Source of the DNA: a virus
Lineage: Duplodnaviria; Caudoviricetes
Virus record (IMG/VR): IMGVR_UViG_3300021387_000147
Direction: 5' to 3' (one strand)
Length of the DNA stretch: 64,000 nucleotides
Shown: piece by piece, positions 1 to 64,000 of the stretch
Layout: the number at the start of each line of letters is the position of its first letter
How positions within the stretch are numbered: the stretch's first letter is position 1
The notes under the pieces: generated by a model
What the model saw: only the letters and a program-made list of their open reading frames with translations
What the model was told of the DNA's origin: nothing
Databases searched by the model: none
Position numbers and translations under genes: made by a program

Positions 1-210
1 AAGCATACTGAAGCACGTAAATATATTAACGAACATGGTTTGTCATACTCAGATGTATTCAGTTATTTCTTTGTTGAGTTAATTCCTAAGTTAAAGAACA
101 AAGGACTTGGATATAAGTATTTGTCAGACTATGAATATAGATGTTCATTTAGTGCAGACCCATCTATTCAGATTGCGGCATGCATGATTGATTTATTTAG
201 TTGTATTTAA
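1..210 (+). CDS. Clamp loader large subunit (T4 gp44-like), C-terminal part only
   Basis: Frame 1 reads ...LSDYEYRCSFSADPSIQIAACMIDLFSCI*, resembling the C-terminus of T4-like gp44 (LADYQYKxAFVADxEINxxAC); gp62-like gene nearby. Confidence 0.75.
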   Translation, partial: KHTEARKYINEHGLSYSDVFSYFFVELIPKLKNKGLGYKYLSDYEYRCSFSADPSIQIAACMIDLFSCI

Positions 211-211
211 T

Positions 212-916
212 ATGTTTGATAGTCAGAAAATAAATTTCGATGATTGGTTATTAGGATATAAACACGGTGTATACGTGTTTACTTCCGATAGCTGTCATCT
301 TTGTCAAGAATATAAGAAGTCTATTGAGTATATCAATAATCATTTCTTATATTTTGTTGAAGTCACTACAGAACAGCAGAAAGAAGTCTTAGCAAAAACA
401 ATGAGACGTTCTGCTCTTCCTATGACTGCTTGTTATAAAGATAATAATCTACAATTCGTCCGTCTTGGACAATTGTTTGATTTACAAATGAAAGAAATCC
501 TTGAATTCTTAAAGGACTTTCCAAAAGAACCTTTGACTAAACAAGAGATTTTAGAAAAAATTGAAGATGCTAAGAAGCAATGTAAGTTTGCTTATTATTT
601 GTTCACTCAGACAACAACTGAAGATGAACGTCAAAAGATTATTCAAAAATCTTTTGGTTTCCATGAAATACCTGTTGATATTGAAAGAATTAGTCCAAAT
701 TTAGATAAAAACGATAGAATAAAACAGTTAAAAGGTGAGATACCTTTCGTAAAATTAGTTATATTTAAAGATGGCAGATCAAGTGCTGTATCTGAATTTG
801 GCCAAGCTATAATGATGGAATTTGCAAACTTAAAATCAAATCCAAATGCCAATCAAGATACTTTTGTAGTTAGAATGATTCCAGAGGTTTTAAATGATAA
901 CAATAGTTCCAACTAA
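212..916 (+). CDS. Thioredoxin-fold protein
   Basis: N-terminal VYVFTSDSCHLC (CxxC) and later SALP cis-Pro-like motif; ATG at 212 just after the gp44 stop. Confidence 0.5.
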   Translation: MFDSQKINFDDWLLGYKHGVYVFTSDSCHLCQEYKKSIEYINNHFLYFVEVTTEQQKEVLAKTMRRSALPMTACYKDNNLQFVRLGQLFDLQMKEILEFLKDFPKEPLTKQEILEKIEDAKKQCKFAYYLFTQTTTEDERQKIIQKSFGFHEIPVDIERISPNLDKNDRIKQLKGEIPFVKLVIFKDGRSSAVSEFGQAIMMEFANLKSNPNANQDTFVVRMIPEVLNDNNSSN

Positions 917-1649
917 AGAACTTCCAGAAAAACCAGACCCAAAATGCATTTATGTTCCTAACATTGAAGATGACTCAATGTGTAAAAAGCTAAATCGTGG
1001 AATTGAAACTTTCTTGAAGGAATTTCCAAATGAAGAAATTGTTTGTATTCGTCACGATGATGCAGAAGTCAGAACAAAAGCTGATGTTGTAGAATGGCAA
1101 ATAAAGGAAATGACTAAAACACATGAAGTTGGTGTGGTTGGTGTAATTGGATGTGCTTGTCTTTATCCAAGTTGTACTTGGTGGAACCCAAATCGTAAAG
1201 TAAATGGTTTAGGTGCTATCAAACAAGGTGGTAGAAGACCAAAGCAAGTAAATGGTTTAACATACGTCGATAAAGATGGTAAGCCAATTATGGAAGACTA
1301 TGAATACGCAATGATTGAACATTTAGGCGTAATTGATTACGCTGCAACTTGTGATGGTTGTTGCATGTTCTTCCCAAGATGGATATTTGAAGAAGGTCTT
1401 CGTTATGATGAATGGTTGCCAGACTTCCATTTTTATGATGCAGATATTTGTTGTGAAGTATTATCTAGAGGATATAAAGTTGGTATCAATACAAATATAG
1501 AAGTATTCCATAAATCTAGTGGTGAAATGCCACCTCAATTTAATAAGTTAAGAGAAAATTTCTATAATAAGTGGAATAATCGTATTGACCAATGGCCAAT
1601 TTCTAGATTGACTAAGTTTAAGAGGATTGCAAATGGCCGCATTATTTGA
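894..1649 (+). CDS. GT-A fold glycosyltransferase-like protein
   Basis: LNRGI, IRHDD, DGCCMF and FHFYDADIC motifs typical of GT2-related glycosyltransferases. Confidence 0.7.
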   Translation: MITIVPTKELPEKPDPKCIYVPNIEDDSMCKKLNRGIETFLKEFPNEEIVCIRHDDAEVRTKADVVEWQIKEMTKTHEVGVVGVIGCACLYPSCTWWNPNRKVNGLGAIKQGGRRPKQVNGLTYVDKDGKPIMEDYEYAMIEHLGVIDYAATCDGCCMFFPRWIFEEGLRYDEWLPDFHFYDADICCEVLSRGYKVGINTNIEVFHKSSGEMPPQFNKLRENFYNKWNNRIDQWPISRLTKFKRIANGRII

Positions 1650-2040
1650 TGTATTAAAAGCATTTACAACAAAGCAATATCCAACATGGAATGAATTGCC
1701 ACCTGAATTAAAAGAAGGTTATAGTCAATTCATGATAAATAGATTTCTATCATGTAAGGAATATCTATTACCTTTGTTAGATGATTTATCTTGTAAACGT
1801 TTAACTGATGAAATGCATTATAACATTCTTATAAATGCAGTTAGACAAGGATATACGTTCTTCAATTATAATGCATATAAGAAAGAACCTGAAGATGATT
1901 TATTATTGAATGCAATAATGAAGGAATATGAGGTTGGATTGCGTGAAGCAAGAATGTATGCAAATGATTTGACAGAAGTTCAGAAAAATAAATTAAAGGA
2001 AAAGTGGGAAGATTATTATAAATATGTTATAAACACTTAG
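1633..2040 (+). CDS. Clamp loader small subunit (T4 gp62-like)
   Basis: YSQFMINRFLS motif, ~135 aa, IMKEYEVGLREA helix, located downstream of gp44. Confidence 0.7.
   Translation: MAALFDVLKAFTTKQYPTWNELPPELKEGYSQFMINRFLSCKEYLLPLLDDLSCKRLTDEMHYNILINAVRQGYTFFNYNAYKKEPEDDLLLNAIMKEYEVGLREARMYANDLTEVQKNKLKEKWEDYYKYVINT
2017..2024 (+). promoter_or_regulatory. T4-type late promoter TATAAATA
   Basis: Exact TATAAATA 31 nt upstream of the 2056 ORF. Confidence 0.55.
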
Positions 2041-2055
2041 TAAAAAGGGTATAAC

Positions 2056-2325
2056 ATGTTATTGACTGAAGCACTTGAACTTTTAGAAAAGAATGGATAC
2101 GAAATATCTGATAATGCAACTGAAAAACAAAGAGAACGTTTAGCAAAAGATATTAGAGAGCAAATTGTTCCTGCAATGATGGAAATAATTTTTAAGCGTT
2201 CTTTTGGAGAAGAAGAATTCAAACATAAGATTATGGAATGTTATTTGCCAGTTGCAAAAATAATGGCAGATAAAAATTTGACAAAAGAACAGAAAGCTGA
2301 AGCAATCTTAGATAATTGGATGTAA
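2056..2325 (+). CDS. Late protein with N-terminal L-x-EA...GY motif
   Basis: MLLTEALELLEKNGYEI; late promoter upstream. Confidence 0.7.
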   Translation: MLLTEALELLEKNGYEISDNATEKQRERLAKDIREQIVPAMMEIIFKRSFGEEEFKHKIMECYLPVAKIMADKNLTKEQKAEAILDNWM

Positions 2326-2326
2326 A

Positions 2327-2560
2327 ATGAAAGTATTATTATTCGTATTATTGTTGAGTTTATACTCATTTGCTTTTAATTTGCATATTGATGTATGTAA
2401 AGATGTAGATAAAATTTGTTATGAATATGATTTTAAAGATGTTAGAGATTGGCATTGGATAAATAATAAGCAATATTTAAGGGTTTTATTCTACGATAAA
2501 AGAGAATTGGATATGAACCTTGGAAATTATAAGATTGTAAACATTAAGAAACGTAAATAA
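2327..2560 (+). CDS. Small secreted hypothetical protein
   Basis: Signal peptide MKVLLFVLLLSLYSFA. Confidence 0.6.
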   Translation: MKVLLFVLLLSLYSFAFNLHIDVCKDVDKICYEYDFKDVRDWHWINNKQYLRVLFYDKRELDMNLGNYKIVNIKKRK

Positions 2561-2775
2561 AAGTTTACATATTTCTATAGGGATGGGAGGAAATATGGGG
2601 AAAGACAGCTGAATAAGCTGTCTTTTTTTGCGCCCAGATGCATTCTGGAGCATTTTTTATGCCCAAGGATGGTACTTATACGGGTAGGGCCTTCCAGGAT
2701 GCCCAGAAACGCTCTATTTTTATGTAAATTATAGTTTACATAACAAAAAAGAATGACAAAAACTGTCATTCTTCT
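2552..2775. repeat. GC-rich convergent intergenic element flanked by TGTAAA-N6-TTTACA boxes, with hairpins/terminators
   Basis: Boxes at 2552-2569 (1 mismatch) and 2723-2740; hairpins AAAGACAGCT/AGCTGTCTTT and AGAATGACA/TGTCATTCT; core CCCAGATGCATTCTGGAGCATTTTTTA recurs near 58650. Confidence 0.6.
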
Positions 2776-2816
2776 ATTGGTTGAAACGTGTCCGGTAAAT
2801 GGACCAATATTTGGAA

Positions 2817-3284
2817 TTATGCTAAAGAATTATAGAATACGATAATTGCGGCACAAAGATTTAATGTAGAATAGTCTCTTGAAGTATAATTCTTAATATA
2901 CTTGTTAAATGCTCTTGGAGAACATTTAGAAGAGTCATTTACAATTGACTCAGGTCTATCTACAGAACCGTCTTTTGCTTCTACTGTTTTAATGATTTGT
3001 TCGCATGCACCATGAACTTGGTTTTCCCAAGATTTGATTTGGTCTTCCATATCACCAATCTTTTTAGTCTGGTCACAATTATCATTATAAGCAGTAGAAA
3101 TAGCTTGAATGACGTTTTGTGCAATAGTGACTTGTGGTTTAATTGCATCTCTAATTAAAGTCTTCTTAGTCTGTGTATTTTCTTCATCTTCGTTAATGAA
3201 ATCAATACATGGCTTCTGAATCTTCAATTGATAGTCATTGTAATTAACGTCTAAATTTTCTATAAGTCTTTGTAAATTTGTCAT
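2817..3284 (-). CDS. Hypothetical late protein
   Basis: 155-aa ORF; TATAAATA on the minus strand at 3300-3307. Confidence 0.7.
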   Translation of the reverse strand: MTNLQRLIENLDVNYNDYQLKIQKPCIDFINEDEENTQTKKTLIRDAIKPQVTIAQNVIQAISTAYNDNCDQTKKIGDMEDQIKSWENQVHGACEQIIKTVEAKDGSVDRPESIVNDSSKCSPRAFNKYIKNYTSRDYSTLNLCAAIIVFYNSLA

Positions 3285-3286
3285 AA

Positions 3287-6238
3287 TTATCCTCTTAGAT
3301 ATTTATATAAATCTTCAGCTAGTTCGTTTGAGAAGCTTTCCGTCTTTTCTTCCGCTTTTGCTGGAACTTTAGATGAAACGTCTTGGCCAATTGCTTTTGT
3401 ATCTCCAGAGTTAGTTTCGGTTCCTTTATCTTGTGTTTCTTCTTGATTAGTTTCTTCTTTCTTTTCTTCATTATTTTGGTTCTTTTGGAATATTCCATAA
3501 ATGACTAATAAAATATAGAATGGATCAGATTTAATTTTTTCATCATTTAATGGTTTTAAGTCATCTGCATTCTTTTGCTTGAATTCTTCACTAGACATTA
3601 AATTCTTATATAATTCATTGACTTTATTTGCCCAATCATTATATTCTTTAATGAAATCATCAACTTTCTTTTCTTTAGCATTATCAACTAATTTTTCGCA
3701 ATTTCCGCAATATTCTGCAACAGTCTTACTAATTTCTTCATAATTAAGACCTTTATTTTCTTCTTCATTTAAGTTAAGAACTATATCTTTAATTTCATCC
3801 ATTAGACTTTCTTTAGTAATAGCTTTAACTTCTTGGCCAAGAGCTTGCATATCTTGAGATACAAACTTCTTAAAGAAGAATACTTTTGGAATAAAATACT
3901 TAAAGATATTTTCAAATTTTTGTGATATTACTTCATAAGCTTTCTTTAACTTATCATTTTGTTCAATAGTCTTAGTAATAGTTGCTATTTGTTCTTGTGA
4001 TGTTTTAATGAAAGCTAAAGCATTTTGTGGTTCTTTAACTTTATCATCTACAGCTTGAATTTCTTTATTAACAGTAACTACTTGTTGTGTTAACTGTTGT
4101 GGAACTTCTTCTGATGCATCTTCTTTCTTTTCATGACCAATTGCTAATAGAACTGGGTCATTTACAATTTCAACTACATTAGAAATCTGTTTTACTGCTC
4201 CACCAAATTCTTGACGTAAATCTTCAATATTACCAATTTCTACGTCAGAGAATTCTGGAATATCAGTTAAATTACTGATTGCATCAAACAATAGCTTAGA
4301 TTTATCAAATAATTCACCAGCAGTAATTGTATTAGTTATCATTTCATCATAACTTAACATTCTTGCATTATTTGATTTTGAATTGAATAAACCTAATAGC
4401 TTAGCAAATGTTTCAGATACAACCTTCTGATTTTTATCAGTTAACTTTTCAGCAACCTTAATCATTCCTTCAGATGCTTTACCAATAGAACCGTCAGAAT
4501 ATCCTTTATCTAATGCACCAAAACCAAAATCAATACCTAAATTGAAATTGAATTTTGTATTTCTCCAATCAATCTTTTCTTCTTTAGGTTTTTCTTGTTT
4601 TTGTTCTTGATTCTTTTCATTATCTTTTTTAGCATCATCTGCAGCATCTTGAACTGCAGCTACAGTTTCTGTATTTGCTTTATCGTCATCTGGACCTTCA
4701 ACAATCATTGGATTGTTATAAACAGGTTTATAACTTGCAGCTTGCTGTGGTACTTCTTCCTGTTTTTCTTCAGTATTTTCTGCAGGTTTTTCTTCATCAA
4801 TTTTCTTTAATTCATCCATTGCAGTCTGATAACCTAACTTAACATTAGCTAGATTATTTTTGGTATTATTCATATAATCTTTTGTAGACTGATTAATACT
4901 GAATTTACCATCTTTTTCAACTACAAGAGGTTTATCCTTTAATTGTAAGAATGCATTAGTGAAATCCTGTTCATACTTAACTAAATCTGATGCGTATGTT
5001 TGGATAATTTCATAAATTTTATCATTCTTTTTCTTTTCACCATCATTACCAATCTGTTGCATATCATTACAGAAATCTTTTTGTTTCTTATTTTCAAGAT
5101 CTGTAATAATATCCTTCTGTGAAGTTCTCTTATCATTTAAGAATTCTTGCCACTTCTTTTCACCATGTTCAATAACCTTAAAGAACTTGATCAATAACTT
5201 AGCAGCGCAGTTAAAGATATTCCATTTCTGCTTATCAATAGCATCAATTGCTTTTGCTAAATCTGGGTGATTCTTAATATAAGTCATTGGACCAAAGTGA
5301 CCTAAACGACCTACACGCTTTTCAACTGTATTTGTGACAGGGTCTGTGAAATTATCTTCAGTATCTTTCTTTTCCTTTTCGATAATTTCCATACGACCTT
5401 TTTCAAAAGATGCTTGTAATGTTTTCTTCTTTGTTTCTACATCTCTCTTGTGTTCTTCAATAAATGGATTCATATATCTGATTTTATCTTCATCTTTCTT
5501 AAATGAATATACATTATTGAAGAATTCTTTAATGGATAGATTATCAATATCAGATGCTTCATTTAAATTAGCAATGAATTCATCTGTTGATTCATTTCTT
5601 TTGTTAATATCTTCTTTAACACCAGCTACAGCATCGATTAACATCTTAGTATCGATTTTTTCTAGCTGATTAAAATAATCTTCTTTTTCAGTCTTAAATG
5701 CATTCTTTAAACCGTATAGAACATCATCTTGAGAGATATTCTTTTTATCACCAAGTTTATAGATTACATCAATAGAATTATATGTTAAGATTTTACCTAA
5801 TCTTTCGTATTCTTGTGAGGCTGTACTAAAATTCCAAGATTTATTATCTTTTACATGCTTTTCAAGTGAATTTTTGTCTAACTTAACTGATTGCTGGAAT
5901 ACTTGTTTAATATCAGAATCAGTATCATCACCAAAAATTAAATCAGCTCTTGGATCTGGAGAACCATTATCTAATGCTACTTTAAATTCTTTCTTCTTAA
6001 ATTCACCTTTATCATCTTTGATATAATATGTAAATTTATCATTATTATAGCTTTTAGCAAAATCTTCAACTGGCACTACATGAGACCAGTTATCTTTATC
6101 AAAAGACTTTATTGCTTTAATAACAGCATCTTTATCTTTGGTTTCACCATTAAACCATTGTCTTACTAATTTTTCTTGGTCTTCAGTTGCTTTTTCATTT
6201 AAATAGTTCTTTACAAAATCTTGATACTTTTGTGACAT
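3287..6238 (-). CDS. Large acidic coiled-coil late protein, probable internal head protein
   Basis: Start MSQKYQDFVKNYLNE after a GAGG RBS; late promoter 6256-6263; several LNE/IVE sites. Confidence 0.65.
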   Translation of the reverse strand: MSQKYQDFVKNYLNEKATEDQEKLVRQWFNGETKDKDAVIKAIKSFDKDNWSHVVPVEDFAKSYNNDKFTYYIKDDKGEFKKKEFKVALDNGSPDPRADLIFGDDTDSDIKQVFQQSVKLDKNSLEKHVKDNKSWNFSTASQEYERLGKILTYNSIDVIYKLGDKKNISQDDVLYGLKNAFKTEKEDYFNQLEKIDTKMLIDAVAGVKEDINKRNESTDEFIANLNEASDIDNLSIKEFFNNVYSFKKDEDKIRYMNPFIEEHKRDVETKKKTLQASFEKGRMEIIEKEKKDTEDNFTDPVTNTVEKRVGRLGHFGPMTYIKNHPDLAKAIDAIDKQKWNIFNCAAKLLIKFFKVIEHGEKKWQEFLNDKRTSQKDIITDLENKKQKDFCNDMQQIGNDGEKKKNDKIYEIIQTYASDLVKYEQDFTNAFLQLKDKPLVVEKDGKFSINQSTKDYMNNTKNNLANVKLGYQTAMDELKKIDEEKPAENTEEKQEEVPQQAASYKPVYNNPMIVEGPDDDKANTETVAAVQDAADDAKKDNEKNQEQKQEKPKEEKIDWRNTKFNFNLGIDFGFGALDKGYSDGSIGKASEGMIKVAEKLTDKNQKVVSETFAKLLGLFNSKSNNARMLSYDEMITNTITAGELFDKSKLLFDAISNLTDIPEFSDVEIGNIEDLRQEFGGAVKQISNVVEIVNDPVLLAIGHEKKEDASEEVPQQLTQQVVTVNKEIQAVDDKVKEPQNALAFIKTSQEQIATITKTIEQNDKLKKAYEVISQKFENIFKYFIPKVFFFKKFVSQDMQALGQEVKAITKESLMDEIKDIVLNLNEEENKGLNYEEISKTVAEYCGNCEKLVDNAKEKKVDDFIKEYNDWANKVNELYKNLMSSEEFKQKNADDLKPLNDEKIKSDPFYILLVIYGIFQKNQNNEEKKEETNQEETQDKGTETNSGDTKAIGQDVSSKVPAKAEEKTESFSNELAEDLYKYLRG

Positions 6239-6255
6239 ATAATTTACCTCTAAGA

Positions 6256-6298
6256 TATTTATACAATAAAAAAAGACTCTCACTTGGAGAGTCTTAAA
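6256..6298 (-). terminator. Intrinsic terminator followed directly by a late promoter
   Basis: Stem AAGACTCT/AGAGTCTT plus T-run on the minus strand, then TATAAATA at 6256-6263. Confidence 0.7.
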
Positions 6299-6317
6299 TC
6301 TTATAGGTTAATTGTTA

Positions 6318-7226
6318 TTACTTTTCCCAAACTGCTAAGCAAGAAGGATCTTGATCATCTACTTCATAGTCAATTTCGTCTAGAGTGTCAAGTGCTTCAC
6401 ATAGGTCAGAGTATACTTCTGAGTCTACAATGTTATCTACACTTTCGTCATAGATGAATGTGACATCTGCTTCAGATTCATCAATTAAAGTCTTCAACTG
6501 TAATTCCTTTACAATATCGAATACTTCATCAATATCTTTCTTTTTCTTCTTGTCCTTCTTCTTGTCTTTCTTTTTACCACCGCAGCAACCTGCACCACAT
6601 TCATTTACCTTAGTAGATTCATCAACGTCGTCATCATCGTCTTCGCCGTCTTCATTATATTCTACTGGTTCAGCATCTTCATCTGAATAGTAAATGTTTG
6701 TTTCTGGTCCCATGATTGATGGGTCTGCGACTTCAAAACCGTCAACTTCTGTTGTAGGAACATCTTCTTCTGTAGCTGGTTCTTCTGCATCTGTTTCAGT
6801 GTCAGAAATTACATTTAAATGAGCACCGCAACATGGGCAAACAGGATCAGCCAAGTCTAATTCATATTCTTCATCAGGATCTGGTTCTGCATCTGGGTCT
6901 GCTTCAGCGTCGTCATCTTCGTCACCTTCAGCATCTTCTGCATCAGCTACCGCATCTTCAGCGTCTGCAACAATATCTTCTTCAGATTCTTCTGGAGCGA
7001 TTACACCTGTTCCACCACAAGTTTCACATTCTTCTCCATCTTCATCTTCGCCGGTACCGTCACAGTCTGGACATTCAATTTCTTCAACTGCTTCTACATC
7101 AGCATCTTCTGCAGTATCGTCAGTTTCAGTTTCATCTTCTTCGACTTTGTCATCATCGTCATCGTCTTCTGAAGCTTCACACAACCATGCTGCTTTCTTA
7201 AAATATAAATCATCGAATTTGTTCAT
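6318..7226 (-). CDS. Highly acidic late protein with a DnaJ-type Zn finger and a CPCCG module
   Basis: CPDCDGTG...CETCGGTG, PVCPCCG, D/E-rich; TATAAATA at 7246-7253. Confidence 0.7.
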   Translation of the reverse strand: MNKFDDLYFKKAAWLCEASEDDDDDDKVEEDETETDDTAEDADVEAVEEIECPDCDGTGEDEDGEECETCGGTGVIAPEESEEDIVADAEDAVADAEDAEGDEDDDAEADPDAEPDPDEEYELDLADPVCPCCGAHLNVISDTETDAEEPATEEDVPTTEVDGFEVADPSIMGPETNIYYSDEDAEPVEYNEDGEDDDDDVDESTKVNECGAGCCGGKKKDKKKDKKKKKDIDEVFDIVKELQLKTLIDESEADVTFIYDESVDNIVDSEVYSDLCEALDTLDEIDYEVDDQDPSCLAVWEK

Positions 7227-7263
7227 ATTAAATATCTCCTTAGTATATTTATAAAAATTAAAA

Positions 7264-7734
7264 TTAATGAATATGTTTTAGCATTTCAATGATTTCATTT
7301 TCGATATAATAAGGATCGATTTTAATGTTATCATTGGCTAGTTTATTTGCTATCGCATTTGCTTTGACTTTTACAATTCTCTTTAATTGAGGGTCTGTAT
7401 ATTCAAAACGAGTATTATATTCTGGTTCTATATTACCATTTGCATCGTAATATGGTTCATGAACAGCTAATTCAGTTTCGTAGATATTCAATGCTTCTTC
7501 ACCGCAAATATCTAGTAAATAATCTGAAAAAGCGTTCTCTTTTAAAAACTTGTTTTCAGTTGTTAACTTCAAATCTTGTCCAAATTGATTCTTTACTGAG
7601 TCAACAATCTTTAATCGTTTACCACAGCAAGGACAAACTGGATTTGTCAATGATATATCATAAGCAACTTCTTTAGTTACTTCTTGTGTACCATCGTTAA
7701 CTTCTGTATAGTTATCTAATTCTAAATTATCCAT
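7264..7734 (-). CDS. Hypothetical protein with PVCPCCG module
   Basis: YDISLTNPVCPCCGKRL, shared with the downstream gene. Confidence 0.65.
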   Translation of the reverse strand: MDNLELDNYTEVNDGTQEVTKEVAYDISLTNPVCPCCGKRLKIVDSVKNQFGQDLKLTTENKFLKENAFSDYLLDICGEEALNIYETELAVHEPYYDANGNIEPEYNTRFEYTDPQLKRIVKVKANAIANKLANDNIKIDPYYIENEIIEMLKHIH

Positions 7735-10700
7735 TGTCCATCTCTACACTTATATTATCAATACTTACTGCATTGATACTAATATATTTATATAGTTTCT
7801 TATTGTCTTCATTTCCTGGTGCAATACGATAATGTTTTTCTTCTGTATCGCCGTAAATTTGGTTCTTATATTTGAAAGTACCACCACATTCTGGACATGG
7901 AATATAAAATAGACCATTAATTACCTTATTATAAGGACTACAATTTGGACATTGTTTTAATTCAATCATATCTTCTAATTCATCAGGTACAGCTGTACCA
8001 TATTCTATTTCTTCACCTACTTTCTCTGGAATCCATAAAGTACCACTTTTAGGAATAGATGTTGAATGGAATGTATAGAATTGTACTTTTTTAACAGTGT
8101 CTTGTATAGTAATATAACCTACAACATAATTACTACGACTATCAGTTGTAGCAATTGGAGTTGTATTACTTTCATTATAAGTATAATCTTTCTTTGCTTT
8201 ATATGTAGTACCTAAACCTAAACATGTTGGACATACAACATAGCCAGTGTCATGACAATGATCACATTTTGCAATGTTATAGTCTTCTCTATGTGTATCT
8301 TCTAGATAACCTACACCATTACATACAGGACAAACATCTTTTACGATAGTTGGATTGTTCATAATATCGTAAATTACTTCACCTTTAGAATTTACCTTAT
8401 AGACATCAATTTCACCTTCACCATTACACATTTTACATGTATGTTGAAGTTTAACACCTGTCTTTCTATAATCTAATTCTAAATCTCTATCATGATGACC
8501 AACTTCACCATAATATGGATAATATCTATTATTCATATTCAATGTATATTTTTCTTGAGATACATGATTATGGTTATGTTCACCTCTATTAATAATTTCT
8601 TCTTTTAGATTATACTGACATGGATTTTCTAGAGTATTATTTTCAAAATACTGCTTTTCAATCCACTTTGGATCAAAGAATATTCTTGACCATGCATCTT
8701 TAGGACCACCAGCTACGTTCTTATCTTGACCTCTAAATGCATAATATTGAACGAAATTGTCTGGTAATTCAATTCCTCTATATAATTGATTCTGATATTG
8801 CTTTCTAATCTTGTTCTGTTCAGTTCCAGTCAATCTATCCCATTTTGGATAAATCTGATGGAAATCAGTGACAAATTGGAAATTATTATTAACATCACGT
8901 GGAACGTCAACATAATTCCACATTTGACCATAACCTAAATATGCTTTCTTATAAGTTAGTTTACTTCCATATACAGTGCATGCTGAATATCCAATAGGTT
9001 CAGCTGAAGTTGTATAAAGAATTAAATCTTTCTTTATATCTTCATCCATCAAATTAGTTGGTAATAACAACTGATTTTTATTTGATATTCTTGGATCTGC
9101 TACATCATTTAATTGTAAACCATACATTGATAAAGGTTTTACATACTTATGCTTATAATATAAGTATCTGATATTAATACCAGTTCTACCACATGTTGGA
9201 CATAGTAAATCATTTGACTGTAATTCATAGAATGGTGATTCACCTTTATAAGGATAATTAGCCCAGTTATTGCAACCATGCTTATATGGGTTAATCATAC
9301 CTACACCAGAACAAGTTCTACATACATGACGATAAGCAGATAAGCCATTCCAACTAATGTTGTTATGGATTTTCATATCTGTACCTTTATTGAAATAGTC
9401 ATTAGCAATTGCTGGTCTATCAGTAAAGATGAAATTTTGTGCTACGTTTGAATTTTCTTGACCATTAGCTAAATAGGTCATACCAGAACCAGCTGACAAT
9501 GTATCATGCGCAGAGAAACTTTCTTTATAATAGATAGTCTTTACTTCTCTATTAGTCATAAAGTTATGGAAATTATTTTGCCATTGCCATTTCTTATCAG
9601 TTTCAGGCTTTCTAATTTCTGCAGTATCAATTTTACCTTCGTATGAATAATATGGTTCATATTGAATTGGATCACAATTACGTGTTGAATTATTATAAAC
9701 ATCATAAGCACTTTCATTCAAAGTTAACCATACATACTTATTTGGTATTGCATCAATTACATCATTATGGAATTGGAAAACACCTTCAAAGAAACCATTT
9801 TTAGGTGTATTCCAATATAACATATTTTGTGTTTCCTCATTTGGGAAATAATTATATCTTGTCTGATATGGATTTTTAATATAAGGATATGCTTGTAGAT
9901 AACTAATATCATTATCTTTATCATTTATAGCTACATTATAAGCACTATGAATCTGATTATCACCTAGATAACCTACGTGCATACATGTATTACCATCTAA
10001 TACATTTTCCAAATTACCAATATCAGACAAGTTATTCAATTCATTATAATAATTTGTCTTTAAGTGATATACACCATTTCTTGATGGTAAGACTGATAAA
10101 TTTTCATCCTTATACAAGATGAAATTCATAATTTCATCATAATTCCAACTATATTTTGGTGAATATTCAAATGTTTTTGTCTTTGAATGCAACATATAGT
10201 TAAGAATTTCTGCAGGTTTACTATTATTATCATTTACATGCACCATGATATTTTCATATTCACCATTAAAATCTTTATGATCTTTCATATAAGCATGTAA
10301 ATACTCACTAGAAACAATATTACTTAAACTTACCCAACTAGGATGACTTGATTGTGGATTCCACAAAAAATCAGGTAATTCTAATGCTTCAATTTTTGTA
10401 TTTAATGGTGGTAATTTAAATTTAACTGTTATCTGTGCTAAATTTTTATATGTAAATGTATCTGAAATTTCAGTAAAATCTGTTTCAGACAATGTTTTAA
10501 TAATTGATCTTTTAATATAAGCACTACGCCAATTGAACCAAATAGGTGTTGGTCCATCAATTCTTTTTGATTCAGTATTTTCACCTTGTTTATGAATACA
10601 ATAATTTATTTTATATGTTGTATCATATAATTTTTCAATTGATAATTGATGGTCAATTGAGTATTCTGGATCAGAATTACGAATAGCTTTTTCAAATAGA

Positions 10701-11584
10701 GCAACATTATTTCCATCTATCAATGTTTCATTATCATATACAACTTCACAATTTGATGCAGAAGTTAAATTTATAGGTATATATTCATCCTTTTGTGTAG
10801 ATGGATTGAAATACTTTTCTGAAAGATTAATATCATCAACTGGTCCACAATAATGACAATTTGAATTTGTACCAAAACAATATGGACATACAGTATGATC
10901 TATTGTATCATACAAACTATTTGATTCAACTATACCAGAAATTGCGCTATTCCATGAATATAATTGTTTTTCTGTTTTAGATTTACCTAAATATAATACG
11001 TCATCATCTTCAAATAAATTATCAAATGCTGAATAACTATTATCAGCGTATTTAATTCCTTTATTATCAACAATATCAAAATATGGAACTTTAGTATCAA
11101 TATTTCCACCAGATAAATCTTTTAATGTAGTTGGATAAGAAGTCCATGGAGCTTGTGCAACATGACCTTCATTCAAATTCATAAAGCCCCAAACAATATT
11201 TGTTCCAGCATGTTTATAGACTTTATATTCATCATCTTTATAAACTTCTGTCATGTTTGGTAAACTATTGATATTATCAACTACCATTGGAATTTCACCC
11301 AAAAGATTACTATCCTTTGGATCATCACAATAATTATATACCTTAATATAACGATATACAGGTTCACAACATAGTGGGTCTACGTTATCACTGTGTGAAC
11401 ACATATAAATGAAATTATTTTTTCTTCCATTTCTTAATACTTTTATCCATCCATGACCATATCCAGAAGTATCTAATTCGATATTTCCATCAACGTCATA
11501 GCCAAGTCCTCTCAAACGACTTGTTAAAGTATCATAAGCAGTCTGCAATTTAAATTTAGGTTTATTATTACGTGATATTATCAT
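7727..11584 (-). CDS. Large late protein with multiple CxxCxGxG zinc-binding half-sites
   Basis: CRTCSGVG, CPTCGRTG, CKMCNGEG, CPVCNGVG, CDHCHDTG, CPTCLGLG, CPECGGT; ATG 4 nt after TATAAATA (11589-11596). Confidence 0.7.
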   Translation of the reverse strand: MIISRNNKPKFKLQTAYDTLTSRLRGLGYDVDGNIELDTSGYGHGWIKVLRNGRKNNFIYMCSHSDNVDPLCCEPVYRYIKVYNYCDDPKDSNLLGEIPMVVDNINSLPNMTEVYKDDEYKVYKHAGTNIVWGFMNLNEGHVAQAPWTSYPTTLKDLSGGNIDTKVPYFDIVDNKGIKYADNSYSAFDNLFEDDDVLYLGKSKTEKQLYSWNSAISGIVESNSLYDTIDHTVCPYCFGTNSNCHYCGPVDDINLSEKYFNPSTQKDEYIPINLTSASNCEVVYDNETLIDGNNVALFEKAIRNSDPEYSIDHQLSIEKLYDTTYKINYCIHKQGENTESKRIDGPTPIWFNWRSAYIKRSIIKTLSETDFTEISDTFTYKNLAQITVKFKLPPLNTKIEALELPDFLWNPQSSHPSWVSLSNIVSSEYLHAYMKDHKDFNGEYENIMVHVNDNNSKPAEILNYMLHSKTKTFEYSPKYSWNYDEIMNFILYKDENLSVLPSRNGVYHLKTNYYNELNNLSDIGNLENVLDGNTCMHVGYLGDNQIHSAYNVAINDKDNDISYLQAYPYIKNPYQTRYNYFPNEETQNMLYWNTPKNGFFEGVFQFHNDVIDAIPNKYVWLTLNESAYDVYNNSTRNCDPIQYEPYYSYEGKIDTAEIRKPETDKKWQWQNNFHNFMTNREVKTIYYKESFSAHDTLSAGSGMTYLANGQENSNVAQNFIFTDRPAIANDYFNKGTDMKIHNNISWNGLSAYRHVCRTCSGVGMINPYKHGCNNWANYPYKGESPFYELQSNDLLCPTCGRTGINIRYLYYKHKYVKPLSMYGLQLNDVADPRISNKNQLLLPTNLMDEDIKKDLILYTTSAEPIGYSACTVYGSKLTYKKAYLGYGQMWNYVDVPRDVNNNFQFVTDFHQIYPKWDRLTGTEQNKIRKQYQNQLYRGIELPDNFVQYYAFRGQDKNVAGGPKDAWSRIFFDPKWIEKQYFENNTLENPCQYNLKEEIINRGEHNHNHVSQEKYTLNMNNRYYPYYGEVGHHDRDLELDYRKTGVKLQHTCKMCNGEGEIDVYKVNSKGEVIYDIMNNPTIVKDVCPVCNGVGYLEDTHREDYNIAKCDHCHDTGYVVCPTCLGLGTTYKAKKDYTYNESNTTPIATTDSRSNYVVGYITIQDTVKKVQFYTFHSTSIPKSGTLWIPEKVGEEIEYGTAVPDELEDMIELKQCPNCSPYNKVINGLFYIPCPECGGTFKYKNQIYGDTEEKHYRIAPGNEDNKKLYKYISINAVSIDNISVEMDNG

Positions 11585-11599
11585 ATCATATTTATAAAC

Positions 11600-11630
11600 A
11601 AAAAAGACTCTATCTTTCGATAGAGTCTTA
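11600..11630 (-). terminator. Intrinsic terminator
   Basis: AAGACTCTATC/GATAGAGTCTT stem plus T-run. Confidence 0.75.
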
Positions 11631-11660
11631 AAACAAAACAAATTGTCAAATAAATTTTAT

Positions 11661-12467
11661 TTACTTAGCAGTCTTTTCGTCTTCGTCAAAGAGCTTTTCA
11701 ACAAACTTTGCCTGAATAAGTGCATTCAGATCAAAGCCATCGCCCTGAGTGAGAGCCTGATAAGTCAACAGCTTGCCAATGGTAAGTTCCTTACCGCTGT
11801 CAAGGTCCTTCAAGAGCTTTTCAGTCTGCTTAGCCTGAATAATCTCATTAATATCAATTCCCTTACCTGTCGTAATGCCCTGCATAATAGTCATCTTGGT
11901 AAGAGGAATATCCTTTCCATTGCCGACAGCATCCATCATCTTTTCAGCCATCTTAGCCTGGAGAATTGCATTGACGTCAATCTTAGTATTAATCGTCATC
12001 TTGTTCTTTGTGTTATTTTCATTTGCCATAGTAGCATCTTCCTTTTTAGTTAATTTGTTTTTGTTATATTTTTCTTTGATTTTGTCCATCATACGTTCAC
12101 ATTCATCAACGTCATCTAAATTGCCATCATAAAATGCTCGCATCTTTCGTTTATTCAACTGGACTAAATCTTCTTCACTATCACGATCCATCATTTTTGC
12201 ATCCTTTGTTATTTTATCGAGTGCCCTTTCTAAGGTCTCATGACGGTGTCGTTCTTTTAGTTCTTCTTCTCGTTTCTTTCTAGCCTCTTCTACTAATTGT
12301 CTCCGTGCATACTCTTCTTGCATACGTCTGGCTTCTTCCATTTCATATCCAAATCGCTTATACACAGAGTTTTCATAGAAATCATCATCTTTAGGTTTGA
12401 GTGCACGATCCCACTCGCACCTATTGATAATGCTTTGATTGGCTAGTGCATCTTCTATACCAGCCAT
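11661..12467 (-). CDS. Hypothetical protein with C-terminal ~41-aa tandem repeats; possible internal start at 12029
   Basis: IDVNAILQAK / IDINEIIQAK / FDLNALIQAK repeats. Confidence 0.65.
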   Translation of the reverse strand: MAGIEDALANQSIINRCEWDRALKPKDDDFYENSVYKRFGYEMEEARRMQEEYARRQLVEEARKKREEELKERHRHETLERALDKITKDAKMMDRDSEEDLVQLNKRKMRAFYDGNLDDVDECERMMDKIKEKYNKNKLTKKEDATMANENNTKNKMTINTKIDVNAILQAKMAEKMMDAVGNGKDIPLTKMTIMQGITTGKGIDINEIIQAKQTEKLLKDLDSGKELTIGKLLTYQALTQGDGFDLNALIQAKFVEKLFDEDEKTAK

Positions 12468-12475
12468 TGACCTCC

Positions 12476-13420
12476 TTAGACGGCTTCATCGAGTTCATTT
12501 TCCCAATCAAGGTCCATATCATCGGACAGCTTGAGAAGTTCCTTCAGATTAGCCGGCTTAATAATGTTCAAATTATAACCGAACTTGTCCTTAATACCTT
12601 CATCGAAGTGAAGTTCATAAAGGGGCTGAAGGTCCTTGTAAGAGTAAGCTGCGATAACTTCACCATTCTTCATGATAACGTTGTGTTCACACCACTTATT
12701 CCAATCCAGCTTGTACTTCTTAGCAATTTCGGAAATCTTAGCACCGATCTTGAACTTCTTCAGAGATACGTTTGCAACTTCATCACATTCTTCCGCAGCC
12801 TTAGCAGCGAAGTAAGCATCGAGGTGCTTCAGAATGTTTCGGTCAGTAATCACATGCGGAATCTTATTGAAAGTCACGGACTTACCATTGTACCAGTTCA
12901 TTTCAATACCATTCATGAGCAACTTTTCTTCAACCTTACTCATCTTCGTAATGTATTCTGCATTCTTGACCTGGAATTCCTTGTCCATAACCTTTTCAGA
13001 CAAAGCGATAAGGTCCTTGTAAACCTGTTCCTTTTCGTTGCGGAAACGGTCAGCGGAAACAACGTAGATGAAGTCACGAGAGCGGGTAATCTTACCACGC
13101 TTGGACTCAGCAATCTTACGATAAATACGCATACGCTTTGCAGACGGACCCTTAACGAGATTATGAGACTTAAGGAAAGCGTTGAATTCGATCTGTTCAT
13201 CAACAGTCAGCGGTTCAACATGGTCAATAATCTTACCAATTCCACCTTTAGCAACAATGCGACCCTTTGCATTGCGCTTTGCAACGACCTTCTTCTTGGC
13301 CGTAGCCTTCACAGTCTTCTTAGCAGTCTTCTTCACAACCTTCTTTGCATTCTTCTTCATAGCAACCTTCTTGTTAGAGTTCTTGACAGTGTTCTTGGTG
13401 GCGTTGGTGTTGTTCTTCAT
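12476..13420 (-). CDS. Early protein with histone H1-like Lys/Ala-rich N-terminus
   Basis: KKNAKKVVKKTAKKTVKATAKKKVVAKR; first gene after the 13470-13529 promoter. Confidence 0.65.
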   Translation of the reverse strand: MKNNTNATKNTVKNSNKKVAMKKNAKKVVKKTAKKTVKATAKKKVVAKRNAKGRIVAKGGIGKIIDHVEPLTVDEQIEFNAFLKSHNLVKGPSAKRMRIYRKIAESKRGKITRSRDFIYVVSADRFRNEKEQVYKDLIALSEKVMDKEFQVKNAEYITKMSKVEEKLLMNGIEMNWYNGKSVTFNKIPHVITDRNILKHLDAYFAAKAAEECDEVANVSLKKFKIGAKISEIAKKYKLDWNKWCEHNVIMKNGEVIAAYSYKDLQPLYELHFDEGIKDKFGYNLNIIKPANLKELLKLSDDMDLDWENELDEAV

Positions 13421-13469
13421 AGTTATACCTTTTGTAAAGTTGTTTAGTAGTATCTTTTATTTTAACAAG

Positions 13470-13608
13470 TAAAATATACTTAATTATTGGCCCTTTGGAA
13501 ACCCCTTTTTTTGTAAAACTTTCTTTACATTTCTTTGAAATTTTTGTCATTTTATGTCAAAATGTCATATTTTGACACTTCCAGGGGCTTTGTAAACTAA
13601 AGTTTACA
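13470..13608 (-). promoter_or_regulatory. Sigma70-type promoter with TGTAAA-N6-TTTACA operators
   Basis: TTTCCA-N17-TATATT; boxes at 13512-13529 and 13591-13608. Confidence 0.7.
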
Positions 13609-13612
13609 TTCC

Positions 13613-13822
13613 CTAGGGGTAGGTTTTGACTACTTTTCCATTTTCATCTAATTCTTGCGTATATGCGACGTCAGTCGTCATATCATCGATATGGCCAGAA
13701 CGAGCATCAATTGACTGTTCAATTTCTTCCAAAGCCTTTTCCTGGGCTTCTTCGTAATCTTCTGCTTCTACTTCAATTGACCATTCGATAGTCTTTGTAC
13801 CAATTACATTAAACTTAGGCAT
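13613..13822 (-). CDS. Small acidic protein (DpnD/PcfM-like)
   Basis: IEVEAEDYEEAQEKA motif. Confidence 0.5.
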   Translation of the reverse strand: MPKFNVIGTKTIEWSIEVEAEDYEEAQEKALEEIEQSIDARSGHIDDMTTDVAYTQELDENGKVVKTYP

Positions 13823-14349
13823 TATTTATTTCCTTTTGAATAGATTGCCATACATTCTGCCATGATTTCTAAGAACGTGATATGGACTTCATCACCATTC
13901 TGCTTGAATAGGAATGCTTTTCCACCAGCTTCATTCCACTGTTTTACATTATCTTCATTGTCATCAATAAGAATAGACTGACTATCTGCTTCTTTAAACT
14001 TCATGGAGCCTTTATTGATAATCTTAATCATATCTTCTTTGATTTCTGGAAAATGCTTTTTAAGGAATTCACGTTTACCATCTTTACCTTCTTGAAGATA
14101 AATGGCCGACATGATACCAATTTCAATATCAACACCAATTTCTGCAGCATCTTTAACAAAGCCATTAATCTTGTTATAAAGAGACAGACCATAAGGAATT
14201 ACTTCCATATCTGCCCAGAATGACGGACCAATTGCTTTGAGCTTAAACCAATTAGGTTTGCCCGTTTTCTTATTACGGCCTTTGACTTCTTCAATCTTCT
14301 TGTCAAAATCAGCCAACACGCCGTCCATATCAAAATAAATTTTAATCAT
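13822..14349 (-). CDS. HAD-family 5'(3')-deoxyribonucleotidase
   Basis: IYFDMDGVLADF ... ILIDDNEDNVKQWNEAGG. Confidence 0.85.
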   Translation of the reverse strand: MIKIYFDMDGVLADFDKKIEEVKGRNKKTGKPNWFKLKAIGPSFWADMEVIPYGLSLYNKINGFVKDAAEIGVDIEIGIMSAIYLQEGKDGKREFLKKHFPEIKEDMIKIINKGSMKFKEADSQSILIDDNEDNVKQWNEAGGKAFLFKQNGDEVHITFLEIMAECMAIYSKGNK

Positions 14350-14830
14350 TTTCTACCTTAAATTTGTTATCATCATCAAGTGATAAAAGCCAATTCTTAA
14401 AATGACCTTTAGCCAAACGAATATATTTGTCTCTGAATGCATCAAATGCAATAAAACCTGCAGCATCTTCAGAGTTATGTTTGATAAAGTCACTATAATC
14501 ATTGATAAATGCTTTCGCATACTTCAAAGACGGACAAATGTATTTAAACCAATTCCATTTGCATTCCTTATGATTATATCCAAAGTAAACATCAAACATA
14601 TAATAAATTTTGTTTACATACACTGGGTTATATGCACATGTTCCTGTATAGGCTGTGATATAGTCCAGAGGAACGATATGATTTAGAACTACTCTCATAT
14701 CGTGATTTGTTGGGTCTGGAATAGTTGTTTCCCAATAGTTAACTAAACATGCTTTGTCTAAATTTAGTGACTTAAATAGGTTTTTGATTTCTTCACTATT
14801 CCGACGAATTCCATCATTTACAGGCTTCAT
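14342..14830 (-). CDS. Hypothetical protein
   Basis: ORF in a tightly packed operon. Confidence 0.6.
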   Translation of the reverse strand: MKPVNDGIRRNSEEIKNLFKSLNLDKACLVNYWETTIPDPTNHDMRVVLNHIVPLDYITAYTGTCAYNPVYVNKIYYMFDVYFGYNHKECKWNWFKYICPSLKYAKAFINDYSDFIKHNSEDAAGFIAFDAFRDKYIRLAKGHFKNWLLSLDDDNKFKVEND

Positions 14831-15159
14831 TATAAACCTGCCTTTTCCATACAACGTTCAAAAATCTTGTATTCTTTTGTTGCCTTACGACGTTCAATTT
14901 CTTTTAGTGCTTCCTGACGAACATTTTCATCATAATTCTGAATGCTATCAAGTTCAGCCTTATAGAAATTCCTAGCAATTGTAGTTGATTTAATATCAGA
15001 CTCACATGCGATTAGACGAGCCTTATACTTGTCTTCTATCTTCTTAATATCTGTCTGCACAGTCTCAATTTGCTTTTGATCCTGGCGCATCTGATAATGC
15101 ATACCAAGCGGGAATGCTATAACACAACCAAACAAATAACAAACTATATACCATTTCAT
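14830..15159 (-). CDS. Membrane-anchored coiled-coil protein
   Basis: N-terminal TM segment KWYIVCYLFGCVIAFPLG followed by a charged helix. Confidence 0.55.
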   Translation of the reverse strand: MKWYIVCYLFGCVIAFPLGMHYQMRQDQKQIETVQTDIKKIEDKYKARLIACESDIKSTTIARNFYKAELDSIQNYDENVRQEALKEIERRKATKEYKIFERCMEKAGL

Positions 15160-15175
15160 TATGCAACCACCTCTA

Positions 15176-15832
15176 TTAATAGTACTTTTCCCAAACTTCC
15201 TGATCCATTCCATAGTCAAGAAGGATAATCTTTCCAGCCTTATTCACACCAAGCTGGGCATCGTAAATATCATGAATTTTGTTCTTCCAGATGAAAGTAG
15301 CCAATTCCTTGATTTCCTTAGCGAGCTTTTTGAAAATAGCCGGCTTATATTTGGCTTCATCTTTCGTTTCTCTGACAAAGTCTTTAACAATGTTTTGGAC
15401 CTTCTTGGCCGTGTAATGTTCATTTACGTTAATATCGACATAGTCAGAAAAATTGTCAGCGTTAATGTTTACATCCTTATCTTCAAGGAAGCGGTTCAGA
15501 GAAGAGCAACGTTCTACGATAAGGTAATAACCCTTTGGGTGATACAATTTGATTTTTGCAACACGGTCAGGCGACTTTTCGAAAACTCGAAGCTCTACCA
15601 AGTTCTGAGCCATTCCACGACGGTCTTTTGCCATCTTAATGACAGTATTCTTATCGAGTGCCCAAACTCTGCGAGAAGAGCCAGAACCGATTTTGTAATA
15701 TCTGCTATAGAGAATATCGAAAACCTTGTCGAACTTTGGCGTATCTTCAAAGTCGAAGTCATCGGATTTGATGCAGTCTTCGTATGCACATTCAATTTGA
15801 TAGAGAAAATCATTAAGCATTTTCAGAGTCAT
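15176..15832 (-). CDS. Protein kinase-like fold protein
   Basis: KIGSGSSRRVW Gly-loop, VIKMAK, NLVE, DIYDAQLG, IILLDYG. Confidence 0.7.
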   Translation of the reverse strand: MTLKMLNDFLYQIECAYEDCIKSDDFDFEDTPKFDKVFDILYSRYYKIGSGSSRRVWALDKNTVIKMAKDRRGMAQNLVELRVFEKSPDRVAKIKLYHPKGYYLIVERCSSLNRFLEDKDVNINADNFSDYVDINVNEHYTAKKVQNIVKDFVRETKDEAKYKPAIFKKLAKEIKELATFIWKNKIHDIYDAQLGVNKAGKIILLDYGMDQEVWEKYY

Positions 15833-15844
15833 TTTGCTACCTCA

Positions 15845-15964
15845 TTAGACTTCAACTTCGATCCACTTGTTTCCGTTCTTTTCTTCAAACAAAGTCACAC
15901 CCTTAAGAATTTTGGTGGACTTAGCCTTAAACTTTTCACGCTTACCAACAGCTTTAGTTTTCAT
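15845..15964 (-). CDS. 39-aa basic early peptide (not in ORF track)
   Basis: MKTKAVGKREKFKAKSTKILKGVTLFEEKNGNKWIEVEV, with a GAGG RBS directly after the promoter. Confidence 0.55.
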   Translation of the reverse strand: MKTKAVGKREKFKAKSTKILKGVTLFEEKNGNKWIEVEV

Positions 15965-15988
15965 CTGGAACCTCTTAATTTTTACAAG

Positions 15989-16117
15989 TAAAATATACCT
16001 ATTTTTGGATTCTTTGTTAACCCCTATTTTTGTAAAATGTTTTTTACAAAACTGCTCCAGAATGGCATGTTCGTATATTGTTCGTATAATGTTAATAAAA
16101 AGTTTACAATGTTCGTA
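15989..16117 (-). promoter_or_regulatory. Sigma70-type promoter with TGTAAA-N6-TTTACA operator and TGTTCGTA repeats
   Basis: TTAACA-N17-TATATT; box 16031-16048; TGTTCGTA at 16068, 16079 and 16110. Confidence 0.7.
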
Positions 16118-16190
16118 GATTTTATGACAGAAAATGACAAAAAATCCAGCCCTGGAGGACTGGATTTTAGTTTAACAAAAAAGGAAATTT

Positions 16191-16679
16191 TTAAGCGGTC
16201 AAAAGGCCAACGACAAATGGCTTTGCTTTATCAGGGAATTCGTCTAAATCTAATACAACTAATTCTACTTCCTGAGTTGCAGTTTCTACTTTGCGATTAT
16301 TTTCATCTTTATGAGCTACTCTTTCTAGTGCATCTTTATAGACGTTATCTAGTGCTTCTTTAGCTGCGTTAAATTCGACTATTTGTTCTTTAATAGAGAC
16401 GCCAGTTTCATTCTGAATTATATTACCTTGTTCATCTCTATCAGCATATTTTACAATAGTATCATTCAAATCATGCTTATATTTTTGATATTCTGTATCA
16501 TTTGCTTCATTATAAACAGATCCAATAATGTTATTATAAGGAATAGTTAAAGCTTCTATATTCTTATATAGCATTAGAGAGTATTTTGGATTTAGTCCTT
16601 CTGTATTCAAGTTTTTTACGAATTCGTTGAATAGTTGAAGGATTTCATAGTTTTTCAATTCACGTTTTGTTATTTTCAT
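16191..16679 (-). CDS. Hypothetical phage protein
   Basis: 162-aa ORF followed by a terminator hairpin near 16140-16170. Confidence 0.65.
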   Translation of the reverse strand: MKITKRELKNYEILQLFNEFVKNLNTEGLNPKYSLMLYKNIEALTIPYNNIIGSVYNEANDTEYQKYKHDLNDTIVKYADRDEQGNIIQNETGVSIKEQIVEFNAAKEALDNVYKDALERVAHKDENNRKVETATQEVELVVLDLDEFPDKAKPFVVGLLTA

Positions 16680-16681
16680 TA

Positions 16682-17146
16682 TTAACCTACAAGTATGTTT
16701 TTATTATATAAGAAATGTAAGAAACTATATACATGTTTACAAACAGTTGGAATTTGCTTACTATTTCTAATTTTATTAGGAATTCTATTATTAGATTTAA
16801 CTACACCGCCCAATACGTTATATTTAGCGTCTGGATATGCCACGTTGTAGCGAAAAGCATTGCATGTGCAATTTACTTTACCAACTAAAGAAAGCATCAG
16901 AGGCGTCTCCAGGTTATCCCTGTGAAGTTCCACAATTACATTATAGGAACCTTTTCCAGATTGTGATTTTACTAAGCCTTTTATGACAGTATCTTGTTTA
17001 TCTTTTCCATCGATATGCCAATTAACTACTTGAATATCTTTATCTGAATATGGAAATACTTTCCTATAATTATCAATCAAATTTTTCAATGTTGGTTGAT
17101 TTGCTTCATTTAAGGATAATGTTTCTAAGTATTCTAATAGATTCAT
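16682..17146 (-). CDS. SWIM zinc-finger protein
   Basis: VNCTCNAF ... VCKHV; ATG 4 nt after TATAAATA (17151-17158). Confidence 0.7.
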   Translation of the reverse strand: MNLLEYLETLSLNEANQPTLKNLIDNYRKVFPYSDKDIQVVNWHIDGKDKQDTVIKGLVKSQSGKGSYNVIVELHRDNLETPLMLSLVGKVNCTCNAFRYNVAYPDAKYNVLGGVVKSNNRIPNKIRNSKQIPTVCKHVYSFLHFLYNKNILVG

Positions 17147-17149
17147 AAC

Positions 17150-17656
17150 TTATTTATATAGCTCTTTTATTTGGTCTTTAGTCAAAATTCTTTGATTACT
17201 TGAACCTCTAAATTTAAGAGTTAAATCTTTCTTTGCTTCTATAAATGGACCATCTACTAAGACATCTACATTTTCTATAATTGCATTTGTAACTCCTTGA
17301 ATATATTTTCTTTGACCATATTTTAAATCTTTATCTAGAATATATCCAGTATACATCCAAAGAGTTTTATCAGGACAATTTAGTTTGAATTTCTTAATAA
17401 AAGAAAGTAAAGCTAATTGATTTTCTTGTTCAAATGGGTCTCCACCTAAAATAGTCAATCCTGAAATATAAGACTTTTTACATTGTTCTATTATTTCAAA
17501 TTCTTCTATTGGAGTAAAAGGTTTACCATATTCAAAATCCCATGTTTGTTCTGAAAAGCAACCTTTACAATGATTTCTACATCCACTAACAAATAAACTA
17601 ACTCTGACACCATCACCATCAGCTGTGTCAATCATCTTTATATTACCAAAGTTCAT
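17150..17656 (-). CDS. nrdG: Anaerobic ribonucleotide reductase activating enzyme
   Basis: DGDGVRVSLFVSGCRNHCKGCF, LGGDP, VDVLVDGPF, FRGSSNQR. Confidence 0.95.
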   Translation of the reverse strand: MNFGNIKMIDTADGDGVRVSLFVSGCRNHCKGCFSEQTWDFEYGKPFTPIEEFEIIEQCKKSYISGLTILGGDPFEQENQLALLSFIKKFKLNCPDKTLWMYTGYILDKDLKYGQRKYIQGVTNAIIENVDVLVDGPFIEAKKDLTLKFRGSSNQRILTKDQIKELYK

Positions 17657-17657
17657 A

Positions 17658-17903
17658 TTATTCTACAATATATCCGTTATTTTCAAGTATTTCAATTGAT
17701 TCACGTAAATCTCTGAATTGGTCTTGTATTGCTTGAATACAATCATATTCAGACATTCCATCTACATAATAGTCTCTTATCCAAGAGTCTATATCGTGTC
17801 TAACACTATCAGACTGCTGTCTATAATCAAATCCAAGTTTCTTTAAAATATATTGCTTGTATTTGTCATATTTGTTAGACATAAACTTTTCATCTATTTC
17901 CAT
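17658..17903 (-). CDS. Late protein with C-terminal LRESIEILENNGY motif
   Basis: TATAAATA at 17919-17926; GAGG RBS. Confidence 0.65.
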   Translation of the reverse strand: MEIDEKFMSNKYDKYKQYILKKLGFDYRQQSDSVRHDIDSWIRDYYVDGMSEYDCIQAIQDQFRDLRESIEILENNGYIVE

Positions 17904-17983
17904 AAATACCTCTAAACTTATTTATATAAAGGAAAAGACACCGTCTCCAGTGTCTTTAATATAATTAAATTTTGATATTTGTA

Positions 17984-18457
17984 TTAGACTTTTTTGATAG
18001 AAATCCCAAAATTTCTACATGCCCAGTTATTCAAATCATCAGAACCCCAATGTTCTGGACTAGATGCAAACCATTCAATTGCCTTATCAGCAACACCAGC
18101 TTTAAATCTTGAATAACCTGCAATTCTTACACCACCTCTAAAGAAGTCATCACATTCTTCTCTAGAGAACTTTCTATTATTTCCTTTTGTGGTATATAGA
18201 ACATCATGAAGAATAGCAGCACAATTATATTTCATGTTCTTTTTATCCCATTTTGGTAAGAACCATGTAAACATAGATGGTACACTTGCTCCATCTGTTC
18301 TAAAACCTTTATCAATTCTTAATGTTAGTTTATAAGCGTCATTTCCTTTCATATATGAAGCAATGATATATCCTGTGTCATTAGTCATTGTCCATAATTT
18401 ATTCTTTTCAGAAAATGCTAAATTTTTATATTCAATGTTAACTAAAGTAATAGCCAT
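17984..18457 (-). CDS. DUF1353-family protein
   Basis: GFRTDGASVP ... AAILHDVLY ... SREECDDFF. Confidence 0.8.
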   Translation of the reverse strand: MAITLVNIEYKNLAFSEKNKLWTMTNDTGYIIASYMKGNDAYKLTLRIDKGFRTDGASVPSMFTWFLPKWDKKNMKYNCAAILHDVLYTTKGNNRKFSREECDDFFRGGVRIAGYSRFKAGVADKAIEWFASSPEHWGSDDLNNWACRNFGISIKKV

Positions 18458-18563
18458 AAGATTACCTCATTATAGTTAAATGAGATATACTTTTTTCACT
18501 GTTGTCACAAATTATCTTATCTTTATATTTATTAAAAAAGGCGGTATTTAAACCGCCTTATTT

Positions 18564-18983
18564 TTAAAAGTAATTATCAATATCTAGAAGGATATTATGC
18601 ACTGTTGTTCCTAATGTATCTGCTTGTGTTTCAGTTTCTCCATCAATGAATTTTGCATAAGGACGATAATATTGAATATAATGATCATCTTCTGGATCAT
18701 ATAATGCAAATTTATCATTACCTTCGTATTTTAAAATTAATGTATTTATATGATTTTCATATTTTGGATTTTTCTGATGAACTGTAATTACAATTTCTTT
18801 TCCTTGTAATTCAGCTTCACACCATGTATGTTGAGGTCCAACTGCCTTTTTAAATGAAGCTGATTTATTAAATGCCTTCAACATACGTTGCATATAACGT
18901 GTTGTATTAAATTTGTCAGTATCTTCTTTTAATAAAGAATAACCTGCATCTCTCATTACTTTCTTAGCTTCTAGTAAATTCAT
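18564..18983 (-). CDS. Late protein with MNLLEAKKVMRDAGY N-terminus
   Basis: First 15 aa identical to 29566-29958. Confidence 0.7.
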   Translation of the reverse strand: MNLLEAKKVMRDAGYSLLKEDTDKFNTTRYMQRMLKAFNKSASFKKAVGPQHTWCEAELQGKEIVITVHQKNPKYENHINTLILKYEGNDKFALYDPEDDHYIQYYRPYAKFIDGETETQADTLGTTVHNILLDIDNYF

Positions 18984-18984
18984 A

Positions 18985-19752
18985 TTAAAAACCTGCCTTT
19001 TCTGCACAATTTTGAAATAAATCAATATCTTCCATTTCTTCTGCAAATACACCTGGTGGAACTTCACCAACATAGTCATCTATATCTGAACGTTGTGCAA
19101 ATACATCTAACAATTCTTCTTTAGTGAAGTCTTCTAACCAACCTGGATTATCCTTTATGAAGATATTTACTGCTTTTGTTAGATATTCAACATTATTACC
19201 ATTAACTTCTTCATTTAGCTGAGGATTTTCAACTACATATCCAGCTTGTTCCAAAATCTGTTTTGCTTTATTAACGTTCATAGCTTCTCCTATTGTGTTC
19301 TTATTGATAACATCAACTACTTCTTTAATTGATTTACAACGAATAGCATCATGTTCTGTAGCTGAACGAATAATCTTAACTACATAATCTAATCCGTGTG
19401 ACCAAATAAAAAATCTAACTGGTGACTTTGATAAATCTGCAACAGTAATACCATCAGCATCTGCATCTACGTTTAAATCAACCTTTCTTGCAATTGCATC
19501 AGCAATACGTTGATTCATCATAACTTCACCTTGTCTAACAGTCTTTAAATCTGTTTCTGAGAATGGAGGACGATAATTTGGTTCAGTCACTCTTCTCATT
19601 GCTACTTCACTTGGAGCATTAGATGTTCTTAAACGTTTTTCTCTTGGACCAATTTCTGTGACTTTCTTTGCCCATGCTGGTTTTCTACCAGTGTTTATTA
19701 AATGCATATCACGTGCACTTGGTCTCCAATTATCATCATAAGTATTTGCCAT
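18985..19752 (-). CDS. Hypothetical protein with an internal GY-motif module (internal start 19281)
   Basis: Internal MNVNKAKQILEQAGYVVE preceded by AGGAG. Confidence 0.65.
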   Translation of the reverse strand: MANTYDDNWRPSARDMHLINTGRKPAWAKKVTEIGPREKRLRTSNAPSEVAMRRVTEPNYRPPFSETDLKTVRQGEVMMNQRIADAIARKVDLNVDADADGITVADLSKSPVRFFIWSHGLDYVVKIIRSATEHDAIRCKSIKEVVDVINKNTIGEAMNVNKAKQILEQAGYVVENPQLNEEVNGNNVEYLTKAVNIFIKDNPGWLEDFTKEELLDVFAQRSDIDDYVGEVPPGVFAEEMEDIDLFQNCAEKAGF

Positions 19753-19763
19753 ATTCTTACCTC

Positions 19764-20561
19764 TTAGTCACCACTCCAGTTTCCATTTGGATGGTCTTTA
19801 TAATATCTTCTTTGGTCTTCAGCAACAGAATCAAAGTAATCACTACCACGTTTCATTTCTTTTCTAACATATTCTTCATTATCATTCAACCACTGTTCTA
19901 TTTTATTTAAATTATCAGCAGTTAAATCATACTGACCTCTTGTCCAGGTATTACGAGTTGCTGTTAAACCATCAATATCTGATAAATTTATGAAAGCACA
20001 CAAACCAGACCATTTATAGAATGTACCATTTATCCAGTCAACATTTAATGTAATTGCTCTTTCAAATCTAGGGAATACAATTTCGTGGTCGCTAACTTTG
20101 CCATTTCTTTCTTCTAATTTAGCATTGGTTTCATTTTTAACAAGGTCTTTGTTGTATTTTTCAACTTCATCGCTTTTACTACGATAAATGTCTCGTACAC
20201 TTTCACCAGTATCAGCATCTATATTTGCTTTTTTCAAAAAGTAATTAATCATACCTTTGCAATTATTTAATTCATGTGTTATATTCCAAAAATCAGACAT
20301 ATAATTAGCAAGTTCAGAAACATCCATATCTACATATTTTTGCCACTTTGGATAATAAGATTTGAAAGTAGCAATAGCATTTCTTAAATGTTTCCAGTTA
20401 GTATCTTTTGTACCTTTTGGAAAATCATTAGCAGTAAAATTTTTACCATTTATAGTAAGAACTGCACTATTATGAGGTCCTTTATAATTTAAATCTATAT
20501 CAATTTTTTCACATATATAGCCATGTTCTTTTAATTCCAATATTGCTTCATTTAAATTCAT
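19764..20561 (-). CDS. Late protein with N-terminal MNLNEAILELKEHGY motif
   Basis: TATAAATA at 20577-20584; AGGAG RBS. Confidence 0.7.
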   Translation of the reverse strand: MNLNEAILELKEHGYICEKIDIDLNYKGPHNSAVLTINGKNFTANDFPKGTKDTNWKHLRNAIATFKSYYPKWQKYVDMDVSELANYMSDFWNITHELNNCKGMINYFLKKANIDADTGESVRDIYRSKSDEVEKYNKDLVKNETNAKLEERNGKVSDHEIVFPRFERAITLNVDWINGTFYKWSGLCAFINLSDIDGLTATRNTWTRGQYDLTADNLNKIEQWLNDNEEYVRKEMKRGSDYFDSVAEDQRRYYKDHPNGNWSGD

Positions 20562-20637
20562 AAAAACTCCTTACATTATTTATACAAAAAGAAAAGGTGT
20601 CATAAAGACACCTTATAAAATTATATCATACTAATCA

Positions 20638-23600
20638 TTATTTATCATTTGGTCTCTTATATCCAAATATCTTCATAGTATCATCTTTCTTAACTGTTCT
20701 ATCACCCTTCTTTTGTTCCTTATAGTCACATCTATGTTTTGCTATAGATTTAGACCAAAGTTTAGTGATATATGCACCTGTTCCTAATGCATGACCATTC
20801 TTTGCTTTTACATTTCCATCTTTATCTGATAGCCAATCTATTACCATCTGGACGGTTCCAGCAGAAGTAGTCTTAGCTTCATCATTCAATGTAAATTCAA
20901 TATTGAAGTCATTTACATAGTTTGCATTGTTTGTATATACCCACAAATGTAAGTTATAAGTGACATCATATAAAGGAATATTCAATCCATTCTTCTTATA
21001 ATCTTCCTTGAATTCATCAGTACAATGTTCTGCTACATAAGTTTCTACTGGAATTCCCTTAGTTGAAGCACCTACAATATTTCCTTTATCATCTACAGGA
21101 ATCATTCCATTCTTAACAATATCATCAAGAGTTGCTAATGAACCTGTTGGAGATACTGATGGCAATACAATATCAACCTTAAAGCCTACACCAATTACTT
21201 CTGGAAGACTATCATTCTTTGGATCTACAAATTTAACATCATAAGGTTTCTTATCATTATATTTGTGACCTTCTGAATAATACTCATCTACCTTATCTTT
21301 GTCTACTTTTGTGACAGGATGGACTAGAGTAATATCAATATCTTTTGCTTCTTTCATTATAACAGTTATTGTATCTTCAGCAACGTTTCCAGCCTTATCT
21401 ACATAACGTCTAATGATATGATTTACTCCCTTTTCCAATCTCTGTAGTGTCAAAGTGTCTTGAACTTCTCCATTTACAGTCCACTTAACTGGAATAGCAT
21501 TTGTATTAAATGATTCCATTGGAGTTGGATTTAAGATTTCAACCTTAGGTGGAATGTTATCAAAGATTATTTCTACCTTTGCGCTTGCTTTATTGCCATA
21601 ATCATCTGTATATTCATAAGCAATTGTATAAGCAATATTTCCTTCTTTATTCTTAACAATCTTCTTATTATCATCTACAGAATATGTGACCTTTGTGCAA
21701 GAGTCAATCATATAAGATACTTCATAATCACCAATCTTCTGACCAGTTAGATTATCAGTCTTATAAGATACTACTACATCTTTTCCATTTACTTTCTTTG
21801 TATATGTGACTGTCTGAACAGTGTCAACTGGTTTTCCAGTCTTTGTATCAATTACTTGTTTTAATTCAACTTCAACACCATCTACTTTAATTATTTCAAC
21901 TAATTCAGCCAAGTTATTTCCAATTGGAACTACTTTTGCCTTAGTTTCATCAATTATGTAGTTGTATTCAGTTAACTTAATATCCTTTGTAGAAACTGTA
22001 TCTAGAGTGACATCTATATTGAAATGCTTTTCTGTCTTATGAATTGTATCTTTTACAGTGACAGTAATTTCATTATTTTTCTTATTAACATAGATTTTAT
22101 CATCTTTTTCTTCTTCAATAGTAATATAGTCAATCAATGCATCAGTTGACTTAGCATTAGTCAAAGTGACAACTGGAGGTGCATCATTGAATAGAATTAC
22201 TACAGAATCACATACAGTCTTCTTTTCATTACATACCTTAATTATAGTATCTTTCTTAACAACTACATCCAAAGTATCATAATCACATTTAATACCTTCA
22301 CATAATTTCCATTCAATATTATGGTTAGGATCATTTGTCTTAATTGTATCTTTCTTTGGTTCATTGTCAATTGCAGTAATCTTTACATCTTCTTTTTCAT
22401 CGATTATATTGATTACGATAGTTGCAGTATCAGTATTTCCATTACCATCAGTGACAATAACTTTTACAGTATCTTTTGTTTTCTTTTCATAATCAATAGG
22501 ATTCTTGATTACTAATGTATCATCCTTAAATTCATAATTAGGGTTATCAATTACAATATAAGTTATGCTATCCTTATCCTCATCTGTTGCTGGGATTTGA
22601 CATACATTACCTACATAGTTTTCTTTAATTGTACAAGTCTTATCATCAACATGGACTGGTTCATTTACATTAGTAATTGTAATTACATATTTTAATGTAT
22701 CTTTATTATCAGCTTTATCTTTAACAACTACTGTAATTGTGACAGTTGGAGTTGTTTCATGATCAAATGGTTTTGTTGTTGTCAACTTACCAGTACTATC
22801 AATCTTAAATCCAGGTTCTTTTACACTATAGGATAATGTATCATTTTTATCTGGATCAATTGCTGTAATAATACCTATAAAACAAGTATCACAATTTTCT
22901 GGAACTTTTAATGTATCATTTGGTTGTAATACTGGAGGTTCATTAACATCTTTAATGTTTATAATTACTTTAGCGCTATCTTTATCTCCATTCTTTGTAT
23001 TAACATAGACAGTAATTGTATCTGCTTCCTTAGTTTCAAAATCAAATGGATTTACCAAGGTAAGTTTACCAGTGCTATCGATGTTATAATTAATAGAATC
23101 AGAGAGAGTAAATTTAATAGTGTCTCTAGGTCCATCTTCATCCCATGCTGTTATTGTTCCTAATACTCCTGTTGTATCTTCATTGATTGAGAATATTGTA
23201 TCTCTAACATGAACTGGTTCGTTTTCGTCGTTAATCTTTACAGACACATTCATAGTATCTTTTAATGTTCCATCAGAAACAACTACCTTGAATGTAAATT
23301 CTGTTTCCTTTTCATAGTCAAATGTTCTTGTAGATGTAATAACTCCATTGTTATCAATTTTAAATGGAACATTACCAACAATTGTATATGTTAACTTATC
23401 ACCATCTTGGTCAGTTGCTTTTACACTGTCCTTAAATGGCTTATTTTCATCAACATAGAATGTAGTATCATTCTTATCAAACTTAGGACTATCATTTGAA
23501 TTTGTAATGTTAACTGTGACGATAGCACTATCCTTCAAAGTTGGGTCATTCTTATCTTGAACTAATACTTTTAATGTATAAGTCTTCTGGTCTGCTTCAT

Positions 23601-25425
23601 AATCAAATGTTTTCTTAGCCCATAGTTCACCATCTGCATCTAATCTGAAGATGCTGGTGTCGCCTTCTAGAAGACTGAAGACGTTCTGAGTGAATTCAGA
23701 CTTAATATCAACATCAATAGCTATCAAAGTATCAATGCTCTTTGTTATAACATTATTTTCTTTTAGATCAATAGATACATCATTTATTGTAGGAGCTTCA
23801 TTAACGTCAATTACAGAAATTGGTAGATTTCTAGTAATAGAAACATTACCAGTATCTTTCAATGTGACCTTAATTACATCAGTGATTGCTTTTTCATAAT
23901 TCAAAGTATCACCAAACAAAGTCAATACACCAGTCAAACTATCTAATGTATATCTGTCAGTATATGCTGAATCCAAATAGAATCTTGTTGTTTCTGTCTT
24001 ATGTAGAACTTTAATTGAATCTACAAATCCTCTCTTATTTTCTTCAAACTTATAAGTATGAGTTGTATCGAATTCTACATTATTTTTTACATCAGCATCA
24101 ATAATTTTAATTGGTAATTCACCACTTGTTTCACCACCAGGCAAGACAGCACCACTAATACTATCAATCTTCATTACAAGAATATCATTTGTTTCTGTCA
24201 AATCATCTACTTTAACATTTATTTTAATAGTATCTAATGGAGACTTCTGACCAATAGGAATCTTTGTTGTGACTGTTGAATCACCACAAATTGGTAAATA
24301 AGGAGGCATATTGAAGTCTTCTAATGTGACTCCATCTTTAAATTCAAAGCAATATGTGAAGTATACATCAATAGTTGCTGTGTCTGATAGTTTAATTGGA
24401 ATAATAACAGTAGAGTCATTTTCCTTTAGACCACCTTGTTTATTCAATTCAGGGAAATCAAGTGTATCTGGGTCAAACTTAACGAAACGGAAATTTTCGC
24501 CTTTGAAATCGTCACCAATTTCAAGTTTGTTAGCAAGCATCTGTCCAGCAAAATCAAGATTACATTTCAAATACATTTTAGCTGTAGTAATGAATGAACC
24601 CTGAATAGGAACATTGTCAGTATTGTCAAATATAATGTCTTTGTTAGAATAAATTAAAACATTACCACGGTATTTACTTTGTGGCAAAACAGAATCACCA
24701 AGTATTACACTAATAGTAGTATGGTTACCGATAAACAAAGAATCAACGAAAATTCTTGTTAGTCGGTTCTGGGTCATGTGAATATAAATCTTACAACCAG
24801 TCTTACCATCTACGCAAGTCCAAATGTTCTTGAAATACAAGTCATATTGACCTTCTCCTTCGGGAACTTCAATAGTATCAGCTTGGTAATTATCGGTTAA
24901 AATAATGTCTTGTTGATAACCATCGGAAGGCCAAGTAATAGTAGGCATAGATAAATTAACTGGTGCTGGTGGAACACTATCACAAGACAATTTACCTTCA
25001 CCACGGGAAATACCTGTAGTTGTTGGAGCAACTGGAGTTTCTGTCAAACATATATTACCAGCAAAAATAGCCTGTTCGTTATCATTACCAGTAGTTAATG
25101 ACTTAGCACGAATAGGGCCAGTTGTGAATTGACATTGGTCACCAAGTGTAATAGTGCTATCTGTCAATACAGGACCACCTAAACTAATTCCTTCAGCAGA
25201 AGAAATTGGTCCTGACGAACCATTCCAACCTGACTTATCAGGAATGATTACACGGCGACCCATTTTAATATAGTCTGTACCATATAGCTTATACTGAAGC
25301 ATATAGTCATATTGGTCCTGTTGTAATGCAGAATCATTTGGTATATTTGAGAAATTGAATGGTCTATAATCTGCTGTGAAAGCAAATGCAACCAATAATA
25401 ATATAATTCCAATTATCTTTTTCAT
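20638..25425 (-). CDS. Secreted cadherin-repeat protein with Fibrobacter-type C-terminal domain
   Basis: Signal peptide; repeated DVNEAP, FDYE, ATDxDGD cadherin motifs; C-terminal ALGTGAYITKL...KIFGYKRP. Confidence 0.85.
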   Translation of the reverse strand: MKKIIGIILLLVAFAFTADYRPFNFSNIPNDSALQQDQYDYMLQYKLYGTDYIKMGRRVIIPDKSGWNGSSGPISSAEGISLGGPVLTDSTITLGDQCQFTTGPIRAKSLTTGNDNEQAIFAGNICLTETPVAPTTTGISRGEGKLSCDSVPPAPVNLSMPTITWPSDGYQQDIILTDNYQADTIEVPEGEGQYDLYFKNIWTCVDGKTGCKIYIHMTQNRLTRIFVDSLFIGNHTTISVILGDSVLPQSKYRGNVLIYSNKDIIFDNTDNVPIQGSFITTAKMYLKCNLDFAGQMLANKLEIGDDFKGENFRFVKFDPDTLDFPELNKQGGLKENDSTVIIPIKLSDTATIDVYFTYCFEFKDGVTLEDFNMPPYLPICGDSTVTTKIPIGQKSPLDTIKINVKVDDLTETNDILVMKIDSISGAVLPGGETSGELPIKIIDADVKNNVEFDTTHTYKFEENKRGFVDSIKVLHKTETTRFYLDSAYTDRYTLDSLTGVLTLFGDTLNYEKAITDVIKVTLKDTGNVSITRNLPISVIDVNEAPTINDVSIDLKENNVITKSIDTLIAIDVDIKSEFTQNVFSLLEGDTSIFRLDADGELWAKKTFDYEADQKTYTLKVLVQDKNDPTLKDSAIVTVNITNSNDSPKFDKNDTTFYVDENKPFKDSVKATDQDGDKLTYTIVGNVPFKIDNNGVITSTRTFDYEKETEFTFKVVVSDGTLKDTMNVSVKINDENEPVHVRDTIFSINEDTTGVLGTITAWDEDGPRDTIKFTLSDSINYNIDSTGKLTLVNPFDFETKEADTITVYVNTKNGDKDSAKVIINIKDVNEPPVLQPNDTLKVPENCDTCFIGIITAIDPDKNDTLSYSVKEPGFKIDSTGKLTTTKPFDHETTPTVTITVVVKDKADNKDTLKYVITITNVNEPVHVDDKTCTIKENYVGNVCQIPATDEDKDSITYIVIDNPNYEFKDDTLVIKNPIDYEKKTKDTVKVIVTDGNGNTDTATIVINIIDEKEDVKITAIDNEPKKDTIKTNDPNHNIEWKLCEGIKCDYDTLDVVVKKDTIIKVCNEKKTVCDSVVILFNDAPPVVTLTNAKSTDALIDYITIEEEKDDKIYVNKKNNEITVTVKDTIHKTEKHFNIDVTLDTVSTKDIKLTEYNYIIDETKAKVVPIGNNLAELVEIIKVDGVEVELKQVIDTKTGKPVDTVQTVTYTKKVNGKDVVVSYKTDNLTGQKIGDYEVSYMIDSCTKVTYSVDDNKKIVKNKEGNIAYTIAYEYTDDYGNKASAKVEIIFDNIPPKVEILNPTPMESFNTNAIPVKWTVNGEVQDTLTLQRLEKGVNHIIRRYVDKAGNVAEDTITVIMKEAKDIDITLVHPVTKVDKDKVDEYYSEGHKYNDKKPYDVKFVDPKNDSLPEVIGVGFKVDIVLPSVSPTGSLATLDDIVKNGMIPVDDKGNIVGASTKGIPVETYVAEHCTDEFKEDYKKNGLNIPLYDVTYNLHLWVYTNNANYVNDFNIEFTLNDEAKTTSAGTVQMVIDWLSDKDGNVKAKNGHALGTGAYITKLWSKSIAKHRCDYKEQKKGDRTVKKDDTMKIFGYKRPNDK

Positions 25426-25440
25426 TTTTAATTACCTTCC

Positions 25441-25641
25441 TTATACAATTCCTTTCTTCTTGCAGAAGTTTATCAATGCTCTAACAATAAAAATGCCGAT
25501 AAAGTCTACTATTATGAAGAATGTGTTGAACTCCACGAAGAATAACGGCAATCCTAGTAATGCACCTATAGCTGTAAGTATCGCACAAACCAACAATAAG
25601 TACATAAAAACATTTAGTGTTTTAAGTATTAATTCTTCCAT
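25441..25641 (-). CDS. Small two-TM membrane protein
   Basis: Two hydrophobic helices; promoter TTTACA-N17-TATATT at about 25670-25698. Confidence 0.6.
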   Translation of the reverse strand: MEELILKTLNVFMYLLLVCAILTAIGALLGLPLFFVEFNTFFIIVDFIGIFIVRALINFCKKKGIV

Positions 25642-25745
25642 TTTATCTTCCTATATATTTATTCATCAAAATATACCTATTTATTACATGCTTGTAAATA
25701 CCTGCATTAAAAAAAGAGCCAAATTACTTTGACTCTTTATTATCA

Positions 25746-26252
25746 TTATCCACATGAATCGGGAAGAGGTCCGCCACAGCCTGGAGAACCGCATCCAGTA
25801 TACCTATAATAAGTTCGCCCACATCCACCTCCAATTTCAATCCAACCTGGATTTAGTGAACTACCACATCCACCATATCCTCCACATGCAACAATATTTG
25901 GCATATACATGTATGGACTTGCCCACATATTACCACAGCCACCACAACCATGAGGCCATCCACTATTTCCACAACCGCCACATGCTACTATTGTATAAGA
26001 ATTTGTTGCAGAAATTCCACCGCCACTATGGCTACGTTTTCTCTTTTGTTCATAAGGCCATAGAGGTGGAACAGGAGGTTCCTTAGGTTTCTTTATTTTC
26101 TGATAAACATATCGTAATGCATCTGGAAGAGCCTTTCCTGTATTTGGACCAGATTGAGAATAACCTTGTCCACATCCTCCACCGCAAGCAGTTATACGTA
26201 AAGGTCTAAATCCTTTCGCATAAAAATGATTTTGCATTTCAATTAACTTCAT
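25746..26252 (-). CDS. Cys/Gly-repeat protein (CGGCG/GCG), candidate radical SAM substrate
   Basis: ACGGGCG, ACGGCG, GCGGCG, ACGGYGGCG, GGGCG, GCGSPGCGG, terminal SCG; ATGA overlap with the rSAM gene. Confidence 0.7.
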   Translation of the reverse strand: MKLIEMQNHFYAKGFRPLRITACGGGCGQGYSQSGPNTGKALPDALRYVYQKIKKPKEPPVPPLWPYEQKRKRSHSGGGISATNSYTIVACGGCGNSGWPHGCGGCGNMWASPYMYMPNIVACGGYGGCGSSLNPGWIEIGGGCGRTYYRYTGCGSPGCGGPLPDSCG

Positions 26253-27178
26253 AATATACCGTCTTCACCATTTTTCTTTAATAGCCAATCAATATAGACA
26301 GGATCTTTTTCATATTCTGTCACATCGTCATCCAATGTAAAATTACCAAAGACCCATCTTTCAAAATCAGTATTTGTCACAAAATCCCAATCATCATAGA
26401 TTTGTCCATCAATTGTTATTAAAATATCATTCACAAATATCTTATTACCATAGATTACCTTAGAATGTTCCATTCCTCTATGATAACTAATCAACATCTT
26501 ATCATCCCAAAATCTGTCATCATTACAGACCATGCATCCACCAGACATTTCATATTCATATTCGTTAATCAACTTTTCAAATACGTCATCTCTGTTCTTC
26601 AAATTATTTTTGTTAATCTGTCTATAATCTGCTCTGATACAAATAGAAACATTCTCTAAACCTCTATAAGGTTCTATAAAAGTCTTAAATTCATTTATAT
26701 CAAATGTTTGTGATAAAACGACATTCAATTTAATATGTTTCTTAATTAGATGAGCAAACATATCAATTGGTAGAACATCTTCATAGAACTGCTGATGCAT
26801 GTGTCTAGATACATTCAAACCTCCAATCTTTTCATTTTTGTTAATGAATTCAATCATTGGCTTGACTTTATCTAATTGCACAGTACCAGGATGGTCAGTA
26901 AATGTTGGGAATGTAGTATTGATATAAACAGGCTTTTCCATAGCATCAATTAGTCTTTGACACTTTTCTAGGTCGGCTAATGGTTCTCCACCTGTCAATA
27001 CATATTCTTGAATTAAAGGATTTTCGTTAATCTTTTTAATTTGTGCAATAATTGCATCCATATCACATGTTCTCTGCTTATACATTTGTTTGGATGTGCA
27101 GAATTTACAGTGATTATTGCAATCCCATGGCACAAAGATAGTGCAACTTAAATTACTTCTTCCTTTAATATATCTCAT
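26249..27178 (-). CDS. Radical SAM enzyme
   Basis: CNNHCKFC, LTGGEP; extra CMVC near the C-terminus; start MRYIKG after the promoter. Confidence 0.9.
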   Translation of the reverse strand: MRYIKGRSNLSCTIFVPWDCNNHCKFCTSKQMYKQRTCDMDAIIAQIKKINENPLIQEYVLTGGEPLADLEKCQRLIDAMEKPVYINTTFPTFTDHPGTVQLDKVKPMIEFINKNEKIGGLNVSRHMHQQFYEDVLPIDMFAHLIKKHIKLNVVLSQTFDINEFKTFIEPYRGLENVSICIRADYRQINKNNLKNRDDVFEKLINEYEYEMSGGCMVCNDDRFWDDKMLISYHRGMEHSKVIYGNKIFVNDILITIDGQIYDDWDFVTNTDFERWVFGNFTLDDDVTEYEKDPVYIDWLLKKNGEDGIL

Positions 27179-27198
27179 ATAATTCCTTTGTTTATCTA

Positions 27199-27238
27199 AA
27201 ATATACAAAAAAAGGACAGGAGCGTCAACCCCTGTCCT
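27199..27238 (-). promoter_or_regulatory. nrdD terminator overlapping a sigma70 promoter
   Basis: Stem GGACAGG/CCTGTCC plus T-run; the loop carries TTGACG, 17 nt before TATATT. Confidence 0.65.
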
Positions 27239-27257
27239 AATCTATTATCCAATTATT

Positions 27258-29408
27258 TTATAAATGTTTGACTCTATCATGAATATCGCCCATTCTACCT
27301 TGTGCCATATAATTTGCATTTCCAAGATAACCACAAACTCTACGAACAACATTCATTTTAGCCAAATCTGTATTTCCACATTGTTTACACTTCCAAATAA
27401 ACTTACCATCTTCATTTCTAATCATTTCAATGGTACCTGTAGAACCACAACAATGACACCAATCCAATTCTGTATTAATTTCACAATACATAATGTTATC
27501 ATAAATGTATTTGATTACAGACAAGATAGCTTCAACGTTGTTTTCCATATTTGGAGTTTCAATATAAGAAATAGCTCCACCTGGTGACAATTTCTGTAAT
27601 TCTGCTTCAATATCAATCTTCTTAAATGCATCAATCTTTTCAAAGACAGGAACGTGATATGAATTAGTGATATAGTTTCTATCAGTAATTCCTGGAATTG
27701 TACCAAATCTACGTTGCAATGCCTTAGCAAACTTTTCAGTAGTATTTTCAATTGGAGTTCCATATACAGAATAGTCAATCTTTTCTACTTGCTTCCAATC
27801 ACGGCATTTATCATTTAATGCTTGCATGATCTTCTTACCTAGAACCATTCCATCTTCATCTGTTAAAGACTTACCAATCAAGACTTTAACAGTTTCATAT
27901 AGACCAGAATATCCTAGTGAAATAGTTGAATATCCATTATATAGTAGCTTATCAATTGTTTCACCTTTACCTAATCTTGCGAAAGCACCGTTCTGCCATA
28001 GAATTGGAGCTACATCTGATTTAACACCTCTTAAATGTTCATGACGTAATCTTAATGCTCTATGACATAATTCCAATCTCTGTTCTAGAATATACCAGAA
28101 TTTTTCTAGGTCACCCTTTGCAGATAAAGCAACATCTGGCAAATTGATAGTGACAACACCCTGATTGAAACGACCATAGTACTTAGGTTTCTTTGTCTTT
28201 GGATCTCTATATGGAGTCAAGAATGAACGGCAACCCATACATGGATAGCAATCACCTGGTTCACCTTTCTTACTAATCTTCAATTGTTTCATGACTTTTT
28301 CTGAAATATAGTCAGGAACCATTCGCTTAGTAGTACATTCTGCAGCCAATTTAGTCAAATACCAATATTTACTATCTGGTGTGATATTATCTTCTTCCAA
28401 AACATATAATAGTTTAGGGAATGGATTTGCATAATACTGGCCATTTTCATTCTTAACACCTTTCATTCTTTGTTTTAAGATTTCTTCAATGACTAATGCT
28501 AAGTTTTCCTTTTCTTGTTCATTTTCTGCTTCATTCAAATACAAACAAACAGAAACGAATGGAGTCTGACCATTTGTAGTCTGTAATGTTAGAATTTGAT
28601 ATTGTAGAGTTTGTACACCATCTCTAATATCTTTTCTTACTAAATCTTCAATTTGTGCATCATTTAATGTTGGGAATTCTGATTTAAAGTAATCTCTTGC
28701 AACATTAATGAACTTAGACAAATGAGATGCAGTAATAGTTTGTCCACCATATTGAGAAGATGCAACTTGAGCAACAATCTGAGAAGCAATATTACAAGCA
28801 TTTCTAAATGTATGTGGCTTATCAATCTGTGTTCCTGAGATAATAGTACCATTTTGTAGCATATCATCCAAGTTAATTAAACAACAGTTGTGGATAGGCA
28901 TTGCAAAGTAGTCCATATCATGGAAGTGTATAATACCTTCTTTATGAGCATGGAATATATCACTTGGAATTAAATATCTTTGTGAAATATCCTTACTTAC
29001 TTCACCTGCCATATAGTCACGCATTGTAGAAACTATATTAGGATTCTTGTTAGCATTTTCTTGTTGAATATCTTCGTTATTACCGCTGAGTAATGACATT
29101 ATTCTATCATCAATCGTATTTTTACGTTCTGATAGAGCTTTTTGGTATGTGTATACCATGTATTCATCTGACACATCATATTTTCCAGCTTTATTTATGG
29201 CATCTTTTACCATATTTTGAATATCTTTATATCCAATTGAAACTGGAGAAGCTTTACATTTTTGTTCTATATCTTTAGCAATATCTTTTATTTCTTGTAT
29301 TGTTAATCTATCTTCGATTCTTACCTTTTCATTTGCTTTTGAAATAGATTCAATAATGTTATTCTTATTAAATGTGACTTCAGAACCATTACGCTTTCTA
29401 ATTATCAT
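27258..29408 (-). CDS. nrdD: Anaerobic ribonucleoside-triphosphate reductase with ATP cone
   Basis: IRKRNG ATP cone, HNCCL, CMGCRSFL, GRFNQGVVTINLP, RRVCGYLG glycyl radical loop. Confidence 0.97.
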   Translation of the reverse strand: MIIRKRNGSEVTFNKNNIIESISKANEKVRIEDRLTIQEIKDIAKDIEQKCKASPVSIGYKDIQNMVKDAINKAGKYDVSDEYMVYTYQKALSERKNTIDDRIMSLLSGNNEDIQQENANKNPNIVSTMRDYMAGEVSKDISQRYLIPSDIFHAHKEGIIHFHDMDYFAMPIHNCCLINLDDMLQNGTIISGTQIDKPHTFRNACNIASQIVAQVASSQYGGQTITASHLSKFINVARDYFKSEFPTLNDAQIEDLVRKDIRDGVQTLQYQILTLQTTNGQTPFVSVCLYLNEAENEQEKENLALVIEEILKQRMKGVKNENGQYYANPFPKLLYVLEEDNITPDSKYWYLTKLAAECTTKRMVPDYISEKVMKQLKISKKGEPGDCYPCMGCRSFLTPYRDPKTKKPKYYGRFNQGVVTINLPDVALSAKGDLEKFWYILEQRLELCHRALRLRHEHLRGVKSDVAPILWQNGAFARLGKGETIDKLLYNGYSTISLGYSGLYETVKVLIGKSLTDEDGMVLGKKIMQALNDKCRDWKQVEKIDYSVYGTPIENTTEKFAKALQRRFGTIPGITDRNYITNSYHVPVFEKIDAFKKIDIEAELQKLSPGGAISYIETPNMENNVEAILSVIKYIYDNIMYCEINTELDWCHCCGSTGTIEMIRNEDGKFIWKCKQCGNTDLAKMNVVRRVCGYLGNANYMAQGRMGDIHDRVKHL

Positions 29409-29565
29409 ATAACCTCTTTATAAACCTCTTTTAGTATAAACTCTTTTTCATATCACAAACATGTTTAGACTGAAAGTATTTTATTTATAACATGAACTTT
29501 GACATCCCAAATATAAAAAATCACAGAAAATATCTGTGATTTTGATATGAAAATTTTCCAAATAA

Positions 29566-29958
29566 TTAGAAACGTTGTTTCTTGAAATGATCAATCATTA
29601 ACTTAGTGAAGTCATCCTGATTTGGACGTTTACGTGTCTTTACATATTCTTCTGCTGCCTTAATTAGAGTCTGACGAACATCTTCAGCACTCATGCAACG
29701 CTTACATGCCTGTAGACAGTCATAAACCAAATCTTCCTTAACAACAGCACGAATGAACTTTGTGACCTTTCTAAAGTCTGTTGCAAATCCATCGTCATCC
29801 CAAGAAGCTTCTGTACCATCGTCTTCTACTTCTTCTGGATATTTTGCTGCGCCTGATGCAACCAATTTGTCTTCGATTTCTGGAGTATAAGTCCATTCTT
29901 CTTTCATCAACTTATATCCTGCATCTCTCATTACTTTCTTTGCTTCTAATAAATTCAT
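29566..29958 (-). CDS. Late protein with MNLLEAKKVMRDAGY N-terminus
   Basis: TATAAATA at 29999-30006; AGGAG RBS; flanked by terminators. Confidence 0.7.
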   Translation of the reverse strand: MNLLEAKKVMRDAGYKLMKEEWTYTPEIEDKLVASGAAKYPEEVEDDGTEASWDDDGFATDFRKVTKFIRAVVKEDLVYDCLQACKRCMSAEDVRQTLIKAAEEYVKTRKRPNQDDFTKLMIDHFKKQRF

Positions 29959-30075
29959 TGAATTCTCCTTTTTATACGTATAATTAAAGTTTCTACTTTA
30001 TTTATACAATATAAAAAAAGAATATGGATTTAACTCCATATTCTTGTAAGAAAATTCCTGATTTGCTTTTTCAGC

Positions 30076-30486
30076 TTATTCAATAGAATATTCGTTAGGT
30101 TTGGCTTTTGCAGCAACTGGGATAGTAATAGTCATTAGACCATTTTCTACCTTTGCCTTCATGCCATCCAAGTCCAAATCACTAGAGATTGTCCAAGAAG
30201 CCTTTTTGAAGAACTTGATGCGATGATCCTTGTAATTTGTTTCTGGAACATCCTTTGTCTTATTAACATTCTTGTTTTCTACGACCAAGCGCAATTTGCC
30301 ATCGATAACTTCAGATGTTAACTTCAAGTCATCCTTTGTCAATCCAACAACAGCGATTTCGATAGTCCAAGAGCCATCATCATTGCGTATGATGTTCTGA
30401 GGAATACCAAATTCCATCTGTGCAAGACCAAATGCCTTGTTAACTGTATCAACAAAATTGTTAATTTCTGCGGAAAAATCACTCAT
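30076..30486 (-). CDS. Small heat shock protein (Hsp20/alpha-crystallin)
   Basis: PQNII..WTIEIAVVGLTKDDL ... AKVENGLMTITIP. Confidence 0.85.
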   Translation of the reverse strand: MSDFSAEINNFVDTVNKAFGLAQMEFGIPQNIIRNDDGSWTIEIAVVGLTKDDLKLTSEVIDGKLRLVVENKNVNKTKDVPETNYKDHRIKFFKKASWTISSDLDLDGMKAKVENGLMTITIPVAAKAKPNEYSIE

Positions 30487-30617
30487 AATTTTAATTATCC
30501 TTTGAGACCAATAATGTATCTCTGCTTCAGGTTTAAGACTTGTTTTCAAAATGTAAAACAAGGTGAACATGGAAGCTCTCATGTTCACTTTATTTATATC
30601 TTTTCTTTTTAGAAATT

Positions 30618-32138
30618 TTACTTGATCACGTCGTAACGTGGAACGTTCAAAGTTTCCTTCAAGATTTCGTATGGGTCTAACTTGTTAGACATAACCATCT
30701 TTGCAGTGTTTACAGAGAAACCTGAGACAAGTGCTACACCAGCTTCGTTTTCCTTAACTGGGATAGTATCAGTTCTGCCACAGATATTCCAGAATACGCA
30801 CTTTGGCAATACATATCCTGCTCTCTTCCACTTTGCGGCAATGTTTTCAAACAAAGTCTTCTGTTCAGACTTGTTCATTGCACTAGCCCACCAACCATTA
30901 CGATTAGCAGTATTAGAACATGCACACTGGTCAAATTCCATATCGGACAAAATCAAAACAGTTGGAATATCCTTCTGAGCGATATGACCGTTCTTTGCGG
31001 CATCAAGCAACAAATCGAATACAGCTTCTACGTTAGTATTAGCACATTCAGATTCACGCCATGCCAACTGGATCTTATCCTTCAAGTCCTTCAATCCACC
31101 CAAGTTTACGAACTTTGGCTGCATGGAGAAGGTAATGAACTTGTCCTTATATGGACCTGCTGGCAAACGTTCTGCAAAGTAAATTGCAAGAGCAGTTGCT
31201 ACATCCAATGCAGAAACATTGGAACCACCAACACGAGAAGACATAGAACCAGAACCATCGCGAACGACAATTACTGGCTTATCGCCTACAGTGTTTGGAA
31301 GAGCCTTCCACATCTGTTCAAGAGCTACATCCTTGTTGTTCCAGTTCTGAGAACGGTACTTATAAAGGATTTCATGTGGGAAGTTTACAGCAGAGTTAAT
31401 CTTTGCTTCACCCTTTTCCAACTTACTCAAGAATTCACGACGACGTGCTTCGTCATGCTTCAAGAATGCATCCTTATAGTTCAAGTTTGCCTTAGAAGGA
31501 ACCTTCTGATAGTCAATCTTGTCCCAATCACCAGAACACATCTTGATTTCAGTTACGTCAATCTTAGAACGCAACTTAGACAACATCTTACGATACTGCT
31601 TATCATTTACACCCAATGCTGAGATGAAACGACGAGCCAATGCCTTAGTCTGTTCAGATGAAGTATTGATAGAAGGCATCCACTTTGCAAGCAAAGATAC
31701 GGACTGGCCGGAAGCACAAGCCTTCATATCAGCAGACAACTGATTCTTGACAAAGTCAATCATATCAGATTCTGCATCAGTATCAAACAAAACAAACAAA
31801 GAGTCAAATCGGTTAAATTCACCGACATACTTAATCAAGTCCTTACGGGACTGCAAAATATACTTGATTAAAATACGGAACAATCTACGTTCACCCAATC
31901 CTTCACGAATATCACCGACGTAGAATGCCCACTTCAATGCCAAAACTGGGTCTTCAGCAAGAGCCTTAATAAAATCACCCAAAATTTCAGATTCAGAGCG
32001 GTTTCTATATGAAGAAACCTTAAAATTCATATCCAATAGTGCCTTACCAGTAGTCTGATAACCAATTGCACCATTTTCAGTAACGGACTTTGCGTTGTCC
32101 AAAATCTTCTTAACTTCAGCGAATAAATCTGCTGCCAT
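30618..32138 (-). CDS. DUF2828-family TROVE/Ro60-related protein with vWA domain
   Basis: TENGA, DIREGLGERRLF, LLAKWMPS, VVRDGSGSM (MIDAS), ILSDMEFD, VFWN, VSGFS. Confidence 0.85.
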   Translation of the reverse strand: MAADLFAEVKKILDNAKSVTENGAIGYQTTGKALLDMNFKVSSYRNRSESEILGDFIKALAEDPVLALKWAFYVGDIREGLGERRLFRILIKYILQSRKDLIKYVGEFNRFDSLFVLFDTDAESDMIDFVKNQLSADMKACASGQSVSLLAKWMPSINTSSEQTKALARRFISALGVNDKQYRKMLSKLRSKIDVTEIKMCSGDWDKIDYQKVPSKANLNYKDAFLKHDEARRREFLSKLEKGEAKINSAVNFPHEILYKYRSQNWNNKDVALEQMWKALPNTVGDKPVIVVRDGSGSMSSRVGGSNVSALDVATALAIYFAERLPAGPYKDKFITFSMQPKFVNLGGLKDLKDKIQLAWRESECANTNVEAVFDLLLDAAKNGHIAQKDIPTVLILSDMEFDQCACSNTANRNGWWASAMNKSEQKTLFENIAAKWKRAGYVLPKCVFWNICGRTDTIPVKENEAGVALVSGFSVNTAKMVMSNKLDPYEILKETLNVPRYDVIK

Positions 32139-32157
32139 AATTTTCACTCCTATATAA

Positions 32158-32248
32158 CTAGATTCTTTTTTATGTTGTTGTTAAAATCTAAAACAAGATA
32201 CAATATTATTATTGAGCAAATAATGCGGTAAATTGCTGTGTGTATCTT
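32158..32248 (-). ncRNA. Two leader hairpins carrying ACA(G/A)CAA
   Basis: AAGATACA-CACAGCAA...TGTATCTT and TAGATTTT-AACAACAA...AGAATCTA; downstream of a TTGACA-N17-TACATT promoter (about 32299-32327). Confidence 0.45.
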
Positions 32249-32357
32249 ATGTACTTGTTTTATATATTAAATTACTTCATTGATTTTTTGCAGTGCTAAA
32301 TGTAAGTAATTAAATTATCTTTGTCAACCCTGCAAAAAACATTTTATCCAAAAATTC

Positions 32358-32705
32358 TTATCGACTTTGAGAAATGTTGATTGTGTAATCATCGCGGTCA
32401 TAAATCATAGTGCCCGCTGGAGTACTTACAACAAGCTCATCGTAATAAATCTTATAATCTGGATTTATAAACGTATCACATGTATTCGTTTCCTTATTAC
32501 AAACAACTAACTTTGTCTGCATTTGTGGAAGAACAATATACATTGGCTTCCTTGGACGGACATATTCAACATAACCATCTGGTGTGACAACTGTATAAGC
32601 TGACACATACCTTGGTGGAGGTGGAGGCGGAACCCTCTTATGATGAGGTGGATGAGCAAATGCAATTCCAACCATCAATGCGAATGTAAGTAAAATCTTT
32701 TTCAT
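32358..32705 (-). CDS. Secreted Pro-rich protein
   Basis: Signal peptide MKKILLTFALMVGIAFA, then HPPHHKRVPPPPPPR. Confidence 0.65.
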   Translation of the reverse strand: MKKILLTFALMVGIAFAHPPHHKRVPPPPPPRYVSAYTVVTPDGYVEYVRPRKPMYIVLPQMQTKLVVCNKETNTCDTFINPDYKIYYDELVVSTPAGTMIYDRDDYTINISQSR

Positions 32706-32706
32706 A

Positions 32707-33135
32707 TTAGTTTCCTGCAACAAATTCTTGTGCACCTTTAATTGCAATAAGTTTAATTTCTTCTTCTTTACGCTTCTTTCTAATTTTAGTACAATTCTTA
32801 ATTGTCTGATTTAGAAGCTTATCAATTTTATGTACTTTCCACTTCCAAAACCAAGTCTGATTTAAAAGTGCATCATACCAATTCTTAGCTTCTCCACGAG
32901 CATGACGGAAGAATTCCTTAACTTCAAAATGACCTGTTTCATCATAATGCCATTCTTTAGGAATCCAAAGTCTGACTGGACGTCCTTCACTATTAAATTC
33001 ATATCCAAAGAATTTATCTTTGCACAAATCATCATTTATAGTGTATACGTATTCCATGCTATTCAGCTTATGCAGAAGCAAACCATACTTATCTGCTAGC
33101 AATTTCAAATCATATACTTTATCGACAAAATCCAT
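32707..33135 (-). CDS. Hypothetical protein, C-terminal helix family
   Basis: Ends KRKEEEIKLIAIKG. Confidence 0.6.
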   Translation of the reverse strand: MDFVDKVYDLKLLADKYGLLLHKLNSMEYVYTINDDLCKDKFFGYEFNSEGRPVRLWIPKEWHYDETGHFEVKEFFRHARGEAKNWYDALLNQTWFWKWKVHKIDKLLNQTIKNCTKIRKKRKEEEIKLIAIKGAQEFVAGN

Positions 33136-33136
33136 A

Positions 33137-33391
33137 TTAGTCCTTTCTCGTATCTTCCGCGGAAATTTCTGCTAATTCTGCCTTAATTTCATTTGTAGTC
33201 TTAACATTCTGATATGTGCACCAACCAAATAAGCCAGCCCACAGAATATTGGCTACATGTGAGACTGCAAATGTGCCTGTTGCCAAAGCAAGACCTACAC
33301 ACAAAGCATTCAATACAAGCAAAACAAATTGGAGAATACGGAGCCACTTCGGCCACACATATCTATCTTCATATTCTTTAGGAATTTTCAT
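33137..33391 (-). CDS. Small membrane protein
   Basis: Two hydrophobic segments. Confidence 0.6.
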   Translation of the reverse strand: MKIPKEYEDRYVWPKWLRILQFVLLVLNALCVGLALATGTFAVSHVANILWAGLFGWCTYQNVKTTNEIKAELAEISAEDTRKD

Positions 33392-33392
33392 T

Positions 33393-34142
33393 TTAAACCT
33401 CCATCATAGTTTCAATTGCATTTGGAAGATGCGGATCAAAGTAAGGAATTCGAACAATATCCAGCTTAAACTTATTCTTTCGATACATATCCATAATCTT
33501 TTCAAAATGAGGACCCTTAATGCCCTTACGAATAAGTTCATTTACTTCATGATACGTAAATCCAAGTTTGTCTTCATCTGTCTTTGGCTGAAGACCATCA
33601 ATTGGAACCTTATGAACCAGTTCATAAGGAAGACCGAGGTCATCACCAATATCCATTATTTCTTCTGTAGTAAGTTTACTTAGAGCAGCGAACGAACCAG
33701 CATTATCGCCATACAAAGTTGCATAGCCAACGGTATCTTCACTCAAATTACAAGTATTTGCAACAAATCCACCAACAGTCTGAGCAACTGCATACAAAGT
33801 GCTCATACGAAGACGAGCAGGCAAATTAGTCAAAGTATCATAACTGAGTTCTACGCCCAAATTAATTGCATTGCAAAGGTCATTGAATGCATTTCCAATA
33901 TTGACTGTAGTGCTCTTAATTCCAAGAAAATCAATAAGCTTCTGACTGTCTCCAATATCCTTCTGAATACCACAGGGCATCATAACGCCAATTACGTTTT
34001 CTGGACCAATTGCTTTAGCGCAAATTGCAGCGACTACAGAACTATCCTTTCCACCAGAAATTCCAATAACTACCTTTGTCTGATGATTCTTTTCAAGAAT
34101 TGCCTTAGTCCAGTTAACACAATTACGAGTCAGAGTCTTCAT
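33393..34142 (-). CDS. nadE: NH3-dependent NAD+ synthetase
   Basis: VVIGISGGKDSSV, NLPARLRM, GYATLYGD, TDEDKLGFTY. Confidence 0.95.
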   Translation of the reverse strand: MKTLTRNCVNWTKAILEKNHQTKVVIGISGGKDSSVVAAICAKAIGPENVIGVMMPCGIQKDIGDSQKLIDFLGIKSTTVNIGNAFNDLCNAINLGVELSYDTLTNLPARLRMSTLYAVAQTVGGFVANTCNLSEDTVGYATLYGDNAGSFAALSKLTTEEIMDIGDDLGLPYELVHKVPIDGLQPKTDEDKLGFTYHEVNELIRKGIKGPHFEKIMDMYRKNKFKLDIVRIPYFDPHLPNAIETMMEV

Positions 34143-34158
34143 TTTTCTTCCTTTGTTA

Positions 34159-34695
34159 TTAAATTACTTCGATTTCCTGTGCACGAAGAACAGCGAGAGC
34201 ATGTTCCTTTGCTTCCTTTGTCACACCTTCGGTGAGCTTAGCGATAACCTTAATAGGCTTATCAGGGAACATTGCACGGAGAATTACAGCATTGGCGAGC
34301 ACACAAATTTCAGTGCAAAAACCAATCAAAACAATTTCTTCAGCCTGTGCAATAATACGCTGGAGACCTTCATTGTTCCAATCCGTATATCCAAATGTAG
34401 GCTTATCAATTACAGCCTGAACCTTTGCACCAGCAGCGTTTGCGACGTCCTGTCGAACCATCCAACCTTCAGTGCCATGAATACAATGCTTCAAGCCCTT
34501 ATCTGCAGGAAGATACTTACCTTCGAGCGAATTTTCATAAATTCCATCAACGTGAGTGTCACGAGTGAATACAACTGGACCTTGCCAATTCTTGATAAAT
34601 TCAACAATATCAGGGATAATTGCTTCAGCGTCCTTGTTTGCGAGTGCGCCTGTAATAAAATCAGGCTGAATATCAATACCAACTAGAGTCTTCAT
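34159..34695 (-). CDS. pncA: Nicotinamidase (isochorismatase family)
   Basis: IDIQPDFITGAL, TRDTH, HCIHGTEGW, DKPTFG, GFCTEICV; adjacent to nadE. Confidence 0.85.
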   Translation of the reverse strand: MKTLVGIDIQPDFITGALANKDAEAIIPDIVEFIKNWQGPVVFTRDTHVDGIYENSLEGKYLPADKGLKHCIHGTEGWMVRQDVANAAGAKVQAVIDKPTFGYTDWNNEGLQRIIAQAEEIVLIGFCTEICVLANAVILRAMFPDKPIKVIAKLTEGVTKEAKEHALAVLRAQEIEVI

Positions 34696-34776
34696 GTTTA
34701 TTTTCCTTTTTGACGTAAAAATTATTAAAAATTATGCATTTTGGCAACCCATTAAAATGTAAAATTTTCTAAATGA

Positions 34777-34859
34777 TCCAAGATTTTTAAAAATTTGACT
34801 GCCTTGACTTTTCTCCTTGTTAAACAGCGTCGCAGCAGTCATATCAAAGATTTCTTGGA
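34777..34859 (-). other. Long imperfect intergenic hairpin
   Basis: TCCAAGA/TCTTGGA outer stem; TGACTGC/GCAGTCA inner stem. Confidence 0.5.
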
Positions 34860-34892
34860 AACATTCCTATTTGGAAGTCGTATAAGAAAGCA

Positions 34893-35063
34893 CTAAAATT
34901 CAAAATCCTTGTTAGAGTGCTTCTGCTTTCTCGTATACTTCTTCTTATTCGGAATGGAGCGAGTGCGAAGCGTCATGCCGTTATTAGTACCAGCAATTCG
35001 TTCATTACGCATACGTTCATTTTCCTTAGCAGAGTCTTTGATATTTTTCTTATTCTTAGCCAT
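34893..35063 (-). CDS. ArfA-like basic peptide (putative ribosome rescue factor), 56 aa
   Basis: LRTRSIPNKKKYTRKQKH resembles ArfA [21 protein letters not shown]; has its own promoter. Confidence 0.5.
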   Translation of the reverse strand: MAKNKKNIKDSAKENERMRNERIAGTNNGMTLRTRSIPNKKKYTRKQKHSNKDFEF

Positions 35064-35090
35064 AATTCTTAATCTCTTTTTTTTAACAAG

Positions 35091-35150
35091 TAAAATATAA
35101 GTAATTATGGACCTTTTGGAAACCCTTATTTTTGTAAAAAGATGTTTACA
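35091..35150 (-). promoter_or_regulatory. Sigma70-type promoter with TGTAAA-N6-TTTACA operator
   Basis: TTTCCA-N17-TATATT; box 35133-35150. Confidence 0.7.
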
Positions 35151-35249
35151 AAACCAGGCCTCCAAGGAGCGCTCCAGGGCCTTTTTTGACAGGCCCCTAA
35201 CAATCTATCGTCCAATGGGCTAAAAATGCCCCAAAATAGCCCGTTTTCA

Positions 35250-35786
35250 TCAAGAAATAGATTTAATTTTGGCTTCCTTGAGTGCTTTTTTCATGTTCTG
35301 TAAATAAGAATTTACAAATGGGAGGATAGTGTCAAAATTTGACACTTCCTTAATATATTCCTTTTCTTTCACAATTGGAATGATTTTTTCACCAAATTCC
35401 CGGCCAAGCATTCTATTATTTTCCATTACATTTTTGTCAGGATTTGGAAATGAATAATAAATTAAATCATTTGCTTCACCAATTAAATTTTGAATAAATC
35501 GACTAGGCTTATAATTCAAAACCAAATTTTTATCTACACCATGACCATACGTATAAGCCTTATAAACAATTTCATAAATTGTATCGACTTTTTGTCTAAT
35601 CATGATAGGAGCAATAAATGCATCATGCCTAATCATAATAGTTGCAATTCCAGGCCAGGTTTCTCTATCAACTGTACATTCTGGTAAATTATCTTTTAAA
35701 TATTGCAATAATCTTTGTTCTGTTTTATAAAGATAATTAGCATAATTAGGATCATTTTGATTTGGTCCTTTTTCTACAATGAACAT
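35250..35786 (-). CDS. C-terminal helix family member
   Basis: Ends MKKALKEAKIKSIS. Confidence 0.7.
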   Translation of the reverse strand: MFIVEKGPNQNDPNYANYLYKTEQRLLQYLKDNLPECTVDRETWPGIATIMIRHDAFIAPIMIRQKVDTIYEIVYKAYTYGHGVDKNLVLNYKPSRFIQNLIGEANDLIYYSFPNPDKNVMENNRMLGREFGEKIIPIVKEKEYIKEVSNFDTILPFVNSYLQNMKKALKEAKIKSIS

Positions 35787-36370
35787 CCTATAACTCCAAT
35801 TGCTTTAATTTTAGCTTTTTTAATTGTTCTATGATAACCTTTATAGAGATCTGTAATAAATGGAATTACATCTTCAAAGTTTTCAAATGATTTCTTAATC
35901 ATTTTCTTTTCAACTACTTGAATATGATAATCTGAATTGACTGCGATTTCTGTTCCATTTAGTTCATCTTTAGGTTGAAGTCTATGTGCAAAAGATGAAA
36001 AACATTGAGCTAATTTAGCTAATTCAGATTTTGTATTAACTAACCTACTAAAATCCAAATCAGAATAGACAACTTCAAAATCAGTTGGATTTACATTTAT
36101 AAGAACCTTAAGATTGAAATTATCAGTTAATGAATAATTACAGACATTTCTATATCGTAAATCATATTCAGGAAATTCTTTAGCAATAGAATCAAAATAA
36201 TAAAAACGATCACCAAAGTATTTCTTTCTTCTATCTTCTATTGTTCCCATAACTTGTTCCTTTAAATGCTTATAATATTCAATATCTTCTTGTGTAGGAT
36301 TTACAATTGAAGGAGGTAGTAAATAACCACATAATCTAGTGACTGTCAATTCAGGAATATCAGTAATCAT
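35774..36370 (-). CDS. C-terminal helix family member
   Basis: Ends RTIKKAKIKAIGVIGCSL. Confidence 0.7.
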   Translation of the reverse strand: MITDIPELTVTRLCGYLLPPSIVNPTQEDIEYYKHLKEQVMGTIEDRRKKYFGDRFYYFDSIAKEFPEYDLRYRNVCNYSLTDNFNLKVLINVNPTDFEVVYSDLDFSRLVNTKSELAKLAQCFSSFAHRLQPKDELNGTEIAVNSDYHIQVVEKKMIKKSFENFEDVIPFITDLYKGYHRTIKKAKIKAIGVIGCSL

Positions 36371-36830
36371 CTTCGTCTGCTCCAATTTGTTTAATTTGAA
36401 ATACTTTCATTTTAACTTTTAAATCATTAATATACTTAAAGAATGCTTCTTCAACTTCTTCAATAGAATGACATGGTTCAATCATCTGGGTAGATTTAAT
36501 ATTGCACATAATATCACGTTGTCCACTATTATGATTAGCTATAAGTTGATCATTCCATACATTAAACATTTGTCTTAATGTTGCAACTGAATATTCAACA
36601 TCTTGGAATCTACATTCATAAACAGTTCTTGTTGTTAAATCTATAGGACTTGTAATAGGAACTGGCTTAATAAAAAACTTTCCAGCAAGATAACTGTCAT
36701 AAAGCACTACATTATCACGATTATCACCAATGATATTAAAATGATAACCTTCACGTTGAAGCTTTCTAAAATGTTCAACAATCATCATCTTTTCTTGAGC
36801 AAATTTCATTCTATCAGTATAATTTGTCAT
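36360..36830 (-). CDS. C-terminal helix family member
   Basis: Ends LKVKMKVFQIKQIGADEDDY. Confidence 0.7.
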   Translation of the reverse strand: MTNYTDRMKFAQEKMMIVEHFRKLQREGYHFNIIGDNRDNVVLYDSYLAGKFFIKPVPITSPIDLTTRTVYECRFQDVEYSVATLRQMFNVWNDQLIANHNSGQRDIMCNIKSTQMIEPCHSIEEVEEAFFKYINDLKVKMKVFQIKQIGADEDDY

Positions 36831-37236
36831 CTTCTTTCTCTTTACAAATATGTTCAATTAAATATCTTTTTTCAATTCCATCAAGTTTATGCAACCAACA
36901 TGCAACATCTGTTATAACTTCATCTTCAGTATTAATTGAAGTCCAACCAGAAACAGGCACTACATAATAACCATATTTTTGTTGGCCAACATTACCATCA
37001 CCTTTATCATAGAAATATGGCATATCTAATGTTTTAACTAACATTGAATCTTTATGACAATCAAAATAATTAGGTTCACCAAAGATTTTGTAAGCAGTTC
37101 TATATTTGTTATGACAAACATAAAATGAATTTTGACTATTGCCAACAACTACAGATACCATAGGAACATCTTTATAAATTGCATTTAATCTATTATACAA
37201 GTTTTTACAATGACCTAAAAATTCATTAATTAACAT
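36814..37236 (-). CDS. C-terminal helix family member
   Basis: Ends LDGIEKRYLIEHICKEKEDDKLY. Confidence 0.65.
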   Translation of the reverse strand: MLINEFLGHCKNLYNRLNAIYKDVPMVSVVVGNSQNSFYVCHNKYRTAYKIFGEPNYFDCHKDSMLVKTLDMPYFYDKGDGNVGQQKYGYYVVPVSGWTSINTEDEVITDVACWLHKLDGIEKRYLIEHICKEKEDDKLY

Positions 37237-37245
37237 AATATCTCC

Positions 37246-37704
37246 TTAGTTCATCCAAGTCATATAATCACTATAATAATCAGGTTCTTTTTTACCAATA
37301 GATTTAATTGCAATCAATTTTTCAACTTTAGCAATTTCTCTTTTATATTCTTGATACTTATCAAAAATAGAATCTACAGATGTTGTTAAAAATGCACGTT
37401 TTTGTCTATTATCCATTACATAACTATAACTATCTGCATTCTTATCATAAATTGGAAATTCATAATCTACTCTGAAAGAACTATAAGCTCTATCAAAAGA
37501 AATAATAAAATCATATTGCAATCTTGGATAACGAATAGTAATTAAATCACTAATGCAACTATAAGTGTCAACTAAAACTTGTTCACCTTTATTTTTATCA
37601 ATTAATTCATCAAATGCATTAAACAAATGAAATGCTAATGTATTCTGACTACCTTTGTTTTGTGATTTCAAATAATCATCAACTGCATTTTTCAAACCAT
37701 TCAT
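37246..37704 (-). CDS. C-terminal helix family member
   Basis: IAKVEKLIAIKSIG near the C-terminus. Confidence 0.7.
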   Translation of the reverse strand: MNGLKNAVDDYLKSQNKGSQNTLAFHLFNAFDELIDKNKGEQVLVDTYSCISDLITIRYPRLQYDFIISFDRAYSSFRVDYEFPIYDKNADSYSYVMDNRQKRAFLTTSVDSIFDKYQEYKREIAKVEKLIAIKSIGKKEPDYYSDYMTWMN

Positions 37705-38162
37705 ATTGCTTCAATCCTTGCTTTTAAAATTTTCTTGTTTATTTCATTCATCCAAATTTGAACATCATTTTTAATTTCGTCAAATGAATTTAATGTTTTA
37801 TGATGTGAACAATTAATAGAATATAATCTTTTTTTGTTAATAGTTATTGGATGCATTTCATATTCATGAATCATATCATCACTTACTCTGTTCCAATATT
37901 CATATCTTAATGAGTCAAAATCAGTTGAAAATTTTATTGGCATATATGCATTAATTTCATACCAAGGTTTCTCACCAACATTAAAAAATTTCATTACAAT
38001 CTTATACATTACATTATTATACATAATGTTAGCACATTCTGATGCATAATGAGAAACTAAAACATCAGGAAATACTTTTGTAATATCAATTAAATCATCA
38101 CGGAATTTTTCATAAACATCGTATTCATACGTTTTACAAGTTATTGGAATAAGACTAATCAT
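37701..38162 (-). CDS. C-terminal helix family member
   Basis: Ends INKKILKARIEAI. Confidence 0.7.
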   Translation of the reverse strand: MISLIPITCKTYEYDVYEKFRDDLIDITKVFPDVLVSHYASECANIMYNNVMYKIVMKFFNVGEKPWYEINAYMPIKFSTDFDSLRYEYWNRVSDDMIHEYEMHPITINKKRLYSINCSHHKTLNSFDEIKNDVQIWMNEINKKILKARIEAI

Positions 38163-38653
38163 ATTGCTTCAATCCTTGCCTTAAGTGCATCTTTTTTTAT
38201 TTTATCACGCCAATCTACAAAAGCCTTATATGCATCATCTCCATTATCATAAATACTCATTCTCTGAGTAATTGTCATATTCAGCTTTTTATTTTTAACA
38301 ACAATTGTCTTTCCAGAACTATCTGCTTCATATTCATAAAAAGCAGGTTCATCAAAATGAATCATAAATTTTGGCTGAATCATGCTTTTGTCTTTATATA
38401 AATCAATTTTATATTGAAAACAAGTCTTAGCCGAATTTCTATCTACTTCTTCAATCTCATTTGGATAATACCAAAGAAGAAATGCACCATCAGTACCAAC
38501 AGACATTCTAAATTCTGCATTAGGCGTCATAAAATAATTTTCTTCATTTAAATTAAATCTTTCAACAATATTGTTATACACGTCAATAAGCTCTTTCTTA
38601 TCGGCAGTAAACATATTCCAATGTGCTCTATTTCCAAAGTTAATCTTTGTCAT
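38159..38653 (-). CDS. C-terminal helix family member
   Basis: Ends IKKDALKARIEAI. Confidence 0.7.
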   Translation of the reverse strand: MTKINFGNRAHWNMFTADKKELIDVYNNIVERFNLNEENYFMTPNAEFRMSVGTDGAFLLWYYPNEIEEVDRNSAKTCFQYKIDLYKDKSMIQPKFMIHFDEPAFYEYEADSSGKTIVVKNKKLNMTITQRMSIYDNGDDAYKAFVDWRDKIKKDALKARIEAI

Positions 38654-39257
38654 CTTGCATACCTATCAATCTAAGTTTAGCCTTTTGTAATGCGATAGCA
38701 TGACTACGCATCCACTTGTTAATAAATTCTATTACTTCATCTTTATTATCAAATTCTTTATATTTTACTTCATAAGTAGAAGTAGGATTTAATACATAAT
38801 TTCCAATTACTATTGAACCAGAAACCATGCATAGAGTTTCACTATTTTCATAAATTTTATAATCTAAATCACTATAGTTGACATAATACTTTTTACATGG
38901 AGCATTAGCATATTCAAAACCATAACTAATAGATAATGGCTCAGAGAATTTGTAATCTCTAAAGTTTATTCTTTTATTAAAATCATAAGAAATACCAAAT
39001 CTATCTTCATCACAAAATGATTCCTTTAATTCTGCATACAAAGGATATAATTCACCTAACAAATCTTCAGCGATATTTTCATTTTGTAATTCATACGCCC
39101 AATAACTAGAGTCATCATCGTTATATTCTGGATCATCATGCCAATAACTATAATAGCGCTGATATTCTTCCTCTTCTTGCATTTCAAAATCCGCTTCCAA
39201 TAACTCGAAAGCGGATGTAAGGTGAGGTCTTCTATGATCGTAATGTTTTAAGCTCAT
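38640..39257 (-). CDS. C-terminal helix family member with acidic N-terminus
   Basis: Ends ALQKAKLRLIGMQDDKD. Confidence 0.7.
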   Translation of the reverse strand: MSLKHYDHRRPHLTSAFELLEADFEMQEEEEYQRYYSYWHDDPEYNDDDSSYWAYELQNENIAEDLLGELYPLYAELKESFCDEDRFGISYDFNKRINFRDYKFSEPLSISYGFEYANAPCKKYYVNYSDLDYKIYENSETLCMVSGSIVIGNYVLNPTSTYEVKYKEFDNKDEVIEFINKWMRSHAIALQKAKLRLIGMQDDKD

Positions 39258-39709
39258 TATCCAAATAATTTATTTTTAAATTTACTGAAGAAGGAATCAA
39301 TGTCGATATTACATTCAAATCCGCCTTCATAACCATGCCCAAGAGCAGGTCCTTCAACCCAATTGCCATTTTCATCTTGATGTTCGTAAGAACCACTAAA
39401 TGGATGAGAAAAAATATCTTCGCCAACATGACGATTGGGCTTTACAAATTTGAGTTCTTCAAGTGCAGTAAGAGGCTTTCCCTTCTTCTTTGCAATCAAC
39501 TTATTTACTGTTTCAAGTGACTCTACTGCATCAACAGGATGGTCCTTTTCATACTTTTCCTTGAGTTCTACGTCGCCGGCATGTGCTTCATTCATCTGAA
39601 TGCGATAAACAGCATTTTCATAGTCATACTGGTCATCTGGCTTGTCTCCAAAAATCCAGCTCATTATTGAATTGGTAGATTTAATTAACTTGTTTTTAAT
39701 TTTGCTCAT
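39257..39709 (-). CDS. Hypothetical protein
   Basis: ORF with AGGAG RBS. Confidence 0.65.
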   Translation of the reverse strand: MSKIKNKLIKSTNSIMSWIFGDKPDDQYDYENAVYRIQMNEAHAGDVELKEKYEKDHPVDAVESLETVNKLIAKKKGKPLTALEELKFVKPNRHVGEDIFSHPFSGSYEHQDENGNWVEGPALGHGYEGGFECNIDIDSFFSKFKNKLFG

Positions 39710-39721
39710 TTTAAATTCTCC

Positions 39722-39982
39722 TTAATAGTAAGTGACAAATCCATGACAACCATCACGATAAGTAAGTTTATACAATCCACAAACGTCTCTATCGTAATAG
39801 TGTTCGTAATAATACTGCTTTTCTTCAGTCATAATTTCTTCTTTTATAATGAATTCCTCGCCACAGTCATTTTCAAAATGATAATTGCATCGAGTTTCTT
39901 CATAATAATCAGGTTCAGTCGTTTCTACAACAGTGCATCCGACCATTATCATTGCAATCAAAAGAAATAAAATCTTTTTCAT
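39722..39982 (-). CDS. Small lipoprotein
   Basis: MKKILFLLIAMIMVG-C lipobox-like signal. Confidence 0.6.
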   Translation of the reverse strand: MKKILFLLIAMIMVGCTVVETTEPDYYEETRCNYHFENDCGEEFIIKEEIMTEEKQYYYEHYYDRDVCGLYKLTYRDGCHGFVTYY

Positions 39983-40158
39983 TAGCTCCCCATTTTGTTG
40001 AGTTTTTCAATAATAGCATGCACTTCAGACTGCAAACTATTATCGAACTTCTTTGAAAGCGCCTTACACTTGGCCCTCATTTCATAACTTGGACCCTTAT
40101 TTGAATACACATAAAGCGCAGTAGCAATTACTTGCTTTTCTTCTTCAGTCAATTCCAT
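39982..40158 (-). CDS. 58-aa hypothetical protein (not in ORF track)
   Basis: MELTEEEKQVIATALYV...; TAATG overlaps at both ends. Confidence 0.6.
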   Translation of the reverse strand: MELTEEEKQVIATALYVYSNKGPSYEMRAKCKALSKKFDNSLQSEVHAIIEKLNKMGS

Positions 40159-41468
40159 TACACATTCCTTCCATTTTCATACACATACTTGAGAGTCGGG
40201 AAGCGGAGGCTATATTCACCAGCCTTATTCTTCGTTTCTTCAAAGTACTTGATTGTCACAGTCTTACCGATAATCTTGGACGGCTTCTTCATCCATTCAA
40301 TTCGCTGTTCACGAGAAAGACCGCTACCAACATTCACCTTATTTCCCTTATGTTCAATGATAAGAGACTTAACACCAGTGAACTTCACATTGCCCTTACC
40401 AGGTTCAGAAGTAGTCATTTCAGCAATTTCAATATCCTTCACAACATATTCATCATCGAAGAACTTCTTAACCTTCAAGAGGTTCTTAGTACGACCAACT
40501 TCAAATTCAACGTCCTTACGAAGCATGAAGCCTTCCCAATCACCATCTTCCACATACTGAGACCAACGGTCAAAATCTTCCTGAGAAGTAATGCGTTCCT
40601 GTTCGAGCAACTTGATAGTAGTGAACTTGTTGCCCTTAAACATTTTCTGCATTTCCTTATAACGTTCAGAGAAGATAGCAGACTTTGTCTTCATTTCGAA
40701 TTCCTTCAACGTCACAAAGTCAAAAATCTGATAGCACGGATTTTCAATAGTCCAATTCTTCTTCTTAATTTCCTTCATGATCCAATCGAAGTGCTCATCG
40801 CCATTTTCGTCAACAATGCAAAGTTCACCATCGAAAACATAATTGCCAGTCGGAAGATTACGAACAAGCCATTCCACACCTTCCTTAACATTGTCGAGAG
40901 TAGTAAACGGCTTTCCCTGACGAGAAATAAAGTCAACAGAAACATTCTTAGAAGTCTTCTTAACCATTGCAACGCAACGACAACCATCACACTTACGAGA
41001 AGCAAAGAAAGTACCATCAATCGGATTTACACCCTTTACTTTGTCAAGAAGATGAGCAAGAGTGACAGTAAATTCAGCAGTGGCTTCCTCACCGATTAAC
41101 TTGTCGAAAGAAGCCTTAGAAAGACCAATCGTCAACTTACGCTGAAGAATTGCCTTCAAAATTTCATGGTCAGCCTTGACAAAACCACCAATAGTCTTTT
41201 CAACGAGAGCGATAGCATCATTGCCAGTCACTTCACGAGCATTCAGCTTATCCAACATTTTGTGGAATTTCTTATAGTCGTGGTCAATCGTATCCCAACC
41301 GCCCTTAGTAGGCATATCAAACTTCTTAACGCCGTAATTACGGTCCTTGTTGTAAGTGTCTTCGTAAATCTGCTTGATGGTATCATTGATATTGTCATTC
41401 ATAATGGCAGACTTTTCAGCAGTGCCAGCAGTAGAAGAAATCTTAGAGAAAAGCTTACGAATTTCCAT
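40158..41468 (-). CDS. ATP-dependent DNA ligase
   Basis: RKCDGCRC (KxDG), FDGEL, QIFD, WEGFMLR, LLKVK, VGSGLS, SLRFP. Confidence 0.93.
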   Translation of the reverse strand: MEIRKLFSKISSTAGTAEKSAIMNDNINDTIKQIYEDTYNKDRNYGVKKFDMPTKGGWDTIDHDYKKFHKMLDKLNAREVTGNDAIALVEKTIGGFVKADHEILKAILQRKLTIGLSKASFDKLIGEEATAEFTVTLAHLLDKVKGVNPIDGTFFASRKCDGCRCVAMVKKTSKNVSVDFISRQGKPFTTLDNVKEGVEWLVRNLPTGNYVFDGELCIVDENGDEHFDWIMKEIKKKNWTIENPCYQIFDFVTLKEFEMKTKSAIFSERYKEMQKMFKGNKFTTIKLLEQERITSQEDFDRWSQYVEDGDWEGFMLRKDVEFEVGRTKNLLKVKKFFDDEYVVKDIEIAEMTTSEPGKGNVKFTGVKSLIIEHKGNKVNVGSGLSREQRIEWMKKPSKIIGKTVTIKYFEETKNKAGEYSLRFPTLKYVYENGRNV

Positions 41469-41495
41469 ATTTAAACCTCTTTTAATTTTTACAAG

Positions 41496-41605
41496 TATAA
41501 TATAAGTATTTTGGAATGTCCTGTCAACCCTAAAATGTGTAAAATATTGTTTACAATACCAAAAAAAGCGCCCTTGGAGACGCTTTTTGTAAATTTTTAT
41601 TAACA
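41496..41605 (-). promoter_or_regulatory. Terminator plus sigma70 promoter with TGTAAA-N6-TTTACA operators
   Basis: TTGACA-N17-TATATT; boxes at 41538-41555 and 41588-41605 (1 mismatch); hairpin AAAAAGCG/CGCTTTTT between them. Confidence 0.75.
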
Positions 41606-41621
41606 TTCTACGAACAATATG

Positions 41622-42089
41622 TTAACATTTTGTTAACACTATGCATTCCTTTTCATTTTCCTTAAAATTATGGAGAATTTTAAACATTTTGGATGCAATT
41701 TTAGCATAATCTCGATAGTTTTGAGAAATCCATATATCATTTCGTTTGTTAACGTATCTATACCATAAGTTATCCAAACATAAATTTTGTTTATAATGTT
41801 CCTCATTCACATCGATAATTTCAATTACTCCATCATCCCTTAGATAATTCTTTAGATTTTCAAACAACTTTTGGAGATTTGGAATGTGATGAATTACATT
41901 TCTCAATCTAAAAATAGATACAGAATTGTGTGGTAATTCTCCATCTTTGTTATAGATTTTGTAATCAATCACATTATAATCTAAACATGGATTTGTAGTA
42001 AAATCACATGTTTTATAACCTTTTTTAGGGTTATAACCAGAGCCATAATCAATGAATAGGCTTTGAGTCGATGAAGTCTTTGAGTGCAT
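41622..42089 (-). CDS. Class I SAM-dependent methyltransferase-like protein
   Basis: FIDYGSG motif I; LPHNSVS..RNVIHHIPN..LKNYLRDDG. Confidence 0.7.
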   Translation of the reverse strand: MHSKTSSTQSLFIDYGSGYNPKKGYKTCDFTTNPCLDYNVIDYKIYNKDGELPHNSVSIFRLRNVIHHIPNLQKLFENLKNYLRDDGVIEIIDVNEEHYKQNLCLDNLWYRYVNKRNDIWISQNYRDYAKIASKMFKILHNFKENEKECIVLTKC

Positions 42090-42891
42090 CTAAATCTAAT
42101 TCCTCATAATCTGCAGAACTATAAGTCTTATTCAATGAACTATTACCAATCTTCTTACAGTATTGTTCCCATTTACAGAAATTGCCTACTGGAGTAATAA
42201 TAATATCGGTAGCATCGTAGCCTGTATAATTACCGAAAACACCAAATTGATGGCTATTTCCTTTTTCGTCTTTCCATATATAGTCATAAAAATTACAATT
42301 GTCATCCTTAACTTTTGAAGTTCCCATCTTTTCCTGGAAATCAAAATCAGAATATCTACCCATAAGGTCTTCACAGACAACTACATAGAAATTATCAGTC
42401 AAACATGCTTTTAACAATTCAACCAATTTGTCACCTGTAGATTCATTACATTTAGGAATATTCAATCTTGTATTAGGAATATACTTTTTACATAGAAGAG
42501 CTTGATCACGTCTTCTTGCATACTGTTCAATAGAAGATACAGAAATAGCAACTTCAGTTAAACCAGCCTCAGCGTAAGATTTAATACGTTCTTCATCTAA
42601 GAGAATTCCATTAGTGACAAGACAAACATCTTCAGATACATGTGCTTTAACAGCTCTAATAATATCAGGAAGGTCTTTTCTAATAGTTGATTCTCCACCC
42701 ATGATAGTTGCACGTTTAAGAATACCAACTTTATCCATAGTTGATATTGCTTTCTGCATATCTAATTGAAGAGGATCTTTTAAAGGTTGATAACAAAAAT
42801 AACAGTTTCCATGAGGTCCAGTGGATTCATTCATGTTGCAGTTAAGATTTGTTATCACTCTATATCTAAATATTGATTTTTTAACACCCAT
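42049..42891 (-). CDS. Radical SAM enzyme with atypical CX11CX2C motif
   Basis: TNLNCNMNESTGPHGNCYFC, MGGESTIRKDL, LVTNG. Confidence 0.8.
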   Translation of the reverse strand: MGVKKSIFRYRVITNLNCNMNESTGPHGNCYFCYQPLKDPLQLDMQKAISTMDKVGILKRATIMGGESTIRKDLPDIIRAVKAHVSEDVCLVTNGILLDEERIKSYAEAGLTEVAISVSSIEQYARRRDQALLCKKYIPNTRLNIPKCNESTGDKLVELLKACLTDNFYVVVCEDLMGRYSDFDFQEKMGTSKVKDDNCNFYDYIWKDEKGNSHQFGVFGNYTGYDATDIIITPVGNFCKWEQYCKKIGNSSLNKTYSSADYEELDLDALKDFIDSKPIH

Positions 42892-43682
42892 TAGACTAAG
42901 TTAATTCCTTCAATGATTCCATCACCAAGATTATTGGCATCAGAGGTTTCATTCTTATTAATTGGAGACAATTTAATAAAGAAGTGGTCTTTATCAAAAT
43001 ACTTTTCTAATAGAGCTAAATCAAAATCATCTTCATTTACAAGAGTCATATTGATAGTAGTCTTCAAATTAGATTTTGTTCTAATTGCACCTAATTCCTC
43101 AAGAGTCATCTTATTCTTATATGGAATTAACCAATTTCTATGGTCTTCATCAAAAGAATGCAAAGAAATCTGTAATGTAGTATTACCTTCAATCCAAGAG
43201 AAATCTGTTCCCTTAATACCAATTGTAGATACGTAAATATGAACATTTGGATATTTGTCTCTTAAGATTTTTGCCGCTTTCTGAACATTATCCCAATTCA
43301 AAGCAGGTTCACCCATTCTAGTCATATTGACCTTAAATTCTTTACACTTATTTGTGTCAATTTCTGGATGAAGATTACGAATCCAATCTACTTGTTCAAC
43401 CATTTCTTCTGCAGTCAAATTACGATATTTTGCTTTCATTTGACCAGTTGCACAGAACTTACAATGAACTGGACAACCACTCATACAAGAAATACCAATC
43501 ATCCAACGTTCAGTTCTATCACCTAATTCATAATTATTAAGCTTATTTTGTTTCTTACCAATAGCATCCTTTGTATAGAATGGAAGGAATGTATCAGTAC
43601 TTTCAATTAGTTTACCGTCTGGAAGTGCAAAACAATATACACTACCATTTGCAAAGTGTCTTGCTTTCTTTTCTGTTAACAT
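42891..43682 (-). CDS. RlmN/Cfr-like radical SAM core lacking the C-terminal AACGQL segment
   Basis: LIEST, SGCPVHCKFCATG, RNLTAEEMVEQV, MGEP, VSTIG, QISLHS, IKLSPIN. Confidence 0.85.
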   Translation of the reverse strand: MLTEKKARHFANGSVYCFALPDGKLIESTDTFLPFYTKDAIGKKQNKLNNYELGDRTERWMIGISCMSGCPVHCKFCATGQMKAKYRNLTAEEMVEQVDWIRNLHPEIDTNKCKEFKVNMTRMGEPALNWDNVQKAAKILRDKYPNVHIYVSTIGIKGTDFSWIEGNTTLQISLHSFDEDHRNWLIPYKNKMTLEELGAIRTKSNLKTTINMTLVNEDDFDLALLEKYFDKDHFFIKLSPINKNETSDANNLGDGIIEGINLV

Positions 43683-43694
43683 ATATCAAATCCT

Positions 43695-43725
43695 AAAACA
43701 ATGGAGAGGTTATCTCCATTGTTTT
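43695..43725 (-). terminator. Perfect 13-bp hairpin between the peptide and rSAM genes (attenuator or stabiliser)
   Basis: AAAACAATGGAGA-N5-TCTCCATTGTTTT. Confidence 0.7.
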
Positions 43726-43740
43726 TATTTAAGTTTTTAT

Positions 43741-43875
43741 TTATTCTTCATCCTGAACTTCAAGGATTGTTGCTAGCTGTCCACATGCGGCCTGAGCTTT
43801 ACGTTCTGCTTCAGTTGCAATAGCGACTGCGTAATCATATCCTGCTTGTTCTAACTGTTCCTTAATCTTATTCAT
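43741..43875 (-). CDS. 44-aa peptide carrying the RlmN catalytic motif AACGQL (not in ORF track)
   Basis: MNKIKEQLEQAGYDYAVAIATEAERKAQAACGQLATILEVQDEE; AAGGAG RBS. Confidence 0.85.
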   Translation of the reverse strand: MNKIKEQLEQAGYDYAVAIATEAERKAQAACGQLATILEVQDEE

Positions 43876-43889
43876 CTTTTTACTCCTTA

Positions 43890-44777
43890 TTAGTTAAAAT
43901 ACTGACCGATAAAATCTACAACGCCTTCAATAGAGTCGACTGTATCATCTTCGATCACGTTTTTACCCTGCCATACCATAACATTGTATGCATCATCTAC
44001 TTTGTCTATCTGAACATAATGACCATCACCATCACAGAAACGTGCTGAGCCTTGTGATTCACCTTCATTATCTACAACGTAGTCCAATTCTGGATATGCA
44101 TCCTGAATAGCATCACGAATTGATGCTGATTCTCTCAAAACTACTGTATAACCATGTTCTGTCAATAATGACTTTGCGTATTCTACTTCCATTTTCTTCT
44201 CCTTAATTGCTTTGTTCATTTGTCCAGGACTTAAATATGATAAACCATAATCTCGTTTAGGACCTTGATATTTGTCTAATATATTTATGCACTTTTTCAA
44301 AATATCACATTGGTGCTCATTATAAATCCATCTTTTTCCAACATGTTTATTATACCAATCCATGCATTTTGTGCCTCTTTCTTCAGCTGTTGCCATCCAA
44401 TCAGCCGCCAGTTCATACATATATGTGTCTGGAGTCTTCGTGCAATCTATATTAGTACTAAATTGGTCATCAGAAGGAGCGCCCCAGAATTCACTGTGAT
44501 GCGGATTCTTCTTAATGTGTTCTCTAATTACATCATTAGCCGCGTCTTTCTGCTCTGGAGTCACTGTTCCAGTCTTTGTAAATCTACATGCCTGTCTTTT
44601 CAAATTATATGGCTCTAATTTGTCAGCATCATGCTTTGCAATTCTATCGAAATCAATATCCTTTTCTGGAATGACTCCTGCTTCTACCAATTTCTTATAA
44701 AAAAATTTAACACGTGCAATGTGGTCCATTACACGCTTTTTACAAATTTCAACAATTTCAGGATCTACGTCAATCAT
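43890..44777 (-). CDS. HD-like (DUF5662-type) domain fused to a GY-motif module
   Basis: KHDADKL, HIKKNPHHSEFW, ELAADWMA; internal MEVEYAKSLLTEHGY with AAGGAG (start 44192). Confidence 0.65.
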   Translation of the reverse strand: MIDVDPEIVEICKKRVMDHIARVKFFYKKLVEAGVIPEKDIDFDRIAKHDADKLEPYNLKRQACRFTKTGTVTPEQKDAANDVIREHIKKNPHHSEFWGAPSDDQFSTNIDCTKTPDTYMYELAADWMATAEERGTKCMDWYNKHVGKRWIYNEHQCDILKKCINILDKYQGPKRDYGLSYLSPGQMNKAIKEKKMEVEYAKSLLTEHGYTVVLRESASIRDAIQDAYPELDYVVDNEGESQGSARFCDGDGHYVQIDKVDDAYNVMVWQGKNVIEDDTVDSIEGVVDFIGQYFN

Positions 44778-45415
44778 ATATTCAATAACTTAATCTTGGC
44801 TTTAATTGTTTTTAATAATTTCTTGAAATCTTCTAATCTATTTATTTCATTTTCAAGATCTGAGATAAATTCTACTGGATTTTCAGCCAAATGCAACAAA
44901 TCACTCTTACAATCTTTCATATTTAAATAAGAGTCAACTGCCTTATATGCAGGTTTTATTTGAAGATTTAATGCTTGAAATCTTAGACTAGAAATAAAAT
45001 CAAATTCCATCTTGTTAACAAAACATTTTAGATGAGAATTCTTTTCGTCTGTGATGAAAAATGCAATATCATACTTATAAGTGTCATTGTAATTTTCATT
45101 ACATTCTGAACGTAGAATATAAGACACAGAAATCAAATTTCTAAATGCCCATTTCTTAGTTGAAGGATCCAAAAAATTACCAGACTTCACTTCAAACGCG
45201 AATTGAAGATTTTTTGTATCAACATCGCGATTGAATGAACTCCATTCTGAATTATGATTATTGTCATCAAAATTATACTGATTCACTTCATTACAACCAA
45301 GTGAATGACTAAGTTTCACAAGTTCATCGTAATAAGGTGCAAATTCCTTTGTCAATGCTTCTGTATGAGCATCATTCAAAGAAAATTGACGTATAATTTG
45401 TTCTGCTGTTAACAT
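44774..45415 (-). CDS. C-terminal helix family member
   Basis: Ends LLKTIKAKIKLLNI. Confidence 0.6.
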   Translation of the reverse strand: MLTAEQIIRQFSLNDAHTEALTKEFAPYYDELVKLSHSLGCNEVNQYNFDDNNHNSEWSSFNRDVDTKNLQFAFEVKSGNFLDPSTKKWAFRNLISVSYILRSECNENYNDTYKYDIAFFITDEKNSHLKCFVNKMEFDFISSLRFQALNLQIKPAYKAVDSYLNMKDCKSDLLHLAENPVEFISDLENEINRLEDFKKLLKTIKAKIKLLNI

Positions 45416-46284
45416 TAATCTTCCTTCATTCCAATAGCCAGGATTTGTTCCTTCTTAGTAATACGAAGCAGTTTACGCTTAATCATATCTTCATAATCTT
45501 GGCGTGCTTGTTTCTTTGCCTTACGGTCAGTAGTCGTCTTGATAATATCCTTAAACTGCTTACCTTCCGCCTTAATTTCTGCTTTAATCTTGACAACTTC
45601 ATTTCCCTGTCTGATAAAGTAATCTTTCAGCTTTTCCATCTTGTCAAACCAAGCATTTACTTCATCAACAGAAGTCAGAGTCACATAGTTAAAATCACTT
45701 TCTGGATTCATCAGCTGACCAAGAATTCCAAAATGACGAGTATTCTTAAGGTTAAACAGATTTGCATCTGTAGAAGTCATTGCATTATATACAGACTTCA
45801 CAGCAATTGCAATTGGAGCCTTAATATACGTAGAGCTCATCTTATCAAGACGATGCCAATCCTTTTCAAAGTTAACATCGACTGCATCCAAATTAAGAGC
45901 AATTACACGCGGCTGAGTATTTCCACCAACCATCTTAAGGTCACTTCCATCCCAAGGACGAGAAGTATTCAAATCACATGCAAAAATCAGACTTCCATGA
46001 TATGGAACATCATGAGGCGTTCCACGCATTTCATCAGCAACAAGAACATTCTTAGGAAGTCCAAGATTATCGACTGGAACATCAAGCACATTTTCAGTCA
46101 TCCAACAGCTGATAAATTCACGATAACTGTTGTAGAAATCCTGCACAATCTTTGAGTCATACTGATAACGCTGCATTGAATTGCGTTCTTTTTCAGTAGA
46201 AGTGCGATTAGTTTCATAAGCAGTCCAATTCAGCTTATCTACACGAGCAGCGACTGCATCACGGAGTTCTTTATAAGTTGCCAT
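45415..46284 (-). CDS. C-terminal helix family member
   Basis: LTSVDEVNAWF ... ITKKEQILAIGMKED. Confidence 0.65.
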   Translation of the reverse strand: MATYKELRDAVAARVDKLNWTAYETNRTSTEKERNSMQRYQYDSKIVQDFYNSYREFISCWMTENVLDVPVDNLGLPKNVLVADEMRGTPHDVPYHGSLIFACDLNTSRPWDGSDLKMVGGNTQPRVIALNLDAVDVNFEKDWHRLDKMSSTYIKAPIAIAVKSVYNAMTSTDANLFNLKNTRHFGILGQLMNPESDFNYVTLTSVDEVNAWFDKMEKLKDYFIRQGNEVVKIKAEIKAEGKQFKDIIKTTTDRKAKKQARQDYEDMIKRKLLRITKKEQILAIGMKED

Positions 46285-46287
46285 TTT

Positions 46288-47328
46288 TTATTCTTCCTTT
46301 AAAAAGTCGTTAATAATTTGTTCATGATGGAATGCCAGTTTAGGCAGTTCATCGATTTGGAACCATCTTGCATCACACGCATCATCCAAACCCTTTACTT
46401 TGTCCATATCCTTTTTGGAGACACGCACACTAAATGCAACGTCAACAATCTTCATACGAGGATCAAAGTTATGGCCATAAGTCTTGATTTGTCTGAAATA
46501 CTTCGGATCAATATCAATTCCAGTTTCTTCTTTGAGCTCACGCTGAGCACCAAAATTCAAGTCTGCATCAGTCTTTTCAAAAAATCCACCAGGCAATGCC
46601 CAATAATTCTTATATGGATAATTTCCACGACGAATTAGCAAAATCTTATCACCATTGTAAGCAACCGTGTCTGTAGTCACACTCGGCTCACCCCAATGAT
46701 TCTTTTCCTTCTTAACTGCATATTCCTTAAGGAATTCCTTTTCCTTTTCATTGTAATCATTTTCATTCTGAAAATAAAGTGCATTGTCCTTAATATAACG
46801 GAATACAACATGTGTAATGTAATCTCGAACGTCACTGTAATGGCATTCAGGATTTTTAAACAAAATTTCACGAACTGCTGACGAAGAAATTCCATCAGTT
46901 GCATCTTCAGCACCAATGAAAGTCACATTTGGATTTATACCAGCCGGCAGTGTAATTTCATCATTATCTTCACGATAAAATACCAAAAATTCATAATGCT
47001 TCAAAAGCAAATCCCAATTTACCCATTTTCCAGCGCAAAGCGAATGCCATTCATCTTCACCCATACAAATCGTAATCTTTTCACCACGATAATGAGCATC
47101 AAGATATGCATAAGTTCTTTTGTCTTGAATTACAATTTCATGTGCATCCAAAGACTTCTTGACCATGTTTAGGCGGTCATTTACAGAAACATTATAATTC
47201 TTTTCATCATTTTTGACAATTCCAATAATTAACTTATCAGAATTTCTCATTTCTTTCTTAATAGTGCGGATAATTGCTTCATGCGCTTTCGTAATCGGAT
47301 CAAAAGTTCCACCGTAATAGTAAATCAT
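46288..47328 (-). CDS. Bifunctional NaMN/NMN adenylyltransferase-NUDIX hydrolase
   Basis: YGGTFDPITKAH, ISSSAVR; Nudix box WALPGGF...AQRELKEETG; LAFHH. Confidence 0.9.
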   Translation of the reverse strand: MIYYYGGTFDPITKAHEAIIRTIKKEMRNSDKLIIGIVKNDEKNYNVSVNDRLNMVKKSLDAHEIVIQDKRTYAYLDAHYRGEKITICMGEDEWHSLCAGKWVNWDLLLKHYEFLVFYREDNDEITLPAGINPNVTFIGAEDATDGISSSAVREILFKNPECHYSDVRDYITHVVFRYIKDNALYFQNENDYNEKEKEFLKEYAVKKEKNHWGEPSVTTDTVAYNGDKILLIRRGNYPYKNYWALPGGFFEKTDADLNFGAQRELKEETGIDIDPKYFRQIKTYGHNFDPRMKIVDVAFSVRVSKKDMDKVKGLDDACDARWFQIDELPKLAFHHEQIINDFLKEE

Positions 47329-47329
47329 A

Positions 47330-47581
47330 TTACCAACCTTTCATTTCCAAAATGTTCTTCTTTTCTTGAGTTTCGTTTTCCATGTGAAGCAAAGTCACTT
47401 TGTCACCAAAACGATAAGCCCAAATACGTTCATCAGGCCAAACAGAATTATGTTTAGCAATATGGTCAAATGCTTCATCAACGTCATGGAATTCCTGGCA
47501 AATGTGATGAGTCACATTAGAGACTCGCCAAAAGTCAGCTTTTCTAGGGTTCCATTCAAGCAGATATTCAAACTGTGCCAT
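47330..47581 (-). CDS. Hypothetical early protein
   Basis: GAGG RBS directly after the promoter. Confidence 0.6.
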   Translation of the reverse strand: MAQFEYLLEWNPRKADFWRVSNVTHHICQEFHDVDEAFDHIAKHNSVWPDERIWAYRFGDKVTLLHMENETQEKKNILEMKGW

Positions 47582-47607
47582 ATTTATACCTCTTTTATTT
47601 TTACAAG

Positions 47608-47667
47608 TAAAATATAGCAAAAAACAGGGCTTTTGGAAACCCTGTTTTATGTAAAATTATATTTACA
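47608..47667 (-). promoter_or_regulatory. Sigma70-type promoter with TGTAAA-N6-TTTACA operator
   Basis: TTTCCA-N17-TATATT; box 47650-47667. Confidence 0.7.
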
Positions 47668-47672
47668 AAGTG

Positions 47673-48716
47673 CTATTTTTGCGCATTTTTTTGCGCTTTT
47701 TTATACTCTGTTATGCTCTTTTGTGTACCTGCTCCATATCGGAATGCATAAATTAGGCCTTTTACAGCACTAAATAGCATATCAATATTATCTTGTTCAA
47801 AATACATGTAAAAATTGGCCGATTTTCTTCCGCATATTCCACATGAGAATGAATACAATTTTGTCCTTGTATCATAATAGACATAAATGTTCTTGTAAGA
47901 ATCATCGTAAATTGTCTTAAAAGTAAATCGCCAATCAATTTGTTCATCAGTTGGATGCTTTTTAATCTTTAAGAAATCAAATTCTTCAAAATGGTCTTCA
48001 ATATTAAGTGTATTAATTACAATAGATTTAATTTCTTTTTTAGCTTCTAATGCTTTTTTCTGAACAGCCAATGTTGCAGATTTAGAACGACCAATAATTC
48101 TTAATGCGGCATTCTTAATTGTTTCATCATTCCAAGTAGTTAACTGAGCATCTTTCTTATAACAGAAATTATCAACGTTATTATAAAGGACATGATTGTT
48201 TGTTGCTAAAATAACAGCGGCCTTCTTATCTGTTTTGAAATTAGGCAATGACCATTCTTGAACCAATCCCCATGGTAAAGAATATCTAATTTCTCTGACA
48301 TATTCACCATTTTGATTAGGTTTCTTAATGCCCTTTTCAACATTAGCGTTTTCTTCCATAATTAGTGACACAACATCACGAATATAAGATGCTCTATGTG
48401 TCCATGGAAGAGAAAGACTACCTCTATTTGCTTTATAATTGTTGTAATCATCATCTGAGAAAATGATCAACATGTTATTTCTAAAATAATCTTGAAAAAC
48501 GTTTTCAGTTGCAAACTGTTTTTTGTCCATTCTTAGATTATAGACATGATAGTTTTCAACAAGTCCAAGATACTTTAAATCAGTTCTAATCATATCATGA
48601 TGCTCAGTACAACGCCAACCTTCTTTTTCAATCTGATATGAACTATTAAACAATCTACTTAATTTTCCCTGACTATCTGTTGAGTCAGTATAACCATACA
48701 CCACAATATCAACCAT
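47673..48716 (-). CDS. Hypothetical protein
   Basis: 347-aa ORF. Confidence 0.65.
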   Translation of the reverse strand: MVDIVVYGYTDSTDSQGKLSRLFNSSYQIEKEGWRCTEHHDMIRTDLKYLGLVENYHVYNLRMDKKQFATENVFQDYFRNNMLIIFSDDDYNNYKANRGSLSLPWTHRASYIRDVVSLIMEENANVEKGIKKPNQNGEYVREIRYSLPWGLVQEWSLPNFKTDKKAAVILATNNHVLYNNVDNFCYKKDAQLTTWNDETIKNAALRIIGRSKSATLAVQKKALEAKKEIKSIVINTLNIEDHFEEFDFLKIKKHPTDEQIDWRFTFKTIYDDSYKNIYVYYDTRTKLYSFSCGICGRKSANFYMYFEQDNIDMLFSAVKGLIYAFRYGAGTQKSITEYKKAQKNAQK

Positions 48717-48719
48717 AAA

Positions 48720-48950
48720 TTAAATCCTTGATAGACCGATATACGCTCCTGTTAAAATTAAACCAATAAAAGCAACCAAAGGAAGATATTCCTTAATCGC
48801 TTCAACTAACCATTTATATGCAATTTCTGTAGACTTATTCAAATCTTCAGAGTCTTCCTTAGGCATAACCATTTCAGGGCCAAAATACCTAAAGTATTCA
48901 ACTATTGACTGCGCATAAAGGAATTTCTTAATAATAAACTTAATCATCAC
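48720..48950 (-). CDS. Small protein with C-terminal TM helix
   Basis: GAGG RBS; hydrophobic C-terminus. Confidence 0.55.
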   Translation of the reverse strand: MMIKFIIKKFLYAQSIVEYFRYFGPEMVMPKEDSEDLNKSTEIAYKWLVEAIKEYLPLVAFIGLILTGAYIGLSRI

Positions 48951-48985
48951 ACCTCATAAGAAAGACACGCTCTTTCGAACGTATC

Positions 48986-50236
48986 TTAAATAGAATAGTT
49001 AGGATTTTTCACCTTGAAAGAAACATTGTAATCATCTTTTAGACGCAATACAAATCCTTCTCTCTTGTGCTTCAAATTGTTTCCAAATACAGTATTCTTA
49101 TCAGACTGTTGCAACATAATATCTGCACCAGAGACAAATACTCCCTGTTCATTTGTATGACCTTCTGGAAGCTTGTAATGTTCATCCAGAACTGGAACAA
49201 ATGGCAAATCCCATTTCTTTGCGAAAGCGATACTTTCATCGAAGTTCAACTTTACCCACTTTCCTTCAACCTTCTTGTAGAAGTCGAAGAAATATACTTC
49301 TGTTCTCTTCAATTGGTAGATATTTCCCTGAATTCCTGGTCCAACATGTTCACCACGGCAGAACCATTCTCCAGGAATATTCTTAATCTTTTCATCCAAA
49401 TGAAGTCTCTTGACAGTGTCCCAGAAACCATGAGAATTACCATTAGGATTTAATTCACGAGTTCTAGAACATACGCCAATTCGCTTGGTCTTTCTTCCAA
49501 ACCAACCATTAACAATTTCAGAGTATACAGTGATATTCTGACCTTCAAGCTTTTCAGTTGCTACCCATTCCTTGTCTGCGTATTGAGCAAACATCTTAGT
49601 GTAAATCTTCTGCACATTTTCTTCATCAGACTTACTTGGGAATGTTGGATCCCATACTTCCGCAATATTATGACGCTTACGCCAATTACGGAACCACTTG
49701 TATTTCATCAACTTACGGACAAGCCATCCATCCTTCTTACCAGTATTCAATCCTGCTTCTTCTTCATCCTGCACAATTTCTGTAATATTGAACTGAATAG
49801 TGAAGTCCTGACCTTCCTTTACCTTGTCAGTAATTCCAAGATCAACAGGACGGAACAAAATACCCTGAGAAATTACACCAAACTTGGACAACTTCATACT
49901 CTTAATCTTGAACTTCTTATCACGTAAGAATTCAAAGTAAGGATATTTAGATTGTTCTTGAAGTGCCTTCAATGCATGTTCTCTTTCTTCATCGGTCATG
50001 TTCTTACCGATTTCATGATTTTTAAGCAAATTATACTTAATAGACAATTCACTATCAAGACCATCTGGAAGAAGAGAATCAACTTCAACATAAATTCCCA
50101 TATCACCAGGCTTGTATTCGCCCTTCTTTACAACAACAGTGTAGTCCATAACAGTTGCCAATTCAATTCTATCAGCACCTGGAATTTCACGGATTTCCTT
50201 AATCTTTACACCGTATGCCAATTTCTTTCCGTACAT
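48986..50236 (-). CDS. RNA ligase, DRB0094/Rnl2-type with N-terminal OB fold
   Basis: IPGADRIELA, YVEVDSLLP, ATEKLEG, RGEHVGPGIQGNIY, FFDF, REGFV, SFKVKN. Confidence 0.9.
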   Translation of the reverse strand: MYGKKLAYGVKIKEIREIPGADRIELATVMDYTVVVKKGEYKPGDMGIYVEVDSLLPDGLDSELSIKYNLLKNHEIGKNMTDEEREHALKALQEQSKYPYFEFLRDKKFKIKSMKLSKFGVISQGILFRPVDLGITDKVKEGQDFTIQFNITEIVQDEEEAGLNTGKKDGWLVRKLMKYKWFRNWRKRHNIAEVWDPTFPSKSDEENVQKIYTKMFAQYADKEWVATEKLEGQNITVYSEIVNGWFGRKTKRIGVCSRTRELNPNGNSHGFWDTVKRLHLDEKIKNIPGEWFCRGEHVGPGIQGNIYQLKRTEVYFFDFYKKVEGKWVKLNFDESIAFAKKWDLPFVPVLDEHYKLPEGHTNEQGVFVSGADIMLQQSDKNTVFGNNLKHKREGFVLRLKDDYNVSFKVKNPNYSI

Positions 50237-50239
50237 TTT

Positions 50240-50479
50240 TTAATTCTCCTTTACTACTGGATGAGTTTTATCTTTTGCTACTGACAAAATAGTAATGTTA
50301 GTGTAGTATTCCTTTAATTCCTTTTCCAATTCTTTCTTTACTTCATCTTCAGACGAGCCATATCGCTTATAAAAGCATACATGACCATTAACACCAACTT
50401 CAGCCTTATAACGTTCACGTTTTGTTTCAGTCACAGCATCCATAATTAAACCTTTTATTTTCTTGAGTATTCTTTTCAT
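50240..50479 (-). CDS. Hypothetical protein
   Basis: Short ORF in operon. Confidence 0.5.
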   Translation of the reverse strand: MKRILKKIKGLIMDAVTETKRERYKAEVGVNGHVCFYKRYGSSEDEVKKELEKELKEYYTNITILSVAKDKTHPVVKEN

Positions 50480-51138
50480 TAAATGCTCTTGATTAAAAAT
50501 TCCTTTTCAATTTTTGATTGTAAATGTTCTCCCAAATGATCTCTTTCTTCTCGAAGTGCAGACATTCTATTTTCAATATCTTGCACACCATCACGAAATT
50601 CTTTATTATACTTCTTTAACAAATCTATAGTCATTTGTTTTTGTGCTTCTAGATTTTGCGTATAATCAACAATAAAGTTTGCTAAATCTAATTCATCATA
50701 AAATGGACAATGCATAGCTGTAGGCTCATCCGCCATGGCTGGCAAATAGTATTTACTTGCTTGATGTGATTCTGCATTAGTATTTGGAATAGAGATTTGA
50801 TATATCTTTTGCATAGTCACTCTATCTTCCAATCTAGCGATAGAACAAACAGCATTTCTCAATTGATCTTTGACAGTTCGCTTTAAATAACCATACAAAG
50901 TAATATAATGAATTCCTTCAACATGCTTAAGTGGAATGAAACGAATTTCTCCCAAAACCATATCATTCTTATAAATTAAATCATAACAATTCAATTCACT
51001 AGAAGGAAGTGCAGAGCCACCATAAGAAATTGGGTAGCCATGCATGTAACTTCCAAAACCCTGACCATAAGAATTACGATGACGTTCAATCTTATAGTCA
51101 GAATTTAATGATGGGATAAGTTCTTCAATTTTAAGCAT
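50479..51138 (-). CDS. C-terminal helix family member
   Basis: Ends SKIEKEFLIKSI. Confidence 0.6.
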   Translation of the reverse strand: MLKIEELIPSLNSDYKIERHRNSYGQGFGSYMHGYPISYGGSALPSSELNCYDLIYKNDMVLGEIRFIPLKHVEGIHYITLYGYLKRTVKDQLRNAVCSIARLEDRVTMQKIYQISIPNTNAESHQASKYYLPAMADEPTAMHCPFYDELDLANFIVDYTQNLEAQKQMTIDLLKKYNKEFRDGVQDIENRMSALREERDHLGEHLQSKIEKEFLIKSI

Positions 51139-51868
51139 CTTTCTTACGCCAAATAATTGCTGCAGTCTTGAAGTAATCGCCACTCCATTCGAGAATTCCC
51201 TTATTGTAATCAAGGCACACATTGCGATAATGCGTCAAATCAATTACACGTTCAGGATAGCGCTTTTCAATCTTGCTCTGTTCTTGACCATTTTCGTCAA
51301 ATACACGCTTTTCCATTGCGTAGTTTTCAAAGTCATAACAGAAATAATCTTCCTCAATCGCAAGGTCATGAGTGTGACCATACAAATTAACGAAGTTTCC
51401 ACCCTTTGCAATATAGACAGGTTCATGCGAAAGAATGTATTTGTTTTCGATAATGACAGGAGTATCGTATACTTTGTCAAAACCAAGCGCATAGTAATAG
51501 TCAACACGAGACTTGCCTTCGAAATGCACATTGTCATGATTTCCGAGAACAAGGAACAAGCGACGACCATTTCCCTTCATACGCTTAACCATTTCTTTCA
51601 GTTCATTTATCTTGTCTTCATTCAAGTATTCATTGTGACGACCAGTTCCACAGAAAAAGCAGTCACCCAAATTCCAAATATCGCAGTTGTCAGGAAGATA
51701 GTCGAACATTTTCAAAATATCTTCATTCATGCGATTTACTTCCGGAATGTTTGCCGGATTTCTATTCGAACCTTCAACATGATAAGGACGTCCGCAATAT
51801 TTGATAATATTGGAATGACCCAAATGAAGGTCTGAAATAATAAAAGTCTGTCGAGTTCTTTGCAACAT
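51131..51868 (-). CDS. Calcineurin-like metallophosphoesterase
   Basis: ISDLHLGH, LGD, LGNHD, LSHEP, YGHTH. Confidence 0.9.
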   Translation of the reverse strand: MLQRTRQTFIISDLHLGHSNIIKYCGRPYHVEGSNRNPANIPEVNRMNEDILKMFDYLPDNCDIWNLGDCFFCGTGRHNEYLNEDKINELKEMVKRMKGNGRRLFLVLGNHDNVHFEGKSRVDYYYALGFDKVYDTPVIIENKYILSHEPVYIAKGGNFVNLYGHTHDLAIEEDYFCYDFENYAMEKRVFDENGQEQSKIEKRYPERVIDLTHYRNVCLDYNKGILEWSGDYFKTAAIIWRKKDA

Positions 51869-51894
51869 TTAATAATTCCTTAATTTTTACAAGA

Positions 51895-51999
51895 TATAAT
51901 ATAATAAAAAAGGGCTTCATTGGAAACCCTTTTATTTGTAAAATTTTGTTTACGTAGCTGTTCGTAGATTGTTCGTAATATGTAAATAAAATGTTTACA
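51895..51999 (-). promoter_or_regulatory. Sigma70-type promoter with TGTAAA operator and TGTTCGTA repeats
   Basis: TTTCCA-N17-TATATT; box 51937-51954 (1 mismatch); TGTTCGTA at 51959 and 51970. Confidence 0.7.
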
Positions 52000-52591
52000 A
52001 TGCTGTAATGCTAAATCCAAGACTACTTTTTAGTGAGACGTCGTCTATATTAGCGCCAAAATTTGGTGCTAATTTATCAAATGCTTCATTTATCTTTATT
52101 CCATTTTCAGATGAGCACCACATCCATCTTTTTAACATATTACAAGTATACATATTAGGAAATCTACATGGATTTTCCTTACGTGTTTCCCATTCTTTGT
52201 CAGGATAACAATCTTGAATATACTTAACAAAAGCTTGAGAACGAGACATTCCTGCATTACAATGAATGTAGAAATCACAATCAATATGTTTGTCTATAAA
52301 TTCACATGCACGAATGACTTGTCTTTTATTAATATTGTAAGCAGTATAATCACCACAATTTCTTACTGCTTCATTAATATCATCAAAATCAAGATTTAAT
52401 ACATTCTTAGCATCATAAAAATAATGTTCATCATGCTGACCTTGATAATGAGCAGAATGATAATTTTCTCTTACTGCCTTTGTGCAACAAATGGAGATTA
52501 TAGCCACATTATCTGGAATGTGACCATTAGTCCAACCATTTTCTTTCATTGCATTTATAAAGTCTTTACGTGAATAACAATAGAGTTTCAT
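51995..52591 (-). CDS. Cys-based (PTP/dual-specificity) phosphatase
   Basis: IHCNAGMSRS P-loop; LDFDDI. Confidence 0.85.
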   Translation of the reverse strand: MKLYCYSRKDFINAMKENGWTNGHIPDNVAIISICCTKAVRENYHSAHYQGQHDEHYFYDAKNVLNLDFDDINEAVRNCGDYTAYNINKRQVIRACEFIDKHIDCDFYIHCNAGMSRSQAFVKYIQDCYPDKEWETRKENPCRFPNMYTCNMLKRWMWCSSENGIKINEAFDKLAPNFGANIDDVSLKSSLGFSITAL

Positions 52592-52592
52592 A

Positions 52593-52922
52593 TTATTTTG
52601 CTGCGATTGACCAATCAAACTTATCAGTCAAATCATTCTTGTTAAAGTAAATTATCCAATTTCTTGTTTTTATATCTTTATCCATGTGTTCAACAGCATC
52701 AATGATACCACCTTCTAAGACAAGACGGTTCTTATCAGAGAATGAAGTATTTAAGATATTCAATGCTGAATTTGTCACATAGAATGTATGACCCTTATAA
52801 GTCATAATTTCCTTATATTCAGTCTTTTCAAATTTCTTCTTGTCTGATGGATTTATACAGAATCCAATCATAAAGCCAAGAGCAAATCCAACCAATAAAC
52901 TAATAGCGATTACTAATGCCAT
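52593..52922 (-). CDS. Membrane-anchored hypothetical protein
   Basis: N-terminal TM helix. Confidence 0.6.
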   Translation of the reverse strand: MALVIAISLLVGFALGFMIGFCINPSDKKKFEKTEYKEIMTYKGHTFYVTNSALNILNTSFSDKNRLVLEGGIIDAVEHMDKDIKTRNWIIYFNKNDLTDKFDWSIAAK

Positions 52923-52936
52923 TTTTCACTCCTTTT

Positions 52937-53845
52937 TTAAACATCAATTATAGCATCTTCAATTGTATATATTTTACCATTATAACCAAGTCTACCTTTA
53001 GTATCATCATAATTCCATTCAAATCCCTGTAAAGAGTTTTCTCCTGGATAACCATGAGGTCTTGCCATAATAGTTATTTTGTTTCCTTTGTCATTGATAT
53101 ATTCAGCAGTAGCAAACTGGTGAATATGACCACATATCCAAATAGAACCATCTGCCATTTCATCTAAGAATTTCTTTCCAGTGAAATAGAACATTGGATT
53201 TAGATAGTTATTTCTATATTCCCAACCAACACCTAATTCAACAGGACAAAAATGAGTCACCATGACTTTTGGCTGTTTCTTAACCAATTCCATCATAAGT
53301 TTTTCATAATGGTCCCAAATGACTAAAGGCATTTGATCAAAATACTTCCAATAACAACCATCAAACCATTGTCTTCTCCAAATTAGAGGCATTGTTCCAG
53401 CAAATGATGGCATGACTTCTGCTTTGAAGTCACTCATACCCATACATCCAGCAAATGGACCATAAGTATCACCTTCTAATAAATGGACATTTGGAATTTT
53501 ATTACAGAAATCAATTAAATGATTTATTTTCATTTCTGAATTAACAAAGTTTCTATTTGATTCTGAACAAGTTGCACCTTTGACAACCAAATCATGATTA
53601 CCAAGTGTTATAACAACTTCTTTATATTTGTCTTTAATGAAATTAACAAATTGTTTCCAAGATCGTGCATCATTAGATATATCACCAGCTATAACGATAC
53701 CTTCAGTCTGTGGAAGTTGTTTCATATTCCACCACTTTGTAAAAGTATCATTTGCTTGTTCATCTGACCAATCATTTTGTTGCTTCTTATTATAAAGCCT
53801 AAAATTAAAGTCAGCATGCATATCTGATAATACTAGATATTTCAT
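52937..53845 (-). CDS. Calcineurin-like metallophosphoesterase
   Basis: LSDMH, IAGDI, LGNHD, VTHF, CGHIH. Confidence 0.9.
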   Translation of the reverse strand: MKYLVLSDMHADFNFRLYNKKQQNDWSDEQANDTFTKWWNMKQLPQTEGIVIAGDISNDARSWKQFVNFIKDKYKEVVITLGNHDLVVKGATCSESNRNFVNSEMKINHLIDFCNKIPNVHLLEGDTYGPFAGCMGMSDFKAEVMPSFAGTMPLIWRRQWFDGCYWKYFDQMPLVIWDHYEKLMMELVKKQPKVMVTHFCPVELGVGWEYRNNYLNPMFYFTGKKFLDEMADGSIWICGHIHQFATAEYINDKGNKITIMARPHGYPGENSLQGFEWNYDDTKGRLGYNGKIYTIEDAIIDV

Positions 53846-54030
53846 TTATTTTCCTTAACGTATTTTTCAACAATTTCTTTAAACTTTCCTGATTTAACAG
53901 CCTCAGAAATTAGATTTTGTAAGTAAGTTGGTATATCAACACCAGCTTCATCTGCTAATTTCTTATAAACTTCATACTCTTCTTGAGTCAATTCAATTTC
54001 AACTTCTTCCCAATCATTTTCCTGGCTCAT
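53842..54030 (-). CDS. Small ribbon-helix-helix-like protein
   Basis: VEIELTQEEYEVYKKLADEAGVDIPTYL. Confidence 0.45.
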   Translation of the reverse strand: MSQENDWEEVEIELTQEEYEVYKKLADEAGVDIPTYLQNLISEAVKSGKFKEIVEKYVKENK

Positions 54031-54355
54031 CTTCTTTCTCCACCATTCTATATAAAGTATCTACTTGACGTTTTCTTTGATCTGTCACTTTAATCATTTG
54101 ACTAAGATAATCTAACACATACCAGAAAACAAAGACTCCAAAAATATACACTACATACATTGGAGCTGTTGCTGATAAAAATGATTCAATTAATAAGGCT
54201 AAACAAACTAAAAGAAGCAATATCATAAAATAACAAATAAAGTCAATAGCTTTATAACACCACTGATATACACCAATGAGTTCAAGCTTTTCTTTCTTGC
54301 TTTTATCTTGTATTTCTTTTTGAAGTTCTTTATCCATTATCTTGTATTTAACCAA
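54014..54355 (-). CDS. Two-TM membrane protein
   Basis: Two hydrophobic helices. Confidence 0.6.
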   Translation of the reverse strand: MVKYKIMDKELQKEIQDKSKKEKLELIGVYQWCYKAIDFICYFMILLLLVCLALLIESFLSATAPMYVVYIFGVFVFWYVLDYLSQMIKVTDQRKRQVDTLYRMVEKEDEPGK

Positions 54356-54837
54356 TAAATTTTATTAACTGTATCAGTCAACATTTCTTTCAAATCATAA
54401 AAGACTTTCTTATTAATCATATCACATCTAATTTTGATATAATCATTCTTTGGTGCATCAATTGGAAAACCAATTACAGAATTAGGTTCTTTAAACCATT
54501 CACCAAATTCAATATTTGTTGTAAATGCTGGATGAGTTTTATCTCTTGCAATCCAAAATACAACAAACTGTGCATCATGCATTGCTTTGTATTCCCATTC
54601 AGTCTGTTTTCTTAATGTATCTGGATCATTCTTTCTATAATTTTGATAATCTGGATTGGATGGAGAAATTACTACACCATCAAAACCAAGATCTTCAAGT
54701 ATTTTAAATGCTTCAAATCTCCAATCATTATTAAAATCAATTCTTGGACATGGACCTGCTAAAAAGATACTTCTTTTATTCTTAATATCATCTAAACTTG
54801 TAAATTTGCCATCAACAATAGGTTTTCTAATCTCCAT
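54337..54837 (-). CDS. Nucleoside 2-deoxyribosyltransferase-like protein
   Basis: SIFLAGP, WRFEA, QTEWE, VFW, TTNIEFGEW. Confidence 0.8.
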   Translation of the reverse strand: MEIRKPIVDGKFTSLDDIKNKRSIFLAGPCPRIDFNNDWRFEAFKILEDLGFDGVVISPSNPDYQNYRKNDPDTLRKQTEWEYKAMHDAQFVVFWIARDKTHPAFTTNIEFGEWFKEPNSVIGFPIDAPKNDYIKIRCDMINKKVFYDLKEMLTDTVNKIYWLNTR

Positions 54838-55544
54838 TACCAACTCTCCGTATAAACTAATAATTCGTCATCAGTCATATCATTATAAACATTTTTGAAT
54901 GCTTCTAAATAATGCTTAATTGTATCTAATGAATAATTCCAATCTGGACGTGAATTAAAAATACAGTCATGCAAAATTGGAAATTCTTTATCCATCACTT
55001 TTCTATTTACTTCAGGAGCAACAGGCTTAAAATCATCAAAATAACTTACGACAATTGAGCTATTGATAACATTTTTCAATTTATCTATAATGACTTTAAC
55101 ATCTGACTTTTTAAGAATAAAATCATCACCATCAAATGTTTTAAAAGTATCGCCATCTTTCACAGACATTTGATCCATATTCAAACTATATAAGTATTGA
55201 ATGAACCAATAATGTTTTCTCATATATAAATTTTCAATTTCATAATAATTACAATTCGATTTAGCGCATTCTCTACGTGTCGCTAATTCATTGTCATTAT
55301 TTATTTCTTCTTCTGTAGCAAAAGTTTTAATACTATATGAATATGGGTTATCTTCATCTGCATAATTTTTATCACTTTGATGCTTTGATTCCCAATCACA
55401 ATATTTGTCATACGCTTCATTTACTTCTTTTTCATACTTTGTCCATAAGAAGGTATTATAATTGTTATAATTATATGAAGCAGTCAAATACTTATTATAC
55501 AAATCTAAATTCTTTGCTCTATGTGCATATACATCCAAACCCAT
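54837..55544 (-). CDS. Conserved phage hypothetical protein
   Basis: MGLDVY start, YMRKH, ends YTESW. Confidence 0.6.
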   Translation of the reverse strand: MGLDVYAHRAKNLDLYNKYLTASYNYNNYNTFLWTKYEKEVNEAYDKYCDWESKHQSDKNYADEDNPYSYSIKTFATEEEINNDNELATRRECAKSNCNYYEIENLYMRKHYWFIQYLYSLNMDQMSVKDGDTFKTFDGDDFILKKSDVKVIIDKLKNVINSSIVVSYFDDFKPVAPEVNRKVMDKEFPILHDCIFNSRPDWNYSLDTIKHYLEAFKNVYNDMTDDELLVYTESW

Positions 55545-55545
55545 T

Positions 55546-55815
55546 TTATCCCTCAATATGATTTGTCATTAATTTATGTTCTTTTGCTAAAATAGTATAT
55601 GCTGCGGCTTTTACTGCCATATCATACTTATACTTTTCATCTATATTGACTAATTTGGCATTATAATCTGAGCGTAATTCTTTTGAATTTGTCTCAATTA
55701 AACCAAAGAAATATGAACGTGTCTTTTGTACAATATAGAAATTAACAACTTGAGCATCTATCACTCGAGTTTCCTTCTTTAGTATCTTCATTTCTGCACT
55801 GTAAAAAGGTTTCAT
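55546..55815 (-). CDS. Hypothetical protein
   Basis: ORF in operon. Confidence 0.55.
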   Translation of the reverse strand: MKPFYSAEMKILKKETRVIDAQVVNFYIVQKTRSYFFGLIETNSKELRSDYNAKLVNIDEKYKYDMAVKAAAYTILAKEHKLMTNHIEG

Positions 55816-56438
55816 TTTTCAATTTCCACTTTGTCAACTTCTAACCAACCGTCATCAGTTTCTTTGTAAGTGACTCTTTTATGTTCCTTACCAAACTGAG
55901 TATAACCAAATCTTGAATTGACTACTTTTTGTTTTTCCAATTCAACATCTAATTCTTCTTTTGTCCATTCAGGATGGTCAATTTCCATATACTTTCTAGC
56001 ACAATCCTGACAAAGATTTCTTATCCAACCAGAACTACTTGTCCATATTACTCGTTTACCATTTTCTCTTGGCTCTGCTCCACAATCTTCACAAATCCAT
56101 TCTGATAAACTTTCTGCAATAGATTCCAAACGGTCATCTGTTGTTGGACAATAAATTCTTAACTGTCCAAACTTTTCTTTTATATCCTCAAATCTAAAAG
56201 CCTTCTTGTCAGCTTTTGACATTTTGTCATATTCTTTAAAAAGTCTTGGAAGATAACGATTTTTCCATAAATCCTCCCAACCATTACCATCCCAATAATT
56301 GTAATAGTTAACTTCTAGATTTTTGGATTTTCCATGAAACATTTGTTGGCCCTTATAATTATGATACCTCAAAAACGGGTACTTTTTCATAAGTGCCAAT
56401 AAATCTTCATCTTTTATAGGATATTTTGCTTTCTTCAT
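55812..56438 (-). CDS. Phage hypothetical protein with Zn ribbon
   Basis: IKEKFGQLRIY, ICEDCG...LCQDC; promoter TTGACA-N17-TATATT at about 56445-56473. Confidence 0.65.
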   Translation of the reverse strand: MKKAKYPIKDEDLLALMKKYPFLRYHNYKGQQMFHGKSKNLEVNYYNYWDGNGWEDLWKNRYLPRLFKEYDKMSKADKKAFRFEDIKEKFGQLRIYCPTTDDRLESIAESLSEWICEDCGAEPRENGKRVIWTSSSGWIRNLCQDCARKYMEIDHPEWTKEELDVELEKQKVVNSRFGYTQFGKEHKRVTYKETDDGWLEVDKVEIEK

Positions 56439-56502
56439 AGTCTAAATATAATAAATCATGACTATTTTGTCAATCCTATAGAAAAATTAAGAACCAAGAT
56501 TT

Positions 56503-56940
56503 TTAATCTTCTCCAATCCACTTAATTTGATTTCTTTTGTATTCTCTACGAAGATGCCTCAAAATTTCCATCTGTTCATCAACAAAATTCTTGAGCTTTA
56601 CCTGCTTTGTAGTCTTAAACCAATAATTTTGCTCAGACCAATCATTATACGTATCCCATTCGCAAAGCTCACCTTCATGAAGGTCAGGTCCTTTAATAGT
56701 ATTGATACGCTTCAATGGATAAACAGTTGCTTGACCAAGAACATGAGAAGTAATTTGATATATCAAAGTCTTTGGATCACGTTCATAAATTGGCGTATCA
56801 GAAGTAAAATCTGCTAATTTTGCTTTACCATATACAGTTTGAATGTATACGTTTGCATCAGTCTGTTTATCTAGACTTAAAAACTCATTTATTTCAAGTC
56901 CATGCACTTCAAAAATTGATTTAAATTCTTCTAAAGTCAT
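56503..56940 (-). CDS. C-terminal helix family member
   Basis: Ends LRREYKRNQIKWIGED. Confidence 0.65.
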   Translation of the reverse strand: MTLEEFKSIFEVHGLEINEFLSLDKQTDANVYIQTVYGKAKLADFTSDTPIYERDPKTLIYQITSHVLGQATVYPLKRINTIKGPDLHEGELCEWDTYNDWSEQNYWFKTTKQVKLKNFVDEQMEILRHLRREYKRNQIKWIGED

Positions 56941-56944
56941 TTTT

Positions 56945-57187
56945 TTACTTATAATAGTCTTTACTCACAAAGTAAAGCCAATCGGTTAATTTGTTAATAT
57001 CATTTGTAATCGTTATATCACGCCACTTATCATAAATTGCTAATCTACCATCTTGAAGCAATGCCGCTTTGATATTGAAAATATCATCTCCACCGCGATA
57101 ACAACAAATTCCACATGTGCCTTTATCCTTAAAGACACAATCAGGAATGAAATTTCTGCAAATTGTTTTAAAATCTTTTTCTGTCAT
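56945..57187 (-). CDS. Hypothetical protein
   Basis: Starts MTEKDFKTI, similar to MTLEEFKSI of the neighbour. Confidence 0.55.
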   Translation of the reverse strand: MTEKDFKTICRNFIPDCVFKDKGTCGICCYRGGDDIFNIKAALLQDGRLAIYDKWRDITITNDINKLTDWLYFVSKDYYK

Positions 57188-57189
57188 AA

Positions 57190-57456
57190 TTAGTGAAAGT
57201 TAATTGTTCCAGTTCCAAATCCATATCCAAAGCGATGTGTGCGTAGACTATAACCAAATCCATAACCAAATCCACCATGAGCACGGTCTTTTATTGGTCG
57301 AGAATAGTGAACCTTCTCATCACAGTTAGTTTCACATTTACTATTTTCACTTTTTATGCCAAAAATGATTACTGTCGACATGACAATAATAATCAAGAAA
57401 ATAAATGCGCTAATGCTTGCGTCTGAATTGATAAAATCATTCCACCACTTCTTCAT
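57190..57456 (-). CDS. Membrane protein with Gly/aromatic repeats
   Basis: TM helix; GGFGYGFGY...RFGYGFG. Confidence 0.55.
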   Translation of the reverse strand: MKKWWNDFINSDASISAFIFLIIIVMSTVIIFGIKSENSKCETNCDEKVHYSRPIKDRAHGGFGYGFGYSLRTHRFGYGFGTGTINFH

Positions 57457-57459
57457 AGT

Positions 57460-57606
57460 TTAATTCCTTTGCTGATTTTGTGCATTAATCACCTTTGCGG
57501 CATTTACGATTTCTTTGTAATTTTCACTTGCAACATAGCTAAAATAACCACCTACTATAGTCACAACAATCACAAACAAAATATCTTTCCAAGTCCAATC
57601 TTCCAT
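57460..57606 (-). CDS. Small single-TM protein
   Basis: MEDWTWKDILFVIVVTIVGGYF; GGAGG RBS. Confidence 0.55.
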   Translation of the reverse strand: MEDWTWKDILFVIVVTIVGGYFSYVASENYKEIVNAAKVINAQNQQRN

Positions 57607-57607
57607 C

Positions 57608-57817
57608 TTACGCCTCCACAAAGGCAACGTCGCCATCAAGGATTTCGATTTCCTTCGCGCAATCCTCAACAGCAACGTCATTATTGTAATTCTTGACAAT
57701 CACGTCCTGATACTTGTAGGCCGTGTCTTCCGCATCATCGCAGTCCACGAAGATGTCGTTATAAAGACGGTTAATTACTTCATTCAGATACTTTTCCCAA
57801 ATCATTTTCGTATTCAT
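57608..57817 (-). CDS. Small acidic protein
   Basis: Starts MNTKM, like its neighbour. Confidence 0.6.
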   Translation of the reverse strand: MNTKMIWEKYLNEVINRLYNDIFVDCDDAEDTAYKYQDVIVKNYNNDVAVEDCAKEIEILDGDVAFVEA

Positions 57818-57827
57818 TTTATTTCCT

Positions 57828-58184
57828 CTATGCTTTCAAAAGTGCAACAATAGTGTCATGTTCCATATCAGTTAAATTAGTGCGATGTTGACGATAAAAT
57901 CCATAAAGAACTCGCATCATAACAGAACCTTTAGTAGAACCTTCAATCCACTTCTTAAATTCTGGCATGTTTTCCCAAGAACCTTCATAGGCTTCAGGAA
58001 CATACATTTCTCCAATGATGCACACATTATGGCCTTCTGCATCTTTCTTAAAAGAGACCGTATGATTCGGTTCAATTCTGACCTTCATATCAAGTTCATT
58101 TGTTTTCACATCGAATGCTATATGCGCTTCCAGAGAATAACCGTTAGCAAAAAGCATTTTAGTTCTACGCATTTTCGTATTCAT
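57828..58184 (-). CDS. Tandem paralog B
   Basis: ANGYSLEA...TNELDM...YEGSWENMPEF...LTDMEHDTIVALL. Confidence 0.75.
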   Translation of the reverse strand: MNTKMRRTKMLFANGYSLEAHIAFDVKTNELDMKVRIEPNHTVSFKKDAEGHNVCIIGEMYVPEAYEGSWENMPEFKKWIEGSTKGSVMMRVLYGFYRQHRTNLTDMEHDTIVALLKA

Positions 58185-58185
58185 T

Positions 58186-58512
58186 TTATGCCTCCAAAAG
58201 AGCAACAATAGTGTCATGTTCAATATCAGTCAAAGCCTGACGATGCTGACGATAGAATTCATAAAGAACTCGTATCATAGCAGAACCTTTGACCCACTTC
58301 TGAAATTCAGGCATGTTTTCCCAAGTGCCTTCGTAATCTTCCGGCTTATACTTAGTTCTGATAACGACATGTTTACCATCTTTATAGTCGAATTCAGCAT
58401 GCATGCCAACATTCATTCTTACTCGCATATCAAGTTCATTCGTTTCTTCATTAAAGCTGAACTGAGCTTCAAGAGAATAACCATTAGCGGAAAGTGTCTT
58501 AGAACGATGCAT
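58186..58512 (-). CDS. Tandem paralog A
   Basis: ANGYSLEA...TNELDM...YEGTWENMPEF...LTDIEHDTIVALL. Confidence 0.75.
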   Translation of the reverse strand: MHRSKTLSANGYSLEAQFSFNEETNELDMRVRMNVGMHAEFDYKDGKHVVIRTKYKPEDYEGTWENMPEFQKWVKGSAMIRVLYEFYRQHRQALTDIEHDTIVALLEA

Positions 58513-58539
58513 TTCATTAACCTCTTTAATTTTTACATG

Positions 58540-58773
58540 TATAATATAAGTATTTTTGGATTCGTTGGAAACCCCTATTTTTGTAAAAAGTTGTTTACAT
58601 TGGACAATTTTAGGCCCTCTAAGGCCCCAGGAGGCCATCCAATTTTGCTCCCAGGCGCATTCTGGGGCATTTTTTAAGGTTTCCCATGTAAATATGCGGC
58701 CATATAAAAAAGACGCCCAAAAGAGCGTCTGGAATATATGTCAATTTTTGACAATTGTAAACTTTAGTTTACA
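58540..58773 (-). promoter_or_regulatory. Sigma70-type promoter with paired TGTAAA-N6-TTTACA boxes enclosing a GC-rich element
   Basis: TTTCCA-N17-TATATT; boxes at 58582-58599 and 58756-58773. Confidence 0.7.
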
Positions 58774-59231
58774 AAAGTGATGATGTCACCACATGTTTTT
58801 ACGTATATTTTTTCCAAATCCAAAATAGTTGATTTTGTGTCATCTAACTTTTCTATTGGAGCAATTACGCAAAATGCACCGATGCCATAAACAATAGTCA
58901 CTTCTGAAAAATGGTCTTTATATTTTAATTGAATATGGTAATTTTCCCATTCATCTTTTGGGTCTGTATAAATGAATTCTCTAAATTCTTTTTTCCATAA
59001 GTTCTGATAGAAGAATTCCATACATTCCCAAATTAGGTCTTTATCTTTACCTTTATAATTGTATTGTAATGATTCTTCTTCAAAGGATTTTCCATGCTTA
59101 ACAATATCAATCAATTTTGCAAACATTTGGTCACGTTTAACTTTTTGTTTAACTAATTGAGCTAAACCTTCTGGCCAAGATTTTCCTTTCAAATCAGTTA
59201 ATTCATTCTTTACAATTACTTTTCTATTCAT
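58764..59231 (-). CDS. Hypothetical late protein, probably leaderless
   Basis: TATAAATA at 59236-59243, 4 nt before the ATG. Confidence 0.6.
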   Translation of the reverse strand: MNRKVIVKNELTDLKGKSWPEGLAQLVKQKVKRDQMFAKLIDIVKHGKSFEEESLQYNYKGKDKDLIWECMEFFYQNLWKKEFREFIYTDPKDEWENYHIQLKYKDHFSEVTIVYGIGAFCVIAPIEKLDDTKSTILDLEKIYVKTCGDIITFVN

Positions 59232-59321
59232 ATTATATTTATAGAGCCATCCACACTAGAACACCAACAATGCATGTGATTATCATAATAGTGGCTATTG
59301 TTTCATCAACTTTTTTATTCA

Positions 59322-60176
59322 TTACTTCTTCTTTGTTTTCTTAATTATGAAGTTATCATATTCACATGTCTTAAATGACTTTGTATCAATATCATCGATA
59401 AACTTCTTACTATCCTTAAATAAGTCTGTATGTTCTGCAATCCACTTGACCTTATATTCATAAAGTTCAATAGAATTCAATGAAATACGAGGATGATAAT
59501 CATCTAATGCTTCATTATAAGCACTTGATGCAAGATACTTTTCAAATTCTGTCTTTGCATATTCTCTATATGCATCCTTGATTTCCTTAGAAGCATCACT
59601 TGCTGTAAGATAAGGTTCAATATCAATTGGTGCTAATTCAACAACATCAATCATATCTAATAGAGCATTATAATGTGCATCCTTAAAATCAACGAACTGA
59701 ACTTCCTGAGAGAAATTACGATGCATACGCTTACCAAGCTTGTTAGTAATCAATTCACCATATTCTTTTTCTTTAATATGTGCATATTCATTGACTGCAA
59801 CTTGACGACAATCTGTTAGCTTATCAGCAAGCAAACTTCCAATATAAATATCGTCAATATCAAAGTAGCCAAACCACTTTTTCTTTACAGTTCCTTTTTT
59901 AACTCTCTCTGTTCCAGAATTTCTAGTAATTGTTTCGCCATTTGGAAATTTTACTGTATAATCAAATTGAATATATGGATTTTTAAAACCCTTTGTATAT
60001 ACAATATACACATTATCAATTGTTGCTACAGCGAATTCCTTTGAATTGCTATAAACATTATTCTGACCAACAAAATAATGTGATACAGGTAATTCAATGT
60101 TTCCTACAATCTTTAATTTTGTATCTAAACTACATCCAAAATCTGGAGCTACTTTTTCTGTTAAGATTTCCTTCAT
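59322..60176 (-). CDS. Hypothetical protein
   Basis: ORF with GAGG RBS. Confidence 0.6.
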   Translation of the reverse strand: MKEILTEKVAPDFGCSLDTKLKIVGNIELPVSHYFVGQNNVYSNSKEFAVATIDNVYIVYTKGFKNPYIQFDYTVKFPNGETITRNSGTERVKKGTVKKKWFGYFDIDDIYIGSLLADKLTDCRQVAVNEYAHIKEKEYGELITNKLGKRMHRNFSQEVQFVDFKDAHYNALLDMIDVVELAPIDIEPYLTASDASKEIKDAYREYAKTEFEKYLASSAYNEALDDYHPRISLNSIELYEYKVKWIAEHTDLFKDSKKFIDDIDTKSFKTCEYDNFIIKKTKKK

Positions 60177-60177
60177 T

Positions 60178-60717
60178 TTATTCCTCATTATTATCCCATT
60201 CATCTGCTATAATGAATGCTGATTCTCTTGCATCGTTAATTATTTTTAATGCTTCTTCTTTTGTAATTGTCTTTACTTCTTCATCATCTTGAATATCGTA
60301 TGATGGAGATATATAAGCCTCTAATTGAACTTGTCCATATCCTTCTGAATTTAAACCTGCATTTAACCAATCATGTTCATTATTATACTTAATATGAATT
60401 ACATTAGCCTTGCATCTTACAAAGTTTCTTCCTTTAAAATCTACAGAAGTAATATGTGCAATTTTAATATCAGATTTATCTTCTCTTGAACCAGCTTTCA
60501 AATACTTTCTTCCATAAGTAATTACGTATTTTCCAGCCCAATCTTGCATGAACTTTTCACGTTCTTTTGCACGTTTTGCTTCTCTAACTTCCTCAAGCTT
60601 CTTATCAGCATCATCTCTTAATGCTTTCAATTCAGCTTCAGTGTTAAAATTCTTTAAAATTTCTTGATTATCCAAAACATCCTCCTGGATTGTCACCTTC
60701 CCATGTATCTTTACCAT
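60178..60717 (-). CDS. Hypothetical protein
   Basis: 179-aa ORF. Confidence 0.6.
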   Translation of the reverse strand: MVKIHGKVTIQEDVLDNQEILKNFNTEAELKALRDDADKKLEEVREAKRAKEREKFMQDWAGKYVITYGRKYLKAGSREDKSDIKIAHITSVDFKGRNFVRCKANVIHIKYNNEHDWLNAGLNSEGYGQVQLEAYISPSYDIQDDEEVKTITKEEALKIINDARESAFIIADEWDNNEE

Positions 60718-61261
60718 GTATTTTTTCCATGTCAGCCTTTAATTCTTTACTAAAATCATCTCTGACTAATATAGGATTTTCATCTTTCTTAATCTTGATT
60801 TCAATAAATCTTTCATTACTGTTATTCTTGATTTCATAAGCATTATGCCATGCATTCACATAATCAGTAATTGGAGAACCACACAAAGAAGACTTTACTG
60901 CTTTATCTTTCCATGGCATGTGATAACAAACACCATTAACATAAACATGACACAAGTCATTAGAATTTAATAGACGTTCAATACACTTTTCACCATCAGT
61001 AAAAATAGAGTCAGTTTGTCCCCATGTTGGAACCAATCTTGTTGTATGATGGAAATGCACTTTTTCAGCACAATTGACTTTTAAGAAAAATTCCTTTAAT
61101 ACATATTGCTTCATTAAGTTCTTATGGTGTTTATCCCAAATGAACTGTTCTGATTCAACTTCAAATTGTAAATTTTCAATTGCCCACATATCAATATTGA
61201 TACATTCACAATTGTTAAAAACCAATTCTATTTCTTGATTAGTTAGTGCTACGTCATTCAT
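60668..61261 (-). CDS. Hypothetical protein
   Basis: 197-aa ORF; IELVFNNCE motif. Confidence 0.6.
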   Translation of the reverse strand: MNDVALTNQEIELVFNNCECINIDMWAIENLQFEVESEQFIWDKHHKNLMKQYVLKEFFLKVNCAEKVHFHHTTRLVPTWGQTDSIFTDGEKCIERLLNSNDLCHVYVNGVCYHMPWKDKAVKSSLCGSPITDYVNAWHNAYEIKNNSNERFIEIKIKKDENPILVRDDFSKELKADMEKIHGKDTWEGDNPGGCFG

Positions 61262-61974
61262 TATACAATCCTCGATGTACTATCAATACCAAATTTATAA
61301 AACTTTTCTCTTGTTGCATCATCATTTGGATAAACATAAAAACCATTTTCGTCTTTATGAACGGTTGATTTAAATGATTCAAACCATTTCGATCTATTTA
61401 ATAGATTTGTTGGATAAATTTTTTCTTCATCATAATTAATAAACCATCCCTTAAACCAAGCCTTTCCAAATACCCAACAGTGATAAATGATCATTCCTTC
61501 TTTTAGAGAGTCAGGATGATCAGTTAAAATATCTTCAACTCCATCATTATCATATTCATAGTTAGGTTGAACTTCTATAAGATGACCATTTTCATACTTA
61601 TACATTTTATCATTATCTGGAACAGAATCATCTATTGGATGACCATCGTCATCAGTTGGACCATCTGTAGTATCATCATAACTCATGCAATAATCTGAAA
61701 TTGGATCTTTTTCACATTGGCCTGCATATCTTTTAATAATCTTCATTTCTTCTTCAGAAATTGGTTTTGCAGAATTCAACATGTATACAATATCTTCTTT
61801 TGTGAAAATCTGTTCTTCATTAGAACCAATATATGTTGAATATTCATAATCTTTAGGAATCTTTCTTAAAGCTTCCTTTGTTGCGGCTAATTCTTCTTCG
61901 CTCATGAAAGTAAAACAATCAATGTCCATTTCATCAGCCCAATTATATGATGTGTCTAAAATGTAATATTGCAT
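61261..61974 (-). CDS. Hypothetical acidic protein
   Basis: NWADEMD and YIGSNEE motifs. Confidence 0.6.
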   Translation of the reverse strand: MQYYILDTSYNWADEMDIDCFTFMSEEELAATKEALRKIPKDYEYSTYIGSNEEQIFTKEDIVYMLNSAKPISEEEMKIIKRYAGQCEKDPISDYCMSYDDTTDGPTDDDGHPIDDSVPDNDKMYKYENGHLIEVQPNYEYDNDGVEDILTDHPDSLKEGMIIYHCWVFGKAWFKGWFINYDEEKIYPTNLLNRSKWFESFKSTVHKDENGFYVYPNDDATREKFYKFGIDSTSRIV

Positions 61975-61975
61975 A

Positions 61976-62500
61976 TTAAATGTCCTTAATGTCTAGAGAG
62001 AAACCACCTTCTTCTCCATCTGCTTCATCATCCCAATCACAATGATAACCAAAGTTATATTCGATTGATTTCTTATTCTTAATTGCATCTTTGATCCAAT
62101 CAATAAACATTTGTTTAATTTCTAGGCCAGTAAAACCAGTTGGTCTCTGCATGAATTCTTCAAATGTAGCTTCCTTCTTTCCAGTATAAGTATTATATGC
62201 TTCTTCATCATCCCATGGATAACCATAATCATCACGAGAATCATCAATATAATCTCTTACTTGACTATAACATTCTTTGAATGCTTTTTCTTCGTCTGTT
62301 CCTTGATATTCAAGACGATGTTCTACACCCATATCATGCTGATAAATTGCATTGACAGTAAAGACAGTTTTCTTCTGTCCTACTTTCATTTCAAGATAAT
62401 CAATGTAATCATAAATCTTATCTGGAACAAAGATATGATTGTTCTTCAGATATTCTTTATATTCTTTTAATTCTTCTGGTGTAGTAATCTTTTCTACCAT
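61976..62500 (-). CDS. Hypothetical acidic protein
   Basis: 174-aa ORF. Confidence 0.6.
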   Translation of the reverse strand: MVEKITTPEELKEYKEYLKNNHIFVPDKIYDYIDYLEMKVGQKKTVFTVNAIYQHDMGVEHRLEYQGTDEEKAFKECYSQVRDYIDDSRDDYGYPWDDEEAYNTYTGKKEATFEEFMQRPTGFTGLEIKQMFIDWIKDAIKNKKSIEYNFGYHCDWDDEADGEEGGFSLDIKDI

Positions 62501-62865
62501 TTGTTTTTCCTTTTATAATTCTTTCCTGGATTTAAACTATAAGGTTGTTTATTCTTTTTAACTGGAATTGGTGCAACCCATGTTTTTTGAGTAGGAAGTT
62601 CATCAAATTTTGGTACTGAGTCCCATGCTGCGGCTATAATATCATCATCTGCTTTATTATAAATTCTCTTTATTGTATTCTTTAAACCAACAGGACCTTT
62701 TGTAGGTTGAACTCCAACTATTTTATTTGCCATCAATTGTGGGAATACTCTTCTAATGAGTGGCATTCCATAACGAGCCCATTCATTAGGTTCCTCTGCA
62801 TCAATATTAACTAATTGATTGACAAATGTCAACCCTGGATTTTCTAATTCTTCCTCATTTTTCAT
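62494..62865 (-). CDS. Short protein containing a T4 gp23 major-capsid-like segment
   Basis: PLIRRVFPQLMANKIVGVQPTKGPVG resembles gp23 MVRRAIPNLIAFDICGVQPMNSPTG. Confidence 0.7.
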   Translation of the reverse strand: MKNEEELENPGLTFVNQLVNIDAEEPNEWARYGMPLIRRVFPQLMANKIVGVQPTKGPVGLKNTIKRIYNKADDDIIAAAWDSVPKFDELPTQKTWVAPIPVKKNKQPYSLNPGKNYKRKNKW

Positions 62866-63383
62866 ATATCCATCTTAATTAATTCTACAATTTGATCATA
62901 ACCAGCCTGAGATCCATCACAATCTACGTAAATGAATTTCTCATCATCCAACATTTTTCTAATTCTATTATCGATTTCAATTGCTTCTTCTTCAGTTTGA
63001 TTTCGACCATTAGGATTGTATGCTTTCTTTCGTCTTACAAATATATTTAAAGTTCTCTTATATTTGTGTGCAGTATATAACGCTGCATCTTGATATGGCT
63101 TCTCATCTGTATACATTGATCCAAGTGCAATTGGACTATCAGTAATAATTACATCCACTTTACCTAATAATCTTTCAATCTTTAAGCACTGTTTTCCAAT
63201 TACATATAGCTGACAATGTTGTAATGGGAATTGGTCATCTTGCCAAACTCTATCTTTAGCATATTCTGACACATATTCACAATCGATACCAGCCATTTTC
63301 AACTTTGCAAAAATATATGCAGCACCAGTAGACTTACCTGCTCCTGGTCCTGCAAACAAATTAACAATTAAAGTATTTTTCAT
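62862..63383 (-). CDS. P-loop kinase/ATPase, NadR/AAA_28-like
   Basis: NLFAGPGAGKST, VSEYAK, IITDSP, GRNQTEEEA. Confidence 0.75.
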   Translation of the reverse strand: MKNTLIVNLFAGPGAGKSTGAAYIFAKLKMAGIDCEYVSEYAKDRVWQDDQFPLQHCQLYVIGKQCLKIERLLGKVDVIITDSPIALGSMYTDEKPYQDAALYTAHKYKRTLNIFVRRKKAYNPNGRNQTEEEAIEIDNRIRKMLDDEKFIYVDCDGSQAGYDQIVELIKMDI

Positions 63384-64000
63384 CTATATTCGTCCTTCCA
63401 CCAATCTAATGATAACGCTGCTTGTTCTTCTAACATTGCTAAACCATTTACGGACGCTACGCAATGTTTATTTCTTTTTGCTTTTTCTACTAATCTATCA
63501 TCAGCATAATTTAAATCAAAATAAATGAATTTTGACTTATTGTTAAAGTTAATATCTATATTTGCTTTAAATGGAATTGTATTTACTATCAATTCATAAT
63601 TCTTTGCATTAAATTCTTTTAATGGAAGTTGACCATCTTTAGGATTTCTTGCAAATATATCTACAACTTCTGCTTCATCTGCTAATTCTTTATAAATGAC
63701 TGGCATTACACCGCCATTTCCTAGAATTGCACATTTATTAGGATAACCAATATCCCAATCATCATTATCAATTAAATGAGAATAAGCTCTATAAAATGCA
63801 ATTCCATCAAATGACTTTCCCCATAAGGTTCCATCATCTAAAATTTTAACTGCATTTACAGAGTCTGATTCTACAATATCTAAATAATCAATAACTTCTT
63901 GTTTATAGGGAGTTGTCACATTAAACCCACTATAACCAAGTTTTCTGAAATAATCAATAGCTTTTTTTAAATCTGCTGTATCAAAGACTTCATAAGTTTC
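63380..64000 (-). CDS. aroE: Shikimate dehydrogenase-like protein, 5' end outside the window
   Basis: The frame stays open to the window edge: GFNVTTPYK, ILGNGG, IVNTIP, FDLNY, NGLAMLEEQA. Confidence 0.8.
   Translation of the reverse strand, partial: ETYEVFDTADLKKAIDYFRKLGYSGFNVTTPYKQEVIDYLDIVESDSVNAVKILDDGTLWGKSFDGIAFYRAYSHLIDNDDWDIGYPNKCAILGNGGVMPVIYKELADEAEVVDIFARNPKDGQLPLKEFNAKNYELIVNTIPFKANIDINFNNKSKFIYFDLNYADDRLVEKAKRNKHCVASVNGLAMLEEQAALSLDWWKDEYR

Follow-up and report, generated by a model that had tools for sequence, protein, structure and literature searches.

A rumen phage radical SAM enzyme coupled to a Cys-Gly arm

Radical SAM (rSAM) enzymes coupled to Cys-rich peptides are a main source of new peptide chemistry. 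The described thioether-forming maturases, such as CteB, SkfB and PapB, act on Cys-rich peptides and depend on SPASM or twitch auxiliary clusters and on leader-binding domains, and an rSAM enzyme is known to install thioether links on a Cys-rich protein (CrpC/CrpA; PMC13692751). Other described enzymes offer different parallels. MoaA, the GTP 3',8-cyclase of the twitch family, has a disordered C-terminal tail with an essential GG motif that is thought to insert into the active site and that can be supplied in trans as an 11-residue peptide (PMC9026282). The peptide epimerase YydG/EpeE is a small rSAM enzyme that abstracts a C-alpha hydrogen and uses a Cys as hydrogen donor, and in RlmN and Cfr a Cys on a flexible segment takes part in rSAM catalysis. 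In borosins, which use ordinary SAM-dependent N-methyltransferases rather than radical enzymes, the modified stretch is the enzyme's own C-terminus in some lineages and a separate gene in others. Here we describe a phage rSAM enzyme linked to a Cys-Gly-rich polypeptide and compare it with each of these systems.

We analyzed a 64,000-nucleotide stretch of rumen phage DNA (the window), in which a reading made from the sequence alone had picked out an rSAM gene followed by a gene for a protein with repeated Cys-Gly cassettes. That observation is confirmed. The rSAM gene runs from 26249 to 27178 on the minus strand (ATG at 27178, 309 aa) and overlaps by ATGA, at 26249-26252, a gene for a 168-aa protein at 25746-26252 on the same strand. 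The small protein has 12 Cys, all followed by Gly, and 35 Gly; the chance of 12/12 given its own Gly content is about 7e-9. It has 25 homologues of 93-172 aa with in-frame indels and dN/dS of 0.12-0.43, showing that the gene is real and under purifying selection. It comprises a conserved N-terminal helix, an indel-rich middle and a conserved Cys-Gly-rich C-terminal part of about 55 aa that is conserved beyond its Cys, and no fold is confidently predicted for it (AF2 pLDDT 31.6).

The sequence-only reading also described the pair as a self-contained unit with its own promoter and a terminator near 25708-25738. We found the sigma-70-like match (TTGACG, 17 nt, TATATT) at 27228-27200 and a terminator-like hairpin plus T-run at 25738-25713, after the Cys-Gly gene, both on the minus strand. 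These are consensus matches only: 12 promoter-like sites were found against 12.4 expected in shuffles. Of terminator-like sites, 3 were found against 0.6 expected. The -35 hexamer sits inside a terminator-like hairpin plus T-run (27238-27213, minus strand) that ends the gene directly upstream, NrdD, which had gone unnoticed. The N-terminus of the Cys-Gly protein had been likened to a late-protein GY motif, and the motif does recur, with four minus-strand ORFs of the window starting M-x-L-x-E ... G-[YF]. A speculative capsid-targeting reading of this motif was considered because L-x-E resembles T4 prohead-protease sites, but was not adopted.

To place the enzyme, we combined profile searches, alignment and structure prediction. 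It belongs to the rSAM superfamily: Pfam PF04055 (Radical_SAM) scores 32.4 bits against a cut-off of 29.5, Fer4_12 scores 29.6 bits, and the GGE-type SAM-binding motif G63-G64-E65-P66 and the cluster motif C20-x3-C24-x2-C27 (codons at 27098-27121, minus strand) are invariant in the phage clade, the cluster motif in 35/35 phage-clade and 73/73 bacterial-clade sequences. The AF2 model (pLDDT 91.7) has a predicted MoaA/twitch-like fold, in which the C-terminal domain is a beta-sheet plus two helices. The best structural matches are MoaA (Foldseek E = 3.4e-7; Z 14.8 over 239 residues), GDGT-MAS, ChlB, SuiB and SkfB, with ChlB, SuiB, SkfB and CteB at Z 12.6-14.2. After the barrel only two Cys are conserved, in C215-x-V-C218 (codons at 26525-26536, minus strand), which lies on the turn of a beta-hairpin in the model and is invariant in the phage clade. 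The core of the family that we propose is about 265 aa, with invariant C215-x2-C218, H233-R-G and D263-W264, accompanied by a Cys-Gly-rich arm in cis or adjacent in trans. In all, 207 clusters at 50% identity were found at E<=1e-30, largely from big phages of animal guts.

Adjacency to NrdD raised the question of whether the enzyme is its activase, with the Cys-Gly protein as an unrelated neighbor. This is effectively refuted. NrdG2 is the best NCBIfam match, but it covers only the cluster-binding N-terminus and scores 31.1 bits against a cut-off of 131 (TIGR02495), and TIGR02491 scores 20.9 bits against 126. A canonical NrdG (TIGR02491, 170 bits against a cut-off of 126) lies at 17150-17656, and relatives also keep it as a separate gene. 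Furthermore, adjacency to NrdD is confined to this lineage, whereas the Cys-Gly coupling is family-wide.

We next asked whether rSAM homologues lack a Cys/Gly-rich neighbor, the outcome that the sequence-only reading had proposed would refute a functional pair. They do not: 25 of 27 assessable phage-clade lineages have or probably have such a partner. Among 28 lineages defined at 60% identity, 11 have a separate Cys-Gly-rich ORF within 700 nt, 12 have a tail fused to the C-terminus of the enzyme, 2 probably have a partner, 2 have none and 1 is undeterminable. The partners share no detectable sequence similarity apart from the motif. ORFs with at least 4 CG dipeptides number 30/1650 near the rSAM gene against 7/6043 elsewhere in the same loci (Fisher p = 1.5e-14). 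Of 142 full-length family representatives, 89 (63%) carry a fused Cys-Gly tail on a disordered linker (median about 30 residues). Of these 89 tails, 70 end exactly in Cys, and the last two Cys are most often 4-5 residues apart, as in a terminal C-x4-C-COOH unit. Separate and fused forms are intermixed on the tree, with at least 3 changes forced by well-supported branches and 5 by parsimony. Fusion and fission thus happened several times, and the functional link is about as firm as comparative genomics can make it.

The Cys in these arms occur in a small-residue context. Of 149 Cys in 25 non-redundant arms, 117 are followed by Gly and 15 are the last residue; position -1 is Gly in 52% and Ser in 15%, and Tyr is the commonest residue at -3. 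The Cys mostly occur in close pairs, but their spacing is irregular, with a peak at 4-5 and a range of 0-100. Arms carry 2-12 motifs, some contain internal tandem repeat units (L015, L025; L numbers are our labels for loci), some are attached to extra domains, and some loci encode two different Cys-Gly proteins, L011 having a 66-aa and a 203-aa one. Pfam, NCBIfam and PHROG searches gave no match for the window's Cys-Gly protein, and nothing for nine partners or fused forms or for the extra domains of the longer partners. Searches of deposited phage genomes gave no nucleotide or protein match for the region or for the Cys-Gly protein and only three weak matches for the rSAM enzyme, and an Atlas look-up of the enzyme returned only its own family.

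The link with an rSAM enzyme and the several target motifs per polypeptide recall the thioether-forming maturases, and CteB and SkfB are among the better structural matches (Z 12.6-13.5). However, membership in the sactipeptide/ranthipeptide maturases is not supported. A Pfam scan shows no SPASM domain, there is no full twitch Cys set, and the cluster motif starts at residue 20, leaving no room for an N-terminal RRE. PapB, SkfB, geopeptide and similar models score 12.7-14.9 bits against cut-offs of 300-400. Some partners have no leader at all and begin with M-C-G, and the arm is fused to the enzyme in most lineages. CXXX-repeat systems pair a SPASM maturase of the TIGR04115 family with a target carrying Cys at every fourth residue, a different register from that of the arms, and the pair here lies in an auxiliary metabolic region, not in a tail-fibre module. 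TIGR04115 was not among 25 of the 27 matches of the window enzyme and scored 17.5 against a cut-off of 350 for a relative.

MoaA resembles the enzyme in predicted fold and in its Gly-containing tail, but TIGR02666 scores 21.2 bits against a cut-off of 284, and there is no molybdenum-cofactor gene context. The three-Cys auxiliary site is not kept, and any correspondence between C-x2-C-x14-H and the MoaA Cys motif is tentative, with no residue-level alignment behind it. The tail here is Cys-rich, repeated and far longer. YydG/EpeE is the best sequence match among solved structures (E = 3e-6 over about 150 residues), but the match covers only the N-terminal half, TIGR04078 scores 18.6 bits against a cut-off of 300, and the substrates are unrelated. 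Borosins share the alternation between fused and separate forms, without sequence or fold relation. RlmN is a weaker structural match (Z 11.0) and has a single catalytic Cys rather than a repeat array. The same phage encodes a split RlmN-like rSAM enzyme (42891-43875) whose catalytic Cys, in an A-A-C-G-Q context, lies on a separate 44-aa peptide that starts with the same N-terminal motif as the Cys-Gly protein. We found no description of this family, or of a Cys-Gly arm on an rSAM enzyme, in a literature search that missed most subscription journals.

To examine whether the arm is an obligate feature of the enzyme, we turned to a bacterial sister clade, about 31% identical and mostly from Oscillospiraceae, which is present in several hundred gut Bacillota species and usually lies next to a DUF5662 gene. 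It has no Cys-Gly tail or neighbor, yet keeps 32 of the 40 residues that are invariant in the phage clade, including those of the C-terminal domain, and nearly the whole pocket. C215 is kept, but C218 is Arg in 73/73. This suggests a shared primary substrate that is not the arm. DUF5662 is absent from the window and from the flanks of the phage-clade loci; it appeared in no paper found by literature search, had no usable match among solved structures and gave no Atlas lead, but the work provides a function-linked handle on this bacterial family. In addition, a complete 348-kb phage (the record holding L022) has the enzyme but no Cys-Gly-rich gene by pattern search. No protease, exporter or other conserved neighbor apart from the arm was found, so a classical secreted RiPP is not supported and a released product is hard to picture.

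Together, these results partly support the earlier interpretation, which inferred a multi-core precursor or a modified virion protein by analogy with sactipeptide and ranthipeptide maturation: the functional pairing holds, membership in those maturases and secretion do not find support, and a virion role remains speculative. We favor a self-contained two-part system in which the enzyme would cleave SAM at a single canonical [4Fe-4S] site and direct radical chemistry at Cys in small-residue contexts ([G/S]-C-G, or a C-terminal Cys) on a disordered arm, supplied in this phage by a separate, translationally coupled protein and in most relatives by the enzyme's own tail. In this view the arm is chemically altered, as a substrate or sacrificial co-substrate acting in cis or in trans, a reading to which we give a probability of about 0.45. 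The most likely reaction would be hydrogen abstraction at or next to the Cys-Gly unit, giving intramolecular thioether-type cross-links, plausibly between the paired Cys of the terminal C-x4-C-COOH unit or onto a neighboring C-alpha or C-beta. The analysis itself establishes the evolutionary coupling of enzyme and arm, the repeated fusions and fissions, the motif statistics, the fold class of the enzyme and the lack of a confidently predicted fold for the arm; that the arm binds and enters the active site, that it is modified, what the product is and what it does for the phage are inferences. The multiple motifs, tandem repeats, extra domains and paired genes of the arms are substrate-like features, and peptide- and protein-modifying enzymes are among the closest relatives. 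Complex prediction gave weak support only: the score was 0.48 against a best of 0.00 for 3 controls, with runs agreeing in at least 53% of contacts and partner pLDDT of 36-38. That mark was reached by 58 of 80 solved complexes and 2 of 110 mismatched pairs, but at 0.60 or under by only 7 of those 80 and by both mismatches that passed.

The absence of a SPASM or auxiliary-cluster Cys set of the kind thioether-forming rSAM enzymes use counts against the favored reading. The bacterial clade, the armless phage and the dominance of fusion (enzyme-substrate fusion is rare among known peptide-modifying systems) give real weight to a possible, somewhat less favored alternative, in which the arm serves catalysis without being consumed and the real substrate, shared with the tail-less clade, is possibly a nucleotide. 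The arm could be a dithiol/disulfide or hydrogen-atom shuttle that re-reduces C215/C218, like the C-terminal Cys pair of class I ribonucleotide reductase or the C-terminal redox motif of large thioredoxin reductases, or a Gly-rich lid that plugs the active site, as in MoaA. The tails that end in Cys, the lack of any conserved neighbor other than the arm, the MoaA precedent, the Cys-bearing peptide of the split RlmN-like enzyme and the often nucleotide-related neighboring genes (NrdD here; nicotinamidase-like, Nudix and PRPP-synthetase-like genes elsewhere) are consistent with this. However, a shuttle or lid needs one Cys pair, whereas separate partners carry up to 12 motifs, with the repeats, extra domains and two genes per locus noted above; the window's partner conserves many non-Cys residues; a lid does not explain the Tyr enrichment; and no candidate small-molecule substrate is identified. 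It is unlikely that the Cys-Gly stretch instead ligates an auxiliary cluster, or stores or delivers Fe-S or metal, in place of the Cys-rich SPASM/twitch extension. The family keeps only C215 (plus C218 in phages) of a twitch-like hairpin, the Cys in the arm are mostly paired, and the enzyme's structural relatives all carry auxiliary clusters. Against this, Cys number and spacing are highly variable although cluster ligands are normally fixed in register, the arm hangs on long disordered linkers or lies on unrelated separate proteins without a confidently predicted fold, and the bacterial clade works without it.

About as likely as not, these are a previously unrecognized class of single-cluster rSAM enzymes, mostly from large gut and rumen phages, that carry or separately encode a disordered Cys-Gly swinging arm ending in C-x4-C-COOH and use it in a new way. 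The arm may be a built-in thiol or radical relay that makes the enzyme independent of host reductants while it modifies a nucleotide-like substrate, or a self-modified tail with a new Cys-Gly cross-link chemistry made without a SPASM domain. Either outcome would be new: the former as a design known from ribonucleotide reductase and thioredoxin reductase but, to our knowledge, not from rSAM enzymes, and the latter as a SPASM-independent Cys modification made by phages.

Contigs from sheep-gut metatranscriptome libraries bridge the rSAM/Cys-Gly junction in three runs, although contigs from RNA libraries can contain DNA, so this does not show transcription. An unrelated 41-aa peptide with a C-G-C-G tail is encoded in the L034 genome, on another contig.

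To establish the genomic setting of the gene pair, we first examined the gene content of the window, a low-GC (about 31%), almost single-stranded-coding stretch of a large phage that carries an ATP-dependent DNA ligase, an RNA ligase, a Nudix/cytidyltransferase and NrdD/NrdG. Near-identical DNA occurs in sheep and bovine gut metagenomes, and relatives of the finding lie on IMG/VR viral contigs of up to 415 kb. A 309-aa radical SAM (rSAM) gene lies at 26249-27178 on the minus strand; its ATG at 27178 is preceded by AAAGGA, and its cluster motif is C20-x3-C24-x2-C27. Its stop codon overlaps, as ATGA, the start of a 168-aa gene at 25746-26252, the product of which has 35 Gly and 12 Cys, every one followed by Gly; the chance of this given the protein's own composition is about 7e-9. 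The two-gene unit described in a sequence-only reading of this DNA is thus present as described. A TTGACG-N17-TATATT match precedes the pair and terminator-like hairpins flank it, although the promoter match is no more than the background of the region and its -35 hexamer lies inside the terminator of the upstream gene. Downstream of the pair, both on the minus strand, lie a 66-aa hydrophobic ORF (25441-25641) and a 1595-aa protein with an apparent N-terminal signal sequence (20638-25425). At locus L001, in a 150-kb relative, a 1331-aa Cadherin-domain (Pfam PF00028) protein occupies the same position, but this neighbor is not conserved in other lineages.

Several lines of evidence show that the small gene is real. 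It has 25 homologues of 93-172 aa, which share a conserved N-terminal helix, a conserved Cys-Gly-rich C-terminal part of about 55 residues and an in-frame, indel-rich middle. Its dN/dS is 0.12-0.43, whereas that of the adjacent rSAM gene, which is 96-97% identical between the same phages, is about 0.09-0.10. Synonymous divergence of the small gene (0.33-0.47) is two to four times that of the overlapping rSAM gene (0.11-0.18), so that the partner is the fast-changing half of the pair. In addition, its middle part gains and loses whole Cys-Gly units (102, 119 or 168 aa), which suggests recombination or diversifying turnover confined to the partner. AlphaFold gives the small protein no fold (mean pLDDT 31.6).

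The gene directly upstream (27258-29408), which the sequence-only reading did not mention, is the anaerobic ribonucleotide reductase NrdD (835 bits). Given this position, we asked whether the rSAM enzyme could be the NrdD activase. Its best NCBIfam match is NrdG2, but at 31 bits against a cut-off of 131 and over the cluster-binding N-terminus only. By contrast, a canonical NrdG (170 bits against a cut-off of 126) lies at 17150-17656 and is also present as a separate gene in relatives, and outside this lineage the rSAM gene is not next to NrdD at all. We therefore reject the activase reading. At L001 (958-5073), only a 294-aa C-terminal piece of NrdD is called, and it is followed by a DUF7487 gene and a 591-aa GH10 glycoside hydrolase gene before the rSAM gene. 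Similarly, RNA-library contigs from three sheep-gut runs diverge from the window exactly at 27180, just upstream of the rSAM start. The pair therefore keeps its left boundary while its upstream neighbor changes.

Because a lack of Cys/Gly-rich neighbors among rSAM homologues would have argued against a functional pair, we collected 191 loci around such homologues from viral, genome and metagenome collections and from exact-protein look-ups. The family splits into two clades, each with full support. In the phage clade (at least about 33% identical to the window enzyme), the rSAM gene is followed, less often preceded and in a few cases faced convergently by an ORF rich in Cys-Gly. These partners share no detectable sequence similarity between lineages and range from 39-aa peptides that begin directly with M-C-G, through proteins with internal tandem repeat units, to proteins of 200-220 aa in which the Cys-Gly stretch is attached to another domain. 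In two of the longer partners (L011:5168-5779 and L019:4804-5466, both minus strand; 203 and 220 aa), an N-terminal helix and a Cys-Gly stretch are followed by an acidic run and a C-terminal domain of about 100 aa with no family match; locus L011 thus has two different Cys-Gly proteins flanking one rSAM gene. At 60% identity there are 28 phage-clade lineages, of which 11 have a separate partner, 12 have a Cys-Gly tail fused to the enzyme's own C-terminus, two probably have a partner, two are without and one cannot be judged. ORFs with four or more CG dipeptides number 30 of 1650 within 700 nt of the rSAM gene against 7 of 6043 elsewhere in the same loci (p = 1.5e-14).

To extend this comparison to the whole family, we performed an exhaustive profile search, which found 207 clusters at 50% identity with E<=1e-30. 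Of 142 full-length representatives, 89 (63%) carry a fused tail. Fused and separate forms are intermixed on the tree, where well-supported branches force at least three changes and parsimony gives five, and the window's own well-supported seven-member clade holds four separate and three fused forms. Repeated fusion and fission of two parts is strong evidence that they act together.

We next examined the motif itself. In 25 non-redundant arms, 117 of 149 Cys are followed by Gly and 15 more are the last residue of the protein; the residue before Cys is Gly (52%) or Ser (15%), and Tyr is the commonest residue three positions before. In the 89 fused tails, a disordered linker (median about 30 residues) precedes 2-11 Cys, 70 tails end exactly in Cys and the last two Cys are most often four or five residues apart. 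The minimal conserved unit is therefore a terminal C-x4-C-COOH flanked by small residues.

The AlphaFold model of the enzyme is confident (pLDDT 91.7) and shows a partial barrel followed by a three-hairpin beta-sheet and two helices. The best structural matches are MoaA (Z 14.8), GDGT-MAS, ChlB, SuiB, SkfB, viperin, CteB, anSME, PqqE and EpeE, whereas the activase PflA-AE and QueE score lower, at about Z 11. The best sequence match among solved structures is the peptide epimerase YydG/EpeE (E = 3e-6), followed by MoaA. The predicted fold therefore belongs with the SPASM/twitch group, but the Cys set of that group is missing: after the barrel only C215-x2-C218 is invariant, on a hairpin turn. 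With the cluster motif starting at residue 20 there is no room for an N-terminal recognition domain, and no curated family cut-off is approached. At locus L023, in a 411-kb phage contig, a second rSAM gene (5500-6423) follows the Cys-Gly peptide; its N-terminus is MoaA/viperin-like (55 bits to Pfam Radical_SAM; 60 bits to archaeal moaA, below cut-off).

The second clade consists of bacterial enzymes about 31% identical to that of the window, which were hit in 488 species' genomes, mostly Oscillospiraceae, and which have no Cys-Gly tail or neighbor. In 39 of 73 loci (within L038-L111; for example L038:205-756 and L038:817-1737) they are preceded by a DUF5662 gene with conserved His and Cys residues; neither protein has a described function. 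These enzymes keep 32 of the 40 residues that are invariant in the phage clade, including C215, H233, D251 and D263-W264 of the C-terminal domain, but C218 is Arg in all 73. This implies that a C-x2-C-ligated auxiliary cluster cannot be a family feature. Furthermore, the catalytic pocket looks the same with and without the arm, which hints at a shared primary substrate. One complete 348-kb phage also carries the enzyme but no Cys-Gly-rich gene detectable by pattern. A 41-aa hydrophobic peptide ending in a C-G-C-G run (L199:1494-1619, minus strand) occurs in the MAG that also holds locus L034, but it lies on another contig and was probably found only because the pattern search matches it. No other gene is conserved next to the phage-clade enzymes, and we found neither a protease nor an exporter.

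These results show that the enzyme and the Cys-Gly arm are coupled, whereas the role of the arm, including whether the enzyme acts on it, is inferred. Our preferred reading, to which we give a probability of only about 0.45, is that the arm is what the enzyme acts on, in cis or in trans. This is supported by the many motifs per partner, the internal repeats of some partners, the presence of two partner genes at some loci, the extra domains carried by some arms, the conservation of non-Cys residues in the window's partner and the relationship of the enzyme to peptide-modifying rSAM enzymes; the CrpC/CrpA system is a published precedent for thioether links on a Cys-rich protein (PMC13692751). 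A complex prediction gave weak support only: against 0.00 for the best of three controls, the score was 0.48; that mark was reached by 58 of 80 solved complexes and 2 of 110 mismatched pairs, but at 0.60 or under by only 7 of those 80 and by both mismatches that passed; the runs agree in at least 53% of contacts and partner pLDDT is 36-38.

Somewhat less likely, but still a serious possibility, is that the arm is a recyclable thiol arm or active-site lid for a reaction on another substrate. The fused state dominates, the pocket is shared with a tail-less clade, a complete phage lacks the arm and nucleotide-metabolism genes are frequent neighbors. The terminal Cys pair also recalls the C-terminal redox tails of ribonucleotide reductase and large thioredoxin reductases. 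In addition, MoaA, the top structural match, has a disordered C-terminal Gly-Gly tail that is essential, is thought to insert into the active site and can be replaced by a peptide in trans (PMC9026282), and this same phage splits an RlmN-like rSAM so that its catalytic Cys, in an A-A-C-G-Q context, lies on a separate 44-aa peptide. We consider a metal- or cluster-binding role unlikely, and the activase reading very unlikely.

With reference to the maturases of sacti-/ranthipeptides, the sequence-only reading had proposed a multi-core precursor or a modified virion protein, and this interpretation is only partly supported: the pairing of enzyme and Cys-Gly protein holds, but the features that define those maturases are lacking. 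The system would work like an rSAM plus Cys-rich-target system, yet it fails the defining tests of the sactipeptide/ranthipeptide, CXXX-repeat, YydG, MoaA and NrdG families. Its mix of fused and split forms resembles the borosins, which use a different enzyme class. Literature searches, which did not cover most subscription journals, found no description of this family. An rSAM enzyme coupled to a Cys-rich polypeptide is in itself a known arrangement, of which this family is a variant, and the chances that the chemistry or the role of the arm is new in itself are about even.

The N-terminus of the Cys-Gly protein carries a short motif (M-N/K-L-x-E-A ... G-Y/F) that also begins three otherwise unrelated ORFs of the window, so that it heads four minus-strand ORFs in total (19764-20561, 25746-26252, 29566-29958 and 43741-43875). 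It may represent a docking helix, a HicA-like start or a capsid-targeting sequence. Two of the four are Cys-bearing partners of rSAM enzymes, namely the Cys-Gly protein and the 44-aa peptide of the split RlmN-like enzyme, and the motif also heads Cys-Gly partners in other lineages (L011:5168-5779, minus strand, and L012:4927-5127).

What the first reader, a model, noticed from the sequence alone, without database searches (positions are those of the whole stretch)
41622..43875. Split, order-swapped RlmN/Cfr-like radical SAM system: the catalytic AACGQL cysteine sits on a separate upstream peptide
Seen: 42891-43682 has the RlmN/Cfr core (IES, CxxxCxxCATG, RNL, MGEP, STxG, ISLH, IKLSPIN). It stops about 20 aa after the last barrel strand and lacks the C-terminal 'L..G...DIDAACGQL' segment. 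An unannotated 44-aa ORF directly upstream (43741-43875, strong AAGGAG RBS) reads MNKIKEQLEQAGYDYAVAIATEAERKAQAACGQLATILEVQDEE, which matches that missing segment. Because it lies 5' of the core, a frameshift or readthrough cannot join them. Known: in E. coli RlmN the AACGQL Cys355 carries the methyl group and forms a transient covalent link to RNA, which Cys118 resolves. Seen: the Cys118 position here is Gly (WMIGISCMSGC vs ATLCVSSQVGC), with a new Cys 3 residues later, and the N-terminal RNA-contacting domain is absent. A CX11CX2C radical SAM gene and a class I methyltransferase follow in the same operon. Inference: either a two-piece methylsynthase with an exchangeable methyl-carrier peptide, or a RiPP-like pathway in which the peptide is consumed (S-methylated or left cross-linked to a nucleotide/RNA).
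Basis: partly seen in the sequence, partly recalled or inferred. Interest (0 to 1): 0.93.

Follow-up and report, generated by a model that had tools for sequence, protein, structure and literature searches.

The report
Two-piece phage RlmN-like radical SAM enzyme
This phage makes an RlmN/Cfr-type radical SAM enzyme in two pieces, a 263-residue core and a separate 44-residue peptide carrying the key cysteine; here the peptide gene lies in front of the core instead of behind it, the layout is conserved in over a hundred phage lineages, I found no paper describing it, and the target is unknown.

Summary
The core (42891-43682, minus strand) is an RlmN/Cfr-type radical SAM domain. It lacks the N-terminal helical domain, the C-terminal cysteine loop and the resolving cysteine, which is Gly here. 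The 44-residue ORF at 43741-43875 matches the missing RlmN C-terminal strand plus AACGQL loop.

The split is the rule in this clade, not a local accident:
- 103 of 109 distinct related loci carry the peptide as a same-strand ORF (57 just downstream of the core, 43 after a second radical SAM gene and a methyltransferase, 3 upstream as here). A fourth (L089) has it upstream fused in frame to the core.
- The peptide has its own ATG, lies in any frame relative to the core, and is under strong purifying selection (dN/dS about 0.1).
- A complex model docks it onto the core's last strand (0.84, best control 0.01). This may partly reflect likeness to solved RlmN.

In other lineages the peptide is fused to the core N-terminus, the methyltransferase or a second radical SAM enzyme, and once it is tandemly duplicated.

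The upstream position here is a cyclic permutation of a four-gene cassette. Target and fate of the covalent intermediate remain unknown. The same two-piece system was noted earlier in this scan on other phage DNA.

The parts
43741..43875 (-). 44-aa peptide gene: small subunit with the RlmN C-terminal beta-strand (YDYAVAIA) and the AACGQL loop (single Cys31, the equivalent of RlmN Cys355)
   Evidence: ORF with its own ATG. hhalign to the RlmN-like C-terminus gives 93% probability, E 3.5e-7. There are 164 free-standing homologue clusters, 15 invariant positions and dN/dS of about 0.11. It docks on the core in the complex model.
43883..43888 (-). AAGGAG Shine-Dalgarno-like site, 7 nt before the peptide ATG
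   Evidence: Read directly from the sequence.
43695..43725 (.). Perfect 13-bp hairpin in the 58-nt gap between peptide and core. On the minus strand the T-run is weak. It is absent from the closest relative L004, which has an 18-nt gap.
   Evidence: One RNA-library contig (run X17, sheep gut) keeps the stem, with a single change in the loop.
42891..43682 (-). 263-aa RlmN/Cfr-like radical SAM core. It has CxxxCxxC (C70, C74, C77), Gly63 at the Cys118 position, no N-terminal helical domain and no Cys355 loop. About 20 extra residues lie between the N-terminal beta-sheet and the cluster motif.
   Evidence: The AlphaFold model has pLDDT 89, and its 8 best PDB matches are all RlmN/Cfr.
42049..42891 (-). 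Second radical SAM gene (280 aa) with CX11CX2C and a MoaA-like fold. Its ATG overlaps the core's stop codon (TAATG).
   Evidence: The motif is conserved in 41 homologues, with a CX5CX2C variant. The model's best PDB matches are MoaA, TM 0.6.
41622..42089 (-). Small class I SAM-dependent methyltransferase (155 aa; the start codon is uncertain and the ORF overlaps the end of rSAM2)
   Evidence: Pfam Methyltransf_23 and PHROG 5399, E 7e-31. Homologues occur fused to the peptide in at least 17 protein clusters.
41563..41588 (-). Terminator-like hairpin plus T-run that closes the cassette
41752..43891 (-). Extent of the block shared at DNA level (77.6% identity) with the relative L004. It starts 16 nt upstream of the peptide ATG and ends inside the methyltransferase gene. 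The flanking genes differ between the two phages.
   Evidence: blastn and tblastx of L004 against the window.

Best explanation
The region encodes a two-subunit class A (RlmN/Cfr-type) radical SAM enzyme.

Shown:
- The large subunit (263 aa) holds the [4Fe-4S]/SAM site and an RlmN-type barrel.
- The 44-aa peptide is the detached C-terminal segment of RlmN.
- It is a separately translated, strongly conserved gene that travels with the core.
- In a complex model its strand (residues 13-17) pairs with the core's last strand (234-238). Its Cys31 loop lies against the end of the cluster motif (76-84) and the TRMGEP turn (121-123).

Inferred, by homology with RlmN Cys355:
- The peptide cysteine is S-methylated by SAM at the core. 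In cassettes that have the small methyltransferase, that enzyme may do it instead.
- A 5'-deoxyadenosyl radical abstracts a hydrogen from the S-methyl group.
- The thiomethylene radical adds to an sp2 carbon of the substrate, most simply adenine C2 or C8 in an RNA or a nucleotide.

Because the family has Gly where RlmN has the resolving Cys118, and no other conserved Cys, the covalent intermediate must be resolved by a different base or partner, or not at all.

My odds: about 0.85 that core and peptide form one functional enzyme; about 0.55 that the peptide is released and reused rather than consumed.

In this window the peptide gene sits at the 5' end of a four-gene cassette (peptide, core, MoaA-like rSAM, methyltransferase). 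This is a cyclic permutation of the common order, so the order swap is a lineage-specific rearrangement.
For: Homology
- Core against RlmN-like profile: 100% probability, E 3.3e-45. Peptide against the C-terminal 37 residues of the same profile: 93%, E 3.5e-7. The two matches are consecutive.
- The 8 best structural matches of the core model are all RlmN/Cfr, TMq 0.58-0.67.

Conservation of the split
- 109 distinct loci have at least 37% core identity. In 57 the peptide ORF lies within 100 nt downstream, in 43 further downstream, and in 4 upstream (one of them fused in frame).
- Of the 5 without a BLAST hit, 3 are cut by contig ends and one is a divergent N-terminal fusion. Only L077 truly lacks the peptide.
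- Bacterial RlmN loci, at 31-36% identity, carry the loop inside one 340-370 aa ORF.

Independent translation
- The peptide start is in frame 0, +1 or +2 relative to the core in 12, 12 and 33 cases. It has its own ATG in 54 of 57.
- Here it lies upstream, so no recoding can join the two.

Selection
- Median dN/dS is 0.11 over 925 pairs. ACGQL is invariant.

Physical pairing
- The complex model scores 0.84 against a best control of 0.01. That mark was reached by 58 of 80 solved complexes and 2 of 110 mismatched pairs. The runs agree in at least 81% of contacts and partner pLDDT is at least 74.
- These counts hold only roughly. My own alignments were used and ligands rode along. The pass may partly reflect likeness to the single-chain RlmN structures.

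Natural fusions show that the parts work together
- Peptide-core: P0250, seen in two runs.
- Peptide-core-rSAM: P0252.
- Methyltransferase-peptide: 16 clusters. Peptide-methyltransferase: P0432.
- MoaA-like rSAM-peptide: P0415, P0418, P0424.

Cassette boundary
- DNA similarity to L004 starts 16 nt before the peptide ATG, while the flanking genes differ.

Mechanism reference: PMC9692996.
Against: - No biochemical data exist for any member. The substrate is unknown.
- The core scores far below the RlmN/Cfr family cut-offs.
- It lacks the N-terminal RNA-binding domain and the resolving Cys that are indispensable in RlmN/Cfr. The chemistry may therefore differ from methylation.
- The complex model could pass by memory of RlmN.
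- Translation of the peptide is inferred from selection, not observed. RNA-library contigs cover the region but cannot prove transcription.
- Re-fusion to the core's C-terminus is nearly absent within the clade. The one candidate, P0442, looks frame-shifted. This may mean the peptide has to stay detachable for a reason not captured here.
Confidence: 0.72

Rival explanations
1. Sacrificial peptide. Because no resolving cysteine exists, each reaction leaves the 44-aa peptide joined through a methylene bridge to the target base, in an RNA or a nucleotide. The catalytic loop was split off so that a cheap peptide, not the enzyme, is consumed.
For: - Gly replaces Cys118 in at least 90% of cores, and the only invariant cysteines are the three cluster ligands.
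- In RlmN and Cfr the loss of this Cys traps the covalent protein-RNA adduct (PMC9692996).
- One Vibrio phage (D479) encodes two tandem copies of the peptide in one ORF.
- In this window the peptide has the stronger ribosome-binding site and is followed by a hairpin.
- Fusion to the core's own C-terminus is almost absent.
Against: - Natural in-frame fusions to the core N-terminus, the methyltransferase and a second rSAM would make whole enzymes suicidal.
- In about 95% of loci the peptide is the distal gene with no sign of excess expression, and the hairpin is missing in the closest relative.
- Cys118 is thought to act as a general base, a role another residue or water could take.
- Unsplit relatives also lack Cys at this position: 23 of 89 representatives.
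Confidence: 0.2
2. Carrier or RiPP-like reading. The peptide is the common substrate of three enzymes (methyltransferase, RlmN-like core, MoaA-like rSAM). Either the end product is a modified peptide, or the peptide is a carrier on which a group is built, as on an acyl carrier protein.
For: - The peptide is found fused to each of the three enzymes in different lineages.
- Methyltransferase-peptide fusions recall borosin-type RiPPs (my own knowledge).
- The cassette moves as a unit.
Against: - About half of the loci have only core plus peptide, so the other two enzymes are dispensable.
- The peptide is uniformly conserved, with no leader plus variable-core pattern.
- It is homologous to an enzyme's own catalytic segment and completes its fold in the model.
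- No RRE or SPASM domain, protease or exporter is seen.
- Fusions may arise simply by stop-codon loss between adjacent genes.
Confidence: 0.08
3. Decayed or accidentally fragmented RlmN gene with no function.
For: The core scores below the family cut-offs and lacks three RlmN features. One locus (L077) has a core with an altered C-terminal end and no peptide.
Against: - More than 2000 homologues exist, the closest 120 of uniform 257-285 aa length apart from one of 324 aa.
- There are 164 peptide clusters.
- dN/dS is about 0.11.
- Cluster and SAM motifs are intact.
- The pair is kept together down to 37% core identity, across gut, groundwater and marine phages.
- One member even hosts an intein.
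Confidence: 0.01

Closest known systems
RlmN (23S rRNA A2503 / tRNA A37 C2-methyltransferase; PDB 3RFA, 4PL1, 5HR7, 6FZ6) and Cfr (PDB 9P0P): class A radical SAM methylases
   Same: The radical SAM barrel with the RlmN-specific N-terminal beta-sheet, CxxxCxxC, MGEP and SxH motifs. The AACGQL loop with the methyl-carrier Cys follows a beta-strand that pairs with the last barrel strand.
   Different: - The Cys loop is a separate 44-aa gene product.
- The resolving Cys118 is Gly.
- The N-terminal helical RNA-binding domain is absent.
- There is an insert of about 20 residues before the cluster motif.
- The tail after the Cys is acidic, not basic (peptide net charge about -5).
- Scores lie far below the family cut-offs.
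- The system is phage-borne and often travels with a MoaA-like rSAM and a small methyltransferase.
Unsplit phage RlmN-like proteins ('DDIGGGCGQLW' type, about 310-330 aa), for example in Salmonella phage Arash, Vibrio phage 166E36-1 and Stenotrophomonas phage BUCTxx99
   Same: They are phage-encoded, lack the RlmN N-terminal domain, and sit in similar accessory-gene neighbourhoods: NAMPT next door in the Vibrio phage, tRNA genes in the Stenotrophomonas phage.
   Different: They are single chains with both cysteines (Cys at the 118 position and the loop Cys). They share only about 29-37% identity with the core here.
GrcA/YfiD, the free-standing 'spare part' copy of the C-terminal glycyl-radical segment of pyruvate formate-lyase (my own knowledge, an analogy only)
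   Same: A small separate protein carries the C-terminal catalytic segment of a radical enzyme and docks onto the large subunit.
   Different: The family and the chemistry are unrelated. GrcA rescues a damaged full-length enzyme, whereas here the large subunit never has the segment.
Small carrier proteins (ACP, LysW, ThiS/MoaD) and borosin-type methyltransferase-peptide fusions (my own knowledge, an analogy only)
   Same: A short polypeptide presents one reactive residue to one or several enzymes. It occurs free, fused or in tandem.
   Different: There is no sequence relationship, and no evidence here that anything but a methyl or methylene group is carried.

Membership tests
Class A radical SAM methylases (RlmN/Cfr; NCBIfam TIGR00048, TIGR04432) | Radical SAM core with CxxxCxxC and an RlmN/Cfr-type fold | tested here: met
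   PF04055 at E 1.3e-12. hhalign to RlmN-like proteins at E 3.3e-45. The top 8 PDB fold matches are all RlmN/Cfr.
Class A radical SAM methylases (RlmN/Cfr; NCBIfam TIGR00048, TIGR04432) | Score above the curated family cut-off | tested here: not met
   TIGR00048: 74.9 bits against 290. TIGR04432 (Cfr): 46.6 bits against 550.
Class A radical SAM methylases (RlmN/Cfr; NCBIfam TIGR00048, TIGR04432) | Methyl-carrier cysteine (RlmN C355 / Cfr C338) on the C-terminal loop of the same chain | tested here: not met
   The core ends without it. The homologous loop is supplied by the separate 44-aa ORF. The feature is therefore present in trans but not in cis.
Class A radical SAM methylases (RlmN/Cfr; NCBIfam TIGR00048, TIGR04432) | Resolving cysteine (RlmN C118 / Cfr C105), seven residues before the first cluster Cys | tested here: not met
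   Gly63 here. Gly in at least 90% of the family, with no other invariant Cys. 21 of 22 Gly-bearing representatives lack the loop in the same chain.
Class A radical SAM methylases (RlmN/Cfr; NCBIfam TIGR00048, TIGR04432) | N-terminal helical RNA-binding domain | tested here: not met
   Matches start at model position 102 of 355 and at position 74 of 358 in the first sequence (P0349) of the RlmN-like alignment. The core model starts directly with the beta-sheet.
Class A radical SAM methylases (RlmN/Cfr; NCBIfam TIGR00048, TIGR04432) | Methylation of adenine C2/C8 at 23S A2503 or tRNA A37 | not testable with these tools
   This needs reconstitution and nucleoside mass spectrometry.
RiPP precursor plus radical SAM maturase | Precursor with a conserved leader and a variable core | tested here: not met
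   The peptide is conserved along its whole length: 15 invariant and 9 nearly invariant positions of 44, with dN/dS 0.11.
RiPP precursor plus radical SAM maturase | RRE (PqqD-like) or SPASM/twitch domain in the maturase; a protease or exporter nearby | tested here: not met
   No such Pfam domain appears in the core or rSAM2, and the NCBIfam SPASM/twitch-family hits of rSAM2 lie far below their cut-offs and cover only its N-terminal radical SAM core. No recurrent protease or transporter was found among neighbours in 37 diverse loci. The conserved C-terminal cysteines of rSAM2 (C239, C245) could still bind an auxiliary cluster.

The most novel reading that the evidence does not exclude
The peptide is a consumable warhead. 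With no resolving cysteine, each reaction would leave the 44-residue peptide joined by a methylene bridge to an adenine of a host RNA or of an NAD-related nucleotide. That would be a phage-made peptide-nucleic acid (or peptide-nucleotide) conjugate. The catalytic loop would have been split from the enzyme precisely so that it can be spent.
Probability: 0.2. Interest if true: 0.95.

Novelty: new variant of a known kind. Interest (0 to 1): 0.8.

Why it matters
Class A radical SAM methylases are defined by two cysteines in one chain. One carries the methyl group and becomes covalently linked to the RNA. The other releases it.

This is a large natural family in which the carrier cysteine has become a free 40-residue peptide and the releasing cysteine has been lost. 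Yet the system is strictly conserved across very different phages. This raises three points:
1. It offers a natural system for taking the ping-pong mechanism apart, because the methylated intermediate is a small peptide that can be isolated, labelled and swapped.
2. It poses a clear chemical question: how, or whether, the covalent intermediate is resolved without Cys118.
3. It points to an unknown phage activity on a host or phage RNA or nucleotide, often encoded beside NAD-salvage and other accessory genes.

Several cultured phages carry the split system, so it is directly testable: Kehishuvirus 'tikkala', Pectobacterium phages Arno18 and Wc4, Yersinia phage vB_YenM_P778, Moorella phage MTATph1 and Vibrio phage D479.

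Tried and rejected
- Peptide alone against PDB sequences, Pfam, NCBIfam and PHROGs: no RlmN hit, because it is too short. Only the profile-profile comparison found the match.
- Programmed frameshift, readthrough or stop-codon recoding joining core and peptide: rejected. All three relative frames occur, the spacers often hold further stops, the peptide has its own ATG, and here it lies upstream.
- Pseudogene or assembly artefact: rejected by the census and by dN/dS.
- The +3 Cys as a 'new' resolving Cys: rejected. It also occurs in a bona fide RlmN (6fz6) that keeps Cys118, and it is Thr or Val in many family members.
- The hairpin as a conserved device for peptide excess: not supported. The closest relative has an 18-nt gap without it, and in most loci the peptide is the distal gene.
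- A five-gene unit including the upstream DUF5662 gene: not supported. DNA similarity to L004 starts 16 nt before the peptide ATG. A DUF5662 homologue was seen near the module in only one other locus.
- Whole-genome search of the window's own genome: none is held.
- tRNA genes in the window: none.
- Expression: RNA-library contigs from two wastewater runs of one study and two sheep-gut runs cover all of 41500-44000. These are contigs, and DNA can be present in such libraries, so transcription is not shown.
- Homology between this window's rSAM2 and the peptide-fused rSAM P0415: not detectable, although both are MoaA-like in family scans.
- P0442 as a canonical core-peptide fusion: doubtful, because the linker looks frame-shifted.
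- Net charge as a clue to the substrate: uninformative. The core median pI is 8.2 (6.4 here) and the peptide net charge is -5.
- Five literature searches found no description of a split RlmN/Cfr. Subscription-only papers are not covered.
Full report
**What is in the window.** All genes here lie on the minus strand. From 5' to 3' they are as follows.
- A 295-aa DUF5662 gene (43890-44777).
- The 44-aa ORF (43741-43875), preceded by AAGGAG.
- A perfect 13-bp hairpin (43695-43725).
- The 263-aa radical SAM core (42891-43682).
- A second radical SAM gene whose ATG overlaps the core's stop codon (42049-42891).
- A 155-aa class I methyltransferase (41622-42089).
- A terminator-like hairpin (41563-41588).
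- A DNA ligase gene.

The window is from a large phage of anaerobic habitats. It also encodes an anaerobic ribonucleotide reductase. Near-identical DNA is found in gut, sheep-gut, wastewater and sludge metagenomes. I could not place it taxonomically. The best cultured-phage match of the core is the crAss-like Kehishuvirus 'tikkala' at 62.6%, but the cassette is mobile, so this says little about the window's own lineage.

**The core is RlmN/Cfr-like but not a regular member.**
- Its best NCBIfam hits are all RlmN/Cfr models. The scores are a quarter or less of the cut-offs and cover only residues 57-198.
- A profile of 27 family members aligns to RlmN-like proteins with E 3.3e-45, up to the last barrel strand.
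- An AlphaFold model (pLDDT 89) has RlmN and Cfr as its eight best PDB matches.
- Alignment to solved RlmN chains puts Gly63 at the position of Cys118.
- In the family the only invariant cysteines are the three cluster ligands, and the position of Cys118 is Gly in at least 90%.
- The N-terminal helical domain of RlmN is absent. About 20 extra residues precede the cluster motif.

**The peptide is the missing C-terminal segment.**
- The peptide family aligns to the last 37 residues of RlmN-like proteins, the strand plus AACGQL loop, with 93% probability and E 3.5e-7. This follows directly on the stretch matched by the core.
- The database holds 164 clusters of free-standing 38-71 aa homologues. 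Some were auto-named 'RlmN' by JGI.
- Fifteen positions, including ACGQL, are invariant in 50 sequences.
- Median dN/dS is 0.11 over 925 pairs.

**The split is the conserved state; the order is not.** I collected 109 distinct loci with at least 37% core identity, from viral contigs, metagenome-assembled genomes and cultured phages.

| Position of the peptide ORF (same strand) | Loci |
|---|---|
| Within 100 nt downstream of the core | 57 |
| Further downstream, nearly always after homologues of rSAM2 and the methyltransferase | 43 |
| Upstream | 4 |
| No BLAST hit | 5 |

- One of the four upstream loci (L089) carries the peptide fused in frame to the core. This window also has the upstream order but is not among the 109 loci.
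- Of the five loci without a hit, three are cut by contig ends and one is a divergent N-terminal fusion. Only L077 truly lacks the peptide, and its core also has an altered C-terminus.
- Bacterial RlmN genes picked up at 31-36% identity all have the loop inside a single 340-370 aa ORF.
- Cultured carriers of the split form include Kehishuvirus 'tikkala', Moorella phage MTATph1, Pectobacterium phages Arno18 and Wc4, Yersinia phage vB_YenM_P778 and Vibrio phage D479.
- Adjacent peptides start in any of the three frames relative to the core (33, 12 and 12 cases) and have their own ATG in 54 of 57. They are therefore translated independently.

**The window's order swap.** The closest relative (L004, 90% core identity) has the same order: peptide, core, rSAM2, methyltransferase. 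The common four-gene order is core, rSAM2, methyltransferase, peptide. The window therefore carries a cyclic permutation.
- DNA similarity between L004 and the window is a single block, from 16 nt upstream of the peptide ATG into the methyltransferase gene.
- The flanks differ. In L004 the cassette sits between pncA and NAMPT/nadE genes. In the window the pncA and nadE homologues are adjacent 9 kb away, and the cassette lies between the DUF5662 gene and the ligase gene.
- The peptide therefore belongs to the cassette, and the cassette moves as a unit.
- Upstream placement arose more than once: L118, L128, and the in-frame fusions P0250 (seen in two sequencing runs) and P0252.

**Physical pairing.** A complex model of core, peptide, SAM and cluster scored 0.84 against a best control of 0.01.
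- That mark was reached by 58 of 80 solved complexes and 2 of 110 mismatched pairs. The runs agree in at least 81% of contacts, and partner pLDDT is at least 74.
- The counts hold only roughly, because my own alignments and riding ligands were used.
- Peptide residues 13-17 pair with core strand 234-238. Peptide residues 11-41 touch core 76-84, the end of the cluster motif, and 121-123.
- This is the arrangement of RlmN's own C-terminal segment, so the pass may partly be memory of RlmN. It shows likeness, not binding.

**Fusions.** Searching longer proteins with the peptide profile gave 52 clusters.
- 16 are methyltransferase-peptide fusions, confirmed for P0397 at 37% identity to this window's methyltransferase.
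- One is peptide-methyltransferase (P0432).
- Three are MoaA-like rSAM-peptide fusions (P0415, P0418, P0424). In locus L171 such a fusion follows a 58%-identical core.
- Many carry other N-terminal parts.
- Credible fusions to the core's own C-terminus are nearly absent within the clade.
- Vibrio phage D479 has two tandem peptide copies in one ORF.
- One core (P0249) carries a LAGLIDADG intein inserted just before the third cluster cysteine.

**Mechanism.** In RlmN and Cfr, the loop cysteine is methylated by SAM and a hydrogen is abstracted from it. It then adds to adenine C2 or C8 as a covalent adduct. Cys118 (Cfr Cys105) is indispensable for resolving that adduct, probably as a general base (PMC9692996).

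By homology, the peptide Cys31 is the methyl carrier. What replaces Cys118 is unknown. Unsplit relatives without Cys at that position also exist, 23 of 89 representatives, so another base is plausible. The fusions argue against obligatory consumption of the peptide. The tandem copy and the rarity of C-terminal re-fusion keep the sacrificial reading alive.

**The other two genes.**
- rSAM2 keeps an unusual CX11CX2C motif, with CX5CX2C in some relatives.
- Its model is most like MoaA, TM about 0.6.
- rSAM2 and the methyltransferase are present in about 40% of loci (42 of the 109, plus L004), so the core-peptide pair is the minimal unit.

**Target.** Unknown. The loss of the RNA-binding domain and the acidic peptide tail are compatible with a non-rRNA substrate. 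NAD-salvage genes recur next to the module in about 16 loci, including deep branches. A NAMPT gene also lies next to an unsplit phage relative. RtcB lies nearby in L171. None of this identifies a substrate.

**Prior knowledge.** Five literature searches found no description of a split RlmN/Cfr. The same two-piece system was noted and followed up earlier in this scan on several other phage genomes, with matching conclusions. Specific to this window are the upstream, cyclically permuted position and the defined cassette boundary.

Noticed in passing
window 46288-47328 (NMNAT-Nudix) and about 33400-34720 (pncA, nadE); loci L004, L052, L123, L127, L128, L130-L132, L134, L135, L137, L174: NAD-salvage genes (NMNAT, NAMPT, PncA, NadE) recur within a few kb of the split RlmN-like module in about 16 loci, including the deepest branches. 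In Vibrio phage 166E36-1 a NAMPT gene lies directly upstream of an unsplit phage RlmN-like gene. This could be a shared accessory or anti-defence island, or a hint at an adenine-nucleotide substrate.
   Followed up: partly
L006 (Vibrio phage D479) 3282-3563: One ORF encodes two tandem, nearly identical copies of the cysteine peptide directly after the core gene.
   Followed up: partly
protein P0249 (601 aa, metagenomic): A family member carries a LAGLIDADG intein. It is inserted immediately before the third cluster-ligand cysteine of CxxxCxxC, which would serve as the +1 residue.
   Followed up: partly
window 42049-42891 and 41 homologues: The second radical SAM enzyme has a conserved CX11CX2C cluster motif (CX5CX2C in some relatives), a MoaA-like fold and two conserved C-terminal cysteines (C239, C245) that might bind a second cluster.
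   Followed up: partly
L171 (JGI contig, 141 kb) 5470-7049: RtcB (RNA ligase) is called as two adjacent ORFs (185 and 276 aa) and lies just downstream of a core / 101-aa ORF / rSAM-peptide fusion cassette.
   Followed up: no
L094, L112, L113, L115 (genome contigs): Cores with adjacent peptides lie on large contigs of cultured-isolate assemblies: Segatella copri HF1825, Muribaculaceae Isolate-036, Lepagella muris, and a 1.85-Mb contig of Bacteroides congonensis. This suggests integrated or persistently carried phages.
   Followed up: no
window 43890-44777: The DUF5662 gene directly upstream lies outside the block shared with L004. A 30%-identical homologue lies 2.2 kb upstream of the module in Moorella phage MTATph1.
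   Followed up: partly
window 20638-25425 and 27258-29408: There is a 1595-aa protein with cadherin and bacterial Ig domains, and a class III (anaerobic) ribonucleotide reductase NrdD with an ATP-cone domain.
   Followed up: no
L007 (Stenotrophomonas phage BUCTxx99) 2486-3445: An unsplit phage RlmN-like gene, with both cysteines present, is annotated 'prohibitin family protein' and sits inside the phage's tRNA gene cluster. The annotation looks wrong.
   Followed up: no
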